From assembly GCA_963847845.1 (NCBI GenBank), contig CAWKBI010000003.1, forward strand, positions 468,483-532,482: a stretch of DNA of 64,000 bases. The letters run 5' to 3'. Below the pieces are notes generated by a model. It searched no databases and was not told the origin of the DNA. It saw nothing but the letters and a program-made list of their open reading frames with translations. Within the stretch, counting starts at the first letter, position 1. Every line of letters begins with the position of its first letter. Made by a program: the position numbers and the translations under genes. The stretch comes from an uncultured Actinomycetes bacterium. Its GTDB lineage: Bacteria; Actinomycetota; Thermoleophilia; Gaiellales; Gaiellaceae. Positions 1-64,000 of this stretch are shown here, one piece after another.

Positions 1-818
1 GAGCCGAGGAAGCGGAGATCGTTCGCGATCTTGGTCAGGCTGACAGCGAGCGTCTTCAGCGCGCCCGACGCTTCGACCAGCCCGTCGCGCGCGGCCTGCG
101 ACTCGAACGGGTCGGCCGGCGGCGAGATCGTCAGCCCGGTCGCCTGCTCGAGCCTCGCCCGGACGCGCTCGGCGAACTCGGGATGCGTGTTCAGGCCGGT
201 GCCGACGGCGGTGCCACCGAGCGGGATCTTGCCGAGACGCTCGAGCGACGAGGAGACCCGCGCATGGCCTTCGCGCACCTGCGCCGCGTAGCCGCCGAAC
301 TCCTGTCCGAGTGTCACGGGCACGGCGTCCATCCAGTGGGTGCGGCCCGACTTGACGACGTCGGCGAACTCCGCTGCCTTCGCCTCGAGCGTGTGCGCCA
401 GATGATCGAGCGCTGGGAGCAGGTCGTTGACGGTCTGGTCGAGCGCGGCGAGATGGACCGCCGACGGGAACACGTCGTTTGAGCTCTGGCCCATGTTGAC
501 GTGGTCGTTCGGATGGACGCCCTCGCCGGCGATCGAGGCGATCACCTCGTTCGCGTTCATGTTCGACGACGTCCCGGAACCGGTCTGGAAGACGTCGATC
601 GGAAACTGGTCGTCGAGCTCGCCCGCCGCAATCCGGTCGCCGGCAGCCGCGATCCGCTCGGCCCGGTCTGCGTCGAGCAGTCCGAGCTCCGCGTTGACAC
701 GAGCGGCCTCTGCCTTGATGCGTCCGAGCCAACGCGCGACGTGGGCGGGGATCGGCTCCCCCGAGACCGGGAAGTTGGCGATCGCCTTCGTAGTCTCACC
801 GCCCCAGTGTTCGCTCAC
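1..818 (-). CDS. fumC: class II fumarate hydratase (fumarase/aspartase superfamily); 5' part only, 3' end lies beyond the window edge
   Basis: Hand translation of the minus strand from GTG at 818: [20 protein letters not shown]...[17 protein letters not shown]...[17 protein letters not shown]...[19 protein letters not shown] start/stop overlap with the upstream gene. Not in the ORF track because no stop lies inside the window. Fumarase versus aspartase not fully separable by eye. Confidence 0.8.
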
Positions 819-2158
819 GGCGCGGATGGTAGACCAACGTCGAGCAGCGACTCCCAGGTTCGCAGCTTGACCCGTGGGCGGCCGAGAGGCTCACCCGCGG
901 CTCGCTCTGCGCCGTCGATCGCCTGCCAGCCGGCGTGTGCGACGAACCTGACGCCGCGCTCCGCGAGCAGCGAACCGAGCTCTCCGCCCTCCGAATGGAG
1001 CTTCCCTGCGCGCGCGTCTGCGAGCAGCAGCTCGACGGTCTCGGTCGCGTCCTTCTTGTTCGTTCCGATCACGCCGCTCGGCCCGCGTTTGATCCAGCCC
1101 GCTGCGTAGGTTCGCTCGCAGTGCACCCGCCCGCCGTCGTTCGGGATCACGAAGCCGGCGTCGTCGAACGGGACGCCCGGGAGCGCGACGCCCTTGTAGC
1201 CGACGCTTCGGAGCACGAGCCCGGCGGGGATCAGCTCGGGCGGGCCGGAGGGACGGGCGACGATCCGCCCGTCTTCGACGACCAGCTCGTTGTGGACGAC
1301 CTCGACGCCCTCGACCCGCCCGTCGCCGACGATCGCGACCGGCGAGGCCAGGAACCGAAGCACGATCCGGCGCGGCTTCCCGGCCGGAGGCCGTGCAGCG
1401 TACTCGTGCAGCAGGTCGATGTTCCGGCGGGCGCGCTCGCGATCGGCCTCGAGCTCGGCCTCGCTCGCGGCATCGAGCACGAGCTCGGCCGGATCGACGA
1501 TGACATCGGCCCCGTGGAGCTCTCCTAGCTCCTTCAGCTCGGGCGGCGTGAACGCCGCCTGCACCGGCCCGCGCCGGCCGAGCATCACGATCTCCTCGAG
1601 CCCGGAGCCGACGATCGCGTCGATGGCGTCGTCGGTCGTATCGGTCGGGCCGAGCTCCTCGGCGGTGAGGGCCAGCATCCGGACGCAGTCGATCGCGACG
1701 TTGCCGTTGCCGATCACGACCGCGCGTGGGTGGGAGAGGTCGAACTCCAGATCCTGGAAGTCCGGGTGGCCGTTGTACCAGGCCACGAACGCCGTCGCGG
1801 GCCAGGAGCCGGATAGGTCTTCGCCGGGGATGCCGAGGCGGCGGTCGGTCTGGGCGCCGACCGAGTAGACAACGGCGTCGTAGAGCCGCAGCAGCTCCTC
1901 GTGTGGGACATCGCGGCCGACCTCGACGTTCCCGAAGAAGCGGAAGCCGGGCCGCGCAGCCGTCTTCTCGAAGGCCCGCGAGACGGCCTTGATGTTCTCG
2001 TGGTCGGGCGCGACGCCGAGCCGAACGAGTCCGTGTGGCGTCGGCAGCCGGTCGATCACGTCGACCTCCACCTCGGGATCGTCGCTCTTCAGCAGTGCGT
2101 CAGCAGTGTAGAAACCGGCCGGCCCGGCACCGACGACGGCGACGCGAAGAGGACCCAT
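815..2158 (-). CDS. fprA: ferredoxin-NADP(+) reductase, FprA/adrenodoxin-reductase type
   Basis: 447 aa. [14 protein letters not shown] dinucleotide fold, [47 protein letters not shown] and the C-terminal GRPRVKL block all parallel mycobacterial FprA as I recall it. Confidence 0.88.
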
Positions 2159-2193
2159 CGGAGTTTGAGAGGCGCTCGGGGTTTGAGGGACGC

Positions 2194-2619
2194 TCAGTGG
2201 GCGCAGGTACCGCAGCCGGCGGCGGCTTCGGGCGCTTCGCCCTCAGCGACCTGGAAGCTCGAGCCGCACCCGCACGCCGAGGCGACGTTCGGGTTGTCGA
2301 TCTTGAAGCCTGACTCCTGGAGCCCCTCGAGGAAGTCAATGGTCGAACCCTGGAGATATGGCGCGCTGAACGGGTCGACGACCACCTTGACCCCGTGGAA
2401 CTCGAGCTCGAGGTCGCCCGCCTGCGCGCCCCGGTCGAAGCCGAGCGCGTATTCGAAGCCGCTGCAGCCTCCGCCCTGGATCGCGACGCGAAGGACCTCG
2501 GCCTCACCGGCCGGCTCCTGCGCCATCAGGTTGCCGATCTTCACCGCCGCCCCTGCTGTGAGGGTGACGAGGTCGGTCGTTTCCTGTTCGATCGCGGCCA
2601 TCTCCCAAAGTGTAGCCAT
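2194..2619 (-). CDS. erpA: Fe-S cluster insertion/carrier protein, HesB/IscA/ErpA family, with extra Cys-containing C-terminal tail
   Basis: VTLTAGAAVKIGNLM...LRVAIQGGGCSGFEY...IDNPNVASACGCGSSF are the A-type carrier signature. Start trimmed to ATG 2619 (alternative ATG 2601); the track ORF start at 2727 overlaps nuoA upstream DNA. Confidence 0.85.
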   Translation of the reverse strand: MATLWEMAAIEQETTDLVTLTAGAAVKIGNLMAQEPAGEAEVLRVAIQGGGCSGFEYALGFDRGAQAGDLELEFHGVKVVVDPFSAPYLQGSTIDFLEGLQESGFKIDNPNVASACGCGSSFQVAEGEAPEAAAGCGTCAH

Positions 2620-2738
2620 GCGGCCACGGAATGGAAGTTCGTGACACCTGTAACGCCGAATTTTCCTGGCATCGCGGTTCGGTTCGTGCGTGCCGAATCG
2701 AGGTGCTAGCGTCCGGCCCGACAGCACAGGGAGGCAGG

Positions 2739-3101
2739 TTGTTCAACGACTGGCTGCCGTTTGCGATCTACGGGCTCTTCGCCTTGATGATCCCGGCAAC
2801 GATGATGATCGGAAGCTTCGTCTTCGCGCAGCGGCCGCACCGCCGCGTGAGGGCTCGCACGATCCCATTCGAGTCCGGCGTTTCGCAGGGTCCGCCGCAG
2901 CGTCAGCGGTTCACGGTCAGCTTCTACCTGACCGCGATGCTGTTCATCCTGTTCGATATCGAGATCGTCTTCCTGTATCCGCTCGCGGTGATCCTGCACC
3001 TGCTGAGCTGGTTCGGCTTCTTCGAGTTTCTGGCGTTCCTGACGATCCTGCTCGTCGCGTACGTCTACATCTGGCGGAAAGGCGCGCTCGAATGGCACTA
3101 G
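2739..3101 (+). CDS. nuoA: NADH-quinone oxidoreductase subunit A
   Basis: FESGV...[25 protein letters not shown] motif. Start set to TTG 2739, preceded by GGGAGG (2729-2734). Track ORF from 2631 is probably too long. Confidence 0.88.
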
Positions 3102-3673
3102 ACGACAAGCGCCTTCGCGACCACGGCCTCAAGTCGGAGCGCCTGCTCTGGCCGACGAAGAGCTCCTCGAAGTTCGAGGACGAGGTCAACGACCTCGAGC
3201 AGAAGGTCGGCCTGACGACGCTCGGCAAAGCAGTCGCCTGGGCGCAGACGAACTCGATGTGGCCGGACACCTTTGGGCTCGCCTGCTGCGCGATCGAGAT
3301 GATGTCGATCGTCTCGAGCCGCTACGACATTGCGCGCTTCGGGATGGAACCGTTCCGCGGCTCGCCGCGGCAGGCCGACCTGCTGATCGTCTCCGGTCGC
3401 GTCTCGCACAAGATGGCCGCCCCGCTGCGGCAGATCTACGACCAGATGCTCGAGCCGAAGTGGGTGATCGCGATGGGCGCCTGCGCCTCCTCGGGGGGCA
3501 TGTTCAACAACTACGCGATCGTCCAGTCGGTGGACAAGATCGTTTCCGTCGACATGTATGTGCCCGGCTGCCCGCCACGTCCGGAGCAGCTGATCGAGGG
3601 GATCATCCGCCTGCATGAGGCCGTCCAGGCCGGCGTGCCGCCTGCGTACGAGCTGCGGAGCGTCGCTTCTTGA
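3092..3673 (+). CDS. nuoB: NADH-quinone oxidoreductase subunit B
   Basis: [11 protein letters not shown]...[14 protein letters not shown]...VPGCPPRPE (N2 cluster cysteines). ATG 3092 overlaps the nuoA stop. Confidence 0.95.
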
Positions 3674-4218
3674 GCGAGTACTCCGCGTTGCCCGGGCTGG
3701 TCGAGCGGATCGACCGGCACAGTGAGACGACGCTGGTCGTCGAGCCCGGCGACCTCCTCGAGGCGGCAGTCCACCTCCGTGACGAAGCCGGGTTCACGTT
3801 CCTCGCCGACGTCACTGGTGTCGACTACCTCGGCTGGGGCTCGCTCGAGGTGTCGGGCTACATCGGCACCGCGGGCGGGCGCGACCTGAACCTGCCGATG
3901 ACGCAAGGTTTCCAGGCTTCACCGCCGCCGAAGCGCAAGCGGTTCGCGGTCAACTATCACCTGCTCGCGATCAGCGACCGGCCGCAGCGCGTGCGGCTGC
4001 AGACCTGGGTCGACGACGGCGAGCCCGTTCCGTCGGTGATCGACGTGTGGCCGACCGCCGACTGGCATGAGCGCGAGGCGTGGGACATGCTCGGCATCCA
4101 TTTCGACGGCCACCCGAACCTGAAGCGCATCCTCCTCGACGACGACTGGGAGGGGCACCCGCTGCGCAAGGACTATCCGATCGGCGGCGAGCCTGTCCGC
4201 TTCTCAGAGGAGCGATAG
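3670..4218 (+). CDS. nuoC: NADH-quinone oxidoreductase subunit C
   Basis: [10 protein letters not shown]...[32 protein letters not shown] start overlaps the nuoB stop. Confidence 0.9.
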
Positions 4219-4220
4219 AG

Positions 4221-5492
4221 ATGGCCGTCGCACCCCCTCGCTCGCGGATCTACGAAGGCACGCGCATCCCGCGACCCATCCCGACGGTGCTGCGCACGAC
4301 GCCGGAGCTGCAGGCGACCGGTGACGTGATGACCGTCAACTTCGGGCCGAACCATCCGTCGACCCACGGCGTGCTGCGGCTGATCGTCGATCTCTACGGC
4401 GAGGACGTGACCGGTCTGGAGGCGGTGATCGGCTACCTGCACACGGGCTTCGAGAAGAACATGGAGCAGAAGACGTGGTGGAAGTGCATCACGTACCCGG
4501 AGCGCATCGACTACGTCTCGTACCAGAACAACGAGTACGTCTTCGTCGGCGCGGTCGAGAAGATGCTCTCACTCGAGATCCCGCCGAAGGCGATCTGGAT
4601 GCGCACGTTGCTCTGCGAGCTGAACCGCATCCACTCGCATCTCGTGTGGCTCGGCACTTCGGCGCTCGAGCTCGGCGCGATCTCGATGTTCTGGTACGCG
4701 TTCCGCGAGCGCGACCTGGTCCTCGACCTGTTCGAGCTCGTGACGGGCTACCGGATGCACACGCGGTACTTCCAGGTCGGCGGGCTGGCCGAGGACATTC
4801 CGCGCGGCTTCTACCCCGAGGCGCGGAAGTTCTGCGAATGGATGCCGCACGCGATCGACGACTACGAGACGCTGCTGACCCGCAACAAGATCTGGCTGGA
4901 GCGCACCGAAGGGGTCGGGCTCCTGTCCGCCGCCGACGCGATCGCGCTCGGCCAGTCGGGGCCGGTGCTGCGTGCGTCGGGCGTCGACTGGGACATCCGG
5001 CGCAGTGAGCCCTATCTCGCCTACCACCAGCTCGACTTCCGCGTTCCCGTGTTCCCGGAGGGCGACGTCTATGCCCGGTACCGCGTGCACATGGCCGAGA
5101 TGCGTGAGTCGGTGCACATCGTCAACCAGTGCCTCGACCGCCTCGAGCAGATGGAAGGCGAGCCGTGGATCGCAGACGACCGCAAGGTCGTGTTGCCACC
5201 GCGTCACGAGCTGCACACCTCGATGGAGTCGCTGATCCATCACTTCAAGCTCGTCACCGAAGGCTTCCGCGTCCCGGAAGGCGAGGTCTACTTCGCGATC
5301 GAGTCGCCGCGCGGCGAACTCGGTTGTTACATCTGCTCGGAGGGCGGCCCGAAGCCGTGGCGGGTCAAGTTCCGCGCGCCGTCGTTCGTCGCGCTGCAGG
5401 CGACCGCGACGTGCATGACCGACGCGCTGATCGCGGACATGATCGCGATCGTCGGTTCGCTCGACACCGTGATGGGCGAGGTCGACCGGTGA
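4221..5492 (+). CDS. nuoD: NADH-quinone oxidoreductase subunit D
   Basis: NFGPNHPSTHGVLRLIVDL, HTGFEKN, RIHSHLVWLGT, ESPRGELGCY. ATG 4221 lies just after the nuoC stop. Confidence 0.95.
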   Translation: MAVAPPRSRIYEGTRIPRPIPTVLRTTPELQATGDVMTVNFGPNHPSTHGVLRLIVDLYGEDVTGLEAVIGYLHTGFEKNMEQKTWWKCITYPERIDYVSYQNNEYVFVGAVEKMLSLEIPPKAIWMRTLLCELNRIHSHLVWLGTSALELGAISMFWYAFRERDLVLDLFELVTGYRMHTRYFQVGGLAEDIPRGFYPEARKFCEWMPHAIDDYETLLTRNKIWLERTEGVGLLSAADAIALGQSGPVLRASGVDWDIRRSEPYLAYHQLDFRVPVFPEGDVYARYRVHMAEMRESVHIVNQCLDRLEQMEGEPWIADDRKVVLPPRHELHTSMESLIHHFKLVTEGFRVPEGEVYFAIESPRGELGCYICSEGGPKPWRVKFRAPSFVALQATATCMTDALIADMIAIVGSLDTVMGEVDR

Positions 5493-5956
5493 CCGATCTT
5501 TATGAGGCGATTCAGAGCGAGCGGGCGAAGTACCCGCCTGAAGCGCGGTCGGCGGTGCTGCCGGCGCTGCGGCTCGCTCAGGAGCAGTACGGCTGGCTCT
5601 CACCCGACGCGCTGCGCGAGGTCGCCGAGGCGCTCGACGAGACCCCGGCGTTTTGCAAGTCGGTTGCCTCGTTCTACGACATGTTCAATCTCGCACCCGT
5701 GGGCGAGCACATGGTCGAGGTGTGCACGAACGTCTCGTGCGCTCTCTACGGCGCGCAGCAGGTGCTCGAGTCGTTCGAGTCCGAGCTCGGCTGCCGGGCA
5801 GGCGAGACGAGCGACGACGGCAAGGTGACGCTGAAGACGATCGAGTGCCTCGGCGGCTGCGGCTGGGGCACGATCGTCGCGGTCGACCACCACTACCGCA
5901 TGCACGTCACGCCGGCGGATGCGGTCGCGATCGTGGAGGAGCTTCGTGGCAGCTGA
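5489..5956 (+). CDS. nuoE: NADH-quinone oxidoreductase subunit E (2Fe-2S)
   Basis: VEVCTNVSCALYG...IECLGGCGWG cysteine pattern. GTGA overlap with the nuoD stop. Confidence 0.93.
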   Translation: MTDLYEAIQSERAKYPPEARSAVLPALRLAQEQYGWLSPDALREVAEALDETPAFCKSVASFYDMFNLAPVGEHMVEVCTNVSCALYGAQQVLESFESELGCRAGETSDDGKVTLKTIECLGGCGWGTIVAVDHHYRMHVTPADAVAIVEELRGS

Positions 5957-7280
5957 GACCAAGGAGATCGTCCTCGCCAACGCGACGACGAGCTTGGCGG
6001 AGTACGAGGCGTCTGGGGGCTACAAGCAGCTCGCCCGGGCGCGGGAGATGACGCCGGGCGATGTGACCGAGGAGGTGCTCGCGTCTGGTCTGCGCGGCCG
6101 TGGCGGCGCGTTCTTCGCAACAGGCCGTAAGTGGTCATTCGTCCCGACGAAGGAGCAGATCCCGAAGCCGCACTACCTGGTGATCAACGCCGACGAGTCC
6201 GAGCCGGGGAGCTTCAAGGACAACGAGATCCTCTCCCGCGTGCCGCACCGCTTCATCGAGGGCTGCTTGATTACGGCGCACGCGGTCGATTCGACGAACA
6301 TCTTCGTCTACATCCGCGGCGAGTACACGGGGCCGTACGAGATCATCGTCGCCGCCCTCGAGGAGCTGAAAGACCGGCCGGAGATCCGCGGCGACGTCAC
6401 GATCGTCGTCCACCGCGGCGCCGGTGCGTACATCTGCGGCGAGGAGACGGCGCTGATCGAGTCGCTCGAGGGCAAGCGCGGCCAACCGCGCTCGAAACCA
6501 CCGTTCCCGGCCATCTCGGGTGTGTACGCGTCGCCGACGGTGGTCAACAACGTCGAGACGATGGCCACAGTCGCGCCGATCCTCGAGCTCGGTGCCGCTG
6601 AGTACGCAAAGCTCGGCGTCGAGGACTCGCGCGGCACGCGCGTCGTTTCGATCTCAGGGCACGTCGCGAATGGCGGCAACTACGAGATCGAGCCTGGGAT
6701 TTCACTCCGCGACCTGATCTACGCCGAGCACCTCGGCGGCGGGGTCCCCGGCGGCCACACGCTGAAGGCGGTGATTCCGGGCGGCTCATCGACGGTGATC
6801 CTGCGCGGCGACGAGATCGATGTCGGCTACGACTTCGATTCGCTGTTGCAACTGCATACGGCAATGGGCTCGGCCGGCGTGATCTGCCTCGACGAGCGCG
6901 TCTGCATGGTGCAGCTCGGGATCCGCGTCAGCGAATTCTACGAGCACGAATCGTGCGGCAAGTGCACGCCGTGCCGAGAGGGAACGCGCTGGATGACGGC
7001 GATCCTCCGCAAGCTCGAGGCCGGCGACGCGACGAGCGCCGAGCTCGACCTGCTGCTCGACGTGTGCGACCGGATCAACGGCAAGTGCCTGTGCCCGCTC
7101 GGCGAGACCGCGGCGATGGCCGTCGCGAGCTACGTCGCGAAATTCCGCGACGAGTTCATCGCCCACATCGACGAGGGCGGCTGCCCGTTCGGTGACAGCT
7201 CCCCGCTCGATCACGTCCTTGCCCCGGTCGCGATGAACGCACGCCTCCACTCCCACGAGCCGGTCGGGTCGTTCGCGTGA
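5946..7280 (+). CDS. nuoF: NADH-quinone oxidoreductase subunit F (FMN/NADH-binding)
   Basis: GLRGRGGAFFATGRKW, NADESEPGSFKD, ESCGKCTPCREG, CPLGE. Start GTG 5946 (track start 5919 also possible). Confidence 0.95.
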   Translation: MAAETKEIVLANATTSLAEYEASGGYKQLARAREMTPGDVTEEVLASGLRGRGGAFFATGRKWSFVPTKEQIPKPHYLVINADESEPGSFKDNEILSRVPHRFIEGCLITAHAVDSTNIFVYIRGEYTGPYEIIVAALEELKDRPEIRGDVTIVVHRGAGAYICGEETALIESLEGKRGQPRSKPPFPAISGVYASPTVVNNVETMATVAPILELGAAEYAKLGVEDSRGTRVVSISGHVANGGNYEIEPGISLRDLIYAEHLGGGVPGGHTLKAVIPGGSSTVILRGDEIDVGYDFDSLLQLHTAMGSAGVICLDERVCMVQLGIRVSEFYEHESCGKCTPCREGTRWMTAILRKLEAGDATSAELDLLLDVCDRINGKCLCPLGETAAMAVASYVAKFRDEFIAHIDEGGCPFGDSSPLDHVLAPVAMNARLHSHEPVGSFA

Positions 7281-7480
7281 ACGATTCCGCCGTGGCCCCG
7301 CAGGACGTGGCCCGTCGCCAAACCAGCGTGACAAAAGTGTCACAGATCATCCACAGCCCTTCGCGCGCGGCCAGCCTTCGAGCAGTTCTCATCCTTCCGG
7401 CCGTCGCAATCCGGGACCTGGCCGTTCGCCAAACGACGCTTGTCGAAGTGTCACAAACGATCCACAGGTCTCTGGCGTGA
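7277..7480 (+). CDS. hypothetical 67-aa protein with an internal 37-codon-spaced duplication, exactly filling the nuoF-nuoG gap (coding status uncertain)
   Basis: GTG overlaps the nuoF TGA (GTGA, 7277-7280) and its TGA overlaps the nuoG GTG (GTGA, 7477-7480). Encodes QDVARRQTSVTKVSQIIHS / RDLAVRQTTLVEVSQTIHR. Third-position GC is visibly lower than in flanking nuo genes, so it may be non-coding. Confidence 0.35.
   Translation: MNDSAVAPQDVARRQTSVTKVSQIIHSPSRAASLRAVLILPAVAIRDLAVRQTTLVEVSQTIHRSLA
7304..7467 (+). repeat. two 53-nt direct repeats (7304-7356 and 7415-7467) offset by 111 nt; repeat 1 contains the palindrome GTGACA-AAAG-TGTCAC (7328-7343)
   Basis: Hand alignment gives 38/53 identical positions. 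Shared core AAGTGTCACA.A..ATCCACAG. Confidence 0.8.
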
Positions 7481-9555
7481 CGAAGCCTGCGCCCGAGCTG
7501 GTCACCGTCACGATCGACGAGCGGCAGGTGCAGGTGCCGAAGGGCACCGGGATGGTCGAGACGGCCGCGGCGGCCGGGATCGAGATTCCCGTCTTCTGTT
7601 ACGAGCCGCGGCTCGGGCCGCCGGTCGGGGCTTGCCGCATGTGCCTCGTCGAGGTGGAGGGGATGCCGAAGCTCCAGGCCGGCTGCACCCTGACAGCCGT
7701 CGACGGGATGGTCGTGAAGACCGCGCGGTCGTCGGCGCAGGCTGCCGAGGGGCAGAACGCGACCCTCGAATTCATCCTCGTCAACCATCCGCTCGACTGC
7801 CCGGTCTGCGACAAGGGCGGCGAATGTCCGCTGCAGGACTTGACGTTCCGCTACGGCCCCGGCAACACGCGGATGACGTTCCCGAAGCGGACGATGGAGA
7901 AGCCGATTCCGATCTCGCCGCTGATCGCGCTCGACCGCGAACGCTGCATCCTCTGTTACCGCTGCACGCGCTTCAGCGAAGGCGTCGCCGAGGACGGGCA
8001 ACTCGTCGCGATCAACCGCGGCGCGGAATCCGTGATCGCGACGTTCGAGGACGAGCCGTACAAAGGCCACTTCTCCGGCAACGTGACCGAGATCTGCCCT
8101 GTCGGTGCGCTGACCTCGACGCAGTACCGTTTCGAGGCGCGCCCCTGGGAGATCCAGACCGTGCCATCGGTCTGCGGTATGTGCCCGGTCGGCTGCAACA
8201 TCAACGCGACGACCCGCGAGGGCAAGGTCAAGCGGATCCAGTCGCGCAACCATCCGGAGATCGACGAGGGCTGGCTGTGCGACAAGGGTCGGTTCGCCTA
8301 CGCGCATCTCGACGCCGCCGACCGGATCACGACGCCGCTCCGCAAGGCCGGCCCGCGCCGCTTCGAGCCGATCTCGTGGGACGACGCAATCGACCACGCG
8401 GCAAACCTGCTGCGCGAGGGCGGCGCATCGACCGTGACCGCGCTCTCCGGTGGCGAGTCCGTTGAGGAGGCATACGCCCTCGCGAAGCTGATGCGGCGCG
8501 GGCTCGGAGCGCACAACGCTGTGCTCACCGAGGAGCCGTCCGACTTCGGCGGCTCGCCGCTGTCCGCCCTGCGTGACGCGCACACGATCGCTGTGCTCTG
8601 CGACGTTCCCGTCGTCGAGCGTGCGCCGATCGTCGATCTCTGGCTGAAGGCCGCTCGGCGCGCCGGAGCCTCTGTCTCCTATGAGCGGCCGACAGCCGCC
8701 GTCGACGCGATCGTCACCGACGACCCGGCGAACGTCGCTCTCGTCGACGCGACGCACGTCTACGTCCTGCCGTTCACGCCGAACGGCCGCGGTGTCGCCG
8801 ACGCCTGGAGCGCGGCCGGTGACGAAGATCCCGTCGACGACTCTCCACGCGTGCTGCTCATCTCGGGCGACGAAGCCGCCATGAACGAGGACGTCCGCGC
8901 CCTCGCCGCCGAGGCGGAGATCGTGATCGGCATCGGCCTGTTCGAAGAGAGCTTCCGGAGCTTCGCCGACCTCGTTCTTCCCGGCACGAGCTACCTCGAG
9001 CGCGACGGGACGACCGTCAACCTCGAAGGGCGGCTGCAGCGCCAGCGCCGCGCCGTACTCGCGCCCGTACCCGACGTGCTCGCGTGGCTCGCGAAGCTCG
9101 GCGAGCAGTTCGGCGTCGAGATCTCTCCTCACGCCTCGGTCGTCTTCGACGAGATCTCCGAGCGCTGCTACGGCGGCGTCACCTTCGCCGAGCTCGGCGA
9201 ACGCGCCCCGCTCCCGCCGCGCGCCGCGACGCCGGAGCGACCGACGACCGCTCCAAGTAAGCCAGTGGGACAAGGCAAAGGCTTGCGCCTGATCGCCTAT
9301 AAGCCGCTCTTCTCCGGCGCCGCGGTCGAGCGAACGCCCGAGCTGCACTTCCAGCGGCCCGCCGCCGAGGTCGAGCTGTCGGCAGAGGACGCGCGCTCGC
9401 GCGGGATCCGCAACGGCGCCACCGTCACCGTCGCCTCGAACGGCACGTCGCTCGAGCTACGCGCACGGATCGCCCGCGACCTCGCGGCCGGAGCCGTTCG
9501 CATCGCGCTGGAGCACGCCGAGGGCCTGCACCTGACCGTCGAAGTGAGCGTCTAG
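7477..9555 (+). CDS. nuoG: NADH-quinone oxidoreductase subunit G
   Basis: IPVFCYEPRL...GACRMCLVEV, NHPLDCPVCDKGGECPLQD, CILCYRCTRF, CPVGALT. Confidence 0.95.
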   Translation: MTKPAPELVTVTIDERQVQVPKGTGMVETAAAAGIEIPVFCYEPRLGPPVGACRMCLVEVEGMPKLQAGCTLTAVDGMVVKTARSSAQAAEGQNATLEFILVNHPLDCPVCDKGGECPLQDLTFRYGPGNTRMTFPKRTMEKPIPISPLIALDRERCILCYRCTRFSEGVAEDGQLVAINRGAESVIATFEDEPYKGHFSGNVTEICPVGALTSTQYRFEARPWEIQTVPSVCGMCPVGCNINATTREGKVKRIQSRNHPEIDEGWLCDKGRFAYAHLDAADRITTPLRKAGPRRFEPISWDDAIDHAANLLREGGASTVTALSGGESVEEAYALAKLMRRGLGAHNAVLTEEPSDFGGSPLSALRDAHTIAVLCDVPVVERAPIVDLWLKAARRAGASVSYERPTAAVDAIVTDDPANVALVDATHVYVLPFTPNGRGVADAWSAAGDEDPVDDSPRVLLISGDEAAMNEDVRALAAEAEIVIGIGLFEESFRSFADLVLPGTSYLERDGTTVNLEGRLQRQRRAVLAPVPDVLAWLAKLGEQFGVEISPHASVVFDEISERCYGGVTFAELGERAPLPPRAATPERPTTAPSKPVGQGKGLRLIAYKPLFSGAAVERTPELHFQRPAAEVELSAEDARSRGIRNGATVTVASNGTSLELRARIARDLAAGAVRIALEHAEGLHLTVEVSV

Positions 9556-9557
9556 GC

Positions 9558-10559
9558 GTGCACGAGCCCTGGTGGATCACCATCCCGAAGGCCCTCCTCG
9601 TGATCAACGTGGTCATGGTCTTCTTCGCCTTCACCACCTGGCTCGAGCGGAAGCTGCTTGGGCGGATGCAGCTGCGCTTCGGCCCGAACCGTGCGGGCCC
9701 GAAGGGTTTGCTGGTACCGATCGCCGACTTGTTGAAGCTGATCCGCAAGGAGGCATTCGCCCCGTCGGCCGCCAAGGAGCCGCTCTACATCATCGCGCCT
9801 GTCGTCTCGATGTTCACGGCGCTGCTCGCGTTCAGCGTTCTGCCCTGGGGACGCGGCTGGACGGTCGACGGGCACTACATCAGCGGCTCCGTCGCCAACT
9901 TGCCGATCTCGCTGATCCTGATCTTCGCGCTCGGCTCGATCGGCATCTACGGATTCATCATTGGCGGCTGGGCGTCGGAGTCGAAGTACTCGATCCTCGG
10001 CTCGATGCGCACCTGCGCACAGCTCGTCTCGTACGAGGTGTCGCTGGCGCTGAGCGTGCTCGGCGTCGTGCTGATGGGGCAGTCGCTGAACCTGTCGCAG
10101 ATCGTCGACAAGCAGCAGGCGACGCTCTGGTTCTTCATCCCGCAGATCGTCGGCCTGGTGGTATTCCTGATCGGCGGCACCGCCGAGACCTCGCGCGCGC
10201 CGTTCGACCTGCCGGAGGCGGACACCGAACTCGTCGCCGGGTATCACACCGAGTACTCGGGGATGCGCTGGGGGCTCTTCCAGGCGGCCGAGTACATCAA
10301 CATGCTGACTCTCTCCGGCCTCTGCGTGACCCTCTTCTTCGACGGCTACCACTTCCCATGGGTGCACTCGCTCGACAAGTTCGGGCCTGTGTGGTTCGTG
10401 CTGAAGCTGTTCACCCTCGTCGCCGTCTTCATCTGGCTGCGCGCGACCCAGCCGCGCCTGCGTTACGACCAGCTGATGCGGTTCGGCTGGAAGGTGCTGC
10501 TGCCGGTCGCAACGGCGAACGCGGTCGTGACCGCGTTCCTGGTGGTGCTGATCAAATGA
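9558..10559 (+). CDS. nuoH: NADH-quinone oxidoreductase subunit H
   Basis: WLERKLLGRMQLRFGPNRAGPKGLLVPIADLLKL, ETSRAPFDLPEADTELVAGYHTEYSG. Confidence 0.95.
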   Translation: MHEPWWITIPKALLVINVVMVFFAFTTWLERKLLGRMQLRFGPNRAGPKGLLVPIADLLKLIRKEAFAPSAAKEPLYIIAPVVSMFTALLAFSVLPWGRGWTVDGHYISGSVANLPISLILIFALGSIGIYGFIIGGWASESKYSILGSMRTCAQLVSYEVSLALSVLGVVLMGQSLNLSQIVDKQQATLWFFIPQIVGLVVFLIGGTAETSRAPFDLPEADTELVAGYHTEYSGMRWGLFQAAEYINMLTLSGLCVTLFFDGYHFPWVHSLDKFGPVWFVLKLFTLVAVFIWLRATQPRLRYDQLMRFGWKVLLPVATANAVVTAFLVVLIK

Positions 10560-11053
10560 GCTTCGTCGTTCCCAACACACTCAAGGGCTTCGGCGTCACG
10601 TTGAAGCAGATCTTCAAGAAGCCGATCACCCAGCAGTACCCGGAGTACAAGCGCCCGGTGTACCCGCGCTACCGCGGGCGGCACCGGCTGCACCGCCACG
10701 AGAACGGTCTCGAGAAATGCGTCGGCTGCTCGCTGTGCGCGGCCGCGTGCCCCGCGGACTGCATCCGCGTCGTCGCGGACGAGAACACCGCCGAGAATCG
10801 CGTCTCCGCCGGTGAGCGCTACGCGCGCATCTACGAGATCAACATGTCGCGCTGCATCTTCTGCGGGTACTGCGAGCTCGCCTGCCCCTTCGACGCGATC
10901 ACGCTCGGCAACGAGTTCGAGATCTCGGAGTACAACCGCGACGACCTGATCTACACGAAGGACATCCTGCTCGCGCCCCCGATCAAGCGCATGCCCGTCG
11001 CCGACCGCGACCTCTACGACACTCCGATCCCCTACTACCAGGATCACAGTTAG
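10556..11053 (+). CDS. nuoI: NADH-quinone oxidoreductase subunit I (2x4Fe-4S)
   Basis: CVGCSLCAAACP and CIFCGYCELACP ferredoxin motifs. ATGA overlap with the nuoH stop. Confidence 0.95.
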   Translation: MSFVVPNTLKGFGVTLKQIFKKPITQQYPEYKRPVYPRYRGRHRLHRHENGLEKCVGCSLCAAACPADCIRVVADENTAENRVSAGERYARIYEINMSRCIFCGYCELACPFDAITLGNEFEISEYNRDDLIYTKDILLAPPIKRMPVADRDLYDTPIPYYQDHS

Positions 11054-11058
11054 AGCCA

Positions 11059-11601
11059 ATGGCAAATTTCCTGGTCTGGGTCGTCTGGTTCGTCGCCGCG
11101 TTCGCGTGCCTCGCGAGCGGCCTCGCGGTGGTCAGCTTCCGCAACCCGTTCTACTCGGCGCTGTCGCTGATCGGGAATCTTGCCGCTCTCGCCGTCCTCT
11201 TCCTGTTGCTCTCCGGTGAGTTCGTGGCGGCCGGCCAGGTGCTCGTCTACGGCGGCGCGGTGATGGTGATGTTCCTGTTCGTGATCGCCTACCTCGGCGA
11301 CCGCAGCGAGGAGTCGCCGTGGTCGGGCGGCCCGTCCTGGCAGATCCTGGGAGCCGTCGCCGCCGGCGGTGCCGTCCTGGCCGAGGTGATCGTGGTCGTC
11401 GGCCTGAAGACCGGCGGCTTCCTGACCAAGCCCAGCCATATCGGACGCAGCTTCGGCTCGCCCGAGGCGATCGGGAAGCTGTTCCTGACCGATCACCTAC
11501 TGGCGTTCGAGATCACGTCGATCGTGCTGCTCGTCGCCGCCGTCGGCGGTGTCGTGCTCGGCTCGCATGCACGCCGAACGGAGGGTGATGCACGGACCTG
11601 A
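11059..11601 (+). CDS. nuoJ: NADH-quinone oxidoreductase subunit J
   Basis: Hydrophobic 180 aa with SALSLIGNL...AAGQVLVYGGAVMVMFLFV; position in operon. Confidence 0.9.
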   Translation: MANFLVWVVWFVAAFACLASGLAVVSFRNPFYSALSLIGNLAALAVLFLLLSGEFVAAGQVLVYGGAVMVMFLFVIAYLGDRSEESPWSGGPSWQILGAVAAGGAVLAEVIVVVGLKTGGFLTKPSHIGRSFGSPEAIGKLFLTDHLLAFEITSIVLLVAAVGGVVLGSHARRTEGDART

Positions 11602-11896
11602 CATCCAGTGGTACGTCGTGCTGAGCGGCTTGCTCTTCTCGATCGGCGCGCTCGGCGTGATGCTGCGCCGCTCGCCGCTGATCATCCTGCTCTCGGTAGA
11701 GATCATGCTGAACGCTGCGAACCTGCTCCTGATCGCGTTCTCGCGGCTGCACGGTCGCGAAGACGGGCAGATCTTCGCCCTCTCGGTGATGGCCGTCGCA
11801 GCTTCCGAGGTGGTCGTCGGCCTCGGTCTGATTGTCGCACTCGGCCGCCGCGGGCTCGAGCTCGACGTCGACAAGCTGAGGACCCTCCGCGGGTGA
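11588..11896 (+). CDS. nuoK: NADH-quinone oxidoreductase subunit K
   Basis: LLFSIGALGVMLRRSPLIILLSVEIMLNAANL. Start ATG 11588 (alternatives 11567/11549). Confidence 0.9.
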   Translation: MHGPDIQWYVVLSGLLFSIGALGVMLRRSPLIILLSVEIMLNAANLLLIAFSRLHGREDGQIFALSVMAVAASEVVVGLGLIVALGRRGLELDVDKLRTLRG

Positions 11897-13767
11897 AGGC
11901 CGCCGCCTGGATCTGCCTTCTGCTGCCGCTCGCCTCGGCTGTGCTGATCACACTCGGCGGCACGCGCATCTCTCGCCGCCTGGCGGGCTACATCTCGACG
12001 CTGACGACGATGGGCTCGTTCGCGGCCGCCGCAGTCGCGTTTTTCACGATGTGGGGCGAGCACGTGTCGTCACGGACACACGTGACGACGTCGTGGACCT
12101 GGCTGTCTGCCGGGCAGTACCACTTCGGCTTCACGCTGCTCACCGACGAGCTGAGCGTGATGATGATGCTGATCGTTGCCGGAGTCGGCTCGCTGATCGT
12201 CGCCTACTCGGTCGGCTACATGGACGGCGAGAACGAAGAGCGCCGCTACTTCGCCTATATCTCGCTGTTCGTCTTCTCGATGCTGCTGCTGGTGCAGGGC
12301 GGGAACCTGCTCATCCTGCTCGCCGGCTGGGGCATGGTCGGCCTCTCGAGCTACCTCCTGATCGGCTTCTACCAGGATCGCCCGTCTGCGATCGCGGCCG
12401 CGAAGAAGGCCTTCGTGATGAATGCGTTCGGCGACGCGACCCTCGCGCTGGCGCTCTTCCTGCTGATCCAGCACACGGGCAGGCTCGACTACGCGGGAGT
12501 CTTCGCAGCCTCACCTCATGGCGGCGCGGTTGCGAACCTGATCGCACTAGGGCTGCTTGGCGGCGCAGTCGCGAAAAGCGCCCAGATCCCGTTGCACACC
12601 TGGCTGCCCGACGCGATGGAAGGCCCGACTCCGGTGAGCGCGCTGATCCACGCGGCGACGATGGTGACCGCCGGGGTCTACCTGATCGTTCGATGCCATC
12701 CGTTGTTCGAGAACGCCTACGTGATCCAGGATCTCGCTGCGGGTCTCGGCGCCGCGACACTTCTGATGGCTGGGTTGATCGCACTCGTCCAGACGGACAT
12801 CAAGCGCGTGATCGCGTATTCGACGATGTCGCAGATCGGCTACATGTTCGTCGGAGCGGGACTCGGCGCTTACTCGAGCTCGATGTTCCATCTGATGACG
12901 CATGCCTTCTTCAAGGCGTTGCTCTTCATGTCGGCCGGCCTCGCGGTCCACGCGATCGCAGGCGAGCAGGACATTCGCAAGCTCGCCGGGATCGGGAAGC
13001 TGATGCCGTTCACGAAGCTCGTCTTCGGAGTCGGCTCCCTGGCGCTCGTCGGCATCCCGCCGTTCGCCGGGTTCTTCTCGAAGGACTCGATCATCGCGGC
13101 CGGGCTCGACCGGGGCTGGTACGGGATCCTGATCGCCGCTGTCTGCCTCGTCGGCGCGTTCCTGACCGGTCTCTATGCCTTCCGCCTCTACTTCATCGTC
13201 TTCACCGGCGAGCCGTCTGCGTTCGCGCGGGAGCACTTCCACGCCCATCATGGCAAGGAGGGGCCGTTCTCGATGCGGTGGACAGTCGGCACGCTCGCGC
13301 TGCTCTCCGCGATCGGCGGCTTTCTGCAGTTCGCCCCGCTCTGGCATCCGCTCAGCCGGTGGCTCGACCCGGTCGCACGGCCGTTCGCAGAACCGACGAA
13401 CGCGCAGGAGTGGGCGATCTCCGGCGCCGCAGTCGCGTGCGGCCTGGCCGGGATGGTCGTCGCGTGGGTGTTCTACGCCGGCAAGCGTGCAGTCTTGCCA
13501 AAGACGCTCCGGCTCTTTGAGAGGAAGTTCTACTGGGACGAGCTTTACGACCTCGTCTGGTACCGAACCGGTGACGGGATCGCACGTGCGTTCTTCGCGT
13601 TCGTCGAGCGGCCGCTGATCGCCGGCTCGCTCTCTGCGGTGACCGGCGGCGCCGGGCTCGGCTCGCGCGAGCTCGGACGAGCTCAGAACGGTCTCGTGCG
13701 CTCCTACGCACTCGTGTTGGCGGGCGGTCTGGCTGTCCTCGCGGTTGTCTTCCTGGCGGCGCGATGA
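11893..13767 (+). CDS. nuoL: NADH-quinone oxidoreductase subunit L
   Basis: GWGMVGLSSYLLIGFY, AKSAQIPLHTWLPDAMEGPTPVSALIHAATMVTAGVY. GTGA overlap with the nuoK stop. Confidence 0.95.
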   Translation: MKAAAWICLLLPLASAVLITLGGTRISRRLAGYISTLTTMGSFAAAAVAFFTMWGEHVSSRTHVTTSWTWLSAGQYHFGFTLLTDELSVMMMLIVAGVGSLIVAYSVGYMDGENEERRYFAYISLFVFSMLLLVQGGNLLILLAGWGMVGLSSYLLIGFYQDRPSAIAAAKKAFVMNAFGDATLALALFLLIQHTGRLDYAGVFAASPHGGAVANLIALGLLGGAVAKSAQIPLHTWLPDAMEGPTPVSALIHAATMVTAGVYLIVRCHPLFENAYVIQDLAAGLGAATLLMAGLIALVQTDIKRVIAYSTMSQIGYMFVGAGLGAYSSSMFHLMTHAFFKALLFMSAGLAVHAIAGEQDIRKLAGIGKLMPFTKLVFGVGSLALVGIPPFAGFFSKDSIIAAGLDRGWYGILIAAVCLVGAFLTGLYAFRLYFIVFTGEPSAFAREHFHAHHGKEGPFSMRWTVGTLALLSAIGGFLQFAPLWHPLSRWLDPVARPFAEPTNAQEWAISGAAVACGLAGMVVAWVFYAGKRAVLPKTLRLFERKFYWDELYDLVWYRTGDGIARAFFAFVERPLIAGSLSAVTGGAGLGSRELGRAQNGLVRSYALVLAGGLAVLAVVFLAAR

Positions 13768-15218
13768 ACCACTGGCTGACCACGATCCTGATCGTTCTGC
13801 CCTTTGCGGGCGCGCTGCTCGTCGCCGCCGCGCCGTTGCCCGCGTACGCGATCGGCTCGCTGGCCTCCCTGATCTCACTCGTCGAGGTCGGCTTCTGGAT
13901 CACCGCAGCCGCGAAGTTCGACTTCGGCTCGCCCTCGTTGCAGCTCGGCCAGAACCACTCGTGGTTCCACGATCTCGGGGTCAGCTACCACGTCGGCCAA
14001 TACGCCTTCTCGTTGTGGCTCGTCGGCGCGACGGTCGTCGTGATGGCCGCCTGCGTGATCTACGGCTGGTGGGTCGGCCGCGAACGCGCACGCGCCTACT
14101 TCGCGCTGATGCTGATGCTGACAGGCGCGATCGTCGGCGTCTTCACGGCGCAGGACCTGTTGCTCTTCTACGCCTTCTTCGAGGCGATGCTGATCCCGCT
14201 CTACGTCCTGATCGGCGTCTGGGGCGGGCCTGGGCGGCTGCGCGCCACGCTCACGTTCGTCATCTACACCGTCGTCGGCTCGCTGCTGATGCTCGCCTCG
14301 ATCGTCGTCTTCGGATTGCAGCAGGGGACGTTCGACCTGACGAAGATGGGCACCAGCACCTCGACCTGGCTGTTCCTGGGCTTCGTCGCTGCGTTCGCAA
14401 TCAAGTCGCCGCTCTTTCCGTTTCACGGCTGGCTGCCGGAGACCTACCGCGAGTCGCCGCCCGAGATCTCGGCGGTGCTCTCGGGGATCGTCTCGAAGGC
14501 CGGCCTCTACGGCTTGCTGCGAATCGTGATCCCGAAGTTCCCTGCGGTCGTGCACGACTGGCGCGTCGTTCTGCTCGTGCTCTCGTCGATCTCGCTCGTC
14601 TATGGCTCGATGCTCGCGTTCCGCGCGCCCGACTTCCGCGGCGTCGTCATGTACTCGTCACTTGCACAGTCGGGACTGATCGGGCTCGGGCTGTTTGCGA
14701 ACAACGACCTGGGCTTCAACGGCGCTGTGCTGCAGATGGTCAACCACGCGCTCGTTTCGTCGAGCCTGTTCCTGCTCGCCGGGATGGTCGAGCGGCGCAC
14801 GTCGACCGGCGAGTTTCGCCTGCTCGGCGGGATGGCGCGAGGCCGTCCCGCGCTCGCGACGCTGATCATGGCTGTCGGGGTCGTCTCGCTGGCCGTGCCG
14901 TTGTCGGCGACGTTCGCCGGCGAGTTCCTGATTCTCGCCGGCGCCTTCCAGCAGGGCTGGGTGTGGGCGGTTATCGGTGCCGCGGCGATCGTGCTCGCGG
15001 CGATGTACATGCTCCGTGCGATCTCCGGCGTCCTACACCAGGATGTCGGCCCGGCGGTGCCGGACGAGGCGCTGGATCTGCGCGTCGGTGAGCTCGCGGT
15101 CGTGGTGCCGCTCGTGCTCTGCCTGATCGGGCTCTCCGCCTGGCCGAACCTGATCGCGCACAGATCCTTCGGCGGCGGGCACGCCACGACATCGTTACTC
15201 CAGGTGGTCGGTAAGTGA
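13764..15218 (+). CDS. nuoM: NADH-quinone oxidoreductase subunit M
   Basis: FYAFFEAMLIPLYVLIGVWGG, FAIKSPLFPFHGWLPETY. ATGA overlap with the nuoL stop. Confidence 0.95.
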   Translation: MNHWLTTILIVLPFAGALLVAAAPLPAYAIGSLASLISLVEVGFWITAAAKFDFGSPSLQLGQNHSWFHDLGVSYHVGQYAFSLWLVGATVVVMAACVIYGWWVGRERARAYFALMLMLTGAIVGVFTAQDLLLFYAFFEAMLIPLYVLIGVWGGPGRLRATLTFVIYTVVGSLLMLASIVVFGLQQGTFDLTKMGTSTSTWLFLGFVAAFAIKSPLFPFHGWLPETYRESPPEISAVLSGIVSKAGLYGLLRIVIPKFPAVVHDWRVVLLVLSSISLVYGSMLAFRAPDFRGVVMYSSLAQSGLIGLGLFANNDLGFNGAVLQMVNHALVSSSLFLLAGMVERRTSTGEFRLLGGMARGRPALATLIMAVGVVSLAVPLSATFAGEFLILAGAFQQGWVWAVIGAAAIVLAAMYMLRAISGVLHQDVGPAVPDEALDLRVGELAVVVPLVLCLIGLSAWPNLIAHRSFGGGHATTSLLQVVGK

Positions 15219-16681
15219 TCGCCAAACCGCACATCGACTGGTTCGCACTCGCGCCGGTGCTCTCGCTTCTCGCTGCGTCCGGGCTGCTCCTGATGGTCGC
15301 GGTCTTCACTCGTCGCACGATCCGCCGCGTGGTCGCTGCGTTCGTCGGCTTCGCAGGCTTCGCGGCCGCGTTCGCCTTCGCCGTCGTCTTGGAGGTCAGG
15401 AGCCCGCACCCCGCGCTGCTCGTCCACGACGCGATGTTCCGCGACCGCTGGGCTGCGCTCGCGCAGGTGCTGATCGCCGGCTCTGGCGCTGTCGCCGTGC
15501 TCGTCTCGTACCGTGAGCGCTGGCGCGACGAGCATGTGGCCGAGTATTACGCGCTCCTGACCGCCTCTGCCGCGGGGATGGCGTTCTTCGTCGAAGCGTC
15601 GAACCTGATGACGTTGTTCCTGGCGCTCGAGTGGTTCTCGATTGGCCTCTACGTTCTGTGCGCGATCGACATCGACCTGATCGGGTCGCTCGAAGCCGGC
15701 CTCAAGTACCTGATCGTCGGCTCGGTGGGGTCGGCGACATTGCTCTTCGGCTCGGCGCTCGTCTACGGCGAGACGGGGCAGCTGAGCTTCGACCGGATCG
15801 CCGCCTATGGGCACGGGGGCGACGCGATGTTGGTGCTTGGCCTGGCGATGATCATCGTGGGACTCGCGTTCAAGGTCTCAGCCGCCCCGTTCCACCAGTG
15901 GACGCCGGACGTCTACCAGGGCGCGCCGACACCGGTGACGGCATTCATGGCGTCGGCGACGAAGATTGCGGCGCTCGTCGTCACCTACCGGCTACTCGCG
16001 ACGGCCTTCCCTCACGACCAGCGACTCTGGACGTACACCCTCGCGGTGATCGCGATCATCTCGCTCGCCTGGGGCAACATCGCCGCGCTTGTCCAGCGAA
16101 ACGTCAAACGGATCCTCGCCTACTCGGCCGTCTCGCACACCGGTTTCATGCTGATCGCGATCTCGGTGGCGAGCCAGCTCGGCGAGCGGGCGCTCATGTA
16201 CTACCTCGTCCCGTACGCCGCGATGTCGATCGGCGCATTCGCCGTCGTCGCGGCCCGCGAGCGCGAGCTCGGCGTGCCGGTGACACTGGAGAATCTCGCC
16301 GGGTTCGGCTGGGAGCGTCCGTTCCTCGGCGTCTCGATGTGGGTCTTCATGCTCGGCTTCCTCGGCTTTCCGCTGACCGGCGGCTTCATCGGCAAGTTCT
16401 ACGTCTTCGCCGCAGCGTACGACCGCGGCTGGTGGTGGCTGATCGTTGCGGGCGTGATCGCGACGATGATCTCGGCGTACTACTACCTCGGGATCGTGCG
16501 TGCGATGTACTTCCGCGACTCGGCCGAGCTGCAGCTTGCACCCGCAGGCGGCTCGCCGCCGCGCGAACTGCTACTGAGCGCGGGGGTCGGGATCTGCCTC
16601 GTCGTCACGGTCGGCTCGTTCTTCGCGGTGCAGCCGTTGATCGACGTCGCCCGCTCGGCCGCGCACTCCCTTCCCTTCTAG
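15215..16681 (+). CDS. nuoN: NADH-quinone oxidoreductase subunit N
   Basis: FLALEWFSIGLYVL, FKVSAAPFHQWTPDVYQGAPTPVTAF. Overlaps the nuoM stop. Confidence 0.95.
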   Translation: MIAKPHIDWFALAPVLSLLAASGLLLMVAVFTRRTIRRVVAAFVGFAGFAAAFAFAVVLEVRSPHPALLVHDAMFRDRWAALAQVLIAGSGAVAVLVSYRERWRDEHVAEYYALLTASAAGMAFFVEASNLMTLFLALEWFSIGLYVLCAIDIDLIGSLEAGLKYLIVGSVGSATLLFGSALVYGETGQLSFDRIAAYGHGGDAMLVLGLAMIIVGLAFKVSAAPFHQWTPDVYQGAPTPVTAFMASATKIAALVVTYRLLATAFPHDQRLWTYTLAVIAIISLAWGNIAALVQRNVKRILAYSAVSHTGFMLIAISVASQLGERALMYYLVPYAAMSIGAFAVVAARERELGVPVTLENLAGFGWERPFLGVSMWVFMLGFLGFPLTGGFIGKFYVFAAAYDRGWWWLIVAGVIATMISAYYYLGIVRAMYFRDSAELQLAPAGGSPPRELLLSAGVGICLVVTVGSFFAVQPLIDVARSAAHSLPF

Positions 16682-16807
16682 ATGGTTGATCGGCAATTGC
16701 CGTCGTTGCGGGGAGGGAATGCACCAAGCAGTGTGGTCGAGGCGGGCGCAATGCGCCGCGTGCAGGCCCCCAGCCGCGACGGCGTGAATTACCGATCAAC
16801 CATCTAG
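16678..16807. mobile_element. MITE-like palindromic intergenic element, long form, between convergent nuoN and the CaCA gene
   Basis: Terminal inverted repeats CTAGATGGTTGATCGGCAATT ... AATTACCGATCAACCATCTAG (13 nt perfect, 18 nt with one mismatch, plus CTAG). Contains the 12-nt palindrome CGGCAATTGCCG. TA dinucleotides flank GATGG...CCATC on both sides. A second, shorter copy lies at 40191-40249. Confidence 0.6.
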
Positions 16808-17862
16808 TGAGGGATCACGAACAGCCCCGCGACTCCGACCGCGAAGACGATTACCGCGAGGATCGAGTCGGGGCCGAGCCGGGCGTGGCAGCGCAGTGGG
16901 CGGATGATCACCCCCATCGCGTAGATGGCCGTCAGCCCGACGCCGAGCGACGCCAGCCACGCGTTCAGGCCGCCCGACTTCGGCAACACCGGTGAGCCTG
17001 CGACGAGATCGGCCACGAGGAAGAGACAGAGCTGGAACGCGTTGCCGCCGAAGATGTCTCCGAGCGCGAGCGCATGATCGCCGAGCCGGACGGCGGCAAC
17101 CCCTGAGCTGATCTCCGGCAATGCCGTTGCGAGAGCGAGCACCGTGGCGCCGAAGATCACGCCGTTGACGCCGGCCCGGTCGGCGAGTGTGTTGCCGCTA
17201 ACTTCGAGCCCGATCCCGGCCGTGAGCGTGACCGCGCACGCACCCGCGAAGATGCCGGCGACCTGAGCCGTCGAGCGAGCCGCGAACGGATGAGGCTGCT
17301 TCGGGTGGTCCTGGCGGCGGTGCCGGCGGCCCGGTTGCGCTCCCTCCATCGAGATCTTCCAGCGTGGGCTCTTTCGCACTTTGTTGATCACGTAGACGCC
17401 GAATGTCCAGACGACGACGATCCCGATCGATGCAGGGCTGACGACGCCGCCGATCGCCGTGGTCGGCGGCAGCAGTGCGCCCATCAGGACACCTGACACG
17501 ACCAGCGAGACGAGCAATGCCTCGAGAACCGGGCTCAATGCACCGACGAGGAACGTGAGCGGCCGTTCGCGGCCGACGGCGAAGTCGCAGACGACCAGCA
17601 CCATCGTCTGGACGGCGATCCCGCCGATCAGGTTGCCGGCGGCGAGGCCGAGGTGCCCTTGCGCGGCTGCAGAGACTGTGATCGCGAGCTCCGGCAGGCT
17701 GCCCGCCACGGAGAGGAGCAGCAACCCCCCGAGCTCCTCACCGAAGCCGAGCCGCGCATCGAGTGCGTCCGTCGACTTCGAGAGCGCCATCCCGGCCCTC
17801 CAGGTAGCCGCGGCTGCGATCGCAAAGACGCCGACGAGGAGCGGCGTCGCGAGGCCCGACAT
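16804..17862 (-). CDS. Ca2+/cation antiporter (CaCA, sodium/calcium exchanger membrane region) family protein
   Basis: Polytopic 352 aa with two alpha-repeat-like motifs, SVAGSLPELAITV and ALATALPEISSGV, separated by a basic loop. Confidence 0.8.
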   Translation of the reverse strand: MSGLATPLLVGVFAIAAAATWRAGMALSKSTDALDARLGFGEELGGLLLLSVAGSLPELAITVSAAAQGHLGLAAGNLIGGIAVQTMVLVVCDFAVGRERPLTFLVGALSPVLEALLVSLVVSGVLMGALLPPTTAIGGVVSPASIGIVVVWTFGVYVINKVRKSPRWKISMEGAQPGRRHRRQDHPKQPHPFAARSTAQVAGIFAGACAVTLTAGIGLEVSGNTLADRAGVNGVIFGATVLALATALPEISSGVAAVRLGDHALALGDIFGGNAFQLCLFLVADLVAGSPVLPKSGGLNAWLASLGVGLTAIYAMGVIIRPLRCHARLGPDSILAVIVFAVGVAGLFVIPH

Positions 17863-17906
17863 GGATCCGAACTATCGTCGCGGCGTCGGCTGGCGACCGG
17901 CCCGTC

Positions 17907-18455
17907 CTACGCCTGGATGGACTTCCAGAAGACAGTCGTATCGCAGAGCCGCCCGTCCGGGTAGAGGGCGTAGCCAGGGATGATCCCGACCCTGGTCCAA
18001 CCGAGGCGGACGTACAGCCGCTCGGCCGCGTCGCCGGTAACCGTGTCGAGGACCAGCAGCGACTTTCCCTTTTCCCGCGCCTGCGCCTCGGCCAGCTCCA
18101 TCAACCGCTCCGCGATCCCACGCCTGCGTGCCTCGCGGTGAACGAGCAGCTTTGCGATCTCGCCACGATGCGGCTGGTTCGGCGGTGCCGCAAGGACCAC
18201 CTGAACGGTGCCGACGAGACGGTCGTCCGCGAATGCCGCCAGTACGAGCCTGTTGCCGCGGTCGGCGTCGGCGGCGAACCCCTCGAACGCGGTCCGCGCG
18301 TCCTCTTGTGAGAAAGGCGCGAGATAGCTGACCGATGCGCCTCCGGAGACGCAGTCGTGCAGTACGGATGCGAGGCCGTCGAGGTGTGCCCGCAGCGAGG
18401 CGCCTTCGAGCCTGCGCACGTCGATCTCGCCGTCGCTGGTCGTCATCCAAGACAT
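17907..18455 (-). CDS. GNAT family N-acetyltransferase
   Basis: VHREARRRGIAERLMELAEAQAREKGKSLLVLDT...AERLYVRLGW: acetyl-CoA-binding R/Q-x-x-G-x-A type block. Confidence 0.85.
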   Translation of the reverse strand: MSWMTTSDGEIDVRRLEGASLRAHLDGLASVLHDCVSGGASVSYLAPFSQEDARTAFEGFAADADRGNRLVLAAFADDRLVGTVQVVLAAPPNQPHRGEIAKLLVHREARRRGIAERLMELAEAQAREKGKSLLVLDTVTGDAAERLYVRLGWTRVGIIPGYALYPDGRLCDTTVFWKSIQA

Positions 18456-18496
18456 CTTTCACGATGCGCAGCGCTCCCGTTTGCGAAACTCACCGC

Positions 18497-19090
18497 GTGG
18501 ACGAGGCTCCGCTGCGGATGACGAAGAACGGGTTGGTGACGGACGGCGAAGGCTGGTTCGTCGTCAACGCACGTGAAGCCCGCTGGCGCGAGGAGGGCCC
18601 GCTCGGCTCGTACTGCACGTTCGAAGGCAAGCGCCGGTTTCCGCACTTCGGGATCAACATCAGCATCCTCGAGCCGGGCGAGCGCATCGGGATGTATCAC
18701 CGCGAGAACGCACAGGAGGCGTTCCTCGTCATTGCCGGGGAATGCACGCTGATCGTCGAGGGAAACGAGCAGCCGCTCACCACGTGGGATTTCTTCTACT
18801 GCGCTCCCGGCACCGAGCACGTCATCGTCGCGTCGGGCGAGCAAGAGGCGGTCGTGCTTGCGGTCGGCGCCCGCGGACGCGGGGTCGGCGGAGGAATCGT
18901 CTACGCCGTCAACGAGGCTGCGGCGCGGTACGGGGCGAGCGTGACGTGTGAGACGAACGATCCCGCCGACGCGTACGCCGAGATCTTCGCCGCCCTGCCG
19001 CGATCGCGGTTCGCGAAGTATCGGCCGGGCTGGCTGCCGCGAACGTCGCTCGGGCGCCGCCAACGCGGCCGTGATAACCGTCAGACGTGA
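18497..19090 (+). CDS. cupin domain protein, paralog family A (copy 1)
   Basis: GWFVVNAREARW, ILEPGERIGMYHRENAQEAFLVIAGECTLIVEG, WDFFYCAPGTEHVIV, AARYGASVTCETNDPADAYA. Colinear with the 26667 and 32403 genes. Start GTG 18497 chosen by paralog alignment (ATG 18464 possible). Confidence 0.8.
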   Translation: MDEAPLRMTKNGLVTDGEGWFVVNAREARWREEGPLGSYCTFEGKRRFPHFGINISILEPGERIGMYHRENAQEAFLVIAGECTLIVEGNEQPLTTWDFFYCAPGTEHVIVASGEQEAVVLAVGARGRGVGGGIVYAVNEAAARYGASVTCETNDPADAYAEIFAALPRSRFAKYRPGWLPRTSLGRRQRGRDNRQT

Positions 19091-19105
19091 TTCTCGGCCC
19101 GGCGC

Positions 19106-19471
19106 TCAGGAAGTGGACTGCTCCCTCGCGGTCAGCTCGCTCACCGGCGCATCGCCCGTATTGACGGTTCCTGCGAGCTCGATCAAGAGGACCTCCGCGC
19201 CTTCGTCCGATCGCGGGCAGTGCTCGACCCCGCGCGGGACGACGAAGAGCTCACCGGGGCCGAGCACGACATCGCGGTCGCGGAGCTGGATCGTCAGCTC
19301 GCCGGACACGACCAGGAAGAAGTCGTCTGTGTCGGGATGCGCGTGCCAGACGAACTCGCCTTTCGTCTTTGCGACCTGCAGCTTGCTGTCGTTCAGGTAG
19401 CCCACGATGCGCGGACTGAACGGCTCGTCGAACGACGCCAGCGCGTCGGCGAGGTTGACCTTGTCGTCCAT
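19106..19471 (-). CDS. small cupin domain protein
   Basis: 121 aa. FVWHAHPDTDDFFLVVSGELTIQL...GELFVVPRGVEHCP two-motif cupin pattern. Confidence 0.85.
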   Translation of the reverse strand: MDDKVNLADALASFDEPFSPRIVGYLNDSKLQVAKTKGEFVWHAHPDTDDFFLVVSGELTIQLRDRDVVLGPGELFVVPRGVEHCPRSDEGAEVLLIELAGTVNTGDAPVSELTAREQSTS

Positions 19472-19632
19472 CAGGACGGCTTAGGGCCCCAGCCGTCTCG
19501 GTCCCGGCCGAAGAGCTGGCGGCCCAGCGAGCCGCCCGCTTGCGTCGGGCCGCCGTGAGCGAGCCGCCAGGCGAGGTACGCGACCACAATCGCGATGATC
19601 AGTGCGAGCAGACCAACTCCGATGTAAGCCAC
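19471..19632 (-). CDS. hypothetical small membrane protein (53 aa)
   Basis: Hand translation VAYIGVGLLALIIAIVVAYLAWRLAHGGPTQAGG... . GTG preceded by AAGGAG at a 6-nt spacing. Its TGA overlaps the ATG of the downstream cupin by 1 nt. Confidence 0.5.
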   Translation of the reverse strand: MAYIGVGLLALIIAIVVAYLAWRLAHGGPTQAGGSLGRQLFGRDRDGWGPKPS

Positions 19633-19660
19633 GCGTCGCTCCTTTCGCTCAGCCCCGACT

Positions 19661-20182
19661 CTACTCCTCGACGATCTCGATCCCGAGCGATGTGGCGAAG
19701 AGCGCGGCGTTCTGGACGATGTCGCCCCAGGGCATCCGCGCGCCGCGGAGCGCCTCGGCGCCTCGCACTCCGGAAAGGTCGCACCCGCGAAGCTCGACGC
19801 GTTCGAGCGTGCAGTTCGAGAAGGTCGCCTCGCGGAGCTCGCAGCGCTCGAAGACGACATCGCGCAGCGCCGAGCCGTAGAAGTCACATTCGCCCATCCG
19901 GCAATCTCGAAAAACGACGCGCTCGAGGCCCGCGTGGCGTAGCCCGACGAGGTCGATCCGGCACTCGTCGAACATCACGTCGCGCAGAGACGCCTCCGCG
20001 AGCTCGGCACCGGTGAGTCGGCAGCGGCGCAGCTCGACGCGCAGCGCCGCGAATCCGAGGGACCGCCGGTTGGCCCAGTCCAGATCAGTCGCAACGGTGT
20101 CGACCAGCTTGCCGAACTCGGAATCGGTCGGCGCATCATCCGCGAGATCGGGCGGGTACGGGGATTGAGGAGGTTTTGCCAC
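19661..20182 (-). CDS. pentapeptide repeat protein
   Basis: Runs such as LRRCRLTGAELAEASLRDVMFDECRIDLVGLRHAGLERVVFRDCRMGECDFYGSALRDVVFERCELREATFSNCTLERVELRGCDLSG. Start trimmed to GTG 20182, downstream of the preceding gene's stop. Confidence 0.85.
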   Translation of the reverse strand: MAKPPQSPYPPDLADDAPTDSEFGKLVDTVATDLDWANRRSLGFAALRVELRRCRLTGAELAEASLRDVMFDECRIDLVGLRHAGLERVVFRDCRMGECDFYGSALRDVVFERCELREATFSNCTLERVELRGCDLSGVRGAEALRGARMPWGDIVQNAALFATSLGIEIVEE

Positions 20183-20198
20183 CGCCGAAGCCGTGGCC

Positions 20199-20423
20199 TC
20201 AACGCTGGACGTCCGCGAGCACGGCCTGGGCCGCTTCGAGATCGGACTCGTGCACGAGGATGTCGCGCGGGCCTGCGGGTGTGAACTCCTCGAGCAGCGA
20301 GTCGAGCGCTTCGGTGTCGCGGTAGCTGCACTCGATCCCGGCCGTGCGGAGCAGGCCGCAGACGATCTCCGCCTCGGCGCCGGACGCAACAACCTTCACG
20401 ACGACGGTGTCCTCGTTGTCCAC
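20199..20423 (-). CDS. small DUF2007-like (putative signal-transducing) protein
   Basis: 74 aa. VVKVVASGAEAEIVCGLLRTAGIECSY...ILVHESDLEAAQAVL resembles the DUF2007 fold family as I recall it. Confidence 0.55.
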   Translation of the reverse strand: MDNEDTVVVKVVASGAEAEIVCGLLRTAGIECSYRDTEALDSLLEEFTPAGPRDILVHESDLEAAQAVLADVQR

Positions 20424-20456
20424 GACGCAAGGGTACGTCAGCCGGCGGCGGCCGGC

Positions 20457-21323
20457 TCAGCTGAAGACGACTGTTCGCGCGTCGTCGAGGAGCACGCGCC
20501 GCTCGAGGTGCCAGCGCACGGCTTTCGCCAGCACCGTTCGCTCGAGGTCGGCACCGACACGCCTCAGGTCGGCAACGGTCTCACGGTGGCCGACGGCGAC
20601 GGTGTCCTGCGCGATGATCGGTCCGGCGTCGAGCTCGGCCGTGACGTAGTGAGCGGTCGCGCCGATCAGCTTGACTCCACGCGCGTGGGCGGCCGCATAC
20701 GGATCGGCTCCGGCGAACGCCGGCAGGAACGAGTGATGAATGTTGATCGACGGGCAGCGGCTCCGGTCGAGGAAGCCTGCGGAGAGAACGCGCATGTAAC
20801 GCGCGAGCACGATCAGGTCGATCGCGGGCGGTGCGATCAGCCCGAGCAGGCGTTCCTCGCCCGCACCGTGATCGCCCATCGGCACGTGATGGAAGTCGAC
20901 TCCGAACGACTCGACGTCGCGTCGCAGCAGATCGTGGTTCGAGGCTACGAAGGCGAGGTTCATCGCCAACTCGCCGCGACGCCAGCGCCAGAGCAGGTCG
21001 AGCAGGCAGTGGTCGCTTCGCGACGCGAAGATGGCCACGCTCGGGATGTCTGTCTCGGCAGAGAGCTGCCAGCTCATCCCGAAGCTGTCTGCAAGCGAGC
21101 CGAACTCCTCACGAAGGCTGTCTTCCCGCTCGGGCAAGGACGCGAGATGGAACTCGACCCTCATGAAGAAGCGCCCGGCTTCCGGGTCGCTCGAGTGCTG
21201 GTCGGCGTGAATCAGGTTCGCGCCGACGTTCGCGAGGAACCCGGCGACCGCGGCGACGATGCCGGGGCGGTCGGGGCACGAGATCGTGAGACGACCGACG
21301 TCCGCGCGAAGCACCCTGCTCAT
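20457..21323 (-). CDS. purU: formyltetrahydrofolate deformylase
   Basis: N-terminal ACT-like domain (LTISCPDRPGIVAAVAGFL), then formyl-transferase core INIHHSFLPAFAGADPY...GVKLIGATAHYVTAELDAGPII. Confidence 0.92.
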   Translation of the reverse strand: MSRVLRADVGRLTISCPDRPGIVAAVAGFLANVGANLIHADQHSSDPEAGRFFMRVEFHLASLPEREDSLREEFGSLADSFGMSWQLSAETDIPSVAIFASRSDHCLLDLLWRWRRGELAMNLAFVASNHDLLRRDVESFGVDFHHVPMGDHGAGEERLLGLIAPPAIDLIVLARYMRVLSAGFLDRSRCPSINIHHSFLPAFAGADPYAAAHARGVKLIGATAHYVTAELDAGPIIAQDTVAVGHRETVADLRRVGADLERTVLAKAVRWHLERRVLLDDARTVVFS

Positions 21324-22078
21324 CGCGGGCCGAGCAGCTGGTCGAGCCCGCGGACGAGGCCGGCACGTTGCGGTGCAGCACGGATCGCGAGGAGCGTGCC
21401 GGCGACATAGGGCGCCGGAGTCTCGCCGGCGTCGTGACGGATCGACAGCCGCTCGCCCGGAGCGGCGAAGACGATCTCCGTCGAGACGACGAAGCTGGGC
21501 AGCCGGACCGAGTGCACCTGCGTGCCTGCGACGTTCGCCCCTCGCGCCTCGCGCGCCCCGAGGATCTCGTCGATCGGGACTCGAAGCACGGGCGGCCTGA
21601 CGGCGTCGAGGCGTTCGGCGAGCTCGCGCGCGGTGCCGCTCGGTGCGTCTTCCTTGCCCGCCGACGCGTAGTCGATCACCTCCCAGGAATCCAGGTGGCG
21701 CGCGGCATCGACCGCGGCTCGCAGCAGAACCGCGGCCGTCAGCGAGAAGTTGCCCGCCGCGATCACGCCGACCTGGCGCTCACGGGCCAGGGCGTCGATC
21801 TCCTCGTAGTCGGAAGCAGACAGACCGCTCGACCCGACGACGACGTTGACGCCGCGCTCGAGCGCGGCGACGACGTTCGCTCGCACGACGGAGGCATGCG
21901 TGAAGTCGACCAGAACGTCTGCGTCAACGGCAGCGAGCGCATCCGCGACCGACGTGTAGCTCGCAGCGTCCGAGCGCGAGACGCCTGCAACCAGCTCGAG
22001 GTCACTGGCGGCCTCGACCGCGGCAGCCACCGGGCGGCCGGTCCAACCGGTGACACCGGCCACGCAGACGCGGATCAT
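21320..22078 (-). CDS. dapB: 4-hydroxy-tetrahydrodipicolinate reductase
   Basis: IRVCVAGVTGWTGR, VDFTHASVV, VVGSSGL, EVIDYASAGKEDAPSGTA. Confidence 0.9.
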   Translation of the reverse strand: MIRVCVAGVTGWTGRPVAAAVEAASDLELVAGVSRSDAASYTSVADALAAVDADVLVDFTHASVVRANVVAALERGVNVVVGSSGLSASDYEEIDALARERQVGVIAAGNFSLTAAVLLRAAVDAARHLDSWEVIDYASAGKEDAPSGTARELAERLDAVRPPVLRVPIDEILGAREARGANVAGTQVHSVRLPSFVVSTEIVFAAPGERLSIRHDAGETPAPYVAGTLLAIRAAPQRAGLVRGLDQLLGPR

Positions 22079-22094
22079 CAGTCGCTCAGGCTAC

Positions 22095-22316
22095 TTAGGG
22101 AAGACAGGCTTCGGTCGTCGGCGTCGTCGAGCCGCCGACCACATGGCCGTCTTCGAGCACGATCGGGCCGAGCGACGACGACCCGTGAGTGCAGATCGGG
22201 CTCGTGTCGGCCTTGACGTTTTCGATCGCACCGGTGGTCAAGAGGAGCAGAGCCGCGGTGCCGACCGCTGCGACCGGAGCGATCCGCCTTGTGACCCTGG
22301 TGCTGAGAGGACGCAT
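22095..22316 (-). CDS. hypothetical small secreted protein
   Basis: MRPLSTRVTRRIAPVAAVGTAALLLLTTGA looks like a signal peptide. High third-position GC. Ends 16 nt before the dapB start. Confidence 0.45.
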   Translation of the reverse strand: MRPLSTRVTRRIAPVAAVGTAALLLLTTGAIENVKADTSPICTHGSSSLGPIVLEDGHVVGGSTTPTTEACLP

Positions 22317-22634
22317 GACGGTCAACTCTCGCTGAGCGGAGCGGCGTGGGCCCTAACCGTTTCGGCGGGGTTACCCGGTCTTCGTATGGGTTTGAAACTG
22401 TCCTCAAGCACCCGCTCGCGCGTGCCGACAACAGGGAGCATGGGACAACTCGCCAATGTGCTGTTCGGCGCCGGGGTCGGAGTCGCGCTCGTGCTCGGCT
22501 TCTGGCAGCTTGCAACCTTTGCCGATCGGCTCTACCAGCACGGCCGAGACGAGTCCCGCGAGCCGCTCAGCCGCTGATCCGAACGGCAGACACCGAACTG
22601 CCCTGTCGGCACCCACCAGCTCCCCGCCGGCCGC

Positions 22635-23273
22635 TCAGCGAAGGGCTGCCTCGAAGCGCGGATCGTCGCGCACGGCGGCGAAATCGTCGTCTTTGCGCGC
22701 TTGCTCGCGGAACGGCGGAAAGAGCTCGGCCGACCGTCGGAGGTGGTTGAAGGTCTCGTCGCCCGTCTCACCCGAGAGGGTGGCGAAGCAGGCGTAGTTG
22801 TAGTGAAGCCCCGGGTGGTCGGGCGTGTGCTCGAGACCGCTGCGAACTACCTCGAGGGCGTCGGCGTAGCGCTGCTCGCCGTACGCGGTCAACGACTCTA
22901 TGTGGAAAGGCCAAGCGCCACCCCAGTCGAGCCCCTGATACGCCTCGCCGGGTGTCCCGCCGAGGGCGAGCACGGTTCCATCCCCCGTCGCCTTCCGCCG
23001 CGACTCAGGTCGAACGAACACGAGCGTCCCTGCGGATGCGTCGAACGTCTCGCCGTCGACTTCGAACGTCGCCGTGCCGTCGAGCACGATGTACAGCTCT
23101 TCCTGGCCGGATCCAGCCTCGTCGTGCTCGCCGATCAACGTGCCGTCTTCGCCTGGCGTGTACGCGTTGAGCCCGAAAGCGTGGATCCCGAGGTGCTCGC
23201 GCACCGGGATGTTCCTGCCGCGCTTCTCGATCTCGTCGAGACGCGCGACTTTCCAGTTCGCCGTGTCACTCAT
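22635..23273 (-). CDS. cupin domain protein with helical-repeat (TPR-like) C-terminal half, paralog family B (copy 1)
   Basis: HAFGLNAYTPGEDGTLIGEHDEAGSGQEELYIVLDGTATFEVDGETFDASAGTLVFV, then HPGLHYNYACFATLSG...DDDFAAVRDDPRF. Colinear with the 36432 and 37079 genes. Confidence 0.75.
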   Translation of the reverse strand: MSDTANWKVARLDEIEKRGRNIPVREHLGIHAFGLNAYTPGEDGTLIGEHDEAGSGQEELYIVLDGTATFEVDGETFDASAGTLVFVRPESRRKATGDGTVLALGGTPGEAYQGLDWGGAWPFHIESLTAYGEQRYADALEVVRSGLEHTPDHPGLHYNYACFATLSGETGDETFNHLRRSAELFPPFREQARKDDDFAAVRDDPRFEAALR

Positions 23274-23449
23274 CCGATCACCCCCGTGCTGCGCAGGTTT
23301 GCCGACCGTCGATCCTAACGGCTGTCAATCGCGCCGCTGATCTGGGTTCGTGATGGGCGCTTCGCTCGCTAGCCTGAGGGTTCACGGACGCGGCAGTCGT
23401 TACGGGCGATCCTCCGGCTCGCACCGATCCCGGTCCTGAGGCGCCGCAC

Positions 23450-23716
23450 CTACAGGTACGAGACGAACTCCAGCAAGCTTCCGTCCGGATCACGGAAGTA
23501 GACGTGCCGGCCACGGCCGCCCGCGCCCGAGACGCTCTCCTGTAGCCCGGCGACGATGGAGACGCCGTGCCGCTCGAGATGAGTGACCGCGTCCTCGATC
23601 GGCCCTGCCCAGACGAAGCAGAGGTCGCTGTTCCCAGGTTCGACCGGCTTCTCAGCATTCAGACCGGCAAAGCCAGGGCCGTGGACACCGTCTGCGCAGT
23701 CCCAGGGAATGAGCAC
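23450..23716 (-). pseudogene. VOC/glyoxalase-family protein fragment (C-terminal module only)
   Basis: PVEPGNSDLCFVWAGPIEDAVTHLERHGV...GRHVYFRDPDGSLLEF is the second half of a VOC protein. An in-frame stop lies 12 codons upstream, and no intact N-terminal module could be read in 23717-23899. Confidence 0.5.
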
Positions 23717-23899
23717 TTGCTCGACCCGATCGCGCGGGCGCCTGCTCGGTCAGCGAAGGCCGGCGGGTTCCGAAGGCAGCGACCTCGGGCAGGTAGTCCC
23801 GCCTGCTCGATCTCGATGCCGCACAGCTCGGCGCTCGCGTGCTGATCGCCTGAACCGGCCACGCCTGCGTCACGCGCCGTTGTGCCGGCGGTCGGGTGC

Positions 23900-24487
23900 T
23901 CAAGTTCGACGCCTGGCGGGTTTGACCGTCTTCGCGACGACCCACCGATGCTTGCCGATCTTGCGGTCGCGGGCGAAGCCGTGCGTTTCGTACGTCGAGA
24001 GCGCACCGTTGAACAGAAAGCCGGCAGGAACGGAGCCTGCGTCCTCCGGGTAGCCTTCGACCCGGCCGCCGCCGAGCGCGGCGATGAGCTCGAGAGCCCC
24101 TGCCAGTGCCGCGGTGGCGACACCCTGGCGTCGGTGCCCTTTGCCGACGAAGTTGCAAGCAATGCGCCAGTCGGGGGCGGTCGTGACGCCCTTCTCGTAC
24201 GCGGCCCGGCTCTTGATCTTTGGCAACTCGGCGGGAGCACCGAACTGGCACCAGCCCACACAGTCGTCCCCGTCGAAAACAAGCGCAGCATGGGTCGTTC
24301 CCGCCCGCACGCGCTCGAGCTTCCGCCGACGGTTCAGTTCCGGCGTGGTTTCCTTGCCGACTCCCTCGGGGTGGAACCCCATGCACCAGCAGCCGCCAAA
24401 GACGCCGTTGTTCAGCTCGACCAGCGCGGCAAAGGCGTCCCACGTCGACTCGTCGAGAGCCTTGATCGTGTACGTCGATTCCGCCAT
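23900..24487 (-). CDS. GNAT family N-acetyltransferase
   Basis: 195 aa from ATG 24487: GCWCMGFHPEG..., FVGKGHRRQGVATAALAGALELIAALGG, GFLFNGALSTYETHGF. The longer track ORF (to 25042) is an antisense extension over the 24626 gene. Confidence 0.8.
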   Translation of the reverse strand: MAESTYTIKALDESTWDAFAALVELNNGVFGGCWCMGFHPEGVGKETTPELNRRRKLERVRAGTTHAALVFDGDDCVGWCQFGAPAELPKIKSRAAYEKGVTTAPDWRIACNFVGKGHRRQGVATAALAGALELIAALGGGRVEGYPEDAGSVPAGFLFNGALSTYETHGFARDRKIGKHRWVVAKTVKPARRRT

Positions 24488-24625
24488 GTGGTCTTCGCCT
24501 AAGAGCTCTCTTGCTCGAGCGGTGATCTCAGGAGATCTACCACGTCGCCGAAGTTCACACCGAGCCCGGCAAACTCGGTCACGGGTCAGGCCAGTGACGC
24601 TGGAGCGGCGCCATATGATTCCGCC

Positions 24626-25027
24626 GTGCCGTTCACGCTCAGCAACATCAAGGATGACCTGGATGACCTCGGCCCGAGGTTCGACGGCGCGCCGGATCTG
24701 GAGTTCCGTGCCGCGACCAAGGCCCTCGAGCTCGAAAAATCCGCTCTGAGCTACCAGCGCGTCCCGCCCGGCTACCGCTTTCCGTACGGCCACACGCACC
24801 TGAAACAGGAGGAGGTGTACGTGGTCGTGCGTGGGGGCGGGCGGATGAAAGTCGACGACGAGATCATCGAGCTCAAGGAATGGGACGCGGTGCGCGTCCC
24901 GCCTGGCACGTGGCGAGGCTACGAGGCCGGGCCAGACGGCCTCGAGATCCTCGTGCTCGGCGCGCCCAACCTCGGCGACGATCCGCGCGGAGATGTCGAG
25001 GGCCGGCGCGACTGGTGGTCTGACTGA
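24626..25027 (+). CDS. cupin domain protein
   Basis: GYRFPYGHTHLKQEEVYVVVRGGGRMKVDDEIIELKEWDAVRVPPGTWRGYEAGPDG. Confidence 0.8.
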   Translation: MPFTLSNIKDDLDDLGPRFDGAPDLEFRAATKALELEKSALSYQRVPPGYRFPYGHTHLKQEEVYVVVRGGGRMKVDDEIIELKEWDAVRVPPGTWRGYEAGPDGLEILVLGAPNLGDDPRGDVEGRRDWWSD

Positions 25028-25066
25028 CGACGTCGTGCTCACGGCCCGTCACGTGCGCAGCCTCAA

Positions 25067-25387
25067 ATGGATGTGATCGACGAAGTCGTCAGCGCTCTGA
25101 GCGAGGGTGACCTCGAACGGTTTGTCGCGTGCTACGCCGCCGATGCGGCGATCGAAGACTCGGCGGGGTCACCGCTTGCGACTGGTCGTGAACCGATCCG
25201 CCTCCGTTATGAGCAGATGTTCCGGGAGTTCCCGAGACTTCGAGTCCGCAGGATTGCCCGTCTGTCGGTCGGAGCTTTCGTCGTCCAAGAAGAAGAGATT
25301 CTTGGACGCGCCGCCCAGCCTGAGCGGCAGATCGCGATCTACCAGCTCGTCGAGGGTCTGATCGCACGCGAGCGTCTGCTGCGCTGA
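25067..25387 (+). CDS. SnoaL/NTF2-like fold protein
   Basis: 106 aa. GDLERFVACYAADAAIED...YEQMFREFP...IAIYQLVEGLIARE is typical of SnoaL-like small proteins. Confidence 0.6.
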   Translation: MDVIDEVVSALSEGDLERFVACYAADAAIEDSAGSPLATGREPIRLRYEQMFREFPRLRVRRIARLSVGAFVVQEEEILGRAAQPERQIAIYQLVEGLIARERLLR

Positions 25388-25456
25388 CTCGTGGGGGCGC
25401 GCCCACCGCTTTGGAACGTCACCCGGACGGCGTGTGCGCGGGCCAGCTTCGCGCTC

Positions 25457-25879
25457 TCACGGATTCTCCGAGCCCGAACGGGCCCAGTCAACCAAGCCGA
25501 GGCGGGCTCGGACCCGGTCTGACAGCACGAGATACGCCTCGTACCGGTGATAGCGCGGATGCGCTGGGTCGGCTATCGCGGGAGTGCGCTTGCCAACCCT
25601 GGGCTCGCCGATGATCTCCCCGCGCTTGAACTGGTCGCGGGTCAGGTCGACTTCGAGTCCCGATGCGAGTCGGTTCCACATGTGCCCCTCGATGCGCGTC
25701 CCGTCGAGATACACGTCCGCCCCAAGGACCTCTCCGCCGACCAGGTCGTGGACGACCAGCGCGGTGATGTCGCACTGACCGCGGCTCGGGTTTTCGGGTG
25801 TCCAGCCGTCGGCCTCCTCGGCCGTGTCAACACTCCAGGCGTCGCGAATCGCCTGTTCCAGCTGCGCAAGAGTGAACAC
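25457..25879 (-). CDS. YunG-like hypothetical protein
   Basis: WSVDTAEEADGWTPENPSRGQCDITALVVHDLVGGEV...GHMWNRL...DLTRDQF resembles the YunG family as I recall it. Start trimmed to GTG 25879. Confidence 0.5.
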   Translation of the reverse strand: MFTLAQLEQAIRDAWSVDTAEEADGWTPENPSRGQCDITALVVHDLVGGEVLGADVYLDGTRIEGHMWNRLASGLEVDLTRDQFKRGEIIGEPRVGKRTPAIADPAHPRYHRYEAYLVLSDRVRARLGLVDWARSGSENP

Positions 25880-25963
25880 ACGACGACAGTAACGCCGGAC
25901 GCAAGTGAGCTGCGCGCCGCCGATCCGCCCGGACGGATTGCGCGCGTCAACGAGCACGGGTGG

Positions 25964-26566
25964 TCACGGGGCTTTCTGCTCGTTCAACCGCTTTATGCGT
26001 GCGTCGTCCCAGCCGTTTGCGCCGGTTGCAATGCGTTCGCGAGCCTGGGTGGCCCAGTCGATGTATTCGCGCTCGTGGCGGATGCCCCAGTCGAGTGCGA
26101 GCGCCGCGCAGAACGCTATCCCGCCCTGCGCTGTTCCGTGTTCGCGACGCTGGCGTTGGTCGTCCGCGAGTGTTCGCTCAAAGCCTGTCAATCGCTGCCG
26201 GTGGGTTTCGATCTCCTCGTCCAGGAACGCGATTGCCTCTTGCGACTCGAGCAGCCAAAGCATGAAGAGGCGCAGGATCGATTCGTTGCGGACGGTGCGA
26301 TCGGGAGCCGTGTCGCGCAGCCAGCGCTGGGCTTCTGCGATCCCGTTCGGAGTGATTGCGTAGGTCTTGCGGCGGCGTGGTCCGGTGTCGCTGACGCGTA
26401 GGAGTCCTTGTCCCTCGAGTTCCGCGAGCGCCGGATAGATCTGGGGATGACGTGCCGGCCAGGCTCTTGCAAGCGTGCGCTCGAACAGGCGCGCGAGCTC
26501 GTAGCCGCTCATCGGCTCGGCCGCGATCAGCCCGAGGAGTGCGCGACTCAGAACCGAGGCGCGCAC
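25964..26566 (-). CDS. PadR family transcriptional regulator (with C-terminal effector/dimerisation extension)
   Basis: LLGLIAAEPMSGYELARLFERTLARAWPARHPQIYPALAELEGQGLL...RRKTYAITPNG is the PadR winged-helix signature. Confidence 0.9.
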   Translation of the reverse strand: MRASVLSRALLGLIAAEPMSGYELARLFERTLARAWPARHPQIYPALAELEGQGLLRVSDTGPRRRKTYAITPNGIAEAQRWLRDTAPDRTVRNESILRLFMLWLLESQEAIAFLDEEIETHRQRLTGFERTLADDQRQRREHGTAQGGIAFCAALALDWGIRHEREYIDWATQARERIATGANGWDDARIKRLNEQKAP

Positions 26567-26599
26567 ACACGCTCCGCTGGTGGATAAGTCTCAGTCAAC

Positions 26600-26615
26600 A
26601 TGTCCAGTTTGACAT
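26600..26615. promoter_or_regulatory. candidate PadR operator ATGT-N8-ACAT
   Basis: ATGTCCAGTTTGACAT lies in the divergent padR/cupin intergenic region and matches the ATGT-8N-ACAT pattern reported for PadR-family operators. Confidence 0.5.
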
Positions 26616-26637
26616 ATGGAGCAGACGTTCGTAGAGT
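26609..26637 (+). promoter_or_regulatory. candidate sigma-70/SigA-type promoter for the cupin gene
   Basis: TTGACA (26609-26614), 17-nt spacer, TAGAGT (26632-26637). AGGAGG (26655-26660) lies 6 nt before ATG 26667. The -35 box overlaps the putative operator. Confidence 0.5.
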
Positions 26638-26666
26638 CGCCTTCTCGAGAGATCAGGAGGTGGTCG

Positions 26667-27203
26667 ATGGCAGTCCAGGAAGCGCATACGGAGAAGACGC
26701 CCTACGGCGGTTACGTCACGTCGGAGGGCTGGTTCATCCACAATCTTCAGGAAGCGCTCGCGGTGCGATTTCAGCAAGGGGGTGCGCTTTACCCGCTCGA
26801 GCCACGAGAGGCCCCGTTCCGCGACATTGGCGTCAACGTGCGCGTCCTGTGGCCCGGCGATGCGAACGCGCTCTATCACCACGAGGACGCGCAGGAGGGG
26901 TTTCTCGTGCTCTCCGGCGAGTGCCTCCTCGTCGTAGAGGAGCAGGAGCGGCGTCTCGGCAAGTGGGACTATTTCCATTGTCCGCCGGGCACCGGCCACG
27001 TCATCGTCGGTGCGGGCAGCGGACCGTGTGTCGTGCTGATGATCGGCGCGCGTCGACAGCAGGAAACGTTCGGTTACCCGGTAAGCAGCGTCGCGGCGAA
27101 GTACGGCGCGTCGGTCTCGAAGGACACGAGCGACCCGCAGGAGGCATACGCCGACCGGCCCGACGACTTCGAACCGGTACACCTTCCATGGCCTACAAAC
27201 TGA
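26667..27203 (+). CDS. cupin domain protein, paralog family A (copy 2)
   Basis: GWFIHNL, LWPGDANALYHHEDAQEGFLVLSGECLLVVEEQE, WDYFHCPPGTGHVIVG, AAKYGASVSKDTSDPQEAYA. Confidence 0.8.
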   Translation: MAVQEAHTEKTPYGGYVTSEGWFIHNLQEALAVRFQQGGALYPLEPREAPFRDIGVNVRVLWPGDANALYHHEDAQEGFLVLSGECLLVVEEQERRLGKWDYFHCPPGTGHVIVGAGSGPCVVLMIGARRQQETFGYPVSSVAAKYGASVSKDTSDPQEAYADRPDDFEPVHLPWPTN

Positions 27204-27242
27204 GCGCGAAGCGGTCTGGTGCGCGCGTCGTACCCGCTCGGT

Positions 27243-27794
27243 TCAGGTGAGGGCGCGTTCGAGAGCCGCGCGGTCGGCGGGCTCGCCGTGCGTCGGCAGC
27301 ACGAACTCCACGGGCTTGTCGAGCAGCGGCCTCAGCCCGGTCGCGACCTGTTCGACCGTGACTCCTTCCGGAAGCCAGCCGGCGGGAATCTCGAGTCCGT
27401 TGCCCAGGTCAATCAGCGTATCGCCGGCGATCACCGCGCGAATCCGCTCGCTCCAGAGCACGAGGTCGAGTTGGCCCTCACGGCCGGGGAACGCCTCCAT
27501 CCCGAACAGCGAGTCGCCGATCGCATAGCGCGTCGCCGAGACGAGTTGCTCCTCCGGCCGATCAGGCGCTGGGGCCCACACCGGAAAGCCGAGCGAGGCG
27601 GCGTCGCGCTCGTGCCACGTGGAGGTCAGGATCGTGACCACATCGCGCGATCCGAACAGCGCTCGAACATCGTCCGGAACGGAGATCGGGTCGATCAGGA
27701 TCAACCGCGTACCGTCGTCGATTGCGTACGCCGAGACCGGCCCTTCCCACTCGGGATGCGTGGCAGTCCAATGGAACACTCCCTTGGGAAGCAT
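27243..27794 (-). CDS. metallo-beta-lactamase-fold-like hydrolase (degenerate motifs)
   Basis: 183 aa. LILIDPISVP...ILTSTWHERD...VIAGDTL...LPTHGEP spacing resembles a short MBL-fold protein. Assignment is weak. Confidence 0.45.
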   Translation of the reverse strand: MLPKGVFHWTATHPEWEGPVSAYAIDDGTRLILIDPISVPDDVRALFGSRDVVTILTSTWHERDAASLGFPVWAPAPDRPEEQLVSATRYAIGDSLFGMEAFPGREGQLDLVLWSERIRAVIAGDTLIDLGNGLEIPAGWLPEGVTVEQVATGLRPLLDKPVEFVLPTHGEPADRAALERALT

Positions 27795-27930
27795 TCTCGG
27801 ATGCTAGGCACTACGGCCTCTTCGCGTCCGACCAACCGGCGACGGTTCTCGCTTTCTCTTCCGCGTCGGTGTCTCGCAATGGCGCCAGCAGCTGCTGTGT
27901 CAGCGAGGCGGGAGGTGCGGCCTCGGCGGG

Positions 27931-28269
27931 CTATTTGCCGGACTGCAGTTCCCAGGCGCCGATGAACGCGTCTTCGATGACATCCGCGTTTCCGGCCTCG
28001 AGATCGGCGACGATCATCCTGTGCTTCGCGTAACGCTTCGGCACCGAGAACGTCTCGGGAAACGACTGCAGCAGGAAGTCTTTGAAGTCGAACGACGCGC
28101 GGATAACGACGTGGCTCCGGTCGAGTTGCCGGGCCACCACGCGCCCCTGGTACCGCCACTCGCGCAGACCGTCGCGGAGTCGCTCGACGACACCGTCGCA
28201 CTCAACCGCCAGACGGCTGAGGTCTTCGAGCCTTGCGGTTACGTGATCGCCGCCCTGCTCCTGATTCAC
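27931..28269 (-). CDS. MmcQ/YjbR-like protein
   Basis: REWRYQGRVVARQ...VVIRASFDFKDFLLQSFPETFSVPKRYAKHRMIVADL...IEDAFIGAWE pattern. GTG 28269 overlaps the SDR stop (GTGA). Confidence 0.5.
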   Translation of the reverse strand: MNQEQGGDHVTARLEDLSRLAVECDGVVERLRDGLREWRYQGRVVARQLDRSHVVIRASFDFKDFLLQSFPETFSVPKRYAKHRMIVADLEAGNADVIEDAFIGAWELQSGK

Positions 28270-29267
28270 CGAAACTCGCCGATCCCGCGGCCGTCGTCCT
28301 GTTCCCAGCCGAAGGCGGCAAGATAGCCCCAGCAGTCCGGCCGACTGCCGTCGGTGTCCGTGATGCTGTACGCGTCCGCGAGTTGGCGAGCGCTGATGAT
28401 GGTGCCGGCCCAGCGGTCGACGTCTGGCGACCCGGCAAGCGCCGCAACGCCTCTCGCGACATAGGCGGGCGACTCGGAGATACCGAATCCAGGGCGCTGG
28501 TTCAAGGCATCGCGCCAGTTGGCCTCGCTGACCCCGAAGTTCTCCAACATCTTCTCCGAGCGCAGCCAGCCCGGTGTCACACCGACGACGGTCAAGGGCT
28601 TGTGCTCCAGCTCGGCGTTGAGCCCTTTGACGATTCGCTCGACGTTGGCCTTGACCAGGTCGTAGTAGAAGCCCACGTTCCGCCGGAATTCGGCATTCGC
28701 CGCCGAGGTGCCGTCGGTCATCTCCACGATGAGCCCCTGCCCTCCCTGACCCTCGGCAGTTCGCAACATGAGCGGAATCGCGGCGCGGCATGTGATCAGG
28801 TGGGTGTGCACTCCCATCTGCAACATCCGCAGCCCGCCCTCCCAGTTGTGCTCCCAGAGTGGCTTATCCCACTCCATGTACCTGTCACCGCCAAAGATGT
28901 CGTTCACGAGAAGATCGAGTCGGCCCTGCTCACGCTCGAGGCCCGCGACTAACTCCGCAACCGCAGCAGGGTCTTCGTGGTCGACCACGAGCGCCGTCCC
29001 CTCGCCTCCTACGGCTGCGATGAGGTCTGCAGTCTCTTCGATCGTCTCGAGCCTGCCGATCTCAGATGGCCCGGTTGTCCGGGAGCTGCGACCAGTCGCG
29101 TAGACGTAGAAGCCCGCACGCGCGAGCTCAATGGCGATCGCACGTCCAGCGCCGCGCGTCGCACCCGCCACAAGCGCCACTCTCACCGCCTCGGTCACAT
29201 CGTCCCGAAGTATCGCACCGACACACTCACAGTTCGCGAATGTCCACCCGAGCGACCCGACAGTCAC
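28266..29267 (-). CDS. SDR family oxidoreductase
   Basis: VALVAGATRGAGRAIAIELARAGFYVYATGRS (TGxxxGxG-type fold), later YYDLVKANVERIV (YxxxK). Alternative GTG starts at 29198/29186. Confidence 0.8.
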   Translation of the reverse strand: MTVGSLGWTFANCECVGAILRDDVTEAVRVALVAGATRGAGRAIAIELARAGFYVYATGRSSRTTGPSEIGRLETIEETADLIAAVGGEGTALVVDHEDPAAVAELVAGLEREQGRLDLLVNDIFGGDRYMEWDKPLWEHNWEGGLRMLQMGVHTHLITCRAAIPLMLRTAEGQGGQGLIVEMTDGTSAANAEFRRNVGFYYDLVKANVERIVKGLNAELEHKPLTVVGVTPGWLRSEKMLENFGVSEANWRDALNQRPGFGISESPAYVARGVAALAGSPDVDRWAGTIISARQLADAYSITDTDGSRPDCWGYLAAFGWEQDDGRGIGEFR

Positions 29268-29653
29268 GAGCGGCGAGTCGCTACCCGATCACTTCCCACC
29301 GAAACATGACGCGAAGGTAACCGAAGGCGTTAACTCGCGAGGTCCACGGCAGAGAGTCCGCGCCGCCGAGGCGCGACCCGACGGCGCTCGTCGTAGCGCT
29401 CGACGACGCGTGTCGATCAATCGCGTAGCGTCCTCGGGGTGGACGGTGTTCTGAGGGAAGTGGTCGACAGCGACCTCGACGGACTCTCACAGACGCCTGA
29501 GCCAGACTCGAGCCGCGCGCGAGGCGTCTCCGTCGTCAGTGTTCGGGCAGGAGTCAGCGTGAACGTGCAGCACCGAGCCGGCTTCGAAGGATGAGCTCTG
29601 CGCCTCGGTGCGGTCATACGGGTAAGACCACCACGAGAGAAAAGGACGAATTG

Positions 29654-29812
29654 ATGAAACTGGCGACCATGACGCAAGTGACCGTCGACGGCGTGATGCA
29701 GGGAAACGGCGGCGCGTCGAATGAAGATCGCACGAGTGGGTTCGAACGCGTGCGGCTGGGCAAGGCAACTTCGATCCTTGGCGGGGGTAAACCGCTAGGC
29801 CGCACCTTCTGA
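29654..29812 (+). pseudogene. remnant of a RibD_C/dihydrofolate-reductase-family gene with a large internal deletion
   Basis: MKLATMTQVTVDGVMQGNGGASNEDRTSGFER is the family N-terminus. It joins directly to ILGGGKPL, a motif normally near the C-terminus. Only 52 codons remain. Confidence 0.55.
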
Positions 29813-29974
29813 GGCGGGCTTGCAACTGGTCCACGCTGGGTCTTGTTTGGGTCTCGGGTGGAAGTCGCAAGCCGGGGCTGTTAAAGCCGCTATTGATCGT
29901 ATAGCCTCGCTGCGGAGCGTCGATTGGCGCTGGGTTTGAAGCTGTGCCCTGCCGGCATGAATGGGAGGTCGAGA

Positions 29975-31087
29975 GTGACTCGGATGGTCAGACGGAACGC
30001 CGCGATGTCTGTTTGTATTGCGGTCGTTGCGGTGGCGTCAGCCGCATCGGCGGTGGGTTCGTCGTCGAGTGCGGGCGCTGCCCCCGCTGGTGTACAGGTG
30101 TCTGCGGGACCGCCGTTGCGGGCCGCGCCACCCGGGGTTTCGCACCAGGCGGACGCGCTCGCGTTCTTTCCACGAGTAACGACGGTCACCGCGGGTCAGT
30201 CGGTGACGTTCAACCTGAATGGGTTCCATACGGTCACCTTCGGGAGCCGGAAGGCCTTCCCACTGGTTGTGCCGCAGCAGGGGTTGCAGCCGCCGGCGGC
30301 AGACGTGGCAGGGCAGCCGCTCTGGTGGGTCGGCCGGGCGCCGCTGCTCGGGTTGAACTCGAAGGCGTTCCCGCAGATCGGCGGCTCGACGATTTCGAGC
30401 CCTTCACAGGTCGCGAGTTCGGGTCTTCAGCGCGTGTTTACAGCTTCGCCGAAGCATCCGCCGAAGCCGTACACGCTGACGTTCGCGAAGCCAGGTCTAT
30501 ATCGTTTCTTCTGCATCGTGCACCCAGGGATGGCAGGCGCAATTCGAGTGCTGCCGGGAACGGCGACCGCGCCTTCGCCCGCCCAGCTTGATCTCCGCGT
30601 GAAGGCGCAACTGGGCCGCACGATCAGCAACCTCAAGAGCATCCAGTCGCAGAACCCGACCGCCCCTCTCACTGTCTGGGTAGGCGCGGGCAAGCTTGAC
30701 GGGTCGGAGGTCACGTCGTTCTTCCCCAAGCGACTAACGGTCAAGGCGGGAGACACAGTGAAGTTCGTCTCGCACGACCCGACCGACATCCACACGGTCA
30801 CGTTCGGGCCACCGGCGTACACGACCCAGATTGAGAAGACCTTCGTCTCGCCGAAGGGGGTCAACCCGTTCGGGGCCTTCCCGAGTGAGCCGCCAGGCCC
30901 GCCCGGCGCGCCCGTGAGCTATGACGGTTCCAAGCACGGGAACGGCTACGTGAACAGCGGTCTCGTTAACCCGTACGCGGTCAAGGACACACCGCACCTG
31001 TTCCGAGTCACCTTCACGAAGGCCGGCGTCTACCACTTCGAGTGCGTCATCCACTCGAAGATGGACGGAACGATCGTCGTTCGCTAG
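29975..31087 (+). CDS. secreted two-domain cupredoxin (plastocyanin/pseudoazurin-like blue copper protein)
   Basis: Signal-like N-terminus (MVRRNAAMSVCIAVVAVASAASA). Two modules, each with a His...Cys-x2-His-x2-Met ligand set: FHTVTF...YRFFCIVHPGMAG and IHTVTF...YHFECVIHSKMDG. Start GTG 29975 follows GGGAGG. Confidence 0.8.
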   Translation: MTRMVRRNAAMSVCIAVVAVASAASAVGSSSSAGAAPAGVQVSAGPPLRAAPPGVSHQADALAFFPRVTTVTAGQSVTFNLNGFHTVTFGSRKAFPLVVPQQGLQPPAADVAGQPLWWVGRAPLLGLNSKAFPQIGGSTISSPSQVASSGLQRVFTASPKHPPKPYTLTFAKPGLYRFFCIVHPGMAGAIRVLPGTATAPSPAQLDLRVKAQLGRTISNLKSIQSQNPTAPLTVWVGAGKLDGSEVTSFFPKRLTVKAGDTVKFVSHDPTDIHTVTFGPPAYTTQIEKTFVSPKGVNPFGAFPSEPPGPPGAPVSYDGSKHGNGYVNSGLVNPYAVKDTPHLFRVTFTKAGVYHFECVIHSKMDGTIVVR

Positions 31088-31097
31088 GCGACTGGCA

Positions 31098-31802
31098 GTG
31101 ACTATCGCTCCTCCGGGGCGCTCTCCGTTTTCAGACGGGGCGCGCCTCGGAGCCATCATCGTCGCGGCTCTGCTCGCTTTCGCTCTGCTCGCCGGCGGCT
31201 GCGGAGGCCACTCCCGACCAGCGGCCTCGCCACCCACGGCTACCAGCGGGGCCGCGCCGAGGCAGACGGCGGCCCTGCGGGGACTCATCCCGAAGCCGCT
31301 CCCAACAAAACCGGCCTTCACGCTCACCGATGACCACGGACGGCAGTTCGACTTTGCAAACGACACGCGCGGCAAGCTCGTCTACCTCTACTTCGGCTAC
31401 ACGCACTGCCCAGACGTCTGCCCGCTGACGATGGGCTACATCGCGGCGGCGCTGCGACGGCAGGCGCCCGCGCTTCGCAGGAAGATCGAGGTGGTCTTCG
31501 TAACCGTCGACCCTGGCCGCGACACCCCAGCCGTCCTGCGCAATTGGCTAGGCCGCTACGACGCGTCCTTCGTCGGCCTGACCGGCACACCGGGTCAGAT
31601 CCGCACAGCCGAGCGGGACTCGGGCGCGCCGCTCGCACCGGCCGAAACGCCGAAGGGCTCCAACCATGCCGTGCAGCACAGCAGCCTCGTTTTCGCCTAC
31701 AGCCCGGACAGCCGGGCACACGTCGTCTACGCGGAGGGCTTCTCTCCCCGTGACTACGCGCATGACATGCCGATCCTGGTCGGTTTCCGCGCCCCAAGGT
31801 GA
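31098..31802 (+). CDS. SCO1/SenC family copper chaperone / thiol-disulfide protein (lipoprotein-like)
   Basis: LLAGGCGG lipobox-like site, YFGYTHCPDVCP (CxxxC), VFVTVDPGRDTP, and a conserved His in HSSLVF. Confidence 0.88.
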   Translation: MTIAPPGRSPFSDGARLGAIIVAALLAFALLAGGCGGHSRPAASPPTATSGAAPRQTAALRGLIPKPLPTKPAFTLTDDHGRQFDFANDTRGKLVYLYFGYTHCPDVCPLTMGYIAAALRRQAPALRRKIEVVFVTVDPGRDTPAVLRNWLGRYDASFVGLTGTPGQIRTAERDSGAPLAPAETPKGSNHAVQHSSLVFAYSPDSRAHVVYAEGFSPRDYAHDMPILVGFRAPR

Positions 31803-31814
31803 CGCCCGCCGCAG

Positions 31815-32261
31815 CTACCGGACGGCGGCCGCGCGGCGGCGCTCCATTGATGCGCCAGGAGGCGGAGGGGTCGCCTGCCCCAGTGTTCCGCAACGACGCC
31901 TGAACTCGTCGGGCCGGTTCCGTGGCCTAGCGTGAGCCGGGCCACGGAACCACTTCTGGTCTAGGCGGTGGGACACTCCGAGGGCCGTGCTGAAGGCGAC
32001 GTCGGCATAGTGAACGTCACCTTCCAGGCTGATCTCGGTCATGTTGTCCGCCACCCATGTGGCAACTGCGGCGCTTCCGCTCTCGGCCTCGTCACGGCTA
32101 TCCCATGCGCTGGACGAGAAGACTTTGCCCTCACCGATCGCTACCGCGTAGCTCTTGAACCCCGGCTGCGCCTTGAGGATCGGCAGGATACCTGCCTCCG
32201 CCCGCCTGCCCAGTTCCTGTCCGTCCCCGGTAAAGCTGTACGTCGCGATTCTTGCCACCAT
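31815..32261 (-). CDS. ABM/Dabb-like (antibiotic biosynthesis monooxygenase fold) protein with a suspicious ~48-aa C-terminal tail
   Basis: MVARIATYSFTGDG...LKAQPGFKSYAVAIGEGKVFSSSAWDSRDEAE. ATG 32261 is preceded by GGAGGGAG. The tail is Arg/Pro-rich and reads through the hairpin and a repeat copy. Confidence 0.6.
   Translation of the reverse strand: MVARIATYSFTGDGQELGRRAEAGILPILKAQPGFKSYAVAIGEGKVFSSSAWDSRDEAESGSAAVATWVADNMTEISLEGDVHYADVAFSTALGVSHRLDQKWFRGPAHARPRNRPDEFRRRCGTLGQATPPPPGASMERRRAAAVR
31874..31903. repeat. 29-30-nt direct repeat copy 1 (partner at 32356-32385)
   Basis: CTGCCCCAGTGTTCCGCAACGACGCCTGA versus CTGCCCGAGTGTTGCGGAACGACGCCTGA: 26/29 identical, all three differences C/G. 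Confidence 0.7.
31916..31951. terminator. perfect 12-bp-stem hairpin GGTTCCGTGGCC-(12 nt)-GGCCACGGAACC; possible terminator of the copper operon
   Basis: Read directly. Lies 114 nt after the SCO1 stop. No clean U-tract, so the terminator role is tentative. It lies inside the 3' tail of the minus-strand ABM ORF. Confidence 0.4.
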
Positions 32262-32355
32262 GTGGCTCCCTCCGTGCGTCGATCGTGAAGCGCAACGCAC
32301 TCCCATCGACCGGCGGCTCACAAAGAATCTGACAGATCGAGAGCGACTGCGTTCG

Positions 32356-32385
32356 GCTGCCCGAGTGTTGCGGAACGACGCCTGA
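32356..32385. repeat. 29-30-nt direct repeat copy 2 (partner at 31874-31903)
   Basis: See copy 1. Lies 18 nt downstream of the stop of the cupin at 32403. Confidence 0.7.
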
Positions 32386-32402
32386 CGGCTCCGCGAACGG
32401 CT

Positions 32403-32948
32403 CTAGCCCCAGGGCAGCAGTGGCCAGAACGACGGCCGCTCTCGCCGGAAACGCTCGGCCGTCGCATATACCTGCTCCGGATCGGATGTCTCTTTCTCCA
32501 CACTCGCGCCGTAGCGCGCTGCGAGGTCCGACACGGGATACCGCACTTCCGGGCTGATGTGCGCGCCAACCATCAGGACCACGCACGGCGCGTCGCCAGC
32601 TCCCACGAAGGCATGCTCCGTCCAGGGAGGTGAATGGAAGAAGTCCCAGGCTCGGAGGAGTCGCTCCTCGCCCTCGACGAGCAGCCTGCACTCACCGACC
32701 AGAACGAGGAAGGCCTCCTGATTCGCCTCGGCGTGGTAAACGCTGCCCTGGCCGGGCTCGAGGACGGTCACATTGATCCCGAGTTGCGCGAACTCGATCG
32801 GAGACTCGCCGTACTCGTTGGCGAACCAACACGCCGCGCCCCTCGTCTGCGACGAGAACCACTCGGCATCGCGCACGTTGACGACAAACCAACCCTCCGT
32901 GACGGGGGCAAGCCCGGAGCCGGCGTCCTCAAGCCTCGCTTCGTTCAC
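32403..32948 (-). CDS. cupin domain protein, paralog family A (copy 3)
   Basis: GWFVVNVRDAEW, VLEPGQGSVYHAEANQEAFLVLVGECRLLVEGEE, WDFFHSPPWTEHAFVG, AARYGASVEKETSDPEQVYA. Confidence 0.8.
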   Translation of the reverse strand: MNEARLEDAGSGLAPVTEGWFVVNVRDAEWFSSQTRGAACWFANEYGESPIEFAQLGINVTVLEPGQGSVYHAEANQEAFLVLVGECRLLVEGEERLLRAWDFFHSPPWTEHAFVGAGDAPCVVLMVGAHISPEVRYPVSDLAARYGASVEKETSDPEQVYATAERFRRERPSFWPLLPWG

Positions 32949-33056
32949 GCAGCAGATTCTCGCAGTCCAAGCGACGGCTGTCTCGCCTGCGCAAGTGTTC
33001 GTCTATGACGCCTGATCGCTTAACCAACGATCGGGCCGCACGCGGCGGTCCGTTGT

Positions 33057-33974
33057 TCAGAATGCGTTCGCAGCCGATTTCCACTCCCGGAGGCGCTGGG
33101 CGATTAGCTGGGCACGCTCCTCCTCGCTCCCGCCGTCCAGCACCTGGAGGTCTGAGAGGTCGGCTCGGAGATAGATGCCGGCGGTTCGGGCGTTCAGCTC
33201 GCGGTCGTGATCCGACCGTGTCGTCCAGTACCCGGTGGCGCGGTCGGCGGTCTCGACCTTGATCTCGCCGGTGCCTTCGAGCTGGGGGGCATTCGGGTGC
33301 CGAGGTCGCTCGCCCTTCCAGAAGTAGAGGATGCCGGCCGGATCCCTGCGCTCTTTCGCAGCCTCGCTCCAGTAGCGGGCCGACAGAGTGCCGTCCTCCT
33401 GCCAGGACCGGCCGTTCACGGTCAGGCTACCGTCGCGGTCCCGCGAGATGCTCAGGAGGCTTACCGCCGACGGTTCTTCCTCGCTTCGCATGGTGAGCGA
33501 GAGCTGCCACCACAGTCCCTCGACTGGTCCGCGGCGGCCCTCGGTCTCGATCGCCTTGCGGAGCTTCTGGTTGATCGCGCGAACTTCGCCCGGGCCGGTG
33601 GCCGGGTTGTACCGGACGGAGGTCAGTCCGAGCAGGTCGCTTGGCAGCTTCGAACCGTTCGCGTGGAGGATGAACGTGCGCCGGATGCCGAGCGCGCCGC
33701 CGAATAGACCGGCCTCGAACACCACGTTGTCGCGCGGCGACGCCTGGCCGGACTCTGACGCATCCGTGGTTGTCCAGTCGTCCTGGGCGAACACGAACGC
33801 GGCGAAGTCGACCTCCTGGGAGAGCTCGACGAGCCGGTCGAGGGTGGATCGCCCCGGGTTGAACGTGGTCGTCCAGGGCTCGACGTCGGCGACATCCTCG
33901 AGCCCGTGCGTGATCGCCTGGAGCAGTTTGGCCTGCTTGCCCGACGACCCGAGGAAGATGCGCGGTTTGTTCAT
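33057..33974 (-). CDS. TIR-like (Cap12/PycTIR-type, COG4271/PF10137-like) domain protein fused to an unassigned ~150-aa C-terminal domain
   Basis: N-terminal half: PRIFLGSSGKQ...EVDFAAFVFAQDD...SPRDNVVFEAGLFGGALGIRRTFIL...KLPSDLLGLTSVRY. This parallels the consensus I recall (VFIVHG...DFAIVLLTPDD...RARQNVIFELGYF.G.LGR.RV...PSD..G). The C-terminal half (WWQLSL...YFWKGERP...GYWTTRSD...) was not recognised. Start ATG 33974. Confidence 0.7.
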   Translation of the reverse strand: MNKPRIFLGSSGKQAKLLQAITHGLEDVADVEPWTTTFNPGRSTLDRLVELSQEVDFAAFVFAQDDWTTTDASESGQASPRDNVVFEAGLFGGALGIRRTFILHANGSKLPSDLLGLTSVRYNPATGPGEVRAINQKLRKAIETEGRRGPVEGLWWQLSLTMRSEEEPSAVSLLSISRDRDGSLTVNGRSWQEDGTLSARYWSEAAKERRDPAGILYFWKGERPRHPNAPQLEGTGEIKVETADRATGYWTTRSDHDRELNARTAGIYLRADLSDLQVLDGGSEEERAQLIAQRLREWKSAANAF

Positions 33975-34213
33975 GCGCGATTCATGATGACGGACATGGC
34001 GCAAACGCTACGCCGTGGGCAGCGCATGCGGATTTGTCGTGAAGCCCTCTGATGCTACTGCGCTTTCCCTGCAACACGGCAAGTTCTCAGTCTCGTGTAC
34101 CCCTTCCTTGAGGAGCCCTGAGTCTCCCCGAAAAACCTCGAACCTATCCCCAAAACCTGTCCCGTTGCGCGGGCACAGTCGCCTAGAGCGTCTTTACGCC
34201 CGAGCCTGGTTGC

Positions 34214-34585
34214 CTAAGGCTTGGCCGGCCGCAGGGCGAGCCGCGCGTACGGTGTGAGCGCGATCAGCGCCTTCACCGCGTAGACCGCGAGCAGCGCGGT
34301 GAGCGCCGACGCACCGAGCGGGGGCACCGCGTGCATTTCGGTTGCCGGCGAGCGTGCGGCGCACGAGGCGACGAGTAGCGCGAGCGCGGCGACCCAGAGA
34401 AGTGACTGCAGGCCTCCGAACGCCCGCCGACGGTCGTCCAGGTACGCACCGAACGCCTCGAGGGCTGCTACACCGGTGAATGGGACCGCAGCAATCAATG
34501 CGTCGAAGGCGAGGCCGTGCGCTCCGCGGGAGTCCGCGACCGCGGCAGCTGCCGCGAGTAGGACCGGAAGAGCACGACGAAGCAC
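34214..34585 (-). CDS. hypothetical small integral membrane protein
   Basis: 123 aa with 3-4 hydrophobic spans (LPVLLAAAAAV, LIAAVPFTGVAALEAF, LLWVAALALLVAS, LTALLAVYAVKALIAL). No family recognised. Confidence 0.5.
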   Translation of the reverse strand: MLRRALPVLLAAAAAVADSRGAHGLAFDALIAAVPFTGVAALEAFGAYLDDRRRAFGGLQSLLWVAALALLVASCAARSPATEMHAVPPLGASALTALLAVYAVKALIALTPYARLALRPAKP

Positions 34586-34656
34586 TGGTGGTTAGCTTCT
34601 CGCTCGCCCCGGATGGTCCTTCTATGCTCTCGCCGTCCCGAACAAGAGAGGGGTTC

Positions 34657-35337
34657 ATGGCTTCGCTCACCTGGCTCGGTCACGCAGCGTTCCGGCTCGA
34701 TACCTCCGACGGCAAGCGCTTCTACGTCGACCCGTGGCTGAGCGGGCCGACGACACCGGAGGGCGAGAAGAACCCAGCGCGCGCCGACGCGATCGCTGTC
34801 ACTCATGGTCACAGCGACCACGCCGCCGACGTTCCCGGACTTCAGCAGAAGCTCGGCTGCCCCGTGCTCGGGATGGTGGAGCTGATGGCGTGGTACTCGG
34901 CGAACGGGATCGACGAGTCGAACCTGATCCCGTTCAACAAGGGCGGTACCGTCGAGGTCGCGGGCGCACGGTTCACGATGACAAACGCCTTCCACTCGAG
35001 CGCGGCACCCGACCTCACATATGCCGGGGAGCCGGCCGGCTTCGTCGTCTCCGTCGACGGCATCCGGATCTACTTCGCCGGCGACACGACGGTCTTCGGC
35101 GACATGCAGCTGATCGCCCGCCTCTACGAGCCGACCGTGGCCGTCTTGCCGATCGGCGACCACTTCACGATGAGCCCGAAGGAGGCCGCGCTCGCGCTCG
35201 AGCTGCTCGGCAACCCGCGCTGCATTCCATGCCACTGGGGCACGTTCCCTCTCCTGACCGGCACGCCCGCCGCACTCGCGGCGCTGACGAGCGCCGTCGT
35301 CGAGAGCATCGCGCCGGGCGACACGGTCGAGTTGTGA
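34657..35337 (+). CDS. UPF0173-type metal-dependent hydrolase (MBL fold)
   Basis: LTWLGHAAFRL...FYVDPW...ADAIAVTHGHSDHAAD...IYFAGDT...LPIGDHFTMSP...CHWGTFP. Confidence 0.85.
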   Translation: MASLTWLGHAAFRLDTSDGKRFYVDPWLSGPTTPEGEKNPARADAIAVTHGHSDHAADVPGLQQKLGCPVLGMVELMAWYSANGIDESNLIPFNKGGTVEVAGARFTMTNAFHSSAAPDLTYAGEPAGFVVSVDGIRIYFAGDTTVFGDMQLIARLYEPTVAVLPIGDHFTMSPKEAALALELLGNPRCIPCHWGTFPLLTGTPAALAALTSAVVESIAPGDTVEL

Positions 35338-35600
35338 GAGAGCGCTGGTTCGGGTCGACGGGCCGGCGTGTCCCGGAGATCGCGCTCGAAGGCGAGCTCG
35401 AGCTCGGCGACGCCCTCGTACTCGACACGATCGACGGCGAGGCGCTTCGTGCAGCTCATGCAGACGGCCGGCCCGTTGTCGTGCGCGCAACGACCGCCAC
35501 CGAGGTGAGGGCCGCCCTCGCGCGTCCCGAAGTGGCGGCGGCGCTCGTCACCGATCGCTCACTGCTCGATCTCGACCTGACCGAGCTCACCTATGGGTGA
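35334..35600 (+). CDS. hypothetical protein (88 aa)
   Basis: GTGA overlap with the upstream stop, and its own stop overlaps ATG 35593. No family recognised. Confidence 0.4.
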   Translation: MRERWFGSTGRRVPEIALEGELELGDALVLDTIDGEALRAAHADGRPVVVRATTATEVRAALARPEVAAALVTDRSLLDLDLTELTYG

Positions 35601-36435
35601 GCAGATCGTCGCCACGTACTCGATCGTGGCCTGCGATCTCACCGCCGGCCAGTGGGGTGTCGCGACCCAGTCCAAGTTCCTTGCAGTCGGCTCCGTCGTG
35701 CCGTGGGCTGAGCCGGCAGCGGGCGCCGTCGCAACCCAGGCGTATGCGAATCCCCGCTACGGGCCTGAGGGTCTCGCGCTGCTGCGCACCGGAGCGTCAG
35801 CAGAGGAAACCGTCTCGAGGCTCACCGACGACGACGACGGCCGAGAGTCGCGACAGCTCGGAGTCGTCGATGCGAGTGGCGGCAGCGCGAGCTTCACGGG
35901 ATCGGAATGCTTCGACTGGGCGGGCGGGGAGACAGGGCCGTGCTTCGCCGCACAGGGGAACATCCTGGTCGGGCCTGAGACGGTTGCCGCGCTCGCCAGG
36001 ACGTTCGCCGACACCAAGGGGCAGCCGCTGGCGCGGCGCCTGGTCGACTGCCTTGCGGCGGCACAGGCCGCCGGGGGCGACCGGCGCGGGCAGCAGTCGG
36101 CGGCGCTCTACGTCGTAGAGCGAGACGGCGGCTACGCCGGCCTCAGCGACGTTCTCGTCGACCTCCGCGTCGACGATCACCCCCGGCCGATCGAAGAACT
36201 CCGCCGCATCTACGGCCTGCACGACGTGCTGTTCGGAAAGACGCCCCGCGATCAGTGGCTCGACATCGATGAGACGCTCGAGGCGGAACTAGCTGATCGC
36301 CTCGCCCGGCTGGGCTACGACGGCGTGCTCGGCCATGCCCTCCCGGCGTGGGCGGGCACGGAGAATCTCGAGGAACGGATCGACGGTGTCGACCAGATCG
36401 ACCCGGTCGTGCTGCGAGAGTTGCGCTCCAGATGA
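35593..36435 (+). CDS. DUF1028 (Ntn-hydrolase-like) family protein with C-terminal helical domain
   Basis: TYSIVACDLTAGQWGVATQSKFLAVGSVVPWA...GAVATQA...GNIL...RRGQQSAAL pattern typical of DUF1028. Confidence 0.75.
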   Translation: MGEQIVATYSIVACDLTAGQWGVATQSKFLAVGSVVPWAEPAAGAVATQAYANPRYGPEGLALLRTGASAEETVSRLTDDDDGRESRQLGVVDASGGSASFTGSECFDWAGGETGPCFAAQGNILVGPETVAALARTFADTKGQPLARRLVDCLAAAQAAGGDRRGQQSAALYVVERDGGYAGLSDVLVDLRVDDHPRPIEELRRIYGLHDVLFGKTPRDQWLDIDETLEAELADRLARLGYDGVLGHALPAWAGTENLEERIDGVDQIDPVVLRELRSR

Positions 36436-37082
36436 GCGACCAAGGCTACGAAATCCTCTCGATCGACGAGCTCGACCGGCTGCCGACGACCGCCGGCACG
36501 CAGGTCCTGCGACCGCTGCGCCGGCGGCTCGGCTTCCGCCCGTTCGGGGTGAACGTCTGGGTTGGCGCCCAGGAAGGCGATCAGGTGATCGAGCCGCACC
36601 GCGAGCCGAAAGGGCCGGAGGAGCTCTACGTCGTGCTTCGCGGCACGGCGCACTTCACACTTGGCGACGAGTCGTTCGACGCGCCGGCAGGGACGCTCGT
36701 GCACGTGCCGCCCGACACGTTCCGCGAGGCAACCGCGGCCGAGCCCGAAACATCGGTGCTCGCAATGGGCGCCGAGAAGGGAAAGGCGTTCACGCCGTCG
36801 GCGTGGGAGGACTTCTACGTCGCCTACGCCAAGCTTCGCGCGGGTGACGCCGCAGCCGGCCGAGTCGCTTTGGGCGAGGCGCTCGGACGCGACCCCGAAG
36901 CCTGGCAGGGCCAATTTAACGCCGCCTGTTTCGAAGCGCTGGCCGGCGACACCGATGCGGCGCTCGCCTACCTTCGAAAGGCCGTCGAGCGAAACCCCGC
37001 GGAGGTCAAGCAGTACGCACCGAACGACAGCGATCTCGACTCGATCCGCTCCGACCCGCGCTATGCAGAGCTGTTGGCATGA
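36432..37082 (+). CDS. cupin + TPR-like protein, paralog family B (copy 2)
   Basis: FRPFGVNVWVGAQEGDQVIEPHRE..EELYVVLRGTAHFTLGDESFDAPAGTLVHV, then FNAACFEALAG...DSDLDSIRSDPRY. ATGA overlap with DUF1028. Confidence 0.75.
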   Translation: MSDQGYEILSIDELDRLPTTAGTQVLRPLRRRLGFRPFGVNVWVGAQEGDQVIEPHREPKGPEELYVVLRGTAHFTLGDESFDAPAGTLVHVPPDTFREATAAEPETSVLAMGAEKGKAFTPSAWEDFYVAYAKLRAGDAAAGRVALGEALGRDPEAWQGQFNAACFEALAGDTDAALAYLRKAVERNPAEVKQYAPNDSDLDSIRSDPRYAELLA

Positions 37083-37705
37083 CCGTCGTCCACATCGACG
37101 AGCTCGACAAGATCCAGATGCCAGACGGGCTCGTGTGGCGCCCGATCCGGCGCCACTTCGATATCCGTGCGTTCGGCGTCAACGCCTACACCGCCGCGGC
37201 CCCCGGGGGGATGATCGTCGAGGAGCACACCGAAAACACCCTGGGCCACGAGGAGATCTACCTGGTGCTTCGCGGCCGCGCGCTCTTCACCGTCGACGGA
37301 AACGACCACGAGCTCGAAGCCGGCCGGCTCGTCTTCGTTCGCGACCCCTCCCTGAAGCGCGGCGCCGTCGCGATCGACGACGACACCGTCGTGCTCGCAC
37401 TGGGCGGCAAGCCGGGCACGCCGCACGAGGTCTCGGCCTGGGAGGCGATTTTCGCCGCTGTTCCCGCCTCGCAGCGCGGTGACTGGGACGAGGCGATCCG
37501 CATCCACGACGAGGCTCTCGCCGAGCAGCCCGAGCATCCGGCACTGCTCTTCAACGTCGCCTGCATGGAGGCCCGCGGCGGCCGCCACGTCGATGCGCTC
37601 GACCATTTGCGGCGCGCGATCGAGCTGGAGCCGAAGTGGGCGAAGGCTGCGCGCGAGGACACCGACTTCGACTCGATCCGCCGCGAGCCGGGCTTCCCGG
37701 CCTAG
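37079..37705 (+). CDS. cupin + TPR-like protein, paralog family B (copy 3, tandem)
   Basis: IRAFGVNAYTAAAPGGMIVEEHTE..EEIYLVLRGRALFTVDGNDHELEAGRLVFV, then LFNVACMEARGG...DTDFDSIRREPGF. ATGA overlap with copy 2. Confidence 0.75.
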   Translation: MTVVHIDELDKIQMPDGLVWRPIRRHFDIRAFGVNAYTAAAPGGMIVEEHTENTLGHEEIYLVLRGRALFTVDGNDHELEAGRLVFVRDPSLKRGAVAIDDDTVVLALGGKPGTPHEVSAWEAIFAAVPASQRGDWDEAIRIHDEALAEQPEHPALLFNVACMEARGGRHVDALDHLRRAIELEPKWAKAAREDTDFDSIRREPGFPA

Positions 37706-37715
37706 TACCTCATCG

Positions 37716-38459
37716 CTACGTCCTGTCGCCGGGCAGCCGCGCACCGTCGGCCAACGCCCGTAGCGCCGGCACCGGGTCGGTCTCGGGTCGGGCCACCAGC
37801 AGGACGGCGCCGAATTCGTCGTGGGGCGTCAGCGCATCGACGAGCAGGTGCAGCCCGACGGCGAGGGCGAACGCCTTGTGCGACTGCTCGCCGCCGAACG
37901 GGACGAGCTCATCGGCCCGGGCGAGGCCCGCGAGCACCGCGCCGTACGTAACCGCCCCCATCGACACGTCGGTGACGATCGGCGCGTCGTCGCTCGACGG
38001 GATCGCGATGGCGAGCGGATTCGTGCCGACGAGTGGTGCACCGCCGGCCGGCGACGGCAGGCGCCGGGGCGAGGTGGCGGTCAAGACACCGACCAGGCCG
38101 CCGTCTGCGAGCAGGCGCGCCCAGTAGCCGAGTGAACCGGTCGGGAACGTGCGGGTGCAGACGACCAGCCGCGCGTGCTCCGGCGGAGCCGAGAGCTGCG
38201 CGGAGACCGCCGCGGCGAGCGTCAGGTAGCCGAGCCCGCCGTCGCCGTCCCAGAGCTCGTAACCGGGCTCGGAGACGACGCGCTGCGGCTGCGTTTCGAG
38301 GGGCAGCGACTCCCAGGTCTCGAGCCATTCGATCCGGGAAAGCCCGTGGCCGAGCTGTCCGCGGCGCTCGGCGTCGAGGAAGTGAGCCGCGAGGGTCTCG
38401 ACGTCCGCCGGACGAAAGCCGAGCGCGGCGAGCCGCGGGCGGGCGTCCTCAGGCAGCAC
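37716..38459 (-). CDS. Ldh_2 family (malate/L-lactate/sulfolactate dehydrogenase type 2)-like oxidoreductase, short
   Basis: LDAERRGQLGHGLSRI, VGTNPLAIAIPS, DVSMGAVTYG, GGEQSHKAFALA. Start trimmed to GTG 38459. Confidence 0.65.
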   Translation of the reverse strand: MLPEDARPRLAALGFRPADVETLAAHFLDAERRGQLGHGLSRIEWLETWESLPLETQPQRVVSEPGYELWDGDGGLGYLTLAAAVSAQLSAPPEHARLVVCTRTFPTGSLGYWARLLADGGLVGVLTATSPRRLPSPAGGAPLVGTNPLAIAIPSSDDAPIVTDVSMGAVTYGAVLAGLARADELVPFGGEQSHKAFALAVGLHLLVDALTPHDEFGAVLLVARPETDPVPALRALADGARLPGDRT

Positions 38460-39120
38460 GGGACGAGAACGAGATCGCCGGCCAGCCGCGCAGGCGCGCG
38501 ATCCGGCGCAGCTTGCGGTCGGCATTGACTGCGACCGGGAAGCCGACCGCCTCGAGGAAGGGGACGTCGCTGTAGGAGTCCGAGTACGCCGTCGACAGGC
38601 TCAGGTCAAGTTGTTCCGTCTCGGCGAGCTCGCGCAGCGCGTTCGCCTTGCCCTCGCCGTGCGCACCGCGCAACGACTTGCCGGTGTAGACACCGTCGAC
38701 GATCTCGCAGGTCGAGCCGATCGCACCGTCGAAGCCGAGATCCTCGGCGATGTACTCGACGATCTCCTGCAGGGTCGCCGAGACGACGTAGACCTTCTCG
38801 CCGCGCTCGCGATGGCGCTGCACGAGCCGCAACGGCTCGGCGTAGACGAGCGGCCGGAGGACCGGTTCCATCGCATCGCCGACGAGCTGCTGCATCTCCT
38901 CGACCGAGAACCCTTCGAGGATCGACATGCCGTCCTCGGCCGCAGACCGAACGCGCTCGGCACTCGCGCCTCTGAGCACGAAGAGCAGCTGCCAGAAGGC
39001 CGACCTGCCGAGATCGGTCCTCGAGATCAGACCGCGAGCGCGGAACGACGGCGCCAGCGCCAAGACCGAGGAGCGGCGGATCAGCGTGCGGTCGAGGTCG
39101 AAGAACGCCGCGGCCCGCAC
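38449..39120 (-). CDS. HAD-IB family hydrolase (SerB-like phosphatase)
   Basis: AAFFDLDRTLI (DxD motif), VYVVSATLQEIV, GEGKANALREL, AYSDSYSDVPFLEAVGFPVAVN. Confidence 0.85.
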   Translation of the reverse strand: MRAAAFFDLDRTLIRRSSVLALAPSFRARGLISRTDLGRSAFWQLLFVLRGASAERVRSAAEDGMSILEGFSVEEMQQLVGDAMEPVLRPLVYAEPLRLVQRHRERGEKVYVVSATLQEIVEYIAEDLGFDGAIGSTCEIVDGVYTGKSLRGAHGEGKANALRELAETEQLDLSLSTAYSDSYSDVPFLEAVGFPVAVNADRKLRRIARLRGWPAISFSSRAA

Positions 39121-39123
39121 GGC

Positions 39124-40185
39124 TCAGGAGACGAGCGGCAGGGTGCTCGTGAACCCGCCGACGCGTCGCGCGTCGATCGTGCGCGCGATCTCGAGGATCG
39201 TCTGCGCCGATGCGCTGTCCGGCTGTCCGACCACGAGCGGGACCCCGTCGTCGGCCGATTCGCGAAGTGCGACGTCGAGCGGCACCCGCCCGAGCAGCGG
39301 CACACCGAGCTCCGCAGCGAGCCTGTCGCCGCCACCTGAGCCGAACACCTCGGAGCTCATGTTCTCGATCACGCCGGCGAGCCGAAGGCCCGTCTTCTGC
39401 GCCATCGTGGCGGCACGCGAGGCGACCTCCTGCGCGAGCGGCTGGGGCGTCGTGACGACCACCGTCTCGGCGCGCGGCAAGAGCTGGCCAAGCGAGATCG
39501 ACACGTCGCCGGTTCCGGGCGGCATGTCGACGACCAGCACGTCGATCTCACCCCAGTGAACATCCTGCAGAAATTGCTCGAACGCCTTGTGCAGCATCGG
39601 GCCGCGCCACATCACCGGCTGGTTGTCGTCGAGGAAGAACCCGATCGACATCAGCTTCAGGTCGTGAGCCACCGGCGGGACGATCATCCGGTCGACGATC
39701 ACCGGCTTCTGGTGGATGCCCAGCATGTGCGGAATCGAGTGGCCGTAGATGTCGGCGTCGAGAATGCCGACCTCGTGCCCGAGCGAAGCGAGCGCCGCCG
39801 CGATGTTCGTGGTCAGCGTCGACTTGCCGACACCTCCTTTGCCGGACGCTACGGCGATCACGCGAGTCGTTGCCGGCAACTGAACGCCCTTAACCTCTGC
39901 GCCGCCGCGGAGCTTGATCGTCAAGGCGGCGCGCTCGTCAGGCGTCATCACATCGAAAGAGAGCGTCACCGACGCGACGTCCGGCAAGCCGCCGACATGG
40001 TCGCCGACCTGCGTCTCGAAGCTCGACCGGAGCGGACAGCCGACAACCGTCAGCGCGATCGTGACGCTGACGTCCCCACCGTCGATCTCGACGCGTCGAA
40101 CCATGTCGAGCTCGGTCACAGGACGGCGAAGCTCGGGGTCGATCACGCGACCGAGCGCTTCGAGAACTTCCTCGTGAGACGGCAT
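39124..40185 (-). CDS. Mrp/ApbC/NBP35 family Fe-S cluster carrier ATPase
   Basis: N-terminal DUF59-like VIDPELRRPVTELDMV, deviant Walker A VASGKGGVGKST, CPxC-region equivalent, DMPPGTGD. Start ATG 40185 (track start 40227 lies inside the repeat element). Confidence 0.9.
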   Translation of the reverse strand: MPSHEEVLEALGRVIDPELRRPVTELDMVRRVEIDGGDVSVTIALTVVGCPLRSSFETQVGDHVGGLPDVASVTLSFDVMTPDERAALTIKLRGGAEVKGVQLPATTRVIAVASGKGGVGKSTLTTNIAAALASLGHEVGILDADIYGHSIPHMLGIHQKPVIVDRMIVPPVAHDLKLMSIGFFLDDNQPVMWRGPMLHKAFEQFLQDVHWGEIDVLVVDMPPGTGDVSISLGQLLPRAETVVVTTPQPLAQEVASRAATMAQKTGLRLAGVIENMSSEVFGSGGGDRLAAELGVPLLGRVPLDVALRESADDGVPLVVGQPDSASAQTILEIARTIDARRVGGFTSTLPLVS

Positions 40186-40190
40186 CAGCT

Positions 40191-40249
40191 GGCTGGTCGG
40201 CAATTGCCGTCGTTGCGGGGAGGGCATGCGAATTGCCGGTCAACCATCC
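40191..40249. mobile_element. MITE-like palindromic element, short form (internally deleted copy of 16678-16807)
   Basis: 40197-40224 is identical over 28 nt to 16690-16717 (TCGGCAATTGCCGTCGTTGCGGGGAGGG). The right arm GCGAATTGCCGGTCAACCATC matches 16784-16804 at 18/21. About 60 central nt of the long form are absent. It fills the IMPase-mrp intergenic gap. Confidence 0.6.
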
Positions 40250-41049
40250 AGCGAATGTAGCGGAGGGCCGGTCAAGGCCCGGCCGAGCCTCGAACAGAGC
40301 TCGGCAGTGCCTGACGCCGCGACCCGCGAGCGACCGATGAGGTCGAGCGGCGCCGTTCCGAACGGGGGCAGGTCCGGCAACTCGATCACGAGCCCCTGCT
40401 CCCGGACGAGCAACTGCGCCGCCGCGATGTCGACCGAGCGCGCCGGCTTCAGCGAGACGACGCCGTCCACCCGGCCGGCGGCGAGATGGCAGAGTGAGAT
40501 CGCGAGCGAGCCCATCACCCGCAGCCGGTGAGCGATCCCGTCGAACCGCGCAGCGTTCTCCGAGACATACGCGGTGGTGGTCGCCTCGAAAGAGAGGATC
40601 TCGAGTTCGTTCTTCGGCCGCTCGAGGATCGCCCGGCCGTTCAGCTGCGCGCCGCCGCCTCGCGTCGCAGTCCATTCCTCGCCGCTCCCGAAGTCGTGCA
40701 CGAAGCCAAAGAAGACGTCGTCCATCGTCTCTCCGTCGGCGACGGCGATCGACAGCGAGAAGAAAGGGATTCCCCGCTTCGCGTTCAGCGACCCGTCGAT
40801 CGGGTCGACCACAACCGTGAAGCGGCCGGTACCCGAGCTGCCTGCCTCCTCACTGACGAACCTCACGTCCTGTCCCCGGAATCGCCCGAGGACCACACGC
40901 TCCGCCTCGGCGTCGATCGTCGTCGTCTCGTCGCCGCCCTCACCGGTCCCGACGGGCGGCTCCCGCTCGGCTCTGCCCGGCAGGTCTTCGAGCACGCGGG
41001 CGACATCGTCGCGTGCGGCGCGGCAGAGCTCGAGCCACCGCTCGCTCAT
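40240..41049 (-). CDS. inositol monophosphatase / FBPase family protein
   Basis: VSEEAG...VVVDPIDGSLNAKRGIPFFSLSIA...GSLAISLCHLAAGRVDG are IMPase family motifs. Confidence 0.85.
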   Translation of the reverse strand: MSERWLELCRAARDDVARVLEDLPGRAEREPPVGTGEGGDETTTIDAEAERVVLGRFRGQDVRFVSEEAGSSGTGRFTVVVDPIDGSLNAKRGIPFFSLSIAVADGETMDDVFFGFVHDFGSGEEWTATRGGGAQLNGRAILERPKNELEILSFEATTTAYVSENAARFDGIAHRLRVMGSLAISLCHLAAGRVDGVVSLKPARSVDIAAAQLLVREQGLVIELPDLPPFGTAPLDLIGRSRVAASGTAELCSRLGRALTGPPLHSLDG

Positions 41050-42068
41050 ACCGGGTGGAAGAGCAGCCCCGAGGTCAGCTTGGGGTAGAAGAACGTCGAT
41101 TTCTGCGGCATCACCTCGCCCGCCTCCGCGAAGCGGGCGACCTGCGCAATCGTGACGGGCTCGAGCAGAAACGCTGCGGCCGCCTCGCCGCGGTCGACAG
41201 CGGCGATCGCCTCGTCGGCGTAGGCGGTGTACGTGACTCCGCTCGGCGCGAGCGATTCGACCACTCTGGGACCGAAGTCGTCGTCGGTCGCGACGCGGGT
41301 GAACGCGTGGCCGCGGTAGAGCGTGACGCCACCGTCTGGCTCGTCGACCGGGTCACCCGCGACGTCGCCGAGTGAGGCGACCAGCCGGTGGGTCGGAAAG
41401 ATCTCGACGCCCGGCGATCGCGAGGACACGAGCACGGCAAAGGTGTGGGTCGCCTCGGGGTGCTCAGCGCGGTAGGCGACCGCCGTCTCGTACCGATGGT
41501 GTCCGTCAGCGATCAGGAGCGGTGTGTCGATCGTTACCTCCCCCGCGTCGATGGGCCAGACGCGCGTTCTGACGCCGCCCTCGTCGACGTCCATCGCCGG
41601 CTCGCCCTCGGGCCGCTCGAACACCGGCTCCGCGTCGTAGAGCAGAAAGATCGGCTCGAGCTGCGTGTGCGTCGCGCGGAGCAGGCGAAGCCGCCCTTCC
41701 TTGGGGCCGGCATGCGTCCGCTCGTGCGGTAGCACCTCGCGCGCGGCGTAGTCCGTCACCGGCACAGACGCAGCGAACCCCTCGCGCGTACGGGCGACAC
41801 CGTCCGGCCCGACGTAGTCCTGCGCAACCCACCAGTACCGCTCCGGTTCCTCGGCGAGCACGCCCTCCGCACGCCAGGCAGCGAGCGACCTGCCGGCCTC
41901 GTCCTCGGAATCCGGCAGCGTCAGATGCACGACGTTGTAGGGGCTCCGTGCGAGAAGCTCGGCTCGTTCCTGGTCGCCGATCACGTCGTACGGCGGCGCC
42001 ACGAGCGTTTCGAGCGGGCCGGCGGCGTCCGAGTAACGAAAGGCGCGAAACGGCTTCACGGTCGGCAT
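41046..42068 (-). CDS. DUF1015 family protein
   Basis: VKPFRAFRY...LVAPPYDVI...HERTHAGPKEGRLRLLRATHTQLEPIFLLY...IADGHHRYETA. Confidence 0.85.
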   Translation of the reverse strand: MPTVKPFRAFRYSDAAGPLETLVAPPYDVIGDQERAELLARSPYNVVHLTLPDSEDEAGRSLAAWRAEGVLAEEPERYWWVAQDYVGPDGVARTREGFAASVPVTDYAAREVLPHERTHAGPKEGRLRLLRATHTQLEPIFLLYDAEPVFERPEGEPAMDVDEGGVRTRVWPIDAGEVTIDTPLLIADGHHRYETAVAYRAEHPEATHTFAVLVSSRSPGVEIFPTHRLVASLGDVAGDPVDEPDGGVTLYRGHAFTRVATDDDFGPRVVESLAPSGVTYTAYADEAIAAVDRGEAAAAFLLEPVTIAQVARFAEAGEVMPQKSTFFYPKLTSGLLFHPV

Positions 42069-42080
42069 GCTTGGAGCCTA

Positions 42081-42803
42081 ATGGTGCGCACGCTCGAGGC
42101 TGCCGCCGCGTGGGTCGACGAGGTCGGCGTGGCGCTGCTCTTCCCGAAGGCTGACGTCGTGCTGCCGTCGCTCTGGGAGCAGGTGAACGGCTCGCCGGCA
42201 GACAACTGGTCGGTTCGCGAGCCCGACGGCACCTTCGTTCGCTGGACCGACGAGATGGGATTCCTCTGGGGCGCGAAGGACGACCTGCCGGGCGAAGGTC
42301 TCGCCTGCGTCGGCAAGCACCTCGCGCGCGTCGCGACCTGCGTCGCCCCTCGAACGTTGCCTCTGCTGGTCGCGGCGGCTGAGCCGTCCGAGCTCGACAC
42401 CGACGATCAGGCTGTCGTCCGGGCGATCACCTCCGAAGGCCCGCTGACCGGCGCCCAGCTCCGCGACGTGACCGGCTTGCCGAAGAAAGCCGTCGACAGG
42501 CTCATCGCCTCGCTCCACCGCCGACTGGTGCTGACGAACGGCCATCTCGTCGAGCAGGCCGGCCCGTGGGGTGCGATCGCGCACGACCTGCTCGCACGCA
42601 AATGGCAGCTGCCGAACCGCCTGCCACACCGCGCTGACGCACGCCGCGAGCTGGCACGGCTGGTGCTCGAGCGCGCGGGCGAGCTGACCGCGGCCGACCT
42701 CGCAAGCCCGTTCGGCTGGCGGCGCAGCGAAGCCGCGGAGCTACTCGAGGCGGTGGGCGCGGGCCGCAACGCCGACGGCTTCCGGATCTGGACGAGCCTC
42801 TAG
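42081..42803 (+). CDS. hypothetical protein, possibly winged-helix (YcaQ/AlkZ-like) but much shorter
   Basis: 240 aa. LLFPKADVVLPSLWEQV and a later LTGAQLRDVTGLPKKAVDRLIASLHRRLVL segment suggest a wHTH. Functional call is weak. Confidence 0.4.
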   Translation: MVRTLEAAAAWVDEVGVALLFPKADVVLPSLWEQVNGSPADNWSVREPDGTFVRWTDEMGFLWGAKDDLPGEGLACVGKHLARVATCVAPRTLPLLVAAAEPSELDTDDQAVVRAITSEGPLTGAQLRDVTGLPKKAVDRLIASLHRRLVLTNGHLVEQAGPWGAIAHDLLARKWQLPNRLPHRADARRELARLVLERAGELTAADLASPFGWRRSEAAELLEAVGAGRNADGFRIWTSL

Positions 42804-42812
42804 ACTCGAGAC

Positions 42813-43625
42813 GTGACGATCGCGGAGCTCGCCGAGGACCGGATCGTCGAGGCTGTCTACGCCGTCTCGGCAAAGCGCAAGCTGCGGACGAAGTCGGGTG
42901 CCGCCTATCTCGCGCTCGAGCTCGTCGACCCGACGGGGAGGATCGAAGCGCGCGTCTGGAACGACGTCGAGCTGCTCGACGGCCGCTTCGCCGAAGGAGA
43001 CGCGGTGCGGGTGCTCGGGCGCGTCGAGAAGTTCCGCGACCGGCTCCAACTCGACGTGCGCTCGCTCGAGGCAGCGGACGTCGACCCGGCGTCGCTGACG
43101 CCGTCGATTCGGCGCGACCGCGACGAGATCACCGGCTTCCTCGAGTTCCTCGTCGGCGAGATCTCCCACCCCGGGCTGACGGCAACGGTCCGCGCGGTGC
43201 TTGCCGACTGCGACCTGGGCTCGTTCCCGGCGACGCCCGAAGATCATCATTCGTACGCGGGCGGCCTACTCGAACACACGGTTGGAGTCGCAACGCTCTG
43301 CCGTGAGACAGCGCAACTTCATCCCCGCTTGCGCGCGGACCTGCTGCTGGCGGCTGCGCTCGTCCATGACGTCGGCCGAACGCGCGAGCTCGGCCGCGGC
43401 CCGTCGTTCGCCGTCACCGACGAGGGACGTCTCCTCGGGCATGTTCATCTCGGCACACGGCTGATCGAGTCGCGAGCCGTCGATCTGACCGCGCCGCAGC
43501 TTGCCGAGCTCGTGCACTGCGTCGCCGTTCATCACGACGCGCGCGGTGCGCGGACCGCGGAAGCGGCGGTGCTCTACCACTCGAATCAGCTCGACGCGGT
43601 CGCTGCGACCCGCCGGGTCGATTGA
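42813..43625 (+). CDS. YhaM-like 3'-5' exoribonuclease (OB-fold + HD domain)
   Basis: OB part GAAYLALELVDPTGRIEARVWND...VRVLGRVEKFRDRLQLDV. HD part HHSYAGGLLEHTV...ALVHDVGR...GHVHLG. Confidence 0.75.
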   Translation: MTIAELAEDRIVEAVYAVSAKRKLRTKSGAAYLALELVDPTGRIEARVWNDVELLDGRFAEGDAVRVLGRVEKFRDRLQLDVRSLEAADVDPASLTPSIRRDRDEITGFLEFLVGEISHPGLTATVRAVLADCDLGSFPATPEDHHSYAGGLLEHTVGVATLCRETAQLHPRLRADLLLAAALVHDVGRTRELGRGPSFAVTDEGRLLGHVHLGTRLIESRAVDLTAPQLAELVHCVAVHHDARGARTAEAAVLYHSNQLDAVAATRRVD

Positions 43626-44449
43626 CCCCGCTCCTCCTCGCGCTCGGCGCGAGCGCGGCCTGGGGCATCGCCGATTTCGCGGGTCCGCTCGTCAGCCGCA
43701 CGCTCGGCACGCTGCGCGTGCTGCTGTGGGCCCAGGTCGGTGGGGTGGTTGCGATCGCGATCGCAGTCGCCGTGCGCGGTCACGGCCCGAACGGCTGGGG
43801 CGTTCTGTTCGCGATCGCGGCAGCGCTCGGAGGCACCGCGGGCCTGTACGCCTACTACCGAGGGATGCAGCTCGGTGCGATGAGCGTCGTCGCGCCGATC
43901 GCGGGAGCTTCGGCGATCATCCCGGTCGTCTTCGGGATAGCCACCGGCGATCACCCGTCGGGGTGGCAGATCGGTGGCATCGCCTGCGCGCTGACCGGCG
44001 TCGCGCTCGCGTCGGTCGAGCACCACGAAGGTTCGAGGCGCGTCGCTGCCGGCGTCGGGCTCGCACTGCTGGCAGCGCTTGGCTTCGGCTTCTACTTCCC
44101 GTGGATGCATGCCGCGGGCAAGGTCGACTTCTGGTGGGCCTCGCTGGTCTTCCGGACGACCGCGCTGCTACTCGTGGCGGGAGCGGTCGCGGCCCGCCGG
44201 CCGCAGCTACGGCTCGGTCGGGGCCAGCTTGCATTCGTCGGCGCGGTCGGGATCGGCGACACGCTCGGCAACGTGCTCTTCGCCGCCTCGTCCGGCCGCG
44301 GGCTGGTCAGCCTGACAGCCGTGCTTGCCTCGCTCTACCCGATCGTGACCGTGATCCTCGCCGCCGTTGTCCTACGCGAACGGGTCGCCCCGTGGCAGCG
44401 GGCGGGGATCGCGCTGACGCTGGCGGGCGTCGTGCTGATCGGCGCCTAG
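43622..44449 (+). CDS. EamA/DMT superfamily transporter
   Basis: 275 aa, about 10 hydrophobic spans in two halves. SLYPIVTVILAAVVLRERV is typical of EamA repeats. Confidence 0.8.
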   Translation: MTPLLLALGASAAWGIADFAGPLVSRTLGTLRVLLWAQVGGVVAIAIAVAVRGHGPNGWGVLFAIAAALGGTAGLYAYYRGMQLGAMSVVAPIAGASAIIPVVFGIATGDHPSGWQIGGIACALTGVALASVEHHEGSRRVAAGVGLALLAALGFGFYFPWMHAAGKVDFWWASLVFRTTALLLVAGAVAARRPQLRLGRGQLAFVGAVGIGDTLGNVLFAASSGRGLVSLTAVLASLYPIVTVILAAVVLRERVAPWQRAGIALTLAGVVLIGA

Positions 44450-44530
44450 CTCAAGGCCGCCCCTTCATCTGCCGATCACTCGTTCGAGTGACGACCGAGG
44501 CCTCGAGACAAGAGCGAGCCGGAGGGCGCC

Positions 44531-44989
44531 GTGGCCGTCCTCTACCTCGACCTCGACGGCTTCAAGGAGGTCAACGACCGGCATGGTCACCAGACCGGCG
44601 ACCGGCTGCTCGAAGCTGTCGCGGCGCGCCTGCGTTCGGTCGCCCGTGCCACCGACCTGGTCGCCCGGATCGGAGGGGACGAGTTCGTGATCCTCCTGAG
44701 CGACCTCGCTCCGAACGGCGCCGCCGCGATCGCCGACGAGGTGGCTAACCGTGTCCACGACATCGTCGGCCGGCCGGTTCAGATCGGAGAGATCCCGATC
44801 CGGGTATCGGCAAGCATCGGGATCGCGCTCCATCCGACCCACGCCGCCGACGCGGACGGGCTCGTGGCGGCCGCAGATGCCGCGATGTACGCGAGCAAGC
44901 GCACGGGCCGTGCCCGCACGACGAGCGCCGGCGAGCCCGTGACAGCCAGCCACGCGAAGGGCCGCGGACACCTGCGTCCCGCCGGTTAG
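44531..44989 (+). CDS. GGDEF domain protein lacking the N-terminal ~30 residues of the domain and any sensor (possible 5'-truncated remnant)
   Basis: VAVLYLDLDGFKEVNDRHGHQTGDRLL...ARIGGDEFVILL...SASIGIAL...ADAAMYASKRTGR. An in-frame TGA lies 14 codons upstream, and only about 80 nt separate it from the EamA stop. Confidence 0.65.
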   Translation: MAVLYLDLDGFKEVNDRHGHQTGDRLLEAVAARLRSVARATDLVARIGGDEFVILLSDLAPNGAAAIADEVANRVHDIVGRPVQIGEIPIRVSASIGIALHPTHAADADGLVAAADAAMYASKRTGRARTTSAGEPVTASHAKGRGHLRPAG

Positions 44990-45909
44990 ACGTTGAAGCG
45001 GATATTGAGCACGTCGCCGTCGCGGACGACGTAGGTCTTGCCCTCGAGCCGCTGCTTGCCTTGCCGGGCGACCTCGGCGTGCGAGCCCGTCTCGACAAGA
45101 TCGCGCCAGTCGACCACCTCGCAGCGAATGAACCCGCGCGCGATGTCCGAGTGGATCGAGTCGGCGGCGTCGAGCGCCGTCTCGCCGTTGCGAAGCGTCC
45201 AGGCTCTCGTCTCCTTCTCGCCCGCCGTGAAGAACGTGATCAGGTCGAGAGCGTCGCGGAGCCGGCCGGCGACGTCGTCCAGCGCCGACTCACCTCCGTC
45301 GCGAAACGCAGCTGCCTCTTCGTCGGAGAGCTCGGCCAATTCGGCCTCGAGCTTCAGGTCGATCCCGCCCGGGCCGTTCTCGATCGCGATCAGAGGCTTC
45401 GTCGTCAGCGGCTCGAGCTCGCCGGGCAGCTCGCCTTGATAGTCGACGAGCGCCCCACCGGCATCGACGTGCGCGAGGATCCTGGTCAGATCCTCGACCT
45501 CGGTGCGCAACTTCGCTTCGCCCGACTTCGCCTGCTTCGTGACGCGTTCGAGCCTGCGCTCGACATGGTCGCGGTCGGCCACCAGGAGCTCGAGGGTGAA
45601 CGTCTCGAGATCGCCGGCAGGGTCGGCGTCGGGACCGAAGCCGCGCAGTACCACGAGCAGAGCGTCGACCTGGCGCAAGTTGCCGAGCTGGGCCTCGCCC
45701 GCACCGGGGATGTCCTGGACACGAATTGTCGCCGCAGTCACCTTGCGTGCCTGGACGACCTTCCCGAGCGCGTCGAGGCGCTCGTCGGCGATCGGGGCCA
45801 TGCCGACGTTCGTCTTTCCGTACTCGCCGCCGCCGGTGCTCGTAAGTGCCGTGAAGAGGGACGTCTTCCCGCTGCCGGACGGGCCGACGATCCCAACTTC
45901 AAGAGGCAA
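44986..45909 (-). CDS. YchF/Obg-like ATPase, short divergent form
   Basis: C-terminal TFFTAGEKETRAWTLRNGETALDAADSIHSDIARGFIRCEVV...GKQRLEGKTYVVRDGDVLNIRFNV is classic YchF. The N-terminal P-loop is GPSGSGKTS rather than the GLPNVGKST I recall. Confidence 0.7.
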   Translation of the reverse strand: MPLEVGIVGPSGSGKTSLFTALTSTGGGEYGKTNVGMAPIADERLDALGKVVQARKVTAATIRVQDIPGAGEAQLGNLRQVDALLVVLRGFGPDADPAGDLETFTLELLVADRDHVERRLERVTKQAKSGEAKLRTEVEDLTRILAHVDAGGALVDYQGELPGELEPLTTKPLIAIENGPGGIDLKLEAELAELSDEEAAAFRDGGESALDDVAGRLRDALDLITFFTAGEKETRAWTLRNGETALDAADSIHSDIARGFIRCEVVDWRDLVETGSHAEVARQGKQRLEGKTYVVRDGDVLNIRFNV

Positions 45910-45911
45910 AG

Positions 45912-46145
45912 CTAGGCGACTGCGCCGAAGCCGACGCGGCTTTCGCGCGCCCAGCGCTTCACGTACACGACGCGCCGCAGCGACACGGTGTAGATGCCGT
46001 CTTCTGCCTCGAACGTGTAGGCGGCTTCGCGATCTCCCGACAGGGCACGCTCGAATTCCTCGACGGTCTCGAGCGGGACGAGCACCGACAGGACCTGCTG
46101 GCCGTCGAAGGCGATCTCGATGCGGATGGGCTCAGTTTCGGTCAT
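45912..46145 (-). CDS. DUF3107-like small protein
   Basis: 77 aa. IRIEIAF...LVPLETVEEFERAL...VVYVKRWARESRVGFG resembles actinobacterial DUF3107 as I recall it. Confidence 0.5.
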   Translation of the reverse strand: MTETEPIRIEIAFDGQQVLSVLVPLETVEEFERALSGDREAAYTFEAEDGIYTVSLRRVVYVKRWARESRVGFGAVA

Positions 46146-46539
46146 CGCTGACGAACTCTGCCAGAACGCCGCCGGTTGCCTCCGGATGGACGAACGCGAC
46201 TTGCAGCCCGAAGAGCCCGCGCCGAGGCGAATCGTCGATCAGCCGGGCGCCTGCGAGCCGCAGCCGCTCCAGCTCGGCCGCCACATCCTCGACCTCGAAC
46301 GCCACGTGATGGAGGCCTGGCCCTCGCCCGGCGAGGAACTTCCCGACCGGCGTCTCCGGGCCGAGCGGCGCCAGCAGCTCGATGCGGCCGGTGCCCGTCC
46401 GGAGTGACGCTGCCTCGACGCCCTGATCGGCCAGCTCGGCCCGATGCTCGAGCTCCGCGCCGAACAGCAGCGAGTACGTCTCGATCGCGCGGTCGAGATC
46501 GTCGACTGCGATCCCGATGTGGTGCGTGCCTAGGACCAC
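46132..46539 (-). CDS. mce: methylmalonyl-CoA epimerase (VOC family)
   Basis: HHIGIAVDDLDRAIETY...GRIELLAPLGPETPVGKFLAGRGPGLHHVAFEVEDV...GLQVAFVHP. Start GTG 46539. Confidence 0.85.
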   Translation of the reverse strand: MVLGTHHIGIAVDDLDRAIETYSLLFGAELEHRAELADQGVEAASLRTGTGRIELLAPLGPETPVGKFLAGRGPGLHHVAFEVEDVAAELERLRLAGARLIDDSPRRGLFGLQVAFVHPEATGGVLAEFVSDDRN

Positions 46540-47081
46540 TCGCGGTCCAGGATCGCGTAGACGACCTCGCTCTGCCACTCGCCCTTGACCCACTCGTTCT
46601 CGACCAGGTGCGCTTCGCGGCGCATGCCGAGCTTCTCGAGCACCCGCACAGAGCCGTTGTTGCGAGCTTCCGCCCGCCCGACCACCCGATGCAGCCCGAG
46701 CTCGCCGAACGCCCAGTCGAGCAGTGCCCGGGCCGCCTCGGTTGCGTAACCCTTGCCGTGCTGCTCAGGATGGATGATGAAGCCGAGCTCACCGCTTCGG
46801 TGCAGCTCGCTCGCCCAGAGTAGGTCGACGTCGCCGACGAGCTCGTGGGTCTCGCTCGATTCGACGGCGGCGCACAGCCACTCCCCTGGCGCCTGGATCG
46901 AGGCGCCGGCGATCTTGACCGTCAACAGCTCGGCGACCTGCGGACGGGTACGCGGCTCGTTGTAGAGCCAGCGCGCCACGCCTGCGTCCGCCTGGATCTC
47001 GCAGAGCACATCGAAGTCGTCGTCGTGGAAGGGTCGCAGGACGAGCCTGTCGGTCCGGATCGGCCAGTCGGGCGCGAACAT
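46530..47081 (-). CDS. GNAT family (RimJ/RimL-like) N-acetyltransferase
   Basis: IRTDRLVLRPFHDDDF...GELGFIIHPEQHGKGYATEAARALLDWAFGELGLHRVVGRAEARNNGSVRVLEKLGMRREAHL. Confidence 0.88.
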   Translation of the reverse strand: MFAPDWPIRTDRLVLRPFHDDDFDVLCEIQADAGVARWLYNEPRTRPQVAELLTVKIAGASIQAPGEWLCAAVESSETHELVGDVDLLWASELHRSGELGFIIHPEQHGKGYATEAARALLDWAFGELGLHRVVGRAEARNNGSVRVLEKLGMRREAHLVENEWVKGEWQSEVVYAILDREWS

Positions 47082-47091
47082 CCGGCTAACG

Positions 47092-48600
47092 CTACTCGCC
47101 GAGGACGCGTACGACGCCGACCGAATCGGCAGAACGGGAGTCCGGCTCGACTCCGTCGAAGACGGCGACCAGCTCTTCGCGTGAAAGGGTCTCTCGCTCC
47201 AGCAAGGCACCCGCGACTCGATCGAGGGCGGCACGGTGCGTGCGCAGCAGGCGCATCGACTCGGCGTAGGCGTGGTCGGTCAGGTTGACCTGCTCCGAAT
47301 CACGCACCCGCTTCGTCTCCTCCGACAGGCCGAAGTCGTCTGCTCGCGCGGTGCGCGACGTCAGCGTCTCGCCCATCCCCCATTCAAAGACCATCGAGCG
47401 TGCGATCTGGGTGGCGCGCTCGAGGTCGCTCGCGGCGCCGTTCGTGACCCGGCCGAAAACCAGTTCTTCCGCCGCGCGGCCGGCCAGGGCCATCACCATC
47501 CAGTCGAGCAACTCTTCCTTCGTCTCGAGATAGCGCTCCTCTTCCGGGAGGTGCAGCACGTAGCCGAGGGCCGTACCGCGGGCGATGATCGTCGCCCGCT
47601 GCGGCGCGTTCCCCACCAGGTGCGAGACGAGCGCATGCCCACCTTCGTGATAGGCGAGGATGCGCTTCTCCTTGTCGGTGACAACCCGCCGTTGCTGCAG
47701 GCCGGCGACGACGCGCTCGACGGCGTAGTCGAAGTCCGCCAGCTCGAGCGTGGCTCGTCCGGCCCGCCCTGCGCCGATCGCAGCTTCGTTGCAGATGTTC
47801 GCGAGGTCGGCGCCGGTCAGGCCCGCGGTCTGCCGCGCAACGCTCTCCAGGTCGACGCTCGTGCCGAGCGGCTTGCCGCGCGTGTGCACCTCGAGGATCG
47901 CGATCCGGCCCTTCAGATCTGGCGGCATGATCAGGATCTGGCGATCGAAGCGGCCGGGCCGAAGGAGCGCAGGATCGAGATCCTGCAGCCGGTTCGAGGC
48001 ACCCATCACAACCACCTGGTCGCGCGGGCCGAAGCCGTCGAGCTCGACGAGCAACTGGTTCAGCGTCTGGTCGTGCTCGCGGTTGAACGAGTTGTTGCTG
48101 CGCGCGCTGCCGACGGCGTCGAGCTCGTCGATGAACACGATCGAGGGGGCGTTCTTGCGAGCCTCTTCGAACAGCGTCCTGATGCGAGCGGCACCGAGCC
48201 CGGCGAACATCTCGACGAACGACGAGGCGCTCTGTGCGAAGAAGCGGGCGCCGGTCTCGTGCGCAACCGCCTTCGCCGCGAGAGTCTTGCCGGTACCCGG
48301 GGGCCCGTGGAACAGGACCCCTTTCGGCACGCGCGCGCCGAGAGCCTCGAAGCGCTGAGGGTCGCGCAGGAAGTCGACGATCTCCTGCAGCTCCTCCTTT
48401 GCTTCCTCGAGCCCGGCGACATCGGCCCAGGTGACGGACGATTCCGAGCCGGGGGTGATCTCTGTCGGCTTGATCCGCGGCATCAGCTTCACGGTCTTCC
48501 AGAAGAGGTAGACGACCGCGCACATCAGGAAGAAAAAGAGGATCGGCAGCCACGTCAGGGCGAAGTCGGACATGAAGTGGCTGAAGCCCGCTGCGATCAT
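47092..48600 (-). CDS. FtsH-like AAA+ zinc metalloprotease with a single N-terminal TM segment
   Basis: Walker A GPPGTGKT, Walker B IVFIDELD, SRH-like GASNRLQDLDPALLRPGRFD, zinc site HEGGH. Only one hydrophobic span (LPILFFFLMCAVVYLF) precedes the ATPase. Confidence 0.88.
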   Translation of the reverse strand: MIAAGFSHFMSDFALTWLPILFFFLMCAVVYLFWKTVKLMPRIKPTEITPGSESSVTWADVAGLEEAKEELQEIVDFLRDPQRFEALGARVPKGVLFHGPPGTGKTLAAKAVAHETGARFFAQSASSFVEMFAGLGAARIRTLFEEARKNAPSIVFIDELDAVGSARSNNSFNREHDQTLNQLLVELDGFGPRDQVVVMGASNRLQDLDPALLRPGRFDRQILIMPPDLKGRIAILEVHTRGKPLGTSVDLESVARQTAGLTGADLANICNEAAIGAGRAGRATLELADFDYAVERVVAGLQQRRVVTDKEKRILAYHEGGHALVSHLVGNAPQRATIIARGTALGYVLHLPEEERYLETKEELLDWMVMALAGRAAEELVFGRVTNGAASDLERATQIARSMVFEWGMGETLTSRTARADDFGLSEETKRVRDSEQVNLTDHAYAESMRLLRTHRAALDRVAGALLERETLSREELVAVFDGVEPDSRSADSVGVVRVLGE

Positions 48601-48604
48601 CTGG

Positions 48605-49240
48605 TCAGTTGTCGGCAGTAACGGGAGCTGCCTCAAGTAGCGCGACCGCGTCTTCGAGGGATGCGAAGCGCACTCCGGCCGCGCGCCAGTCGGCTGTGCA
48701 GGCCCGGGTTCTCGCCTCGTCGAGCCCACGCGACGCCGCCTCGACGAAGACGACGGCGCGACCACGCGCCAGCAGCCCGCGGATCGCTGCGTCGTCGCAC
48801 ACGTCGGTCGCGACCCCGAAGAGGACGATCTCCGCGGGATCGAGCAGCTCGAGCAGACGGTCGGCGTTCGGGTTCGTGAAGACGTCGAAGCTCTTCTTCA
48901 GGAGCAGGAACTCCCTGCCCTGCAACCAGCGCTCGGAGACCGTGCCCAGACCGAGCGGAACGGGATCGAGCTGGGCGGTCTCCGCGACCTTCTCGGCGCC
49001 GCGCGTCCCGCGTAGGCAATGCGGCGGATACGTGACCGCATAGTCCGGGTCGTCCGAGAGCTCGAGATCAGTGAGCTCATGGTCGTCCGCCGACGCAATG
49101 TGCGGTATCCCGCTGCGGCGCGCCGCGGCGACCAGTTGAGCCATCGCCGGCGCCGCGTCCTCGGCGCCGGGCACGAACAGCTTGCCGTTCGCATGCACGA
49201 AGTCGACCTGGGTGTCGACATCCCAAAGAACGCGATTCAC
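48605..49240 (-). CDS. pncA: isochorismatase-family hydrolase, probably nicotinamidase
   Basis: LWDVDTQVDFV...ASADDH...PPHCLRGTRGA...KKSFDVF...VLFGVATDVCD (catalytic Cys context). GTGA-coupled to pncB. Confidence 0.75.
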   Translation of the reverse strand: MNRVLWDVDTQVDFVHANGKLFVPGAEDAAPAMAQLVAAARRSGIPHIASADDHELTDLELSDDPDYAVTYPPHCLRGTRGAEKVAETAQLDPVPLGLGTVSERWLQGREFLLLKKSFDVFTNPNADRLLELLDPAEIVLFGVATDVCDDAAIRGLLARGRAVVFVEAASRGLDEARTRACTADWRAAGVRFASLEDAVALLEAAPVTADN

Positions 49241-50313
49241 GTGACGAGCTCGAGCCTCCGGCTCGGCCTCAGCTGTCGCCCGACCTTGGCGGCCGGCGCT
49301 CCGTCGGCGAGCACGATGTCGGCGGTGAAGTCGTTCGAGCCGCGGATCAGCGACGAACCGACGCCGTAGGCGTCGACCGGGACCTCGTTTCGCTCGAACT
49401 CCATGATCTTGTCCAACGTGAACCCACCCGAGACGACGATCTTCACGTCGCCAAAGCCGGCGCCGTCGAGCGCAACTCGAACGTTCCGGACGAGTCGCGG
49501 ATTGACGCCCGTGGGGTTGAAGTCGCCCATCTCCTCCCAGAGCGACCGATCGACGAGCGACTCGGAGGTGTCGAGACGAACGCCCCAGAGCCGCGGCCCG
49601 AGCGCGTGCGCGACGTCGAGCGCGGTCCGGACCGAGTCGTTCTCGAAGTCCACGAGGACGGTGATGTTCATGTCCTCGGAGGCCCAGTCGGCGAAGTGCT
49701 TCGACGCCGCGACGGTGTCGCCGCCGTAAGCCGCGATCAGGGCGTGCGGGACCGTGCCGATCCCCGTGCCGCCCCACCACGAGGCCTGCTCGTCGGTCGT
49801 CACGCCGATCGGCGCGCCGACGACCTGGCCGGCGACGTAGGCGGCGTACCCGTCGCCGGTCTGGACGCGATGATGGTCGTGGCGGGCCGGCATAAAGATG
49901 ATCGGCTTGCCGTTCGCCGCCTCGAGCACCCGGACGACATTGGTCGTGATCAGCGTTCGGCGGGCGAGCGTGCCGAGGTAGACGGTCTCGAGGTGCGCGA
50001 AAGTCGTGTAGTCGCCCTCGATCGTCAGCACCGGCTCGTACGGGTGCAGGACGTCGCCGTCGTAGAGCGCATTGACGGTCAGTGCGCTCCAGTCGTCGGC
50101 GCACAGCTTGAGGATCGCGATCGCCTCGTCCATCCCGCCGAGGTACGCATGGTTCTTCTGGAAGACCTGCATCAGGACGCGAGGCCGGCGGCCGTCTCGG
50201 AGCAGCGTCGCACGCGTGTGGTTGAAGTACGCGTCGGTGTAGTAGCCGGCGCGCATCTTCTCGACCGGCAGCTCGAAGATCGAGGGGTCGAGCCGCTTAC
50301 GCGTCGTGATCAT
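49237..50313 (-). CDS. pncB: nicotinate phosphoribosyltransferase family protein
   Basis: YYTDAYFNHTRATL...MQVFQKNHAYLGGMDEAIAIL...GTVPHALIAAYGG...VLVDFENDSV...GVRLDTS. Start ATG 50313. Confidence 0.8.
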   Translation of the reverse strand: MITTRKRLDPSIFELPVEKMRAGYYTDAYFNHTRATLLRDGRRPRVLMQVFQKNHAYLGGMDEAIAILKLCADDWSALTVNALYDGDVLHPYEPVLTIEGDYTTFAHLETVYLGTLARRTLITTNVVRVLEAANGKPIIFMPARHDHHRVQTGDGYAAYVAGQVVGAPIGVTTDEQASWWGGTGIGTVPHALIAAYGGDTVAASKHFADWASEDMNITVLVDFENDSVRTALDVAHALGPRLWGVRLDTSESLVDRSLWEEMGDFNPTGVNPRLVRNVRVALDGAGFGDVKIVVSGGFTLDKIMEFERNEVPVDAYGVGSSLIRGSNDFTADIVLADGAPAAKVGRQLRPSRRLELVT

Positions 50314-51091
50314 TTTCGAGCTCCAGGCAGGCGCGGAGAGCGGCGTCGGCGACCTCGAGTTGCGCCGGCGTCGGCTCACGCGTTCCGAGCCGGTGCTGCA
50401 GCTCATGACCCGGCTTCGCAAGCGCACGTGAAACCGGGTGCGCCGGGTTGCGCCCCATCCAGCCGAAGATCTCGGTCGCGGCGGCGACCGCACCCACTGC
50501 GGCCGCGAGCTTGGCGGGCGTGCGAAGGCGCACAGGCGCGCGCTCGGCGGCGAGGTTGCCAACGGCGCTCGTCAGCAGCATCGGCCCGATCAGATGGGAG
50601 CCGCAACGTTCGTGCTCCTTCGGCCGCGCGCTGCCGTGCTCGTACGTACCGATCGAGATGTGCTCGGCGCCGTGGTAGGAAGCGAGCTCGCCGCCCCGGA
50701 GTGCGAGCGCCGCTGGCGCGACCGAAAGCAAGCTCGTCAGCAGCTCGCGGGTCGCGGGCCGCAGCGACGAACGGCGAAGCCCTTGTAGCAGGACGGCTGT
50801 CCCGACCATCGAGCCGAGGACGCGCGGCCGCTCGAGGGGCAGCTCGGCCTCGGGGAGGGCACGCTTCAGCCGCGGAATCAGGGCGAACGCCTCGGCGAGC
50901 CGCGCGGGCCCGCGCAGGATCGGGTTCGTGACCCGCGAGGCGCGGGTCCCCTTCCGGCGGGCGACGACCTTCAGCTCGCCGTCAGCGGTCCGGATCGCGC
51001 AGGCCCAGGTGGTCGGCCCGTGCACGAGGACGCCGTTGCCGAGCGCCATCCCTCCGAGGCGTACGCGTTCTCCCGCTCCGGCACTGCTCAT
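50297..51091 (-). CDS. DUF1385 family protein
   Basis: LGGMALGNGVLVHGP...YHGAEHISIGTYEHG...HERCGSHLIG matches the DUF1385 pattern (GG.A..EGVMMR ... YHGAEHK ... HPRCGT). Confidence 0.75.
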   Translation of the reverse strand: MSSAGAGERVRLGGMALGNGVLVHGPTTWACAIRTADGELKVVARRKGTRASRVTNPILRGPARLAEAFALIPRLKRALPEAELPLERPRVLGSMVGTAVLLQGLRRSSLRPATRELLTSLLSVAPAALALRGGELASYHGAEHISIGTYEHGSARPKEHERCGSHLIGPMLLTSAVGNLAAERAPVRLRTPAKLAAAVGAVAAATEIFGWMGRNPAHPVSRALAKPGHELQHRLGTREPTPAQLEVADAALRACLELENDHDA

Positions 51092-51864
51092 CGCGTGGAG
51101 CGTAGCCTGAGCGCAGCCTGCAACCGAGCCGCGACAGGCCCTGGTGACCCGCCGCCGATCGTGTGTCCGTCGACCGAGCGCACGGGCATCACCTCCCGGA
51201 TCGACGAGGTCGTGAAGGCTTCGTCTGCGGCGTACAGCTCAATCAGTGAAAACGCGCCTTGCACCGCGCGAGGCTCGAGCTCCAGCACGAACGACCGCGT
51301 GACGCCTGCAAGCACGCCCTGGCCGGGGGCAGGGGTATGGAGAGCACCGGCCCGGATCCACCAGATGTTCGCGGTCGCGCACTCTCGGATCCGGGATTCG
51401 GTGACGAGCAACGCGTCGTCCGCCTCGACGGACCTGCGAGCCGCGAACGCCTCGGCATAGCTTGTCGCCTTGACGCCGTCGAGCAGCGACGACGTGCCGG
51501 CGTCGACAGTCGCCAGAGTCAGGCCTCGCGCTCGCAGCTCCTCGAGGCCGTCGGGAAGCGCGGCGGCGGTCGCGACGAGCGCTTCGTCGGTGCGGTAGAG
51601 CCGGAGGACGTGGTCGGGCGGCGCCACCCCCGCTACGAGGGTCGCGAGCTCCCCTGCGCCCTCCACACCAGGGAGCGCCAGCACCGCCGCGGAGTGTGCG
51701 AACCGCTCGAGATGGCGGTCGATCAGGAACGGGCGGCCGTCGTAGACGCGAATCGTCTCGAAGGCGGCGCCTCCGCGAAGCAGAGCTTCGTCGCCGGCAG
51801 CGAAGACCGGCGCGGCCGGGTCGACGAGCCCGCGGCCCGAGACCGCGACCGCCAGCAGCGTCAT
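51088..51864 (-). CDS. pabC: aminodeoxychorismate lyase / class IV aminotransferase family
   Basis: FETIRVYDGRPFLIDRHLERF, ATANIWWIRAGALHTP...GVLAGVTR, ADEAFTTSSIREVMPV. ATGA overlap with pabB. Confidence 0.8.
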   Translation of the reverse strand: MTLLAVAVSGRGLVDPAAPVFAAGDEALLRGGAAFETIRVYDGRPFLIDRHLERFAHSAAVLALPGVEGAGELATLVAGVAPPDHVLRLYRTDEALVATAAALPDGLEELRARGLTLATVDAGTSSLLDGVKATSYAEAFAARRSVEADDALLVTESRIRECATANIWWIRAGALHTPAPGQGVLAGVTRSFVLELEPRAVQGAFSLIELYAADEAFTTSSIREVMPVRSVDGHTIGGGSPGPVAARLQAALRLRSTR

Positions 51865-52883
51865 GCGAGAACGAGCCCGCCGACCGCGGCGAGCAGCGGC
51901 CTCGCCTTCACCCATGCCTCTTCGATCTCGGCTTCGGGGTCCGAATCCCAGACGATGCCGCCGCCGACCCAGAGGTGAATGCGGCCGGCGGCTACCGCGA
52001 AGGTGCGGATCGTCAACGCCAGGTCGAAGTCGCCGTTCGCGTAGATCGTCCCGAGCGCCCCCATCGACGCGCCGCGACCCACCGGCTCGAGCGCGGCGAT
52101 CTGATCGAGCGCCGCGACCTTCGGAGCGCCGGTGACGGAGCCCCGGGAAAGAGCGCCTCGAGGATCTCCGCGAGAGTCGTCCCGCTGCGCAGGCCTCCCT
52201 CGACGGTCGAGACGAGATGAGTGACACCGGCGAGCTCCCGCTGCGCCATCAGCTCGGGCCAACGCACGGTTCCCTCATCGCAGACGCGCGAGAGGTCGTT
52301 GCGCTCCAGATCGACGATCATCATGTGCTCGGCCGAGTCCTTCGCGCCGTCGATGTCCTCGCCCGCCGGCCGCGTCCCTTTGATCGGCATCGTCTGCAAC
52401 CGATCGCCGCGACGAGAGAGAAACAGCTCGGGTGACGCCGAGACGATCGCCCACCCGTCGCAGCCAGCGGCCGTGGATGCAGAGGGCTGAGCACGATAGC
52501 GCGGCAGCCAGCCCGGCCGGGTCGCCGGCGAACGGCGCGGCGAGATGCTGCACGAGATTCACCTGATAGACATCGCCGCGCGCGATCGCGGCGCGCACCG
52601 ATTCGATCGCGTTGGCGTAGGCATCGCTCGACCACGACGGCTGCCACTCCCCGACCGTGAACCCAGCTTGTGCCAAGTTGGCACAAGCGGTCGGGCGCGC
52701 GGCGAGCAGCGGCAACGGGCACGGCTCGGGCGGCGCCGGCACGGTCGTTCGGCGCAAGATCCCGGAGAGGCCGTAGCCGAGAAACACGTCGGCGCTCTCG
52801 CCCTCGGAAAGCTCGTCTGCAAGCCACTGCTCGAGTTGGGCGAAGGCACCCTCGGCCTCGTGCAGCTCGAGCATTCGCGTCAA
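51861..52883 (-). pseudogene. pabB: aminodeoxychorismate (or anthranilate) synthase component I, interrupted by at least two and probably three 1-nt frameshifts
   Basis: Homology runs through three reading frames. AIARGDVYQVNLVQHLAAPFAGDP (ORF 52275-52883). (W)AIVSASPELFLSRRGDRLQTMPIKGTRP...DLERNDLSRV...THLVSTVEG...LFPG (ORF 52013-52399 extended upstream). GSVTGAPKVAAL...LALTIRT...GGGIVWDSDPEAEIEE (ORF 51861-52262). The last switch is at the C-run 52141-52144. Confidence 0.8.
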
Positions 52884-54160
52884 GAACAGACTGATCTCGC
52901 CGCGTGCAAGAGCCAGCGGACACCGAGCTCGAGATCGGCGACCGGCACCCGCTCGTCGGCGGAGTGGATCAGGCGCGACGCGGTCTCCGTGTCCATCGCC
53001 CGTGAGGGGAAGAACCCATAGGCGACGGTGCCGAACGCCTCGCGGACCCAGTGCGAGTCAGTGAACCCCGCGACACACATCGGCGCCGCGGCGGCGCCGG
53101 GCTCCTCCTCGGCCACGAATTCCTGCACGGCGTCCCAAAGCGGCCCACCGATCGGCGAGCGCGTGCCGCCCTGTCGCTCGATGTTGACGAGGTCGTAGTC
53201 GCCCGCACCGAGCCACGTCCGAATCGTCACCTCTGCGTCCTCGACCGACTGACCCGGCAGCAGGCGCGTGTCGATCGTGATCTCGCAGAGCGCCGGGATC
53301 ACGTTTCGCTTCTCCGAGGCGTGCGCCTTCGTCGGCGCGACCGTCATCGAAAGCAGCGGCTCGATCAACTCGCCGGCGAGCGGCGAGACCGCCCGTGCGG
53401 CGGAAAGCGCATCGGCGGCAGGTGGAACCTCACCGAGTATCGCTTGCAGAAAGCCCTCGACCTCGGGAATCAGCGTCGGCTCGGCCCGGAAGGCCCCCAA
53501 CCGCTCGATCAGCGGCGCGGCCTTGACGAGCGCATTGTCGGCGATCGCCGGCATCGAGCCGTGACCGCTGCGGCCATGCACACGGAGCACGAACGGCGAG
53601 GTCATCTTCTCGGCGGTCGAGCACAGGTAGAACGTCCGGCCGCCGAACTCGACGCGATCGCCCGAGCCTTCGTTGACCGAGAAGTCGGCGCGAACCGCGT
53701 CCGGGTGCGCCTCGACCAGCCACTTGAGCCCGAACCCGTCGCCGACTTCCTCGTCGGCGGCGGCGACGAAGATCAGGTCGCCCGAACCGCGCCAGCCTTC
53801 GCGGGCGAGTGTCGCCATCGTGACTGCGCTCGCGGCAACCTCGCCCTTCATGTCGAGTGCGCCTCGTCCCCAGACCTCGTCCCCGACGAGCTCGCCGCCG
53901 AACGGCTCTCGCTGCCATTCATTCGCTGCGGCAAGCACGACATCGGTGTGCGAGAGGAACGCAAGTGACGGGCCGTCGCCTCGTCCGCGAATGCGCGCAA
54001 CGAGGTTCGCCCGCTCAGGCGTCTTCGCGTACAGCTCGCACTCGACTCCGGCCGCTTCGAGGTACTCGCGCAGCAACTCTGCCGCCGCGGTCTCGTTCCC
54101 CGGCGGGTTCGTCGTGTCAACGCGGATCAGCCGCTGCAGGAGCTCCGTGACCTCGCTCAA
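52880..54160 (-). CDS. M20 family metallopeptidase (ArgE/DapE/ACY1/CPG2 type)
   Basis: LIRVDTTNPPGNE, AFLSHTDVV, WGRGALDMKG, AADEEVG, HGRSGHGS, GFTDSHW. Start TTG 54160 (TTGA overlap with the upstream stop). Confidence 0.85.
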   Translation of the reverse strand: MSEVTELLQRLIRVDTTNPPGNETAAAELLREYLEAAGVECELYAKTPERANLVARIRGRGDGPSLAFLSHTDVVLAAANEWQREPFGGELVGDEVWGRGALDMKGEVAASAVTMATLAREGWRGSGDLIFVAAADEEVGDGFGLKWLVEAHPDAVRADFSVNEGSGDRVEFGGRTFYLCSTAEKMTSPFVLRVHGRSGHGSMPAIADNALVKAAPLIERLGAFRAEPTLIPEVEGFLQAILGEVPPAADALSAARAVSPLAGELIEPLLSMTVAPTKAHASEKRNVIPALCEITIDTRLLPGQSVEDAEVTIRTWLGAGDYDLVNIERQGGTRSPIGGPLWDAVQEFVAEEEPGAAAAPMCVAGFTDSHWVREAFGTVAYGFFPSRAMDTETASRLIHSADERVPVADLELGVRWLLHAARSVCS

Positions 54161-54948
54161 CGCCGCTTCCCCTCGACGAGGAGATACGAGCGGTGCTGCA
54201 CAACGCGGCCGTCTTCGATCAAGCCGTCGTAGTGCGTGATCCAATTCGCGTGCAGCTCCTCGCGGCGTGTGTCGTCGAGGGAGTCCACGAGCGTCTTCGT
54301 CGGGCCGAAGGCGGTCGACATGAGCTGCCAGTAGTCCTCCGGCACCGGGAACTCGTAGACGCTGTCCTCGCTCGAGAACTCGAGCTCGAAGTGCTCGCCG
54401 AGGAGCTCCGTGACCCGAGCTTCGTTGCCCCAATCGAACGGGCTCGAGGGTGGCGGCGCCGGCTGGAACGGCGCCATCAGCCTGAACAGGTCGCCGACCC
54501 CACCTTCGGCTCGCCAACTCGCGAGACTCAGCCTCCCTCCGGGTTTGAGGACGCGCGCGAGCTGCGCTGCGGTCGCTTCGTGGTCGGGGGCGAACATGAT
54601 CCCGACGGCCGAAGTCGCACCGTCGAACGATGCGTCGTCGATCCCGTCGAGCCGCTCGCAGTCACCGACCTGGTAGTCGATCTCGAGGCCGTGCTCGGCC
54701 GCTCGAGCTCGTGCCGATTCGAGCAGCGCGGGCGCAAGGTCGACCCCGACGACCGTGGCGCCGGTTGCCGCCAGCAGCTCGGCAACACGCCCGGTGCCCG
54801 TGGCGAGATCGAGCCAGCACTCTCCCGGCTTCGGCTGCACGCGCTCGACCATCAACTCGTGCATGTCGGTAAGGGTTTCCGAAACCGGATCGTACGACCC
54901 GCTGCCCCACATGACGCTCTGCCGTCTCTTCAGATCTTCGAACGCCAT
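54157..54948 (-). CDS. class I SAM-dependent methyltransferase
   Basis: WLDLATGTGRVAELLAATGATVVGVDLAP...FDGATSAVGIMF...LKPGGRL. ATG 54948 is preceded by GGAGGAGGAAG. Confidence 0.85.
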   Translation of the reverse strand: MAFEDLKRRQSVMWGSGSYDPVSETLTDMHELMVERVQPKPGECWLDLATGTGRVAELLAATGATVVGVDLAPALLESARARAAEHGLEIDYQVGDCERLDGIDDASFDGATSAVGIMFAPDHEATAAQLARVLKPGGRLSLASWRAEGGVGDLFRLMAPFQPAPPPSSPFDWGNEARVTELLGEHFELEFSSEDSVYEFPVPEDYWQLMSTAFGPTKTLVDSLDDTRREELHANWITHYDGLIEDGRVVQHRSYLLVEGKRR

Positions 54949-55706
54949 CACTTCCTCCTCCCGCGGACGAGCAGATATCGCCGCGGCGCCCTGATTTCTC
55001 CCTGGTCGGTTCGGTACCCCTCGTAGAACTCGACAAAGGCCTCGTGGAACGCCTCGCGTTTCGGAGCATCGAACGTCTGCAACAGCGCCAGTACCGGCGG
55101 CGCCGACTCGGAGAAGAGCGTCCAGATCTCCTCGCCCGAAGCCGCTTCGAGCCAGAGGGTGCCGTCCTCGAACTCGATCTCGAAGTCGTCGCTCAACATG
55201 TCCTCGACGTGATCCTCGCGGCCCCACTCGTAGGCCTCCCGGCCTGCGATGGGCTCCTCGGTGAAGCGTCGGTACAGCTCACCGAGCTTCGAGTTCGGCT
55301 TCCAGGCGCTGAAGCCGATGCGGGCGTCCGGCCGCGTGACCCGTGCCAGCTCGGCAGCGACATTGGCGTGGTCGAGAGCGAAGATCAGGCCGAAATTCGA
55401 GAGCACTACATCGAAGGCCGCGTCGTCGTAAGGCAGGTACTCGACGTCGCCGAGATCGAACTGCACGGTCACGCCCTCCTCCTCGGCCCGACGGCGCGCC
55501 TTCTCGAGCATCGGCTCGGCGATGTCGATCGCCGTCACGGACGCGCCCGTGCGAGCGGCGCGGATCGCCACCTCGCCGGTGCCGGTCGCGATGTCGAGCA
55601 CGCGTTCGTCTGGACGGGGCGCGAGCAGGTTCGTGAGATGATCCTGAACAGGCGCAAAACGGGCGGCGATCCGCTCGTAGCTGCCGACACTCCAGACCTC
55701 ACTCAT
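54948..55706 (-). CDS. class I SAM-dependent methyltransferase (tandem paralog)
   Basis: VLDIATGTGEVAIRAARTGASVTAIDIAEPML...FDVVLSNFGLIF. Same architecture and C-terminal RRYLLVRGRRK / RSYLLVEGKRR ending as its neighbour. Confidence 0.85.
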   Translation of the reverse strand: MSEVWSVGSYERIAARFAPVQDHLTNLLAPRPDERVLDIATGTGEVAIRAARTGASVTAIDIAEPMLEKARRRAEEEGVTVQFDLGDVEYLPYDDAAFDVVLSNFGLIFALDHANVAAELARVTRPDARIGFSAWKPNSKLGELYRRFTEEPIAGREAYEWGREDHVEDMLSDDFEIEFEDGTLWLEAASGEEIWTLFSESAPPVLALLQTFDAPKREAFHEAFVEFYEGYRTDQGEIRAPRRYLLVRGRRK

Positions 55707-55741
55707 CGCTCCGCGGCCACCTCCGAGAGCATACTTCCGGC

Positions 55742-57020
55742 GTGAGCGACCTCTTCAGCGAAGCTGCGGGCAGGCGGCTCCAGTCGTCGGCACCCCTGGC
55801 CCAGCGCCTGCGACCGACAACGCTCGACGACTTCGTCGGTCAGGAGCACGTCGTCGGCCCCGGGCGCGCGTTGCGGCTCGCGATCGAGCAGGACCGCGTC
55901 CCATCGCTGATCCTTTTCGGACCACCGGGATCAGGCAAGACGACGCTGGCTCGGATCGTCGCCCACACCACCGGCGCCGAGTTCGAGGAGCTCTCCGCGG
56001 TCTCGGCGACGGTCGCGAACGTGCGCCAGGTGCTTGCGCAGGCCCGCGAGCGGCTCGGCTCGAGTGGGCGCAGGACAATCCTGTTCCTCGACGAGATCCA
56101 CCGGTTCAACAAGGCGCAGCAGGATGCGCTACTGCCCGGCGTCGAGGACGGCCTGCTCACGCTGATCGGAGCGACCACCGAGAACCCGTACTTCGAGGTC
56201 AACTCCGCATTGCTTTCCCGAGCGCAGATCTACGAGCTCGAGGCTCACTCGCCCGAGACGCTGCGTGCGGTCGTGCGCCGCGGCGCTGCCGAACTCGACG
56301 CAGAGGTGTCACCGGAGGTCGAAGAGCTGATCGCGGAGCGCGCGGGCGGAGATGCCCGAAACGCGCTCGAACATCCTCGAGCTGACCGTCGAGACGGCGC
56401 GAGCCGCCGGCCAGCCCGTCTCGAAGGCGCACGTCGAGGACGCGGCCCGCAAGCGGCCACTCTCGTACGACAAGGGCGGAGACCGGCACTACGACTTCAT
56501 CTCGGCGTGGATCAAGTCGACGCGCGCGAGCGACGTGCAGGCGTCGCTCTACTACCTCGCTGCGATGCTCGAGGGCGGCGAGGATGCCCGCTTCATCGTG
56601 CGCCGCATGATCGTGCTCGCCTCCGAGGACATCGGCAACGCCGACCCGCAGGCGCTGCTCGTGGCGGTCGCCGCCGCGCAGGCGGTCGAGCACGTCGGCC
56701 TTCCCGAGGCCCGTCACAACCTGGCGCAAGCGACGGTCTACCTCGCGCGCGCCCCGAAGTCGAACGCGTCGTACATCGGGCTCGGTCGTGCGATCAAGGA
56801 CGTCCGCGACCGCGGAAACCTAACGCCGCCGGCCGCGCTTCGCTCGGCCGCCTATCCCGGTGCGAAGGCGCTCGGCCGCGGCCTCGGGTACGTCTATCCG
56901 CACGACGACGCGACCGGCTTCGACGTCGACTGCCTGCCGGAGGAGCTGCAGGGAACCGTGTACTACGAGCCTTCGGGCAACGGCGACGAGCAGCCGCTCG
57001 ACCGGCGCCCGCAGCGCTAG
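55742..57020 (+). pseudogene. rarA: replication-associated recombination protein A (RarA/MgsA AAA+ ATPase) with a +1 frameshift near 56369
   Basis: Frame 1: LRPTTLDDFVGQEH...LILFGPPGSGKTTLA...LFLDEIHRFNKAQQDALLP...GATTENPYFEVNSALLSRA...AGGDARNAL. It continues in ORF 56352-57020: NILELTVE...YDKGGDRHYDFISAWIKSTRASD...ALYYLAAMLEGGEDARFIVRRM...EDIGNADP. The junction ...CTC G AAC ATC... carries one extra nt. Confidence 0.85.
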
Positions 57021-57947
57021 AGAATGCGGGCGCCGAGAGCGCTCGCGACCAGCTCGACCGCCAGCTTGCCGGTCTCGTTCTCACGGTCGAGGATCGGGTT
57101 CACCTCGACGACGTCGAGCGAGTCGAGCAGTCCGGACTCGGCCACGAGCTCGAGTGCCAGGTGCGCCTCGCGATAGGACAAGCCGCCGCGAACCGGGGTG
57201 CCGACGCCGGGAGCGAACATCGGATCAACCGCGTCCAAGTCGAGGCTCACGTGCAGGAACGGCTCGCCGGCGAGGTAGGCGAGCGCCTCGCGAAGGACGC
57301 GCTCGACCCCGAGTTCTGTCGATCTCGCTCATCGTGAAGACGCGGACGTCGAGCTCGCGGATCAGGTCGCGTTCGCCCTGGTCCAGCGAACGCACACCGA
57401 CCAACGCCGCCCGGGTGACCGACGGAACCGGGTAAACGCGGGTCTCGAACGCGGCGCCGGCTGCGCCGAGGGCGGCGGCAAGAGGCATGCCGTGGACGTT
57501 GCCGCTCGGCGAGGTTGCGGGGCGGTTCAGGTCGCCGTGCGCGTCGATCCAGAGCGCGGCTCCAGGCCCGCGCGCCTTGGCCATGCCGCCGAGCGTGCCC
57601 ATTGCGATCGAGTGGTCGCCGCCGAGGACGAGCGGGATGTGCCCGCGGGTCGTCGCGTCGCTCACCTTGGCCGCGATCTGCTCGCAGACGCGCATAATCG
57701 GCCCCGCGTACCGTGCGTCTGCAGCCCCTTCCTCTGTCGTCTCGGGAACCGGCGAACCGACGTCACCCCAGTCGTCCACGACGAGTCCGAGCGAGCGAAG
57801 GTGAGCGTTCAGCTCCGCGTAGCGAATGGCGGACGGGCCCATGTCGACGCCGCGCCTGCCCTGTCCGAGATCGAGCCCTGCCCCGATCACCGCGACGGGC
57901 TTGCGACGCGCCGGCGCGCCGGTCTCGTGGGTGCTCACGGCGGCCAA
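57017..57947 (-). pseudogene. rocF: arginase (ureohydrolase family) with a frameshift near 57317
   Basis: ORF 57225-57947: GVDMGPSAIRY...LVLGGDHSIAMGT...LWIDAHGDLNRPATSPSGNVHGMPLAA...VFTMSEIDR. It continues in another frame as [32 protein letters not shown]...[16 protein letters not shown] (ORF 57017-57250 extended). The junction GAC A GAA fits a 1-nt insertion. Confidence 0.8.
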
Positions 57948-57978
57948 GGCTACACTTGCCGCGCTCGCGTGCGAGCGG

Positions 57979-58051
57979 GGCGAGGTAGCTCAGTTGGTAG
58001 AGCACACGGCTGAAAACCGTGGTGTCGCCGGTTCAAGTCCGGCCCTCGCCA
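57979..58051 (+). tRNA. tRNA-Phe (anticodon GAA)
   Basis: Hand-folded cloverleaf. Acceptor GGCGAGG/CCTCGCC, D arm GCTC-AGTTGGTA-GAGC, anticodon arm CACGG-CTGAAAA-CCGTG, variable GTGTC, T arm GCCGG-TTCAAGT-CCGGC, discriminator A. No encoded CCA. Confidence 0.92.
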
Positions 58052-58117
58052 TCACACAACAAAGAGAGACGTCCGGACCGGTGCTACCGCGTCGCGAACG
58101 TCTCTGTAGCCAAAATT

Positions 58118-58732
58118 CTACGACCGCTCGTTCTTGCGGGCAAGGAGCCCCAGGCCCGCCCCGGCGGAGAAAACCGCGACGTGCGAGAAATTGCGTCGCT
58201 CGAGCTGCGCCGTGACACGTTCGAGCGGCACCCAGATCGGGGTCGAGGCGCCGCGGCTGTACGAAACCGCCACCCGCCCGCCGGGGGCTGTGACGCGGGC
58301 CAGCTCGTCGAAGAAGGGGATCATGTTGTTCATCGTCACGAGCTCGAACTCGCCGTCGGCGTAGGGAAGCCTCGCCGCGTCGGCCACCTCGTAGCGCTGC
58401 GTGTCAGTTGTCGCCAGCCTGCGGGCCTCATTGACCATCTCGTGCGAGACGTCCGCGCCGACGACCTCGGCCTCGGGCCATCGCGCCGCGATCAGTCGTG
58501 CGACGGCGCCGCTGCCCGTGCCGAGGTCGAGCGCTTTCGCCGGCGGCCGCTCGACTCCATCGAGCGCCGCCCGCATCGCGCTGAGCGAGACCTCGTGCAC
58601 CCGGGTCGCGTCCCACTCGGGTGCGAGCCGGTCGAAGTTCGCGGTCAGCGGTCGACGGAAGACGTTCCAGAGCACGGGTACGCGCACGACGATCGAAGTG
58701 ACGATGCGCGCGAACCACTGGCCGGCTGTCAC
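58118..58732 (-). CDS. class I SAM-dependent methyltransferase
   Basis: ALDLGTGSGAVARLIAARWPEAEVVGADVSHEMV...FELVTMNNMIPF...APGGRV. GTGA overlap with the upstream gene. Confidence 0.8.
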   Translation of the reverse strand: MTAGQWFARIVTSIVVRVPVLWNVFRRPLTANFDRLAPEWDATRVHEVSLSAMRAALDGVERPPAKALDLGTGSGAVARLIAARWPEAEVVGADVSHEMVNEARRLATTDTQRYEVADAARLPYADGEFELVTMNNMIPFFDELARVTAPGGRVAVSYSRGASTPIWVPLERVTAQLERRNFSHVAVFSAGAGLGLLARKNERS

Positions 58733-59529
58733 GGACGGGCGATCCGGATCTCGTCACCCGCCGACACACCCGTCAGCCGGGCAGCGTCACCGCGGCTGAT
58801 CGCGAGCGTCGCGAACCCGTACGAGTCCTCGTAGAGGATCAGCTCCCCGGGTGGTGCGTCGGCGAAGGTGCGCGCGACGACGGCGTAATAGCGATCGAGA
58901 CTGAGCCGGATCTCGACGCGATCACCGTCCTCGACGCCTAGTGCGTCGACGTGTGAACGGCGTGCATTCGTGGCGACATTCCCGAACCGGTCGACCACCA
59001 GTACGGTCGTCGAGATCTGGGTGCGGCCGACCTCGGGCTCGGGCACCGCGAGGCGGATGAGCGACGTTGGCTCGAGAGCCGGGCCGAGCTCGTCGATCGC
59101 AACACCCGCCGCCAGGTGGGCCGCGGCCGGTGCGAACAGGTCGCGGGCGTGAAACGTTCGCGATAGATCCGGCAGCCGATACTGCTTGCTCGCCAGCTCG
59201 TGGACCGCGTCGACGCCGAGCGCGTCTGCTGCGAGCATCAGAAGGCCGTTGTCGGGCCCGACGAACACGCGGCCGTCCTTCGTCCTAACAGCCACCGCGC
59301 GGCGGTTACCGCCGACATCGGGATCGACCACCGCGAGATGCACGCCGACCGGCATGAACGGGGTCGTGTTCAGCAACACGAGCGCGCCGGTGAGCACCGC
59401 CTGCGGCGCGATCCCATGGGTGACGTCGATCACACGGGCGCCGGGCGCGATCCGGGCCATCACCCCGTGACAGGTGCCGACGAAATCGTCCTCGAGGCCG
59501 AAGTCGGTGAGGAAGGTGATCGTGCTCAC
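58729..59529 (-). CDS. SAM hydrolase / S-adenosyl-L-methionine hydroxide adenosyltransferase family (DUF62)
   Basis: ITFLTDFGLEDDFVGTCHGVM...HLAVVDPDVGG.RR...VGPDNGLL...FHARDLFAPAAAHLA...DRFGNV...YEDSYG. Confidence 0.85.
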   Translation of the reverse strand: MSTITFLTDFGLEDDFVGTCHGVMARIAPGARVIDVTHGIAPQAVLTGALVLLNTTPFMPVGVHLAVVDPDVGGNRRAVAVRTKDGRVFVGPDNGLLMLAADALGVDAVHELASKQYRLPDLSRTFHARDLFAPAAAHLAAGVAIDELGPALEPTSLIRLAVPEPEVGRTQISTTVLVVDRFGNVATNARRSHVDALGVEDGDRVEIRLSLDRYYAVVARTFADAPPGELILYEDSYGFATLAISRGDAARLTGVSAGDEIRIARP

Positions 59530-60167
59530 CGGTCGGAGTCCATCAGATCCGCGACGGCCGCGACGAGCCCAGGGACGTCGTGGGACACGGCTTCAGCGAC
59601 CACGGTCAGCCCGGCGTCCCGCGCGACACGGGAGGTCTCCGAACCGATCGACACGACCGGAACGCGGCCGCCGATCGCCGCGTAGGCGCTCGCGGCGGAG
59701 CCGGAGGCGAGCAGCACGTAGTCGCCCTCCGGCGGTTCAGGGCGAAGCAGTCGGGTCCGGTAGAGCGCGACGAAATCGGCGCCGAGCGCGTCGATCGCGA
59801 GCCTCCGAGCGCCCTCGGCGGCTGCGAAGAGCACGCGCCCAACCGGTTGCGGGAACTCCCGCAGCAGACCTTCCTGCGACGACTCGCTCGGCACGAACGC
59901 CGGCTCGATCCCGCGGGCCCGAAGCGCGTCTGCCGTAGCAGGCCCGACCGCCGCGACGCGCAGCACACCGGTGCCGCGGCGTGCGAGCTCGTCGGCTCCG
60001 TTCTGGCTCGTGACGACGACCCAGTCGTACCCGGTCGCATCGATTGGCGCATCCGACGTCCGTTCGATCGCGATCAGCGGACATTCCACGACCTCGGCGC
60101 CGAGCGCCCGGATTCCCGCGACCAGCGATTGGGCCTGGTCGCGCGGACGGGTGACGACCACCCTCAT
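59526..60167 (-). CDS. hemD: uroporphyrinogen-III synthase
   Basis: MRVVVTRPRDQAQSLVAGIRALGAEVVECPLI...WVVVTSQNG...SIGSETS. ATGA overlap with hemC. The long N-terminal extension in the track ORF was discarded. Confidence 0.8.
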   Translation of the reverse strand: MRVVVTRPRDQAQSLVAGIRALGAEVVECPLIAIERTSDAPIDATGYDWVVVTSQNGADELARRGTGVLRVAAVGPATADALRARGIEPAFVPSESSQEGLLREFPQPVGRVLFAAAEGARRLAIDALGADFVALYRTRLLRPEPPEGDYVLLASGSAASAYAAIGGRVPVVSIGSETSRVARDAGLTVVAEAVSHDVPGLVAAVADLMDSDR

Positions 60168-61063
60168 GCAGCGGCGAGCCGAGCCGAACGGGCGGCCAGC
60201 AGCTGCGTTGCGACCAGCGCCGGATCGTCGCCGGCGGCATGCTCGAGCCAGGCGCCGTCCTCGTCGGCGATCAGTGCGCGCAACGTTGTGCCGTCGTGGT
60301 GAGCGCCGACCGGCGCGAGACACCCGCCGCCGATCGTCGCGACGCAGCGCCGCTCGAGCTCGACCCGACGGCGGGTCTCTGCGTGGTCGACCAGGGCGGC
60401 CAGCTCCTCTTCGCCTGCGCGCATCTGGAGCGCGAGCGCACCCTGCGCCGCCTCCGGCAGCATCTGGTCGGGGTCGAGACGGAGCCCGATCTCCGTAGCC
60501 AGCCCGAGCCGGTCGAGCCCGCACGCGGCGAGGACGATTGCGTCGAGCCCACGCTCGCGCTGCTTGCGCAGGCGCGTCTCGACGTTGCCCCGCAGAGACT
60601 CGATCTTGAGCGACGGCTCGAGCGCGAGCAGCTGCGCGCGCCGGCGCGCCGAGGCCGTCCCGATTCGCATCCCCGGCACGATCTCATCTGCACCGACGAG
60701 CGCGTCTCGAGGGTCGTCCCGCTCGAGATACGCAGCCACCGTCAAGCCGTCGGTGTCAGTGGAGGTCATGTCCTTCGCCGAGTGAACCGCAATGTCGATG
60801 CGGCCGGCCAGCAGCGCCTCCTCGAGCTCCTTGACGAAGACGCCTCGCTCGCCGATCTCGCCGAACGGCTTCGTGCGGTCCCGGTCACCGGCGGTCGTGA
60901 TCGGGACGAACGCGAGCTCGAGGCCCGGGCGTCGAAGCGCCGCGCCGGCCTGCTCGGCCTGCGTCAACGCGAGCCTAGAGCCGCGTGACCCGATGCGAAC
61001 GAGCACAGGGCACTCCCCCTCCGCGCCTCGGCCGGCCGCAGGGAACGCTGCCCGGCCTGACAC
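60164..61063 (-). CDS. hemC: hydroxymethylbilane synthase (porphobilinogen deaminase)
   Basis: RIGSRGSRLALTQA, TTAGD, FVKELEEALLAGRIDIAVHSAKD, GTASARR, RGNVETRL, GGCLAPVGA. Probable true start GTG 61006. Confidence 0.92.
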   Translation of the reverse strand: MSGRAAFPAAGRGAEGECPVLVRIGSRGSRLALTQAEQAGAALRRPGLELAFVPITTAGDRDRTKPFGEIGERGVFVKELEEALLAGRIDIAVHSAKDMTSTDTDGLTVAAYLERDDPRDALVGADEIVPGMRIGTASARRRAQLLALEPSLKIESLRGNVETRLRKQRERGLDAIVLAACGLDRLGLATEIGLRLDPDQMLPEAAQGALALQMRAGEEELAALVDHAETRRRVELERRCVATIGGGCLAPVGAHHDGTTLRALIADEDGAWLEHAAGDDPALVATQLLAARSARLAAA

Positions 61064-61126
61064 GCAGGAACGCCGACGGCGCGACGACGGGAAGCGGACG
61101 CTCGATCCTGCGATCCGGGTCGGGGC

Positions 61127-62329
61127 TCACTTTCGCTCTTCCTCGAGCCCGAAGAGATGACGGACGGCGTCGGCATACGCGGCGCCGTCGGCACTGACGG
61201 CTGCCTCCTTCATCCGGACCGTCGGCAGGTGAAGGAGCTTGTTCAGGATCTGCGTCGTCACCGACTCCAATGTTCGGCGCTCGTCGTCACTGACGCGCCC
61301 GTTGACCTTGGCCAGCTCCGCCGAGCGGATCTCCTCGGCGCGAGCCCGAAGCGACGCGATCGCCGGAACGACGTCGAGCGAAGCCCGCCACGAGCGAAAC
61401 TTCTCACCCTCCTCCTCCACGAGCTGCTCCGCGCGCTCGGCCTCGGCGCGCCGTCCGGCGAGCGTCTCGGAGACGACGGCCTCGAGGTCGTCGATGTCGT
61501 AGAGGAAGCAGCCTTCGAGCTTCGCGATCTCACCGTCGAGGTCGCGCGGAACGGCGATGTCGATGAAGAACAACGGCCGCCGACGGCGGTCCGGAACGTC
61601 GGCCGCGCGCAGCACGAGGTCGGGCGCACTCGTCGACGAGACGACGACATCGACGTCGGCGAGGTGCGATGCGACCTCGTCGAGCGACACCGCCTTCGCC
61701 CCGAAGCGCTGAGCGAGAGCAGCTCCATGGTCGGCGCTTCGGTTCGCGACGAAGGCGATCTCGGCGCCGCGGGAGGACAGGTTGGCCGCCGCGAGCTCTC
61801 CGATGCGGCCCGCGCCGATCAAGAGGACGCGTCGTTCCTTCAGGTCGCCGAAGACCTGGGCCGCGAGCGCCGCGGCCGCCGACGAGACGGAGGCGGGGCT
61901 CTCGCCGATCGCTGTTTCCGTGCGGACGCGCTTGCCGACCGCGAGTGCCTGCCGGAAGACGCGATCGAGGAGCGGCCCGGGCGCCACCGACTCGAAGGCA
62001 TCGCGAACCTGGCCGAGAATCTCGCCCTCGCCCGGGACGAGCGAGTCGAGCCCGGCGGCGACCCTGAACAGGTGCTGCGCGGCCGCGTCCTCGTCGAGGA
62101 CGTAGAGAACCCCGTCGAGCGGCTCGCCTGCAAGCCGCTCCAACGCCTCGGCCGCCTGCTCAGCGGACGCAGACGTCATGTACAGCTCTGTGCGGTTGCA
62201 GGTCGAGAGGCAAACCGCCTCGCCGAGTGAACGCGCGAGTTCGGCGGCACGCTCGAGGTCGAGCGTCACCCGCTCTCGCAGCTCCACCGGCGCGACGTGA
62301 TGGGAAAGTCCGACGAGCGTGAGGGTCAT
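61127..62329 (-). CDS. hemA: glutamyl-tRNA reductase
   Basis: LVGLSHHVAPVELRE, LSTCNRTELY, GLDSLVPGEGEILGQV, VLLIGAGRIGELAA, LLHLPTVRMKE. ATG 62329 (ATGA overlap with the upstream stop). Confidence 0.92.
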   Translation of the reverse strand: MTLTLVGLSHHVAPVELRERVTLDLERAAELARSLGEAVCLSTCNRTELYMTSASAEQAAEALERLAGEPLDGVLYVLDEDAAAQHLFRVAAGLDSLVPGEGEILGQVRDAFESVAPGPLLDRVFRQALAVGKRVRTETAIGESPASVSSAAAALAAQVFGDLKERRVLLIGAGRIGELAAANLSSRGAEIAFVANRSADHGAALAQRFGAKAVSLDEVASHLADVDVVVSSTSAPDLVLRAADVPDRRRRPLFFIDIAVPRDLDGEIAKLEGCFLYDIDDLEAVVSETLAGRRAEAERAEQLVEEEGEKFRSWRASLDVVPAIASLRARAEEIRSAELAKVNGRVSDDERRTLESVTTQILNKLLHLPTVRMKEAAVSADGAAYADAVRHLFGLEEERK

Positions 62330-63087
62330 GTGAAGTGCCCTCCGGCGAGGGCCAGTCGGACGACGATCACGAGCGCGAAACCGCCGAGCGCGAGGTAGGC
62401 GCCGCGCCGTCCTGTCGGCCGGGTGACGACAATCGCACCGTAGACGAGCCACGTGAGGAGTGTCACAGCCTCGAGAGCGTCGAGGTGATCGCCGTCGCGC
62501 CGCTGGCGGACGATGCCGATCAAGAGCCCAATCGTGAGGAGCGGCAGCGAGACCGCGATCGTGCGCCGCGCCAGCCGCTCCAACGACTGCAGTGGCGGCA
62601 GCCGTAACTGCAGGATGTCGGCGGCGCGGCTCTTCAGGCGCCGCTCCTGCCACAGGTACAACCCAGCAAGGCCTGCGGCCAGGGTGAAGCCGGCGAACGC
62701 GGCCAGCACGAGCCCCACGTGGAGGATCAGGAAGAGGTTGCCGTAGGCGTGCTGCTTGCCGGCGCCGGTCCCGCCGCCGATCCGCGCGACGACGAAGAGC
62801 AGCGCAGCGACCGGCATCACGGACAGTCCGAGGAGCCGGTAGCGAGGGCGGCAGCCCCAGATCAAGTACGCGCCGACGACCAGCCAGACGAAGAGATTGA
62901 GCGAGCCCGCCCAGCTCGACCAGGGGAACGCATCCGCGTGAGCGACCTGGACCGCGAGCAAGGCCGTCTGCGCGAGCCAGCCGAGGCGGACACCCCAGGT
63001 GGCGGCCCGCGAAGTTCGGACGGAGGCGTACGCGAGCGCCGCCTCCCCGTACCCGAGCAGCGCGGGCCAGAAGAGAGCCTCAACCAT
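62326..63087 (-). CDS. cytochrome c assembly family membrane protein (HemX/CcsA-like, no obvious WWD motif)
   Basis: 253 aa, polytopic. Sits immediately upstream of hemA, as for Bacillus hemX. LFLILHVGLVLAAFAGF...YLWQERRLK is typical of this family as I recall it. Confidence 0.65.
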   Translation of the reverse strand: MVEALFWPALLGYGEAALAYASVRTSRAATWGVRLGWLAQTALLAVQVAHADAFPWSSWAGSLNLFVWLVVGAYLIWGCRPRYRLLGLSVMPVAALLFVVARIGGGTGAGKQHAYGNLFLILHVGLVLAAFAGFTLAAGLAGLYLWQERRLKSRAADILQLRLPPLQSLERLARRTIAVSLPLLTIGLLIGIVRQRRDGDHLDALEAVTLLTWLVYGAIVVTRPTGRRGAYLALGGFALVIVVRLALAGGHFT

Positions 63088-63241
63088 CGCGCTCCTTCGC
63101 TCTCGCCTGGTCGACCAGCTCGCCGAGCTGCCGCTGCAGGCGGGAGAGCTTGGCGCCGATCACCGCGACCCACACGAGCACTGCCACGAATACCACGAGA
63201 TACGCGGCCGCGACGTAGTGCCACTGCGAGGGAGGGCTCAT
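63080..63241 (-). CDS. ccmD: CcmD-like small heme-exporter subunit (53 aa)
   Basis: Hand translation MSPPSQWHYVAAAYLVVFVAVLVWVAVIGAKLSRLQRQLGELVDQARAKERDG: single TM, sits right after ccmC. GGAGG about 9 nt upstream. Below the ORF-track length cutoff. Confidence 0.55.
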   Translation of the reverse strand: MSPPSQWHYVAAAYLVVFVAVLVWVAVIGAKLSRLQRQLGELVDQARAKERDG

Positions 63242-63269
63242 ACCCGCGAGCCTCCGTCAAATCTACGGC

Positions 63270-63962
63270 TCATGACTGGAGCAGTTCCCGCAGCTCGCGC
63301 AGGTGCGCATCGACGCGCTTGCCGGCGAGCTCGACGTGGTAGAGCGCCGCGAAGAGCGCGAGCATCCCCGCGAATGAGACGCAGAAGGTGAAGAACTGCG
63401 AGCCGGTCATCTGCGGGCCGTGCGAGTTGAAGACGACCGGATGGATGAACTTTTGCGAGAGCCGGATCGCAAGAAATGAGACCGGGATCAGCACGACGCC
63501 GAAGAGCGCGTAGACGGCCGACATGTTGGCGCGCGCGCGCCCCGGCTCGAGCGAGAAGCGGAGCATGAAGTACGCGCAGTAGAAGAGGAAGAGCACGAGG
63601 AAGAGCACGAGCTGGTTCTCGCTCCATGACCACCAGACCCCCCAAGACGCCCGCGCCCAGATCGACCCGGTGAGCAATGTCAGCGCGCCGAAGATCACGC
63701 CCTGGTGAATCGCGACATAGCTCTCGAGATCGGCGCGCTCGTCGCCCTTCCAGAGAACGCGCAGGGCCTTCCATGCACCCCAACCGAAACACGCGTAGGC
63801 GGTCAGCGCGATCGGGACGTGGAAATAGAAGATCCGCTGCGAGAAACCCTGGTCGGTGTCGGTCGGCGCGTAGAAGAAGATCAGCGCAGTCGACGCGGCC
63901 AGCAGGACGACCGCAAGGCTGGAAACGACGGCAACGCGATTCGCGGACAGCGTCTGTCTCAC
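63270..63962 (-). CDS. ccmC: heme exporter protein C (cytochrome c maturation system I)
   Basis: IFYFHVPIALTAYACF...GSIWARASWGVWWSWSENQL (Trp-rich WGxxWxW motif)...FIHPVV. Confidence 0.85.
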   Translation of the reverse strand: MRQTLSANRVAVVSSLAVVLLAASTALIFFYAPTDTDQGFSQRIFYFHVPIALTAYACFGWGAWKALRVLWKGDERADLESYVAIHQGVIFGALTLLTGSIWARASWGVWWSWSENQLVLFLVLFLFYCAYFMLRFSLEPGRARANMSAVYALFGVVLIPVSFLAIRLSQKFIHPVVFNSHGPQMTGSQFFTFCVSFAGMLALFAALYHVELAGKRVDAHLRELRELLQS

Positions 63963-64000
63963 GGCGTCATGGTAGTCGGCCGTTCGTCACTGCTCAGCGA

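Follow-up and report, generated by a model that had tools for sequence, protein, structure and literature searches.

The reverse strand of the window (the whole stretch of 64,000 nt analysed here) carries a gene that a sequence-only reading proposed to be an orphan TIR-like effector fused to an unrecognised C-terminal domain. The question raised by this locus is therefore twofold: whether the N-terminal half is a TIR domain of the NAD+-cleaving kind, and what the C-terminal half, called the barrel below, could sense when no cyclase is encoded next to it.

Coding sequence and leader

The longest open reading frame in the ORF listing spans 33057 to 34004 on the reverse strand (315 aa, TTG start). 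However, translation almost certainly begins at the ATG of position 33974, judging from the sequence comparisons. A longer N-terminus starting at the TTG of position 34004 was rejected because substitutions in the leader show no codon periodicity, the second (type B) leader found at other loci has an in-frame TGA 21 nt upstream of the start ATG, and nearly all homologs are 305 aa long. The gene and its upstream region are annotated as follows.

33057 to 33974, reverse strand: TIR-barrel coding sequence, 305 aa, ATG at 33974 (MNKPRIF), TGA stop at 33057-33059; translation and stop checked
33975 to 34020, reverse strand: type A leader, a putative promoter element of 46 nt, conserved in front of the gene even where the surroundings are unrelated
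33975 to 33994, reverse strand: core of the type A leader, TCCGTCATCATGAATCGCGC, unique in the window
34005 to 34010, reverse strand: TANNNT −10-like hexamer TAGCGT within the type A leader
34021 to 34213, reverse strand: lower-GC rest of the 239-nt intergenic region, not conserved among loci

The coding sequence has a GC3 of 0.86 and is under purifying selection: against 75 orthologs, dN/dS is about 0.16 over the whole gene, with values of 0.13 in the TIR part and 0.20 in the barrel part. The protein has no hydrophobic segment (maximum 19-residue Kyte-Doolittle hydropathy of 1.17).

As for the leader, its core TCCGTCATCATGAATCGCGC occurs in 42 copies upstream of the TIR-barrel gene and in none elsewhere in 1.27 Mb of loci. 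A promoter role appears plausible from this sequence pattern; a scan of the leader for sigma-70 consensus promoters and terminators found nothing. Two further candidates were rejected, namely a riboswitch or structured leader (no Rfam match, folding z = −0.38) and a regulon-wide operator, the leader motifs occurring solely upstream of the TIR-barrel gene. The GC content of 34005-34213 is 0.598 versus 0.680 for the window, which places it within the lowest 0.7% of 209-nt windows. Thus, the leader is visibly lower in GC, as had been claimed, but it is the second-lowest trough and not the least GC-rich one, the trough at about 26584 being lower.

N-terminal TIR domain

33570 to 33974, reverse strand: N-terminal TIR domain of the Cap12/PycTIR clade, residues 1-135, according to Pfam, PADLOC, PDB, and Foldseek
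33714 to 33716, reverse strand: codon of E87, counterpart of the catalytic glutamate
33636 to 33638, reverse strand: codon of D113, counterpart of the trans-acting aspartate

The sequence-only reading had placed the first half of the protein in the Cap12/PycTIR type on the basis of four blocks (IFLGSS, DFAAFVFAQDD, PRDNVVFEAGLFGG, and PSDLLG) and a retained catalytic glutamate. All four blocks are present in the translation, and the HMM search agrees with the assignment: Pfam PF10137 matches with E = 1e-23 and 84 bits (cutoff 24.7) over model positions 1-118 of 119. The PADLOC TIR effector models match with E = 7e-35, and the PADLOC PycTIR model with E = 5e-25. Among PDB sequences, the domain matches the Cap12 chains 7un8 (E = 1e-18) and 9lmq (E = 2e-17) and the PycTIR chain 8jsj (E = 8e-10), and Foldseek reports TIR-STING with E = 8e-10. 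By these sequence and fold comparisons, the TIR assignment is far beyond chance.

The NADase active site of SfSTING comprises F6, S10, W33, F37, L47, R78, N80, E84, and D110, the last of which acts in trans by reaching into the site of the neighbouring subunit (PMC9402430). According to the alignment to PDB Cap12 chains, all 9 of these residues are identical in the TIR-barrel protein (F7, S11, W34, F38, L48, R81, N83, E87, and D113, codons checked), with E87 aligned to the catalytic E84 and D113 to the trans-acting D110. In homologs as distant as 36% identity, each of them is still invariant or nearly so. NAD+ glycohydrolase activity is predicted for the domain on this basis. Since D113 is kept and its SfSTING counterpart acts in trans, activity should require TIR-TIR packing.

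C-terminal barrel

33540 to 33593, reverse strand: helix predicted to link the TIR domain to the barrel, residues 128-145 (AlphaFold2, AF2, helix 128-145)
33165 to 33518, reverse strand: eight-stranded beta-barrel predicted by AF2, putative ligand sensor, residues 153-270, a new sequence family
33063 to 33158, reverse strand: C-terminal helical hairpin after the barrel, residues 273-304 (AF2 helices 273-281 and 284-304), conserved family-wide

The AF2 model of the C-terminal domain has a pLDDT of 87 and a pTM of 0.82 and consists of eight strands and a helical hairpin, which agrees with the earlier description of this half as beta-rich. The full-length model reaches a pTM of only 0.61, so the arrangement of the TIR domain relative to the barrel is uncertain. 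In the barrel, 16 residues are invariant across the family (G153, W155, W156, Q157, E167, G188, W191, G195, S203, Y217, W219, G221, G234, G236, G248, and Y268), and in the hairpin L295 is invariant and R287 nearly so. Most of the invariant barrel residues are aromatics or glycines that follow an i/i+2 spacing along the strands, a sequence pattern as expected of residues that would line a pocket.

No match for residues 153-270 was found in the Pfam, PADLOC, NCBIfam, and PDB sequence libraries, even at E ≤ 10, and the barrel family has 399 representatives in 1.84 billion proteins. Stand-alone barrel proteins (174 and 208 aa) were discarded as members of another kind; they start at an internal Met of the full-length protein and are taken as truncated or frameshifted gene calls.

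According to Foldseek, the best structural match of the barrel is an S-2TMbeta (Cap15-family) protein in BFVD (E = 3.6e-5, probability 1.0, TM 0.62), about 80-fold better in E-value than the next; it is a single match between two predicted structures. All other structural matches are small-ligand-binding barrels. Those in PDB are only lipocalin, avidin, and nitrobindin (E of about 1e-2, 9-15% identity, TM 0.4-0.6), and the solved Cap15 barrel, YaCap15 (7N34/7N35), is not among the top 50 PDB matches.

Sequence comparison with Cap15 gives a fainter signal. The barrel family HMM aligns to three Cap15-type segments in one consistent register, with per-target E-values of 0.001, 0.0025, and 0.035, at bit scores of 0-5 and with several pairwise scores no better than shuffles. 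In YaCap15 the cyclic dinucleotide is bound by T129, Y153, Y155, Y188, and M200, and in this weak register these positions correspond to S190, Y217, W219, W250, and Y268 of the barrel; the last four include three family-invariant residues. The hhalign comparison of barrel and Cap15, run on shallow profiles from three partial sequences in a paper's supplement, gives a probability of 1.7%. EaCap15 was not found in PDB, a search for a Cap15-type family in Pfam and PADLOC gave no match at E ≤ 10 for the C-terminal domain or for the proteins P0211 and P0218, and the barrel protein of locus L105 has no Pfam match at E ≤ 0.01. Taken as a structural model with faint sequence support, the barrel most resembles the Cap15 cyclic-dinucleotide receptor barrel and may be a distant receptor of this type.

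The N-terminal modules in front of the barrel are exchanged among its relatives. P0211 and the L105 protein have two TM helices before the barrel, and P0236 has a TIR_2 domain with a TM segment. Thus, the family occurs in three effector contexts (PF10137 TIR, TIR_2 + TM, and 2TM), an exchange of effectors of the kind seen with sensor domains.

These results bear on the earlier proposal in two ways. The suggestion that the C-terminal domain is the sensor gains support from the predicted ligand-binding-type barrel, from the Cap15-family protein as its best structural match, and from its occurrence behind 2TM and TIR_2 modules; structure prediction and Foldseek gave no match to an unrelated enzymatic fold. 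That the domain could not be matched to a known sensor holds for the sequence libraries; in its predicted structure it does bear some likeness to one, the Cap15 receptor barrel.

Neighbourhood of the gene

32403 to 32948, reverse strand: Cupin_2 gene (PF07883, E = 3e-13), co-directional and downstream with a 108-nt gap; system membership not implied
34214 to 34585: neighbouring hydrophobic ORF of 123 aa

The two neighbours are a cupin and a small membrane protein, as previously noted, and no cyclase adjoins the gene in the window. The window Cupin_2 is one member of a multi-copy family (paralog at 26616-27203), adjoins the TIR-barrel gene in 0 of 87 other loci, and shows no significant similarity to the small specific cupin found next to divergent family members. 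The latter is 124-136 aa long, adjoins the gene in L088, L091, and L105, and is 43-48% identical across loci. The contigs of the most divergent members are short, and the metagenome scan gave two contigs only, of 1.2 and 1.5 kb.

The most frequent neighbour is a 143-aa Hrp1-like CBS-pair protein, located within 260 nt of the TIR-barrel gene in 35 of 88 loci and in three different orientations; its PDB matches include M. tuberculosis Rv2626c (E = 2.5e-21). Most loci have no recurrent partner, and 60% of them, the window included, lack the CBS gene; the divergent-branch partner cupin is likewise absent from the window. Other neighbours are Usp, a GAF histidine kinase, cytochrome bd, ADH, and PAS-LuxR regulators.

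CD-NTases are found neither among 150 immediate neighbours (about 80 loci) nor in the window. A conserved cyclase partner was rejected, the class III cyclases present in about 6 of 85 loci being heterogeneous in architecture, strand, and distance and fitting the actinobacterial background. PADLOC reports one weak PycC match among the 150 neighbours. Its matches in this set are scattered, 1-2 each, and a defence island was rejected. In 2 loci (L012 and L023) the gene is flanked by a direct repeat of 16-21 nt with the core GCGTAGCGTG and a spacing of 966 nt; the repeat is not present in the window, and the 11-mer core GCGTAGCGTG is not specific genome-wide.

Comparison of the homologs' neighbourhoods revealed no synteny with housekeeping genes, in line with the initial proposal. 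It revealed no conserved cyclase and no defence island either, a setting unlike that of a defence system. The label of orphan fits as far as a dedicated cyclase is concerned. It does not describe the family otherwise, which is widespread, with at least 581 species, and whose members often have a CBS-pair protein next to them or, on the divergent branches, a small cupin.

Distribution and horizontal spread

The species genomes that carry the family are mostly those of soil Thermoleophilia, with protein identities of 86-94%. The flanks of the gene are unrelated between loci, and synteny with the window flanks was rejected, with 0 of 8 flanking proteins adjoining the TIR-barrel gene in 87 loci. 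Even copies from other orders are 90-92% identical, versus NuoF values that fall to 77% by rank 120. Likewise, the dS of the TIR-barrel gene to a dozen species is 0.16-0.27, and that of the nuo genes is 0.41-0.56 to the nearest relative; this calibration uses the nearest database relatives, the nuo and TIR genes not coming from the same second genome. Because the TIR-barrel protein is better conserved than NuoF and its gene has a lower dS than the nuo genes, the gene has spread horizontally among soil Thermoleophilia. Carriage by phages or plasmids was rejected as an explanation, viral contigs and plasmids matching only the TIR half and containing no full-length protein.

Such high prevalence without visible diversification is atypical of immune effectors.

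Proposed mechanism and alternatives

We regard it as moderately probable that the TIR-barrel protein is a self-contained, ligand-gated NAD+ hydrolase activated by oligomerisation. A small nucleotide-like ligand would bind the barrel, or be lost from it, and thereby cause oligomerisation; this would juxtapose the TIR domains and switch on NAD+ cleavage, which in turn would lead to growth arrest or cell death. The analysis shows the domain identities, the conserved active-site residues, the predicted fold, the exchange of N-terminal modules, the distribution and mobility of the gene, and the lack of a partner cyclase. From these we infer the NADase activity, its gating by a ligand, the oligomerisation step, the kind of ligand, and the role in the cell.

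The same biochemistry could serve a different purpose. A physiological rather than immune switch, that is, a metabolite- or energy-gated NAD+/nucleotide hydrolase acting in stress, hypoxia, or dormancy together with the Hrp1-like CBS protein or within its regulon, is possible though unlikely. The Rv2626c-like CBS-pair protein in 35 of 88 loci, the other neighbours named above (Usp to PAS-LuxR), the lack of a defence-island context, and the very high prevalence under purifying selection all fit such a switch. However, the PF10137 TIRs characterised so far are all abortive-infection effectors, and conflict systems typically show swaps such as those with 2TM and TIR_2 modules; horizontal spread without synteny would be unusual for a core physiological regulator, 60% of loci have no CBS gene, and published bioinformatic TIR surveys include the family and are silent on its function. 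More speculative, and rather improbable, is an orphan guard effector that watches a housekeeping nucleotide messenger (e.g., c-di-AMP) instead of a dedicated alarm, or else an NAD+-depleting dormancy switch of Thermoleophilia. In the former case, a constitutive messenger would hold the barrel inactive, and its depletion by a phage sponge or nuclease, or by metabolic collapse, would let the TIR domains assemble. This would amount to Panoptes-like inverse signalling without a dedicated cyclase, with the CBS-pair neighbour as a possible co-receptor for that messenger; DarB and CbpB are examples of stand-alone CBS-pair proteins to which c-di-AMP binds.

Other readings change the role of one of the parts. 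The barrel could be a module for protein recognition or oligomerisation, with a phage protein or the CBS or cupin partner driving TIR assembly without any nucleotide signal, which we consider quite unlikely. No signal-making enzyme is conserved nearby, small partners do recur (the CBS pair in the main clade and the cupin in L088, L091, and L105), and the sequence link to Cap15 is marginal; yet the structural neighbours of the barrel are all small-ligand binders, its invariant aromatic and glycine residues with i/i+2 spacing fit a pocket lining, and most loci lack a recurrent partner. That the TIR domain instead generates a signal, like Thoeris ThsB, and supplies an ADPR-derived messenger to an effector encoded elsewhere is very improbable. 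Many bacterial TIRs do produce signals, and a toxic partner in cis would be unnecessary. However, the domain belongs to the PF10137 clade and has an active site of the SfSTING and not the ThsB type, effectors of the ThsA-like, SLOG, or Macro kind do not recur in the neighbourhood, and the alternative N-termini on the barrel are 2TM killers, implying that the N-terminus is the terminal effector. Equally remote is a two-gene unit of the window TIR-barrel gene and the downstream Cupin_2, parallel to the cupin partner of the divergent branches. The two genes share a strand, with no terminator-like site in the 108-nt gap, and a cupin does recur beside divergent members; the window cupin, however, is not significantly similar to that partner, belongs to a multi-copy family in the region, and is not adjacent in 87 of 87 other loci.

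Whatever its nature, the function of the TIR-barrel protein is ecologically widespread, since the gene is spreading among soil Thermoleophilia, which are abundant and poorly studied, and is present in at least 581 of their species. The barrel is a well-conserved family fit for a new domain definition, and it comes with two candidate partners (the CBS pair and the small cupin).

Comparison with known systems

Among characterised proteins, Cap12 (SfSTING, 7UN8; 9LMQ) has the same layout, a PF10137 TIR domain followed by a sensor in about 305-310 aa, with a TIR identity of 32-34% and identical active-site residues (9 of 9, including the trans-acting Asp). The expected logic, in which sensor-driven oligomerisation would activate the NADase, is also the same. 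In contrast to Cap12, the C-terminal domain is not STING: Cap12 matches do not extend beyond about residue 150, and with 86.5 and 49 bits the NCBIfam Cap12 equivalogs stay below their cutoff of 450. Furthermore, no CD-NTase is located nearby in any of the 88 loci, and the hosts are Actinomycetota. PycTIR (8JSJ) has a TIR domain of the same clade and is a nucleotide-gated NADase in a single polypeptide, as the TIR-barrel protein may be. Its domain order, however, is reversed, with an N-terminal cNMP-binding domain and a C-terminal TIR, whereas the sensor described here is not a cNMP-binding domain according to Pfam and has no conserved PycC cyclase.

As for the barrel itself, calycins (lipocalins, avidins, and nitrobindin) have the same eight-stranded up-and-down topology. 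The G-x-W motif in strand 1 (G153-L-W155) and the basic residue in the last strand (R270) recall the calycin signature. The resemblance, however, is at the level of the fold, without a sequence relationship, and the TIR-barrel protein is cytosolic, with the barrel fused to an enzyme. A likeness to Cap15/S-2TMbeta is suggested by the relatives of 221-229 aa, whose 2TM + barrel organisation is the Cap15 layout, and, more faintly, by aromatics at four of five Cap15 ligand-binding positions in the weak but register-consistent HMM alignment. Unlike Cap15, the TIR-barrel protein has a TIR domain in place of the two TM helices and an additional helical hairpin after the barrel, and unlike both Cap15 and the Panoptes 2TMbeta effector (OptE), its gene is not accompanied by a CD-NTase or mCpol partner.

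To our knowledge, TIR NADase effectors carry STING, SAVED, or cNMP-binding sensors and are always paired with a cyclase. A PF10137 TIR combined with such a barrel and without a signal synthase was not described in the literature searched. In the TIR-barrel protein, this catalytic module comes with a barrel that is uncatalogued, which makes a new domain combination. If the barrel binds a nucleotide, this would be an abortive-infection effector wired to a signal made elsewhere in the cell, possibly a housekeeping messenger.

Gene model and surroundings

The features considered at the locus are the following:

33057-34004 (-), ORF according to the ORF listing
33975-34020 (-), conserved type A leader with the TANNNT hexamer TAGCGT
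32403-32948 (-), Cupin_2 gene on the same strand as the TIR-barrel gene, 108-nt gap
34214-34585, hydrophobic 123-aa ORF

By comparison with homologs, the true start is the ATG at 33974, which gives a 305-aa protein with an MNKPRIF N-terminus, since nearly all of thousands of homologs have 305 aa, one of two leader types carries an in-frame stop 21 nt 5' of this ATG, and the conserved upstream stretch shows no codon periodicity in its substitutions. GC by codon position (0.66/0.50/0.86) is typical for a real gene in a genome of 68% GC, and all motifs quoted in the sequence-only reading are found in the translated protein. The leader had also been described as the least GC-rich of the window; the 239-nt spacer is indeed poor in GC (0.598, lowest 0.7% of 209-nt windows), but it is only the second-lowest trough. 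The cupin and the small membrane protein named as neighbours are both seen, and an MBL-fold hydrolase and a DUF1028 protein are encoded past the hydrophobic ORF. Five cupin or cupin-TPR paralogs lie in 15 kb around the gene (22635-23273, 26616-27203, 32403-32948, 36348-37082, and 37079-37705), which suggests a locally expanded family.

TIR domain

Residues 1-135 had been proposed as a Cap12/PycTIR-type TIR domain, and 3 independent libraries agree. Pfam PF10137, the TIR domain of CAP12/Pycsar effectors, is matched over its full length (E=1e-23); in PADLOC, models of CBASS TIR effectors and of PycTIR are hit with E=7e-35 to 5e-25; and among solved structures, the Cap12 chains 7UN8 (E=1e-18) and 9LMQ (E=2e-17) are matched. 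The AlphaFold model of the protein also superposes on TIR-STING structures (Foldseek E=8e-10). In the Cap12-type TIR-STING protein SfSTING, the NADase pocket comprises F6, W33, F37, L47, S10, R78, N80, and the catalytic E84, with D110 supplied by the opposite TIR (SfSTING filament study, PMC9402430). According to the 7UN8/9LMQ alignment (chain index = native + 8), the equivalents are F7, W34, F38, L48, S11, R81, N83, E87, and D113, so that 9 of 9 are identical; all are invariant or near-invariant among homologs down to 36% identity. The glutamate reported as retained is thus E87, the counterpart of E84. Because the trans-acting Asp is kept as well, analogy with SfSTING suggests that TIR-TIR packing would be required for activity.

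Predicted C-terminal barrel

The C-terminal half had matched no known sensor in the sequence-only reading, and residues ~146-305 gave no match in Pfam, NCBIfam, PADLOC, or PDB even at E<=10, either as single sequence or as profile. When 1.84 billion representative proteins were scanned exhaustively with HMMER, only 399 relatives were found, mostly fragments, so the family is compact; by sequence, the barrel is a new family. The domain was also said to look beta-rich, and the confident AlphaFold model, predicted from a 16-sequence alignment (pLDDT 87, pTM 0.82), shows eight beta-strands at residues 153-270 and, after them, two helices at 273-304. As modelled, it certainly has a small-ligand-binding architecture. 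PDB matches are lipocalins, avidins, nitrobindin, and designed barrels, at fold level only (E~1e-2, 9-15% identity). The best match among predicted viral structures is a "SMODS-associating 2TM beta-strand rich effector domain" protein of the S-2TMbeta/Cap15 family (E=3.6e-5, probability 1.0, TM 0.62, 153 aligned columns), the second-best being ~80-fold weaker in E-value.

In Cap15 and the Panoptes 2TMbeta effector the barrel is the cyclic-dinucleotide receptor (PMC12657230), and the barrel segments printed in the supplement of that paper were used for sequence comparison. The family HMM places 3/3 Cap15-type segments in one register (per-target E=0.001, 0.0025, and 0.035; bit scores 0-5). In this low-scoring register the Cap15 ligand-binding Y153, Y155, Y188, and M200 correspond to Y217, W219, W250, and Y268, 3 of which are family-invariant. 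The pairwise score of the window protein with EaCap15 exceeds all 300 shuffles, while several other pairwise comparisons do not. As for hhalign, the barrel-Cap15 comparison with shallow profiles is negative (probability 1.7%), and the solved YaCap15 barrel (7N34/7N35) is not among the best 50 PDB structure matches. Overall, we read the barrel as possibly a distant relative of the receptor barrel of Cap15.

The barrel and its helical hairpin are also found behind other N-termini: two TM helices in the relatives P0211 (221 aa) and L105 (229 aa), an arrangement identical to that of Cap15; a canonical TIR_2 domain with a TM segment in P0236 (450 aa); and an unidentified, truncated N-terminus in P0218. 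A constant C-terminal module with exchangeable killer modules is a sensor-domain signature in nucleotide-signalling conflict systems.

Distribution and horizontal spread

At least 581 relatives, counting one genome per species, were confirmed out of the 600 pattern matches listed in the genome scan, the true number being higher. The best 80 loci (86-94% identity) are labelled Gaiellales, Solirubrobacterales, and Miltoncostaeales (class Thermoleophilia) or unclassified Actinomycetota. Carrying a Gaiellaceae label brings a locus no closer to the window copy (88-94% identity) than a Solirubrobacterales or Miltoncostaeaceae label does (88-92%). According to neighbour clustering, gene context differs at almost every locus, and at 87 other loci 0/8 of the window's flanking proteins occur in its vicinity.

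The complex I (nuo) operon at 4080-16681 (genes include NuoF 5919-7280, NuoG 7477-9555, NuoH 9558-10559) served as calibration. NuoF assigns the window to Gaiellaceae, since its best matches are 92-93% identical and the named ones are Gaiellaceae MAGs. Its identity has dropped to 84% at rank 30; at rank 120 it stands at 77%, against 87% for the TIR-barrel protein. For nuo genes and their nearest available relative, dS is 0.41-0.56 and third-position identity 0.68-0.78, which lies near the plateau, since a NuoF of 86% identity yields the same dS. For the TIR-barrel gene, the values against a dozen species are 0.16-0.27 and 0.82-0.885, with a median dS of 0.29 and dN/dS of 0.16. Divergence is lower than in housekeeping genes, and the gene copies are therefore younger than the carrier genomes. 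By these measures, the gene has moved horizontally with its own leader and is retained under purifying selection. Viral contigs and plasmids contained no full-length TIR-barrel protein, and no transfer vehicle was identified. One locus (L054, CAZJSY010000094.1, 90% identity) is a 13-kb contig labelled uncultured Burkholderiales MAG, reflecting either mis-binning or cross-phylum transfer.

Leader and flanking repeats

The ~46-55 nt 5' of the ATG are conserved despite unrelated contexts and form two leader types, whose motifs, across the 1.27 Mb of loci searched, are confined to sites upstream of the TIR-barrel gene; a short conserved 3' tail is also present. The type A leader holds a candidate mini-uORF (33971-33997 (-): ATG TCC GTC ATC ATG AAT CGC GCA TGA), which starts 7 nt past the -10-like TAGCGT and ends in a stop that overlaps with the main ATG (ATGA); its first ATG is missing in some loci. 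The leader sequence ATGAATCGCGC resembles a partial duplicate of the true start ATGAACAAACCGCGC.

In several loci an imperfect 16-21-nt direct repeat with core GCGTAGCGTG flanks the gene at a constant 966-nt spacing:

L012:7955-7975 / 8921-8941, direct-repeat copies
L023:7956-7971 / 8922-8937, direct-repeat copies

No such repeat was detected in the window, and genome-wide its 11-mer core is non-specific; an insertion relic or duplication of a promoter element could account for the repeat.

Neighbouring genes

Pfam families among the 150 immediate neighbours of ~80 non-redundant loci
CBS, 20 members
alpha/beta-hydrolases, 15 members
TCAD9, 4 members
class III cyclase domain, 3 members

PADLOC matches among these neighbours are scattered, with 1-2 each for mad2, GajA, AriA, DrmC, and PycC; the surroundings are not a defence island. 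Cyclase-domain neighbours appear in ~6 loci and vary in length (420-1092 aa), architecture, strand, and distance, so there is no conserved cyclase partner. In the window, 11 kb from the TIR-barrel gene, a 152-aa ORF (44531-44989 (+)) starts inside what reads as a diguanylate cyclase GGDEF domain (...RIGGDEFVILL...). The gene may be truncated, or its start wrongly called.

A recurrent candidate partner, a 143-aa CBS-pair protein similar to M. tuberculosis Rv2626c/Hrp1 (E=2.5e-21), is encoded <=260 nt from the gene in 35/88 loci (e.g. L004-L007, L005:7560-7991), in co-directional upstream, convergent downstream, or divergent upstream orientation. A ~285-aa alpha/beta-hydrolase (Abhydrolase_6) often adjoins it. 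In the divergent branch, whose members share 32-40% identity with the window protein, a specific Cupin_2 gene (product 124-136 aa, a possible partner) adjoins the barrel-family gene in 3/4 loci with readable flanks:

L091:243-617, Cupin_2 gene
L105:967-1377, Cupin_2 gene
L088:1082-1291, Cupin_2 gene

These cupins share 43-48% identity with one another; TIR-barrel genes as well as 2TM-barrel genes have them as neighbours, and three arrangements occur. Neither they nor the CBS-pair protein match PADLOC defence models, and both candidates are absent from the window. In L027, L040, L049, and L066 (L066:1874-3325), the gene directly adjoins one for a protein of ~484 aa that combines TCAD9, APH-kinase-like, and DSP-phosphatase domains; these domains are linked to "ternary" conflict systems.

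Mechanism and comparison with known systems

The best-supported model, to which we give somewhat better than even credence, is a ligand-gated, oligomerisation-activated NADase. Directly established are the domain identities, intact active site, predicted barrel, effector swap, purifying selection, mobility, and cyclase absence. Catalysis and ligand binding are inferred, as are the biological role and the regulatory direction; oligomerisation would switch on the putatively catalytic TIR NADase.

The main rival keeps identical biochemistry and assigns it a role in stress or dormancy, linked with the CBS protein; the recurrent proximity, in three orientations, and the Hrp1 similarity speak for it, the effector swap, the horizontal spread, and the absence of the CBS gene from the window against it, and we consider it rather unlikely. 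That the barrel is a protein-recognition module is less likely still: its structural matches are small-ligand binders, and its predicted architecture is of the same kind. Very little weight is given to the TIR domain as a signal producer: its active site is of the SfSTING type, and elsewhere the same barrel is joined to exchangeable killer modules. Equally improbable is a two-gene unit with the local cupin; that gene is close and on the same strand, but its product is unrelated to the partner cupin of the divergent branch and belongs to the locally multi-copy family, so its position is likely due to chance.

The ligand-gated NADase would be analogous to Cap12 and PycTIR, differing by another, possibly Cap15-like, sensor and no dedicated cyclase. 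No description of the TIR plus barrel architecture was found in the searchable literature. The TIR domain belongs to PF10137, whereas the whole protein is excluded from Cap12 (no STING domain, no CD-NTase), PycTIR (no cNMP domain, other domain order), and Cap15 (no TM helices, no family HMM match). It joins a known effector to a sensor family that is new, and the gene is an orphan that spreads horizontally; by analogy we infer that the protein works in the manner of Cap12, PycTIR, and Cap15 effectors.
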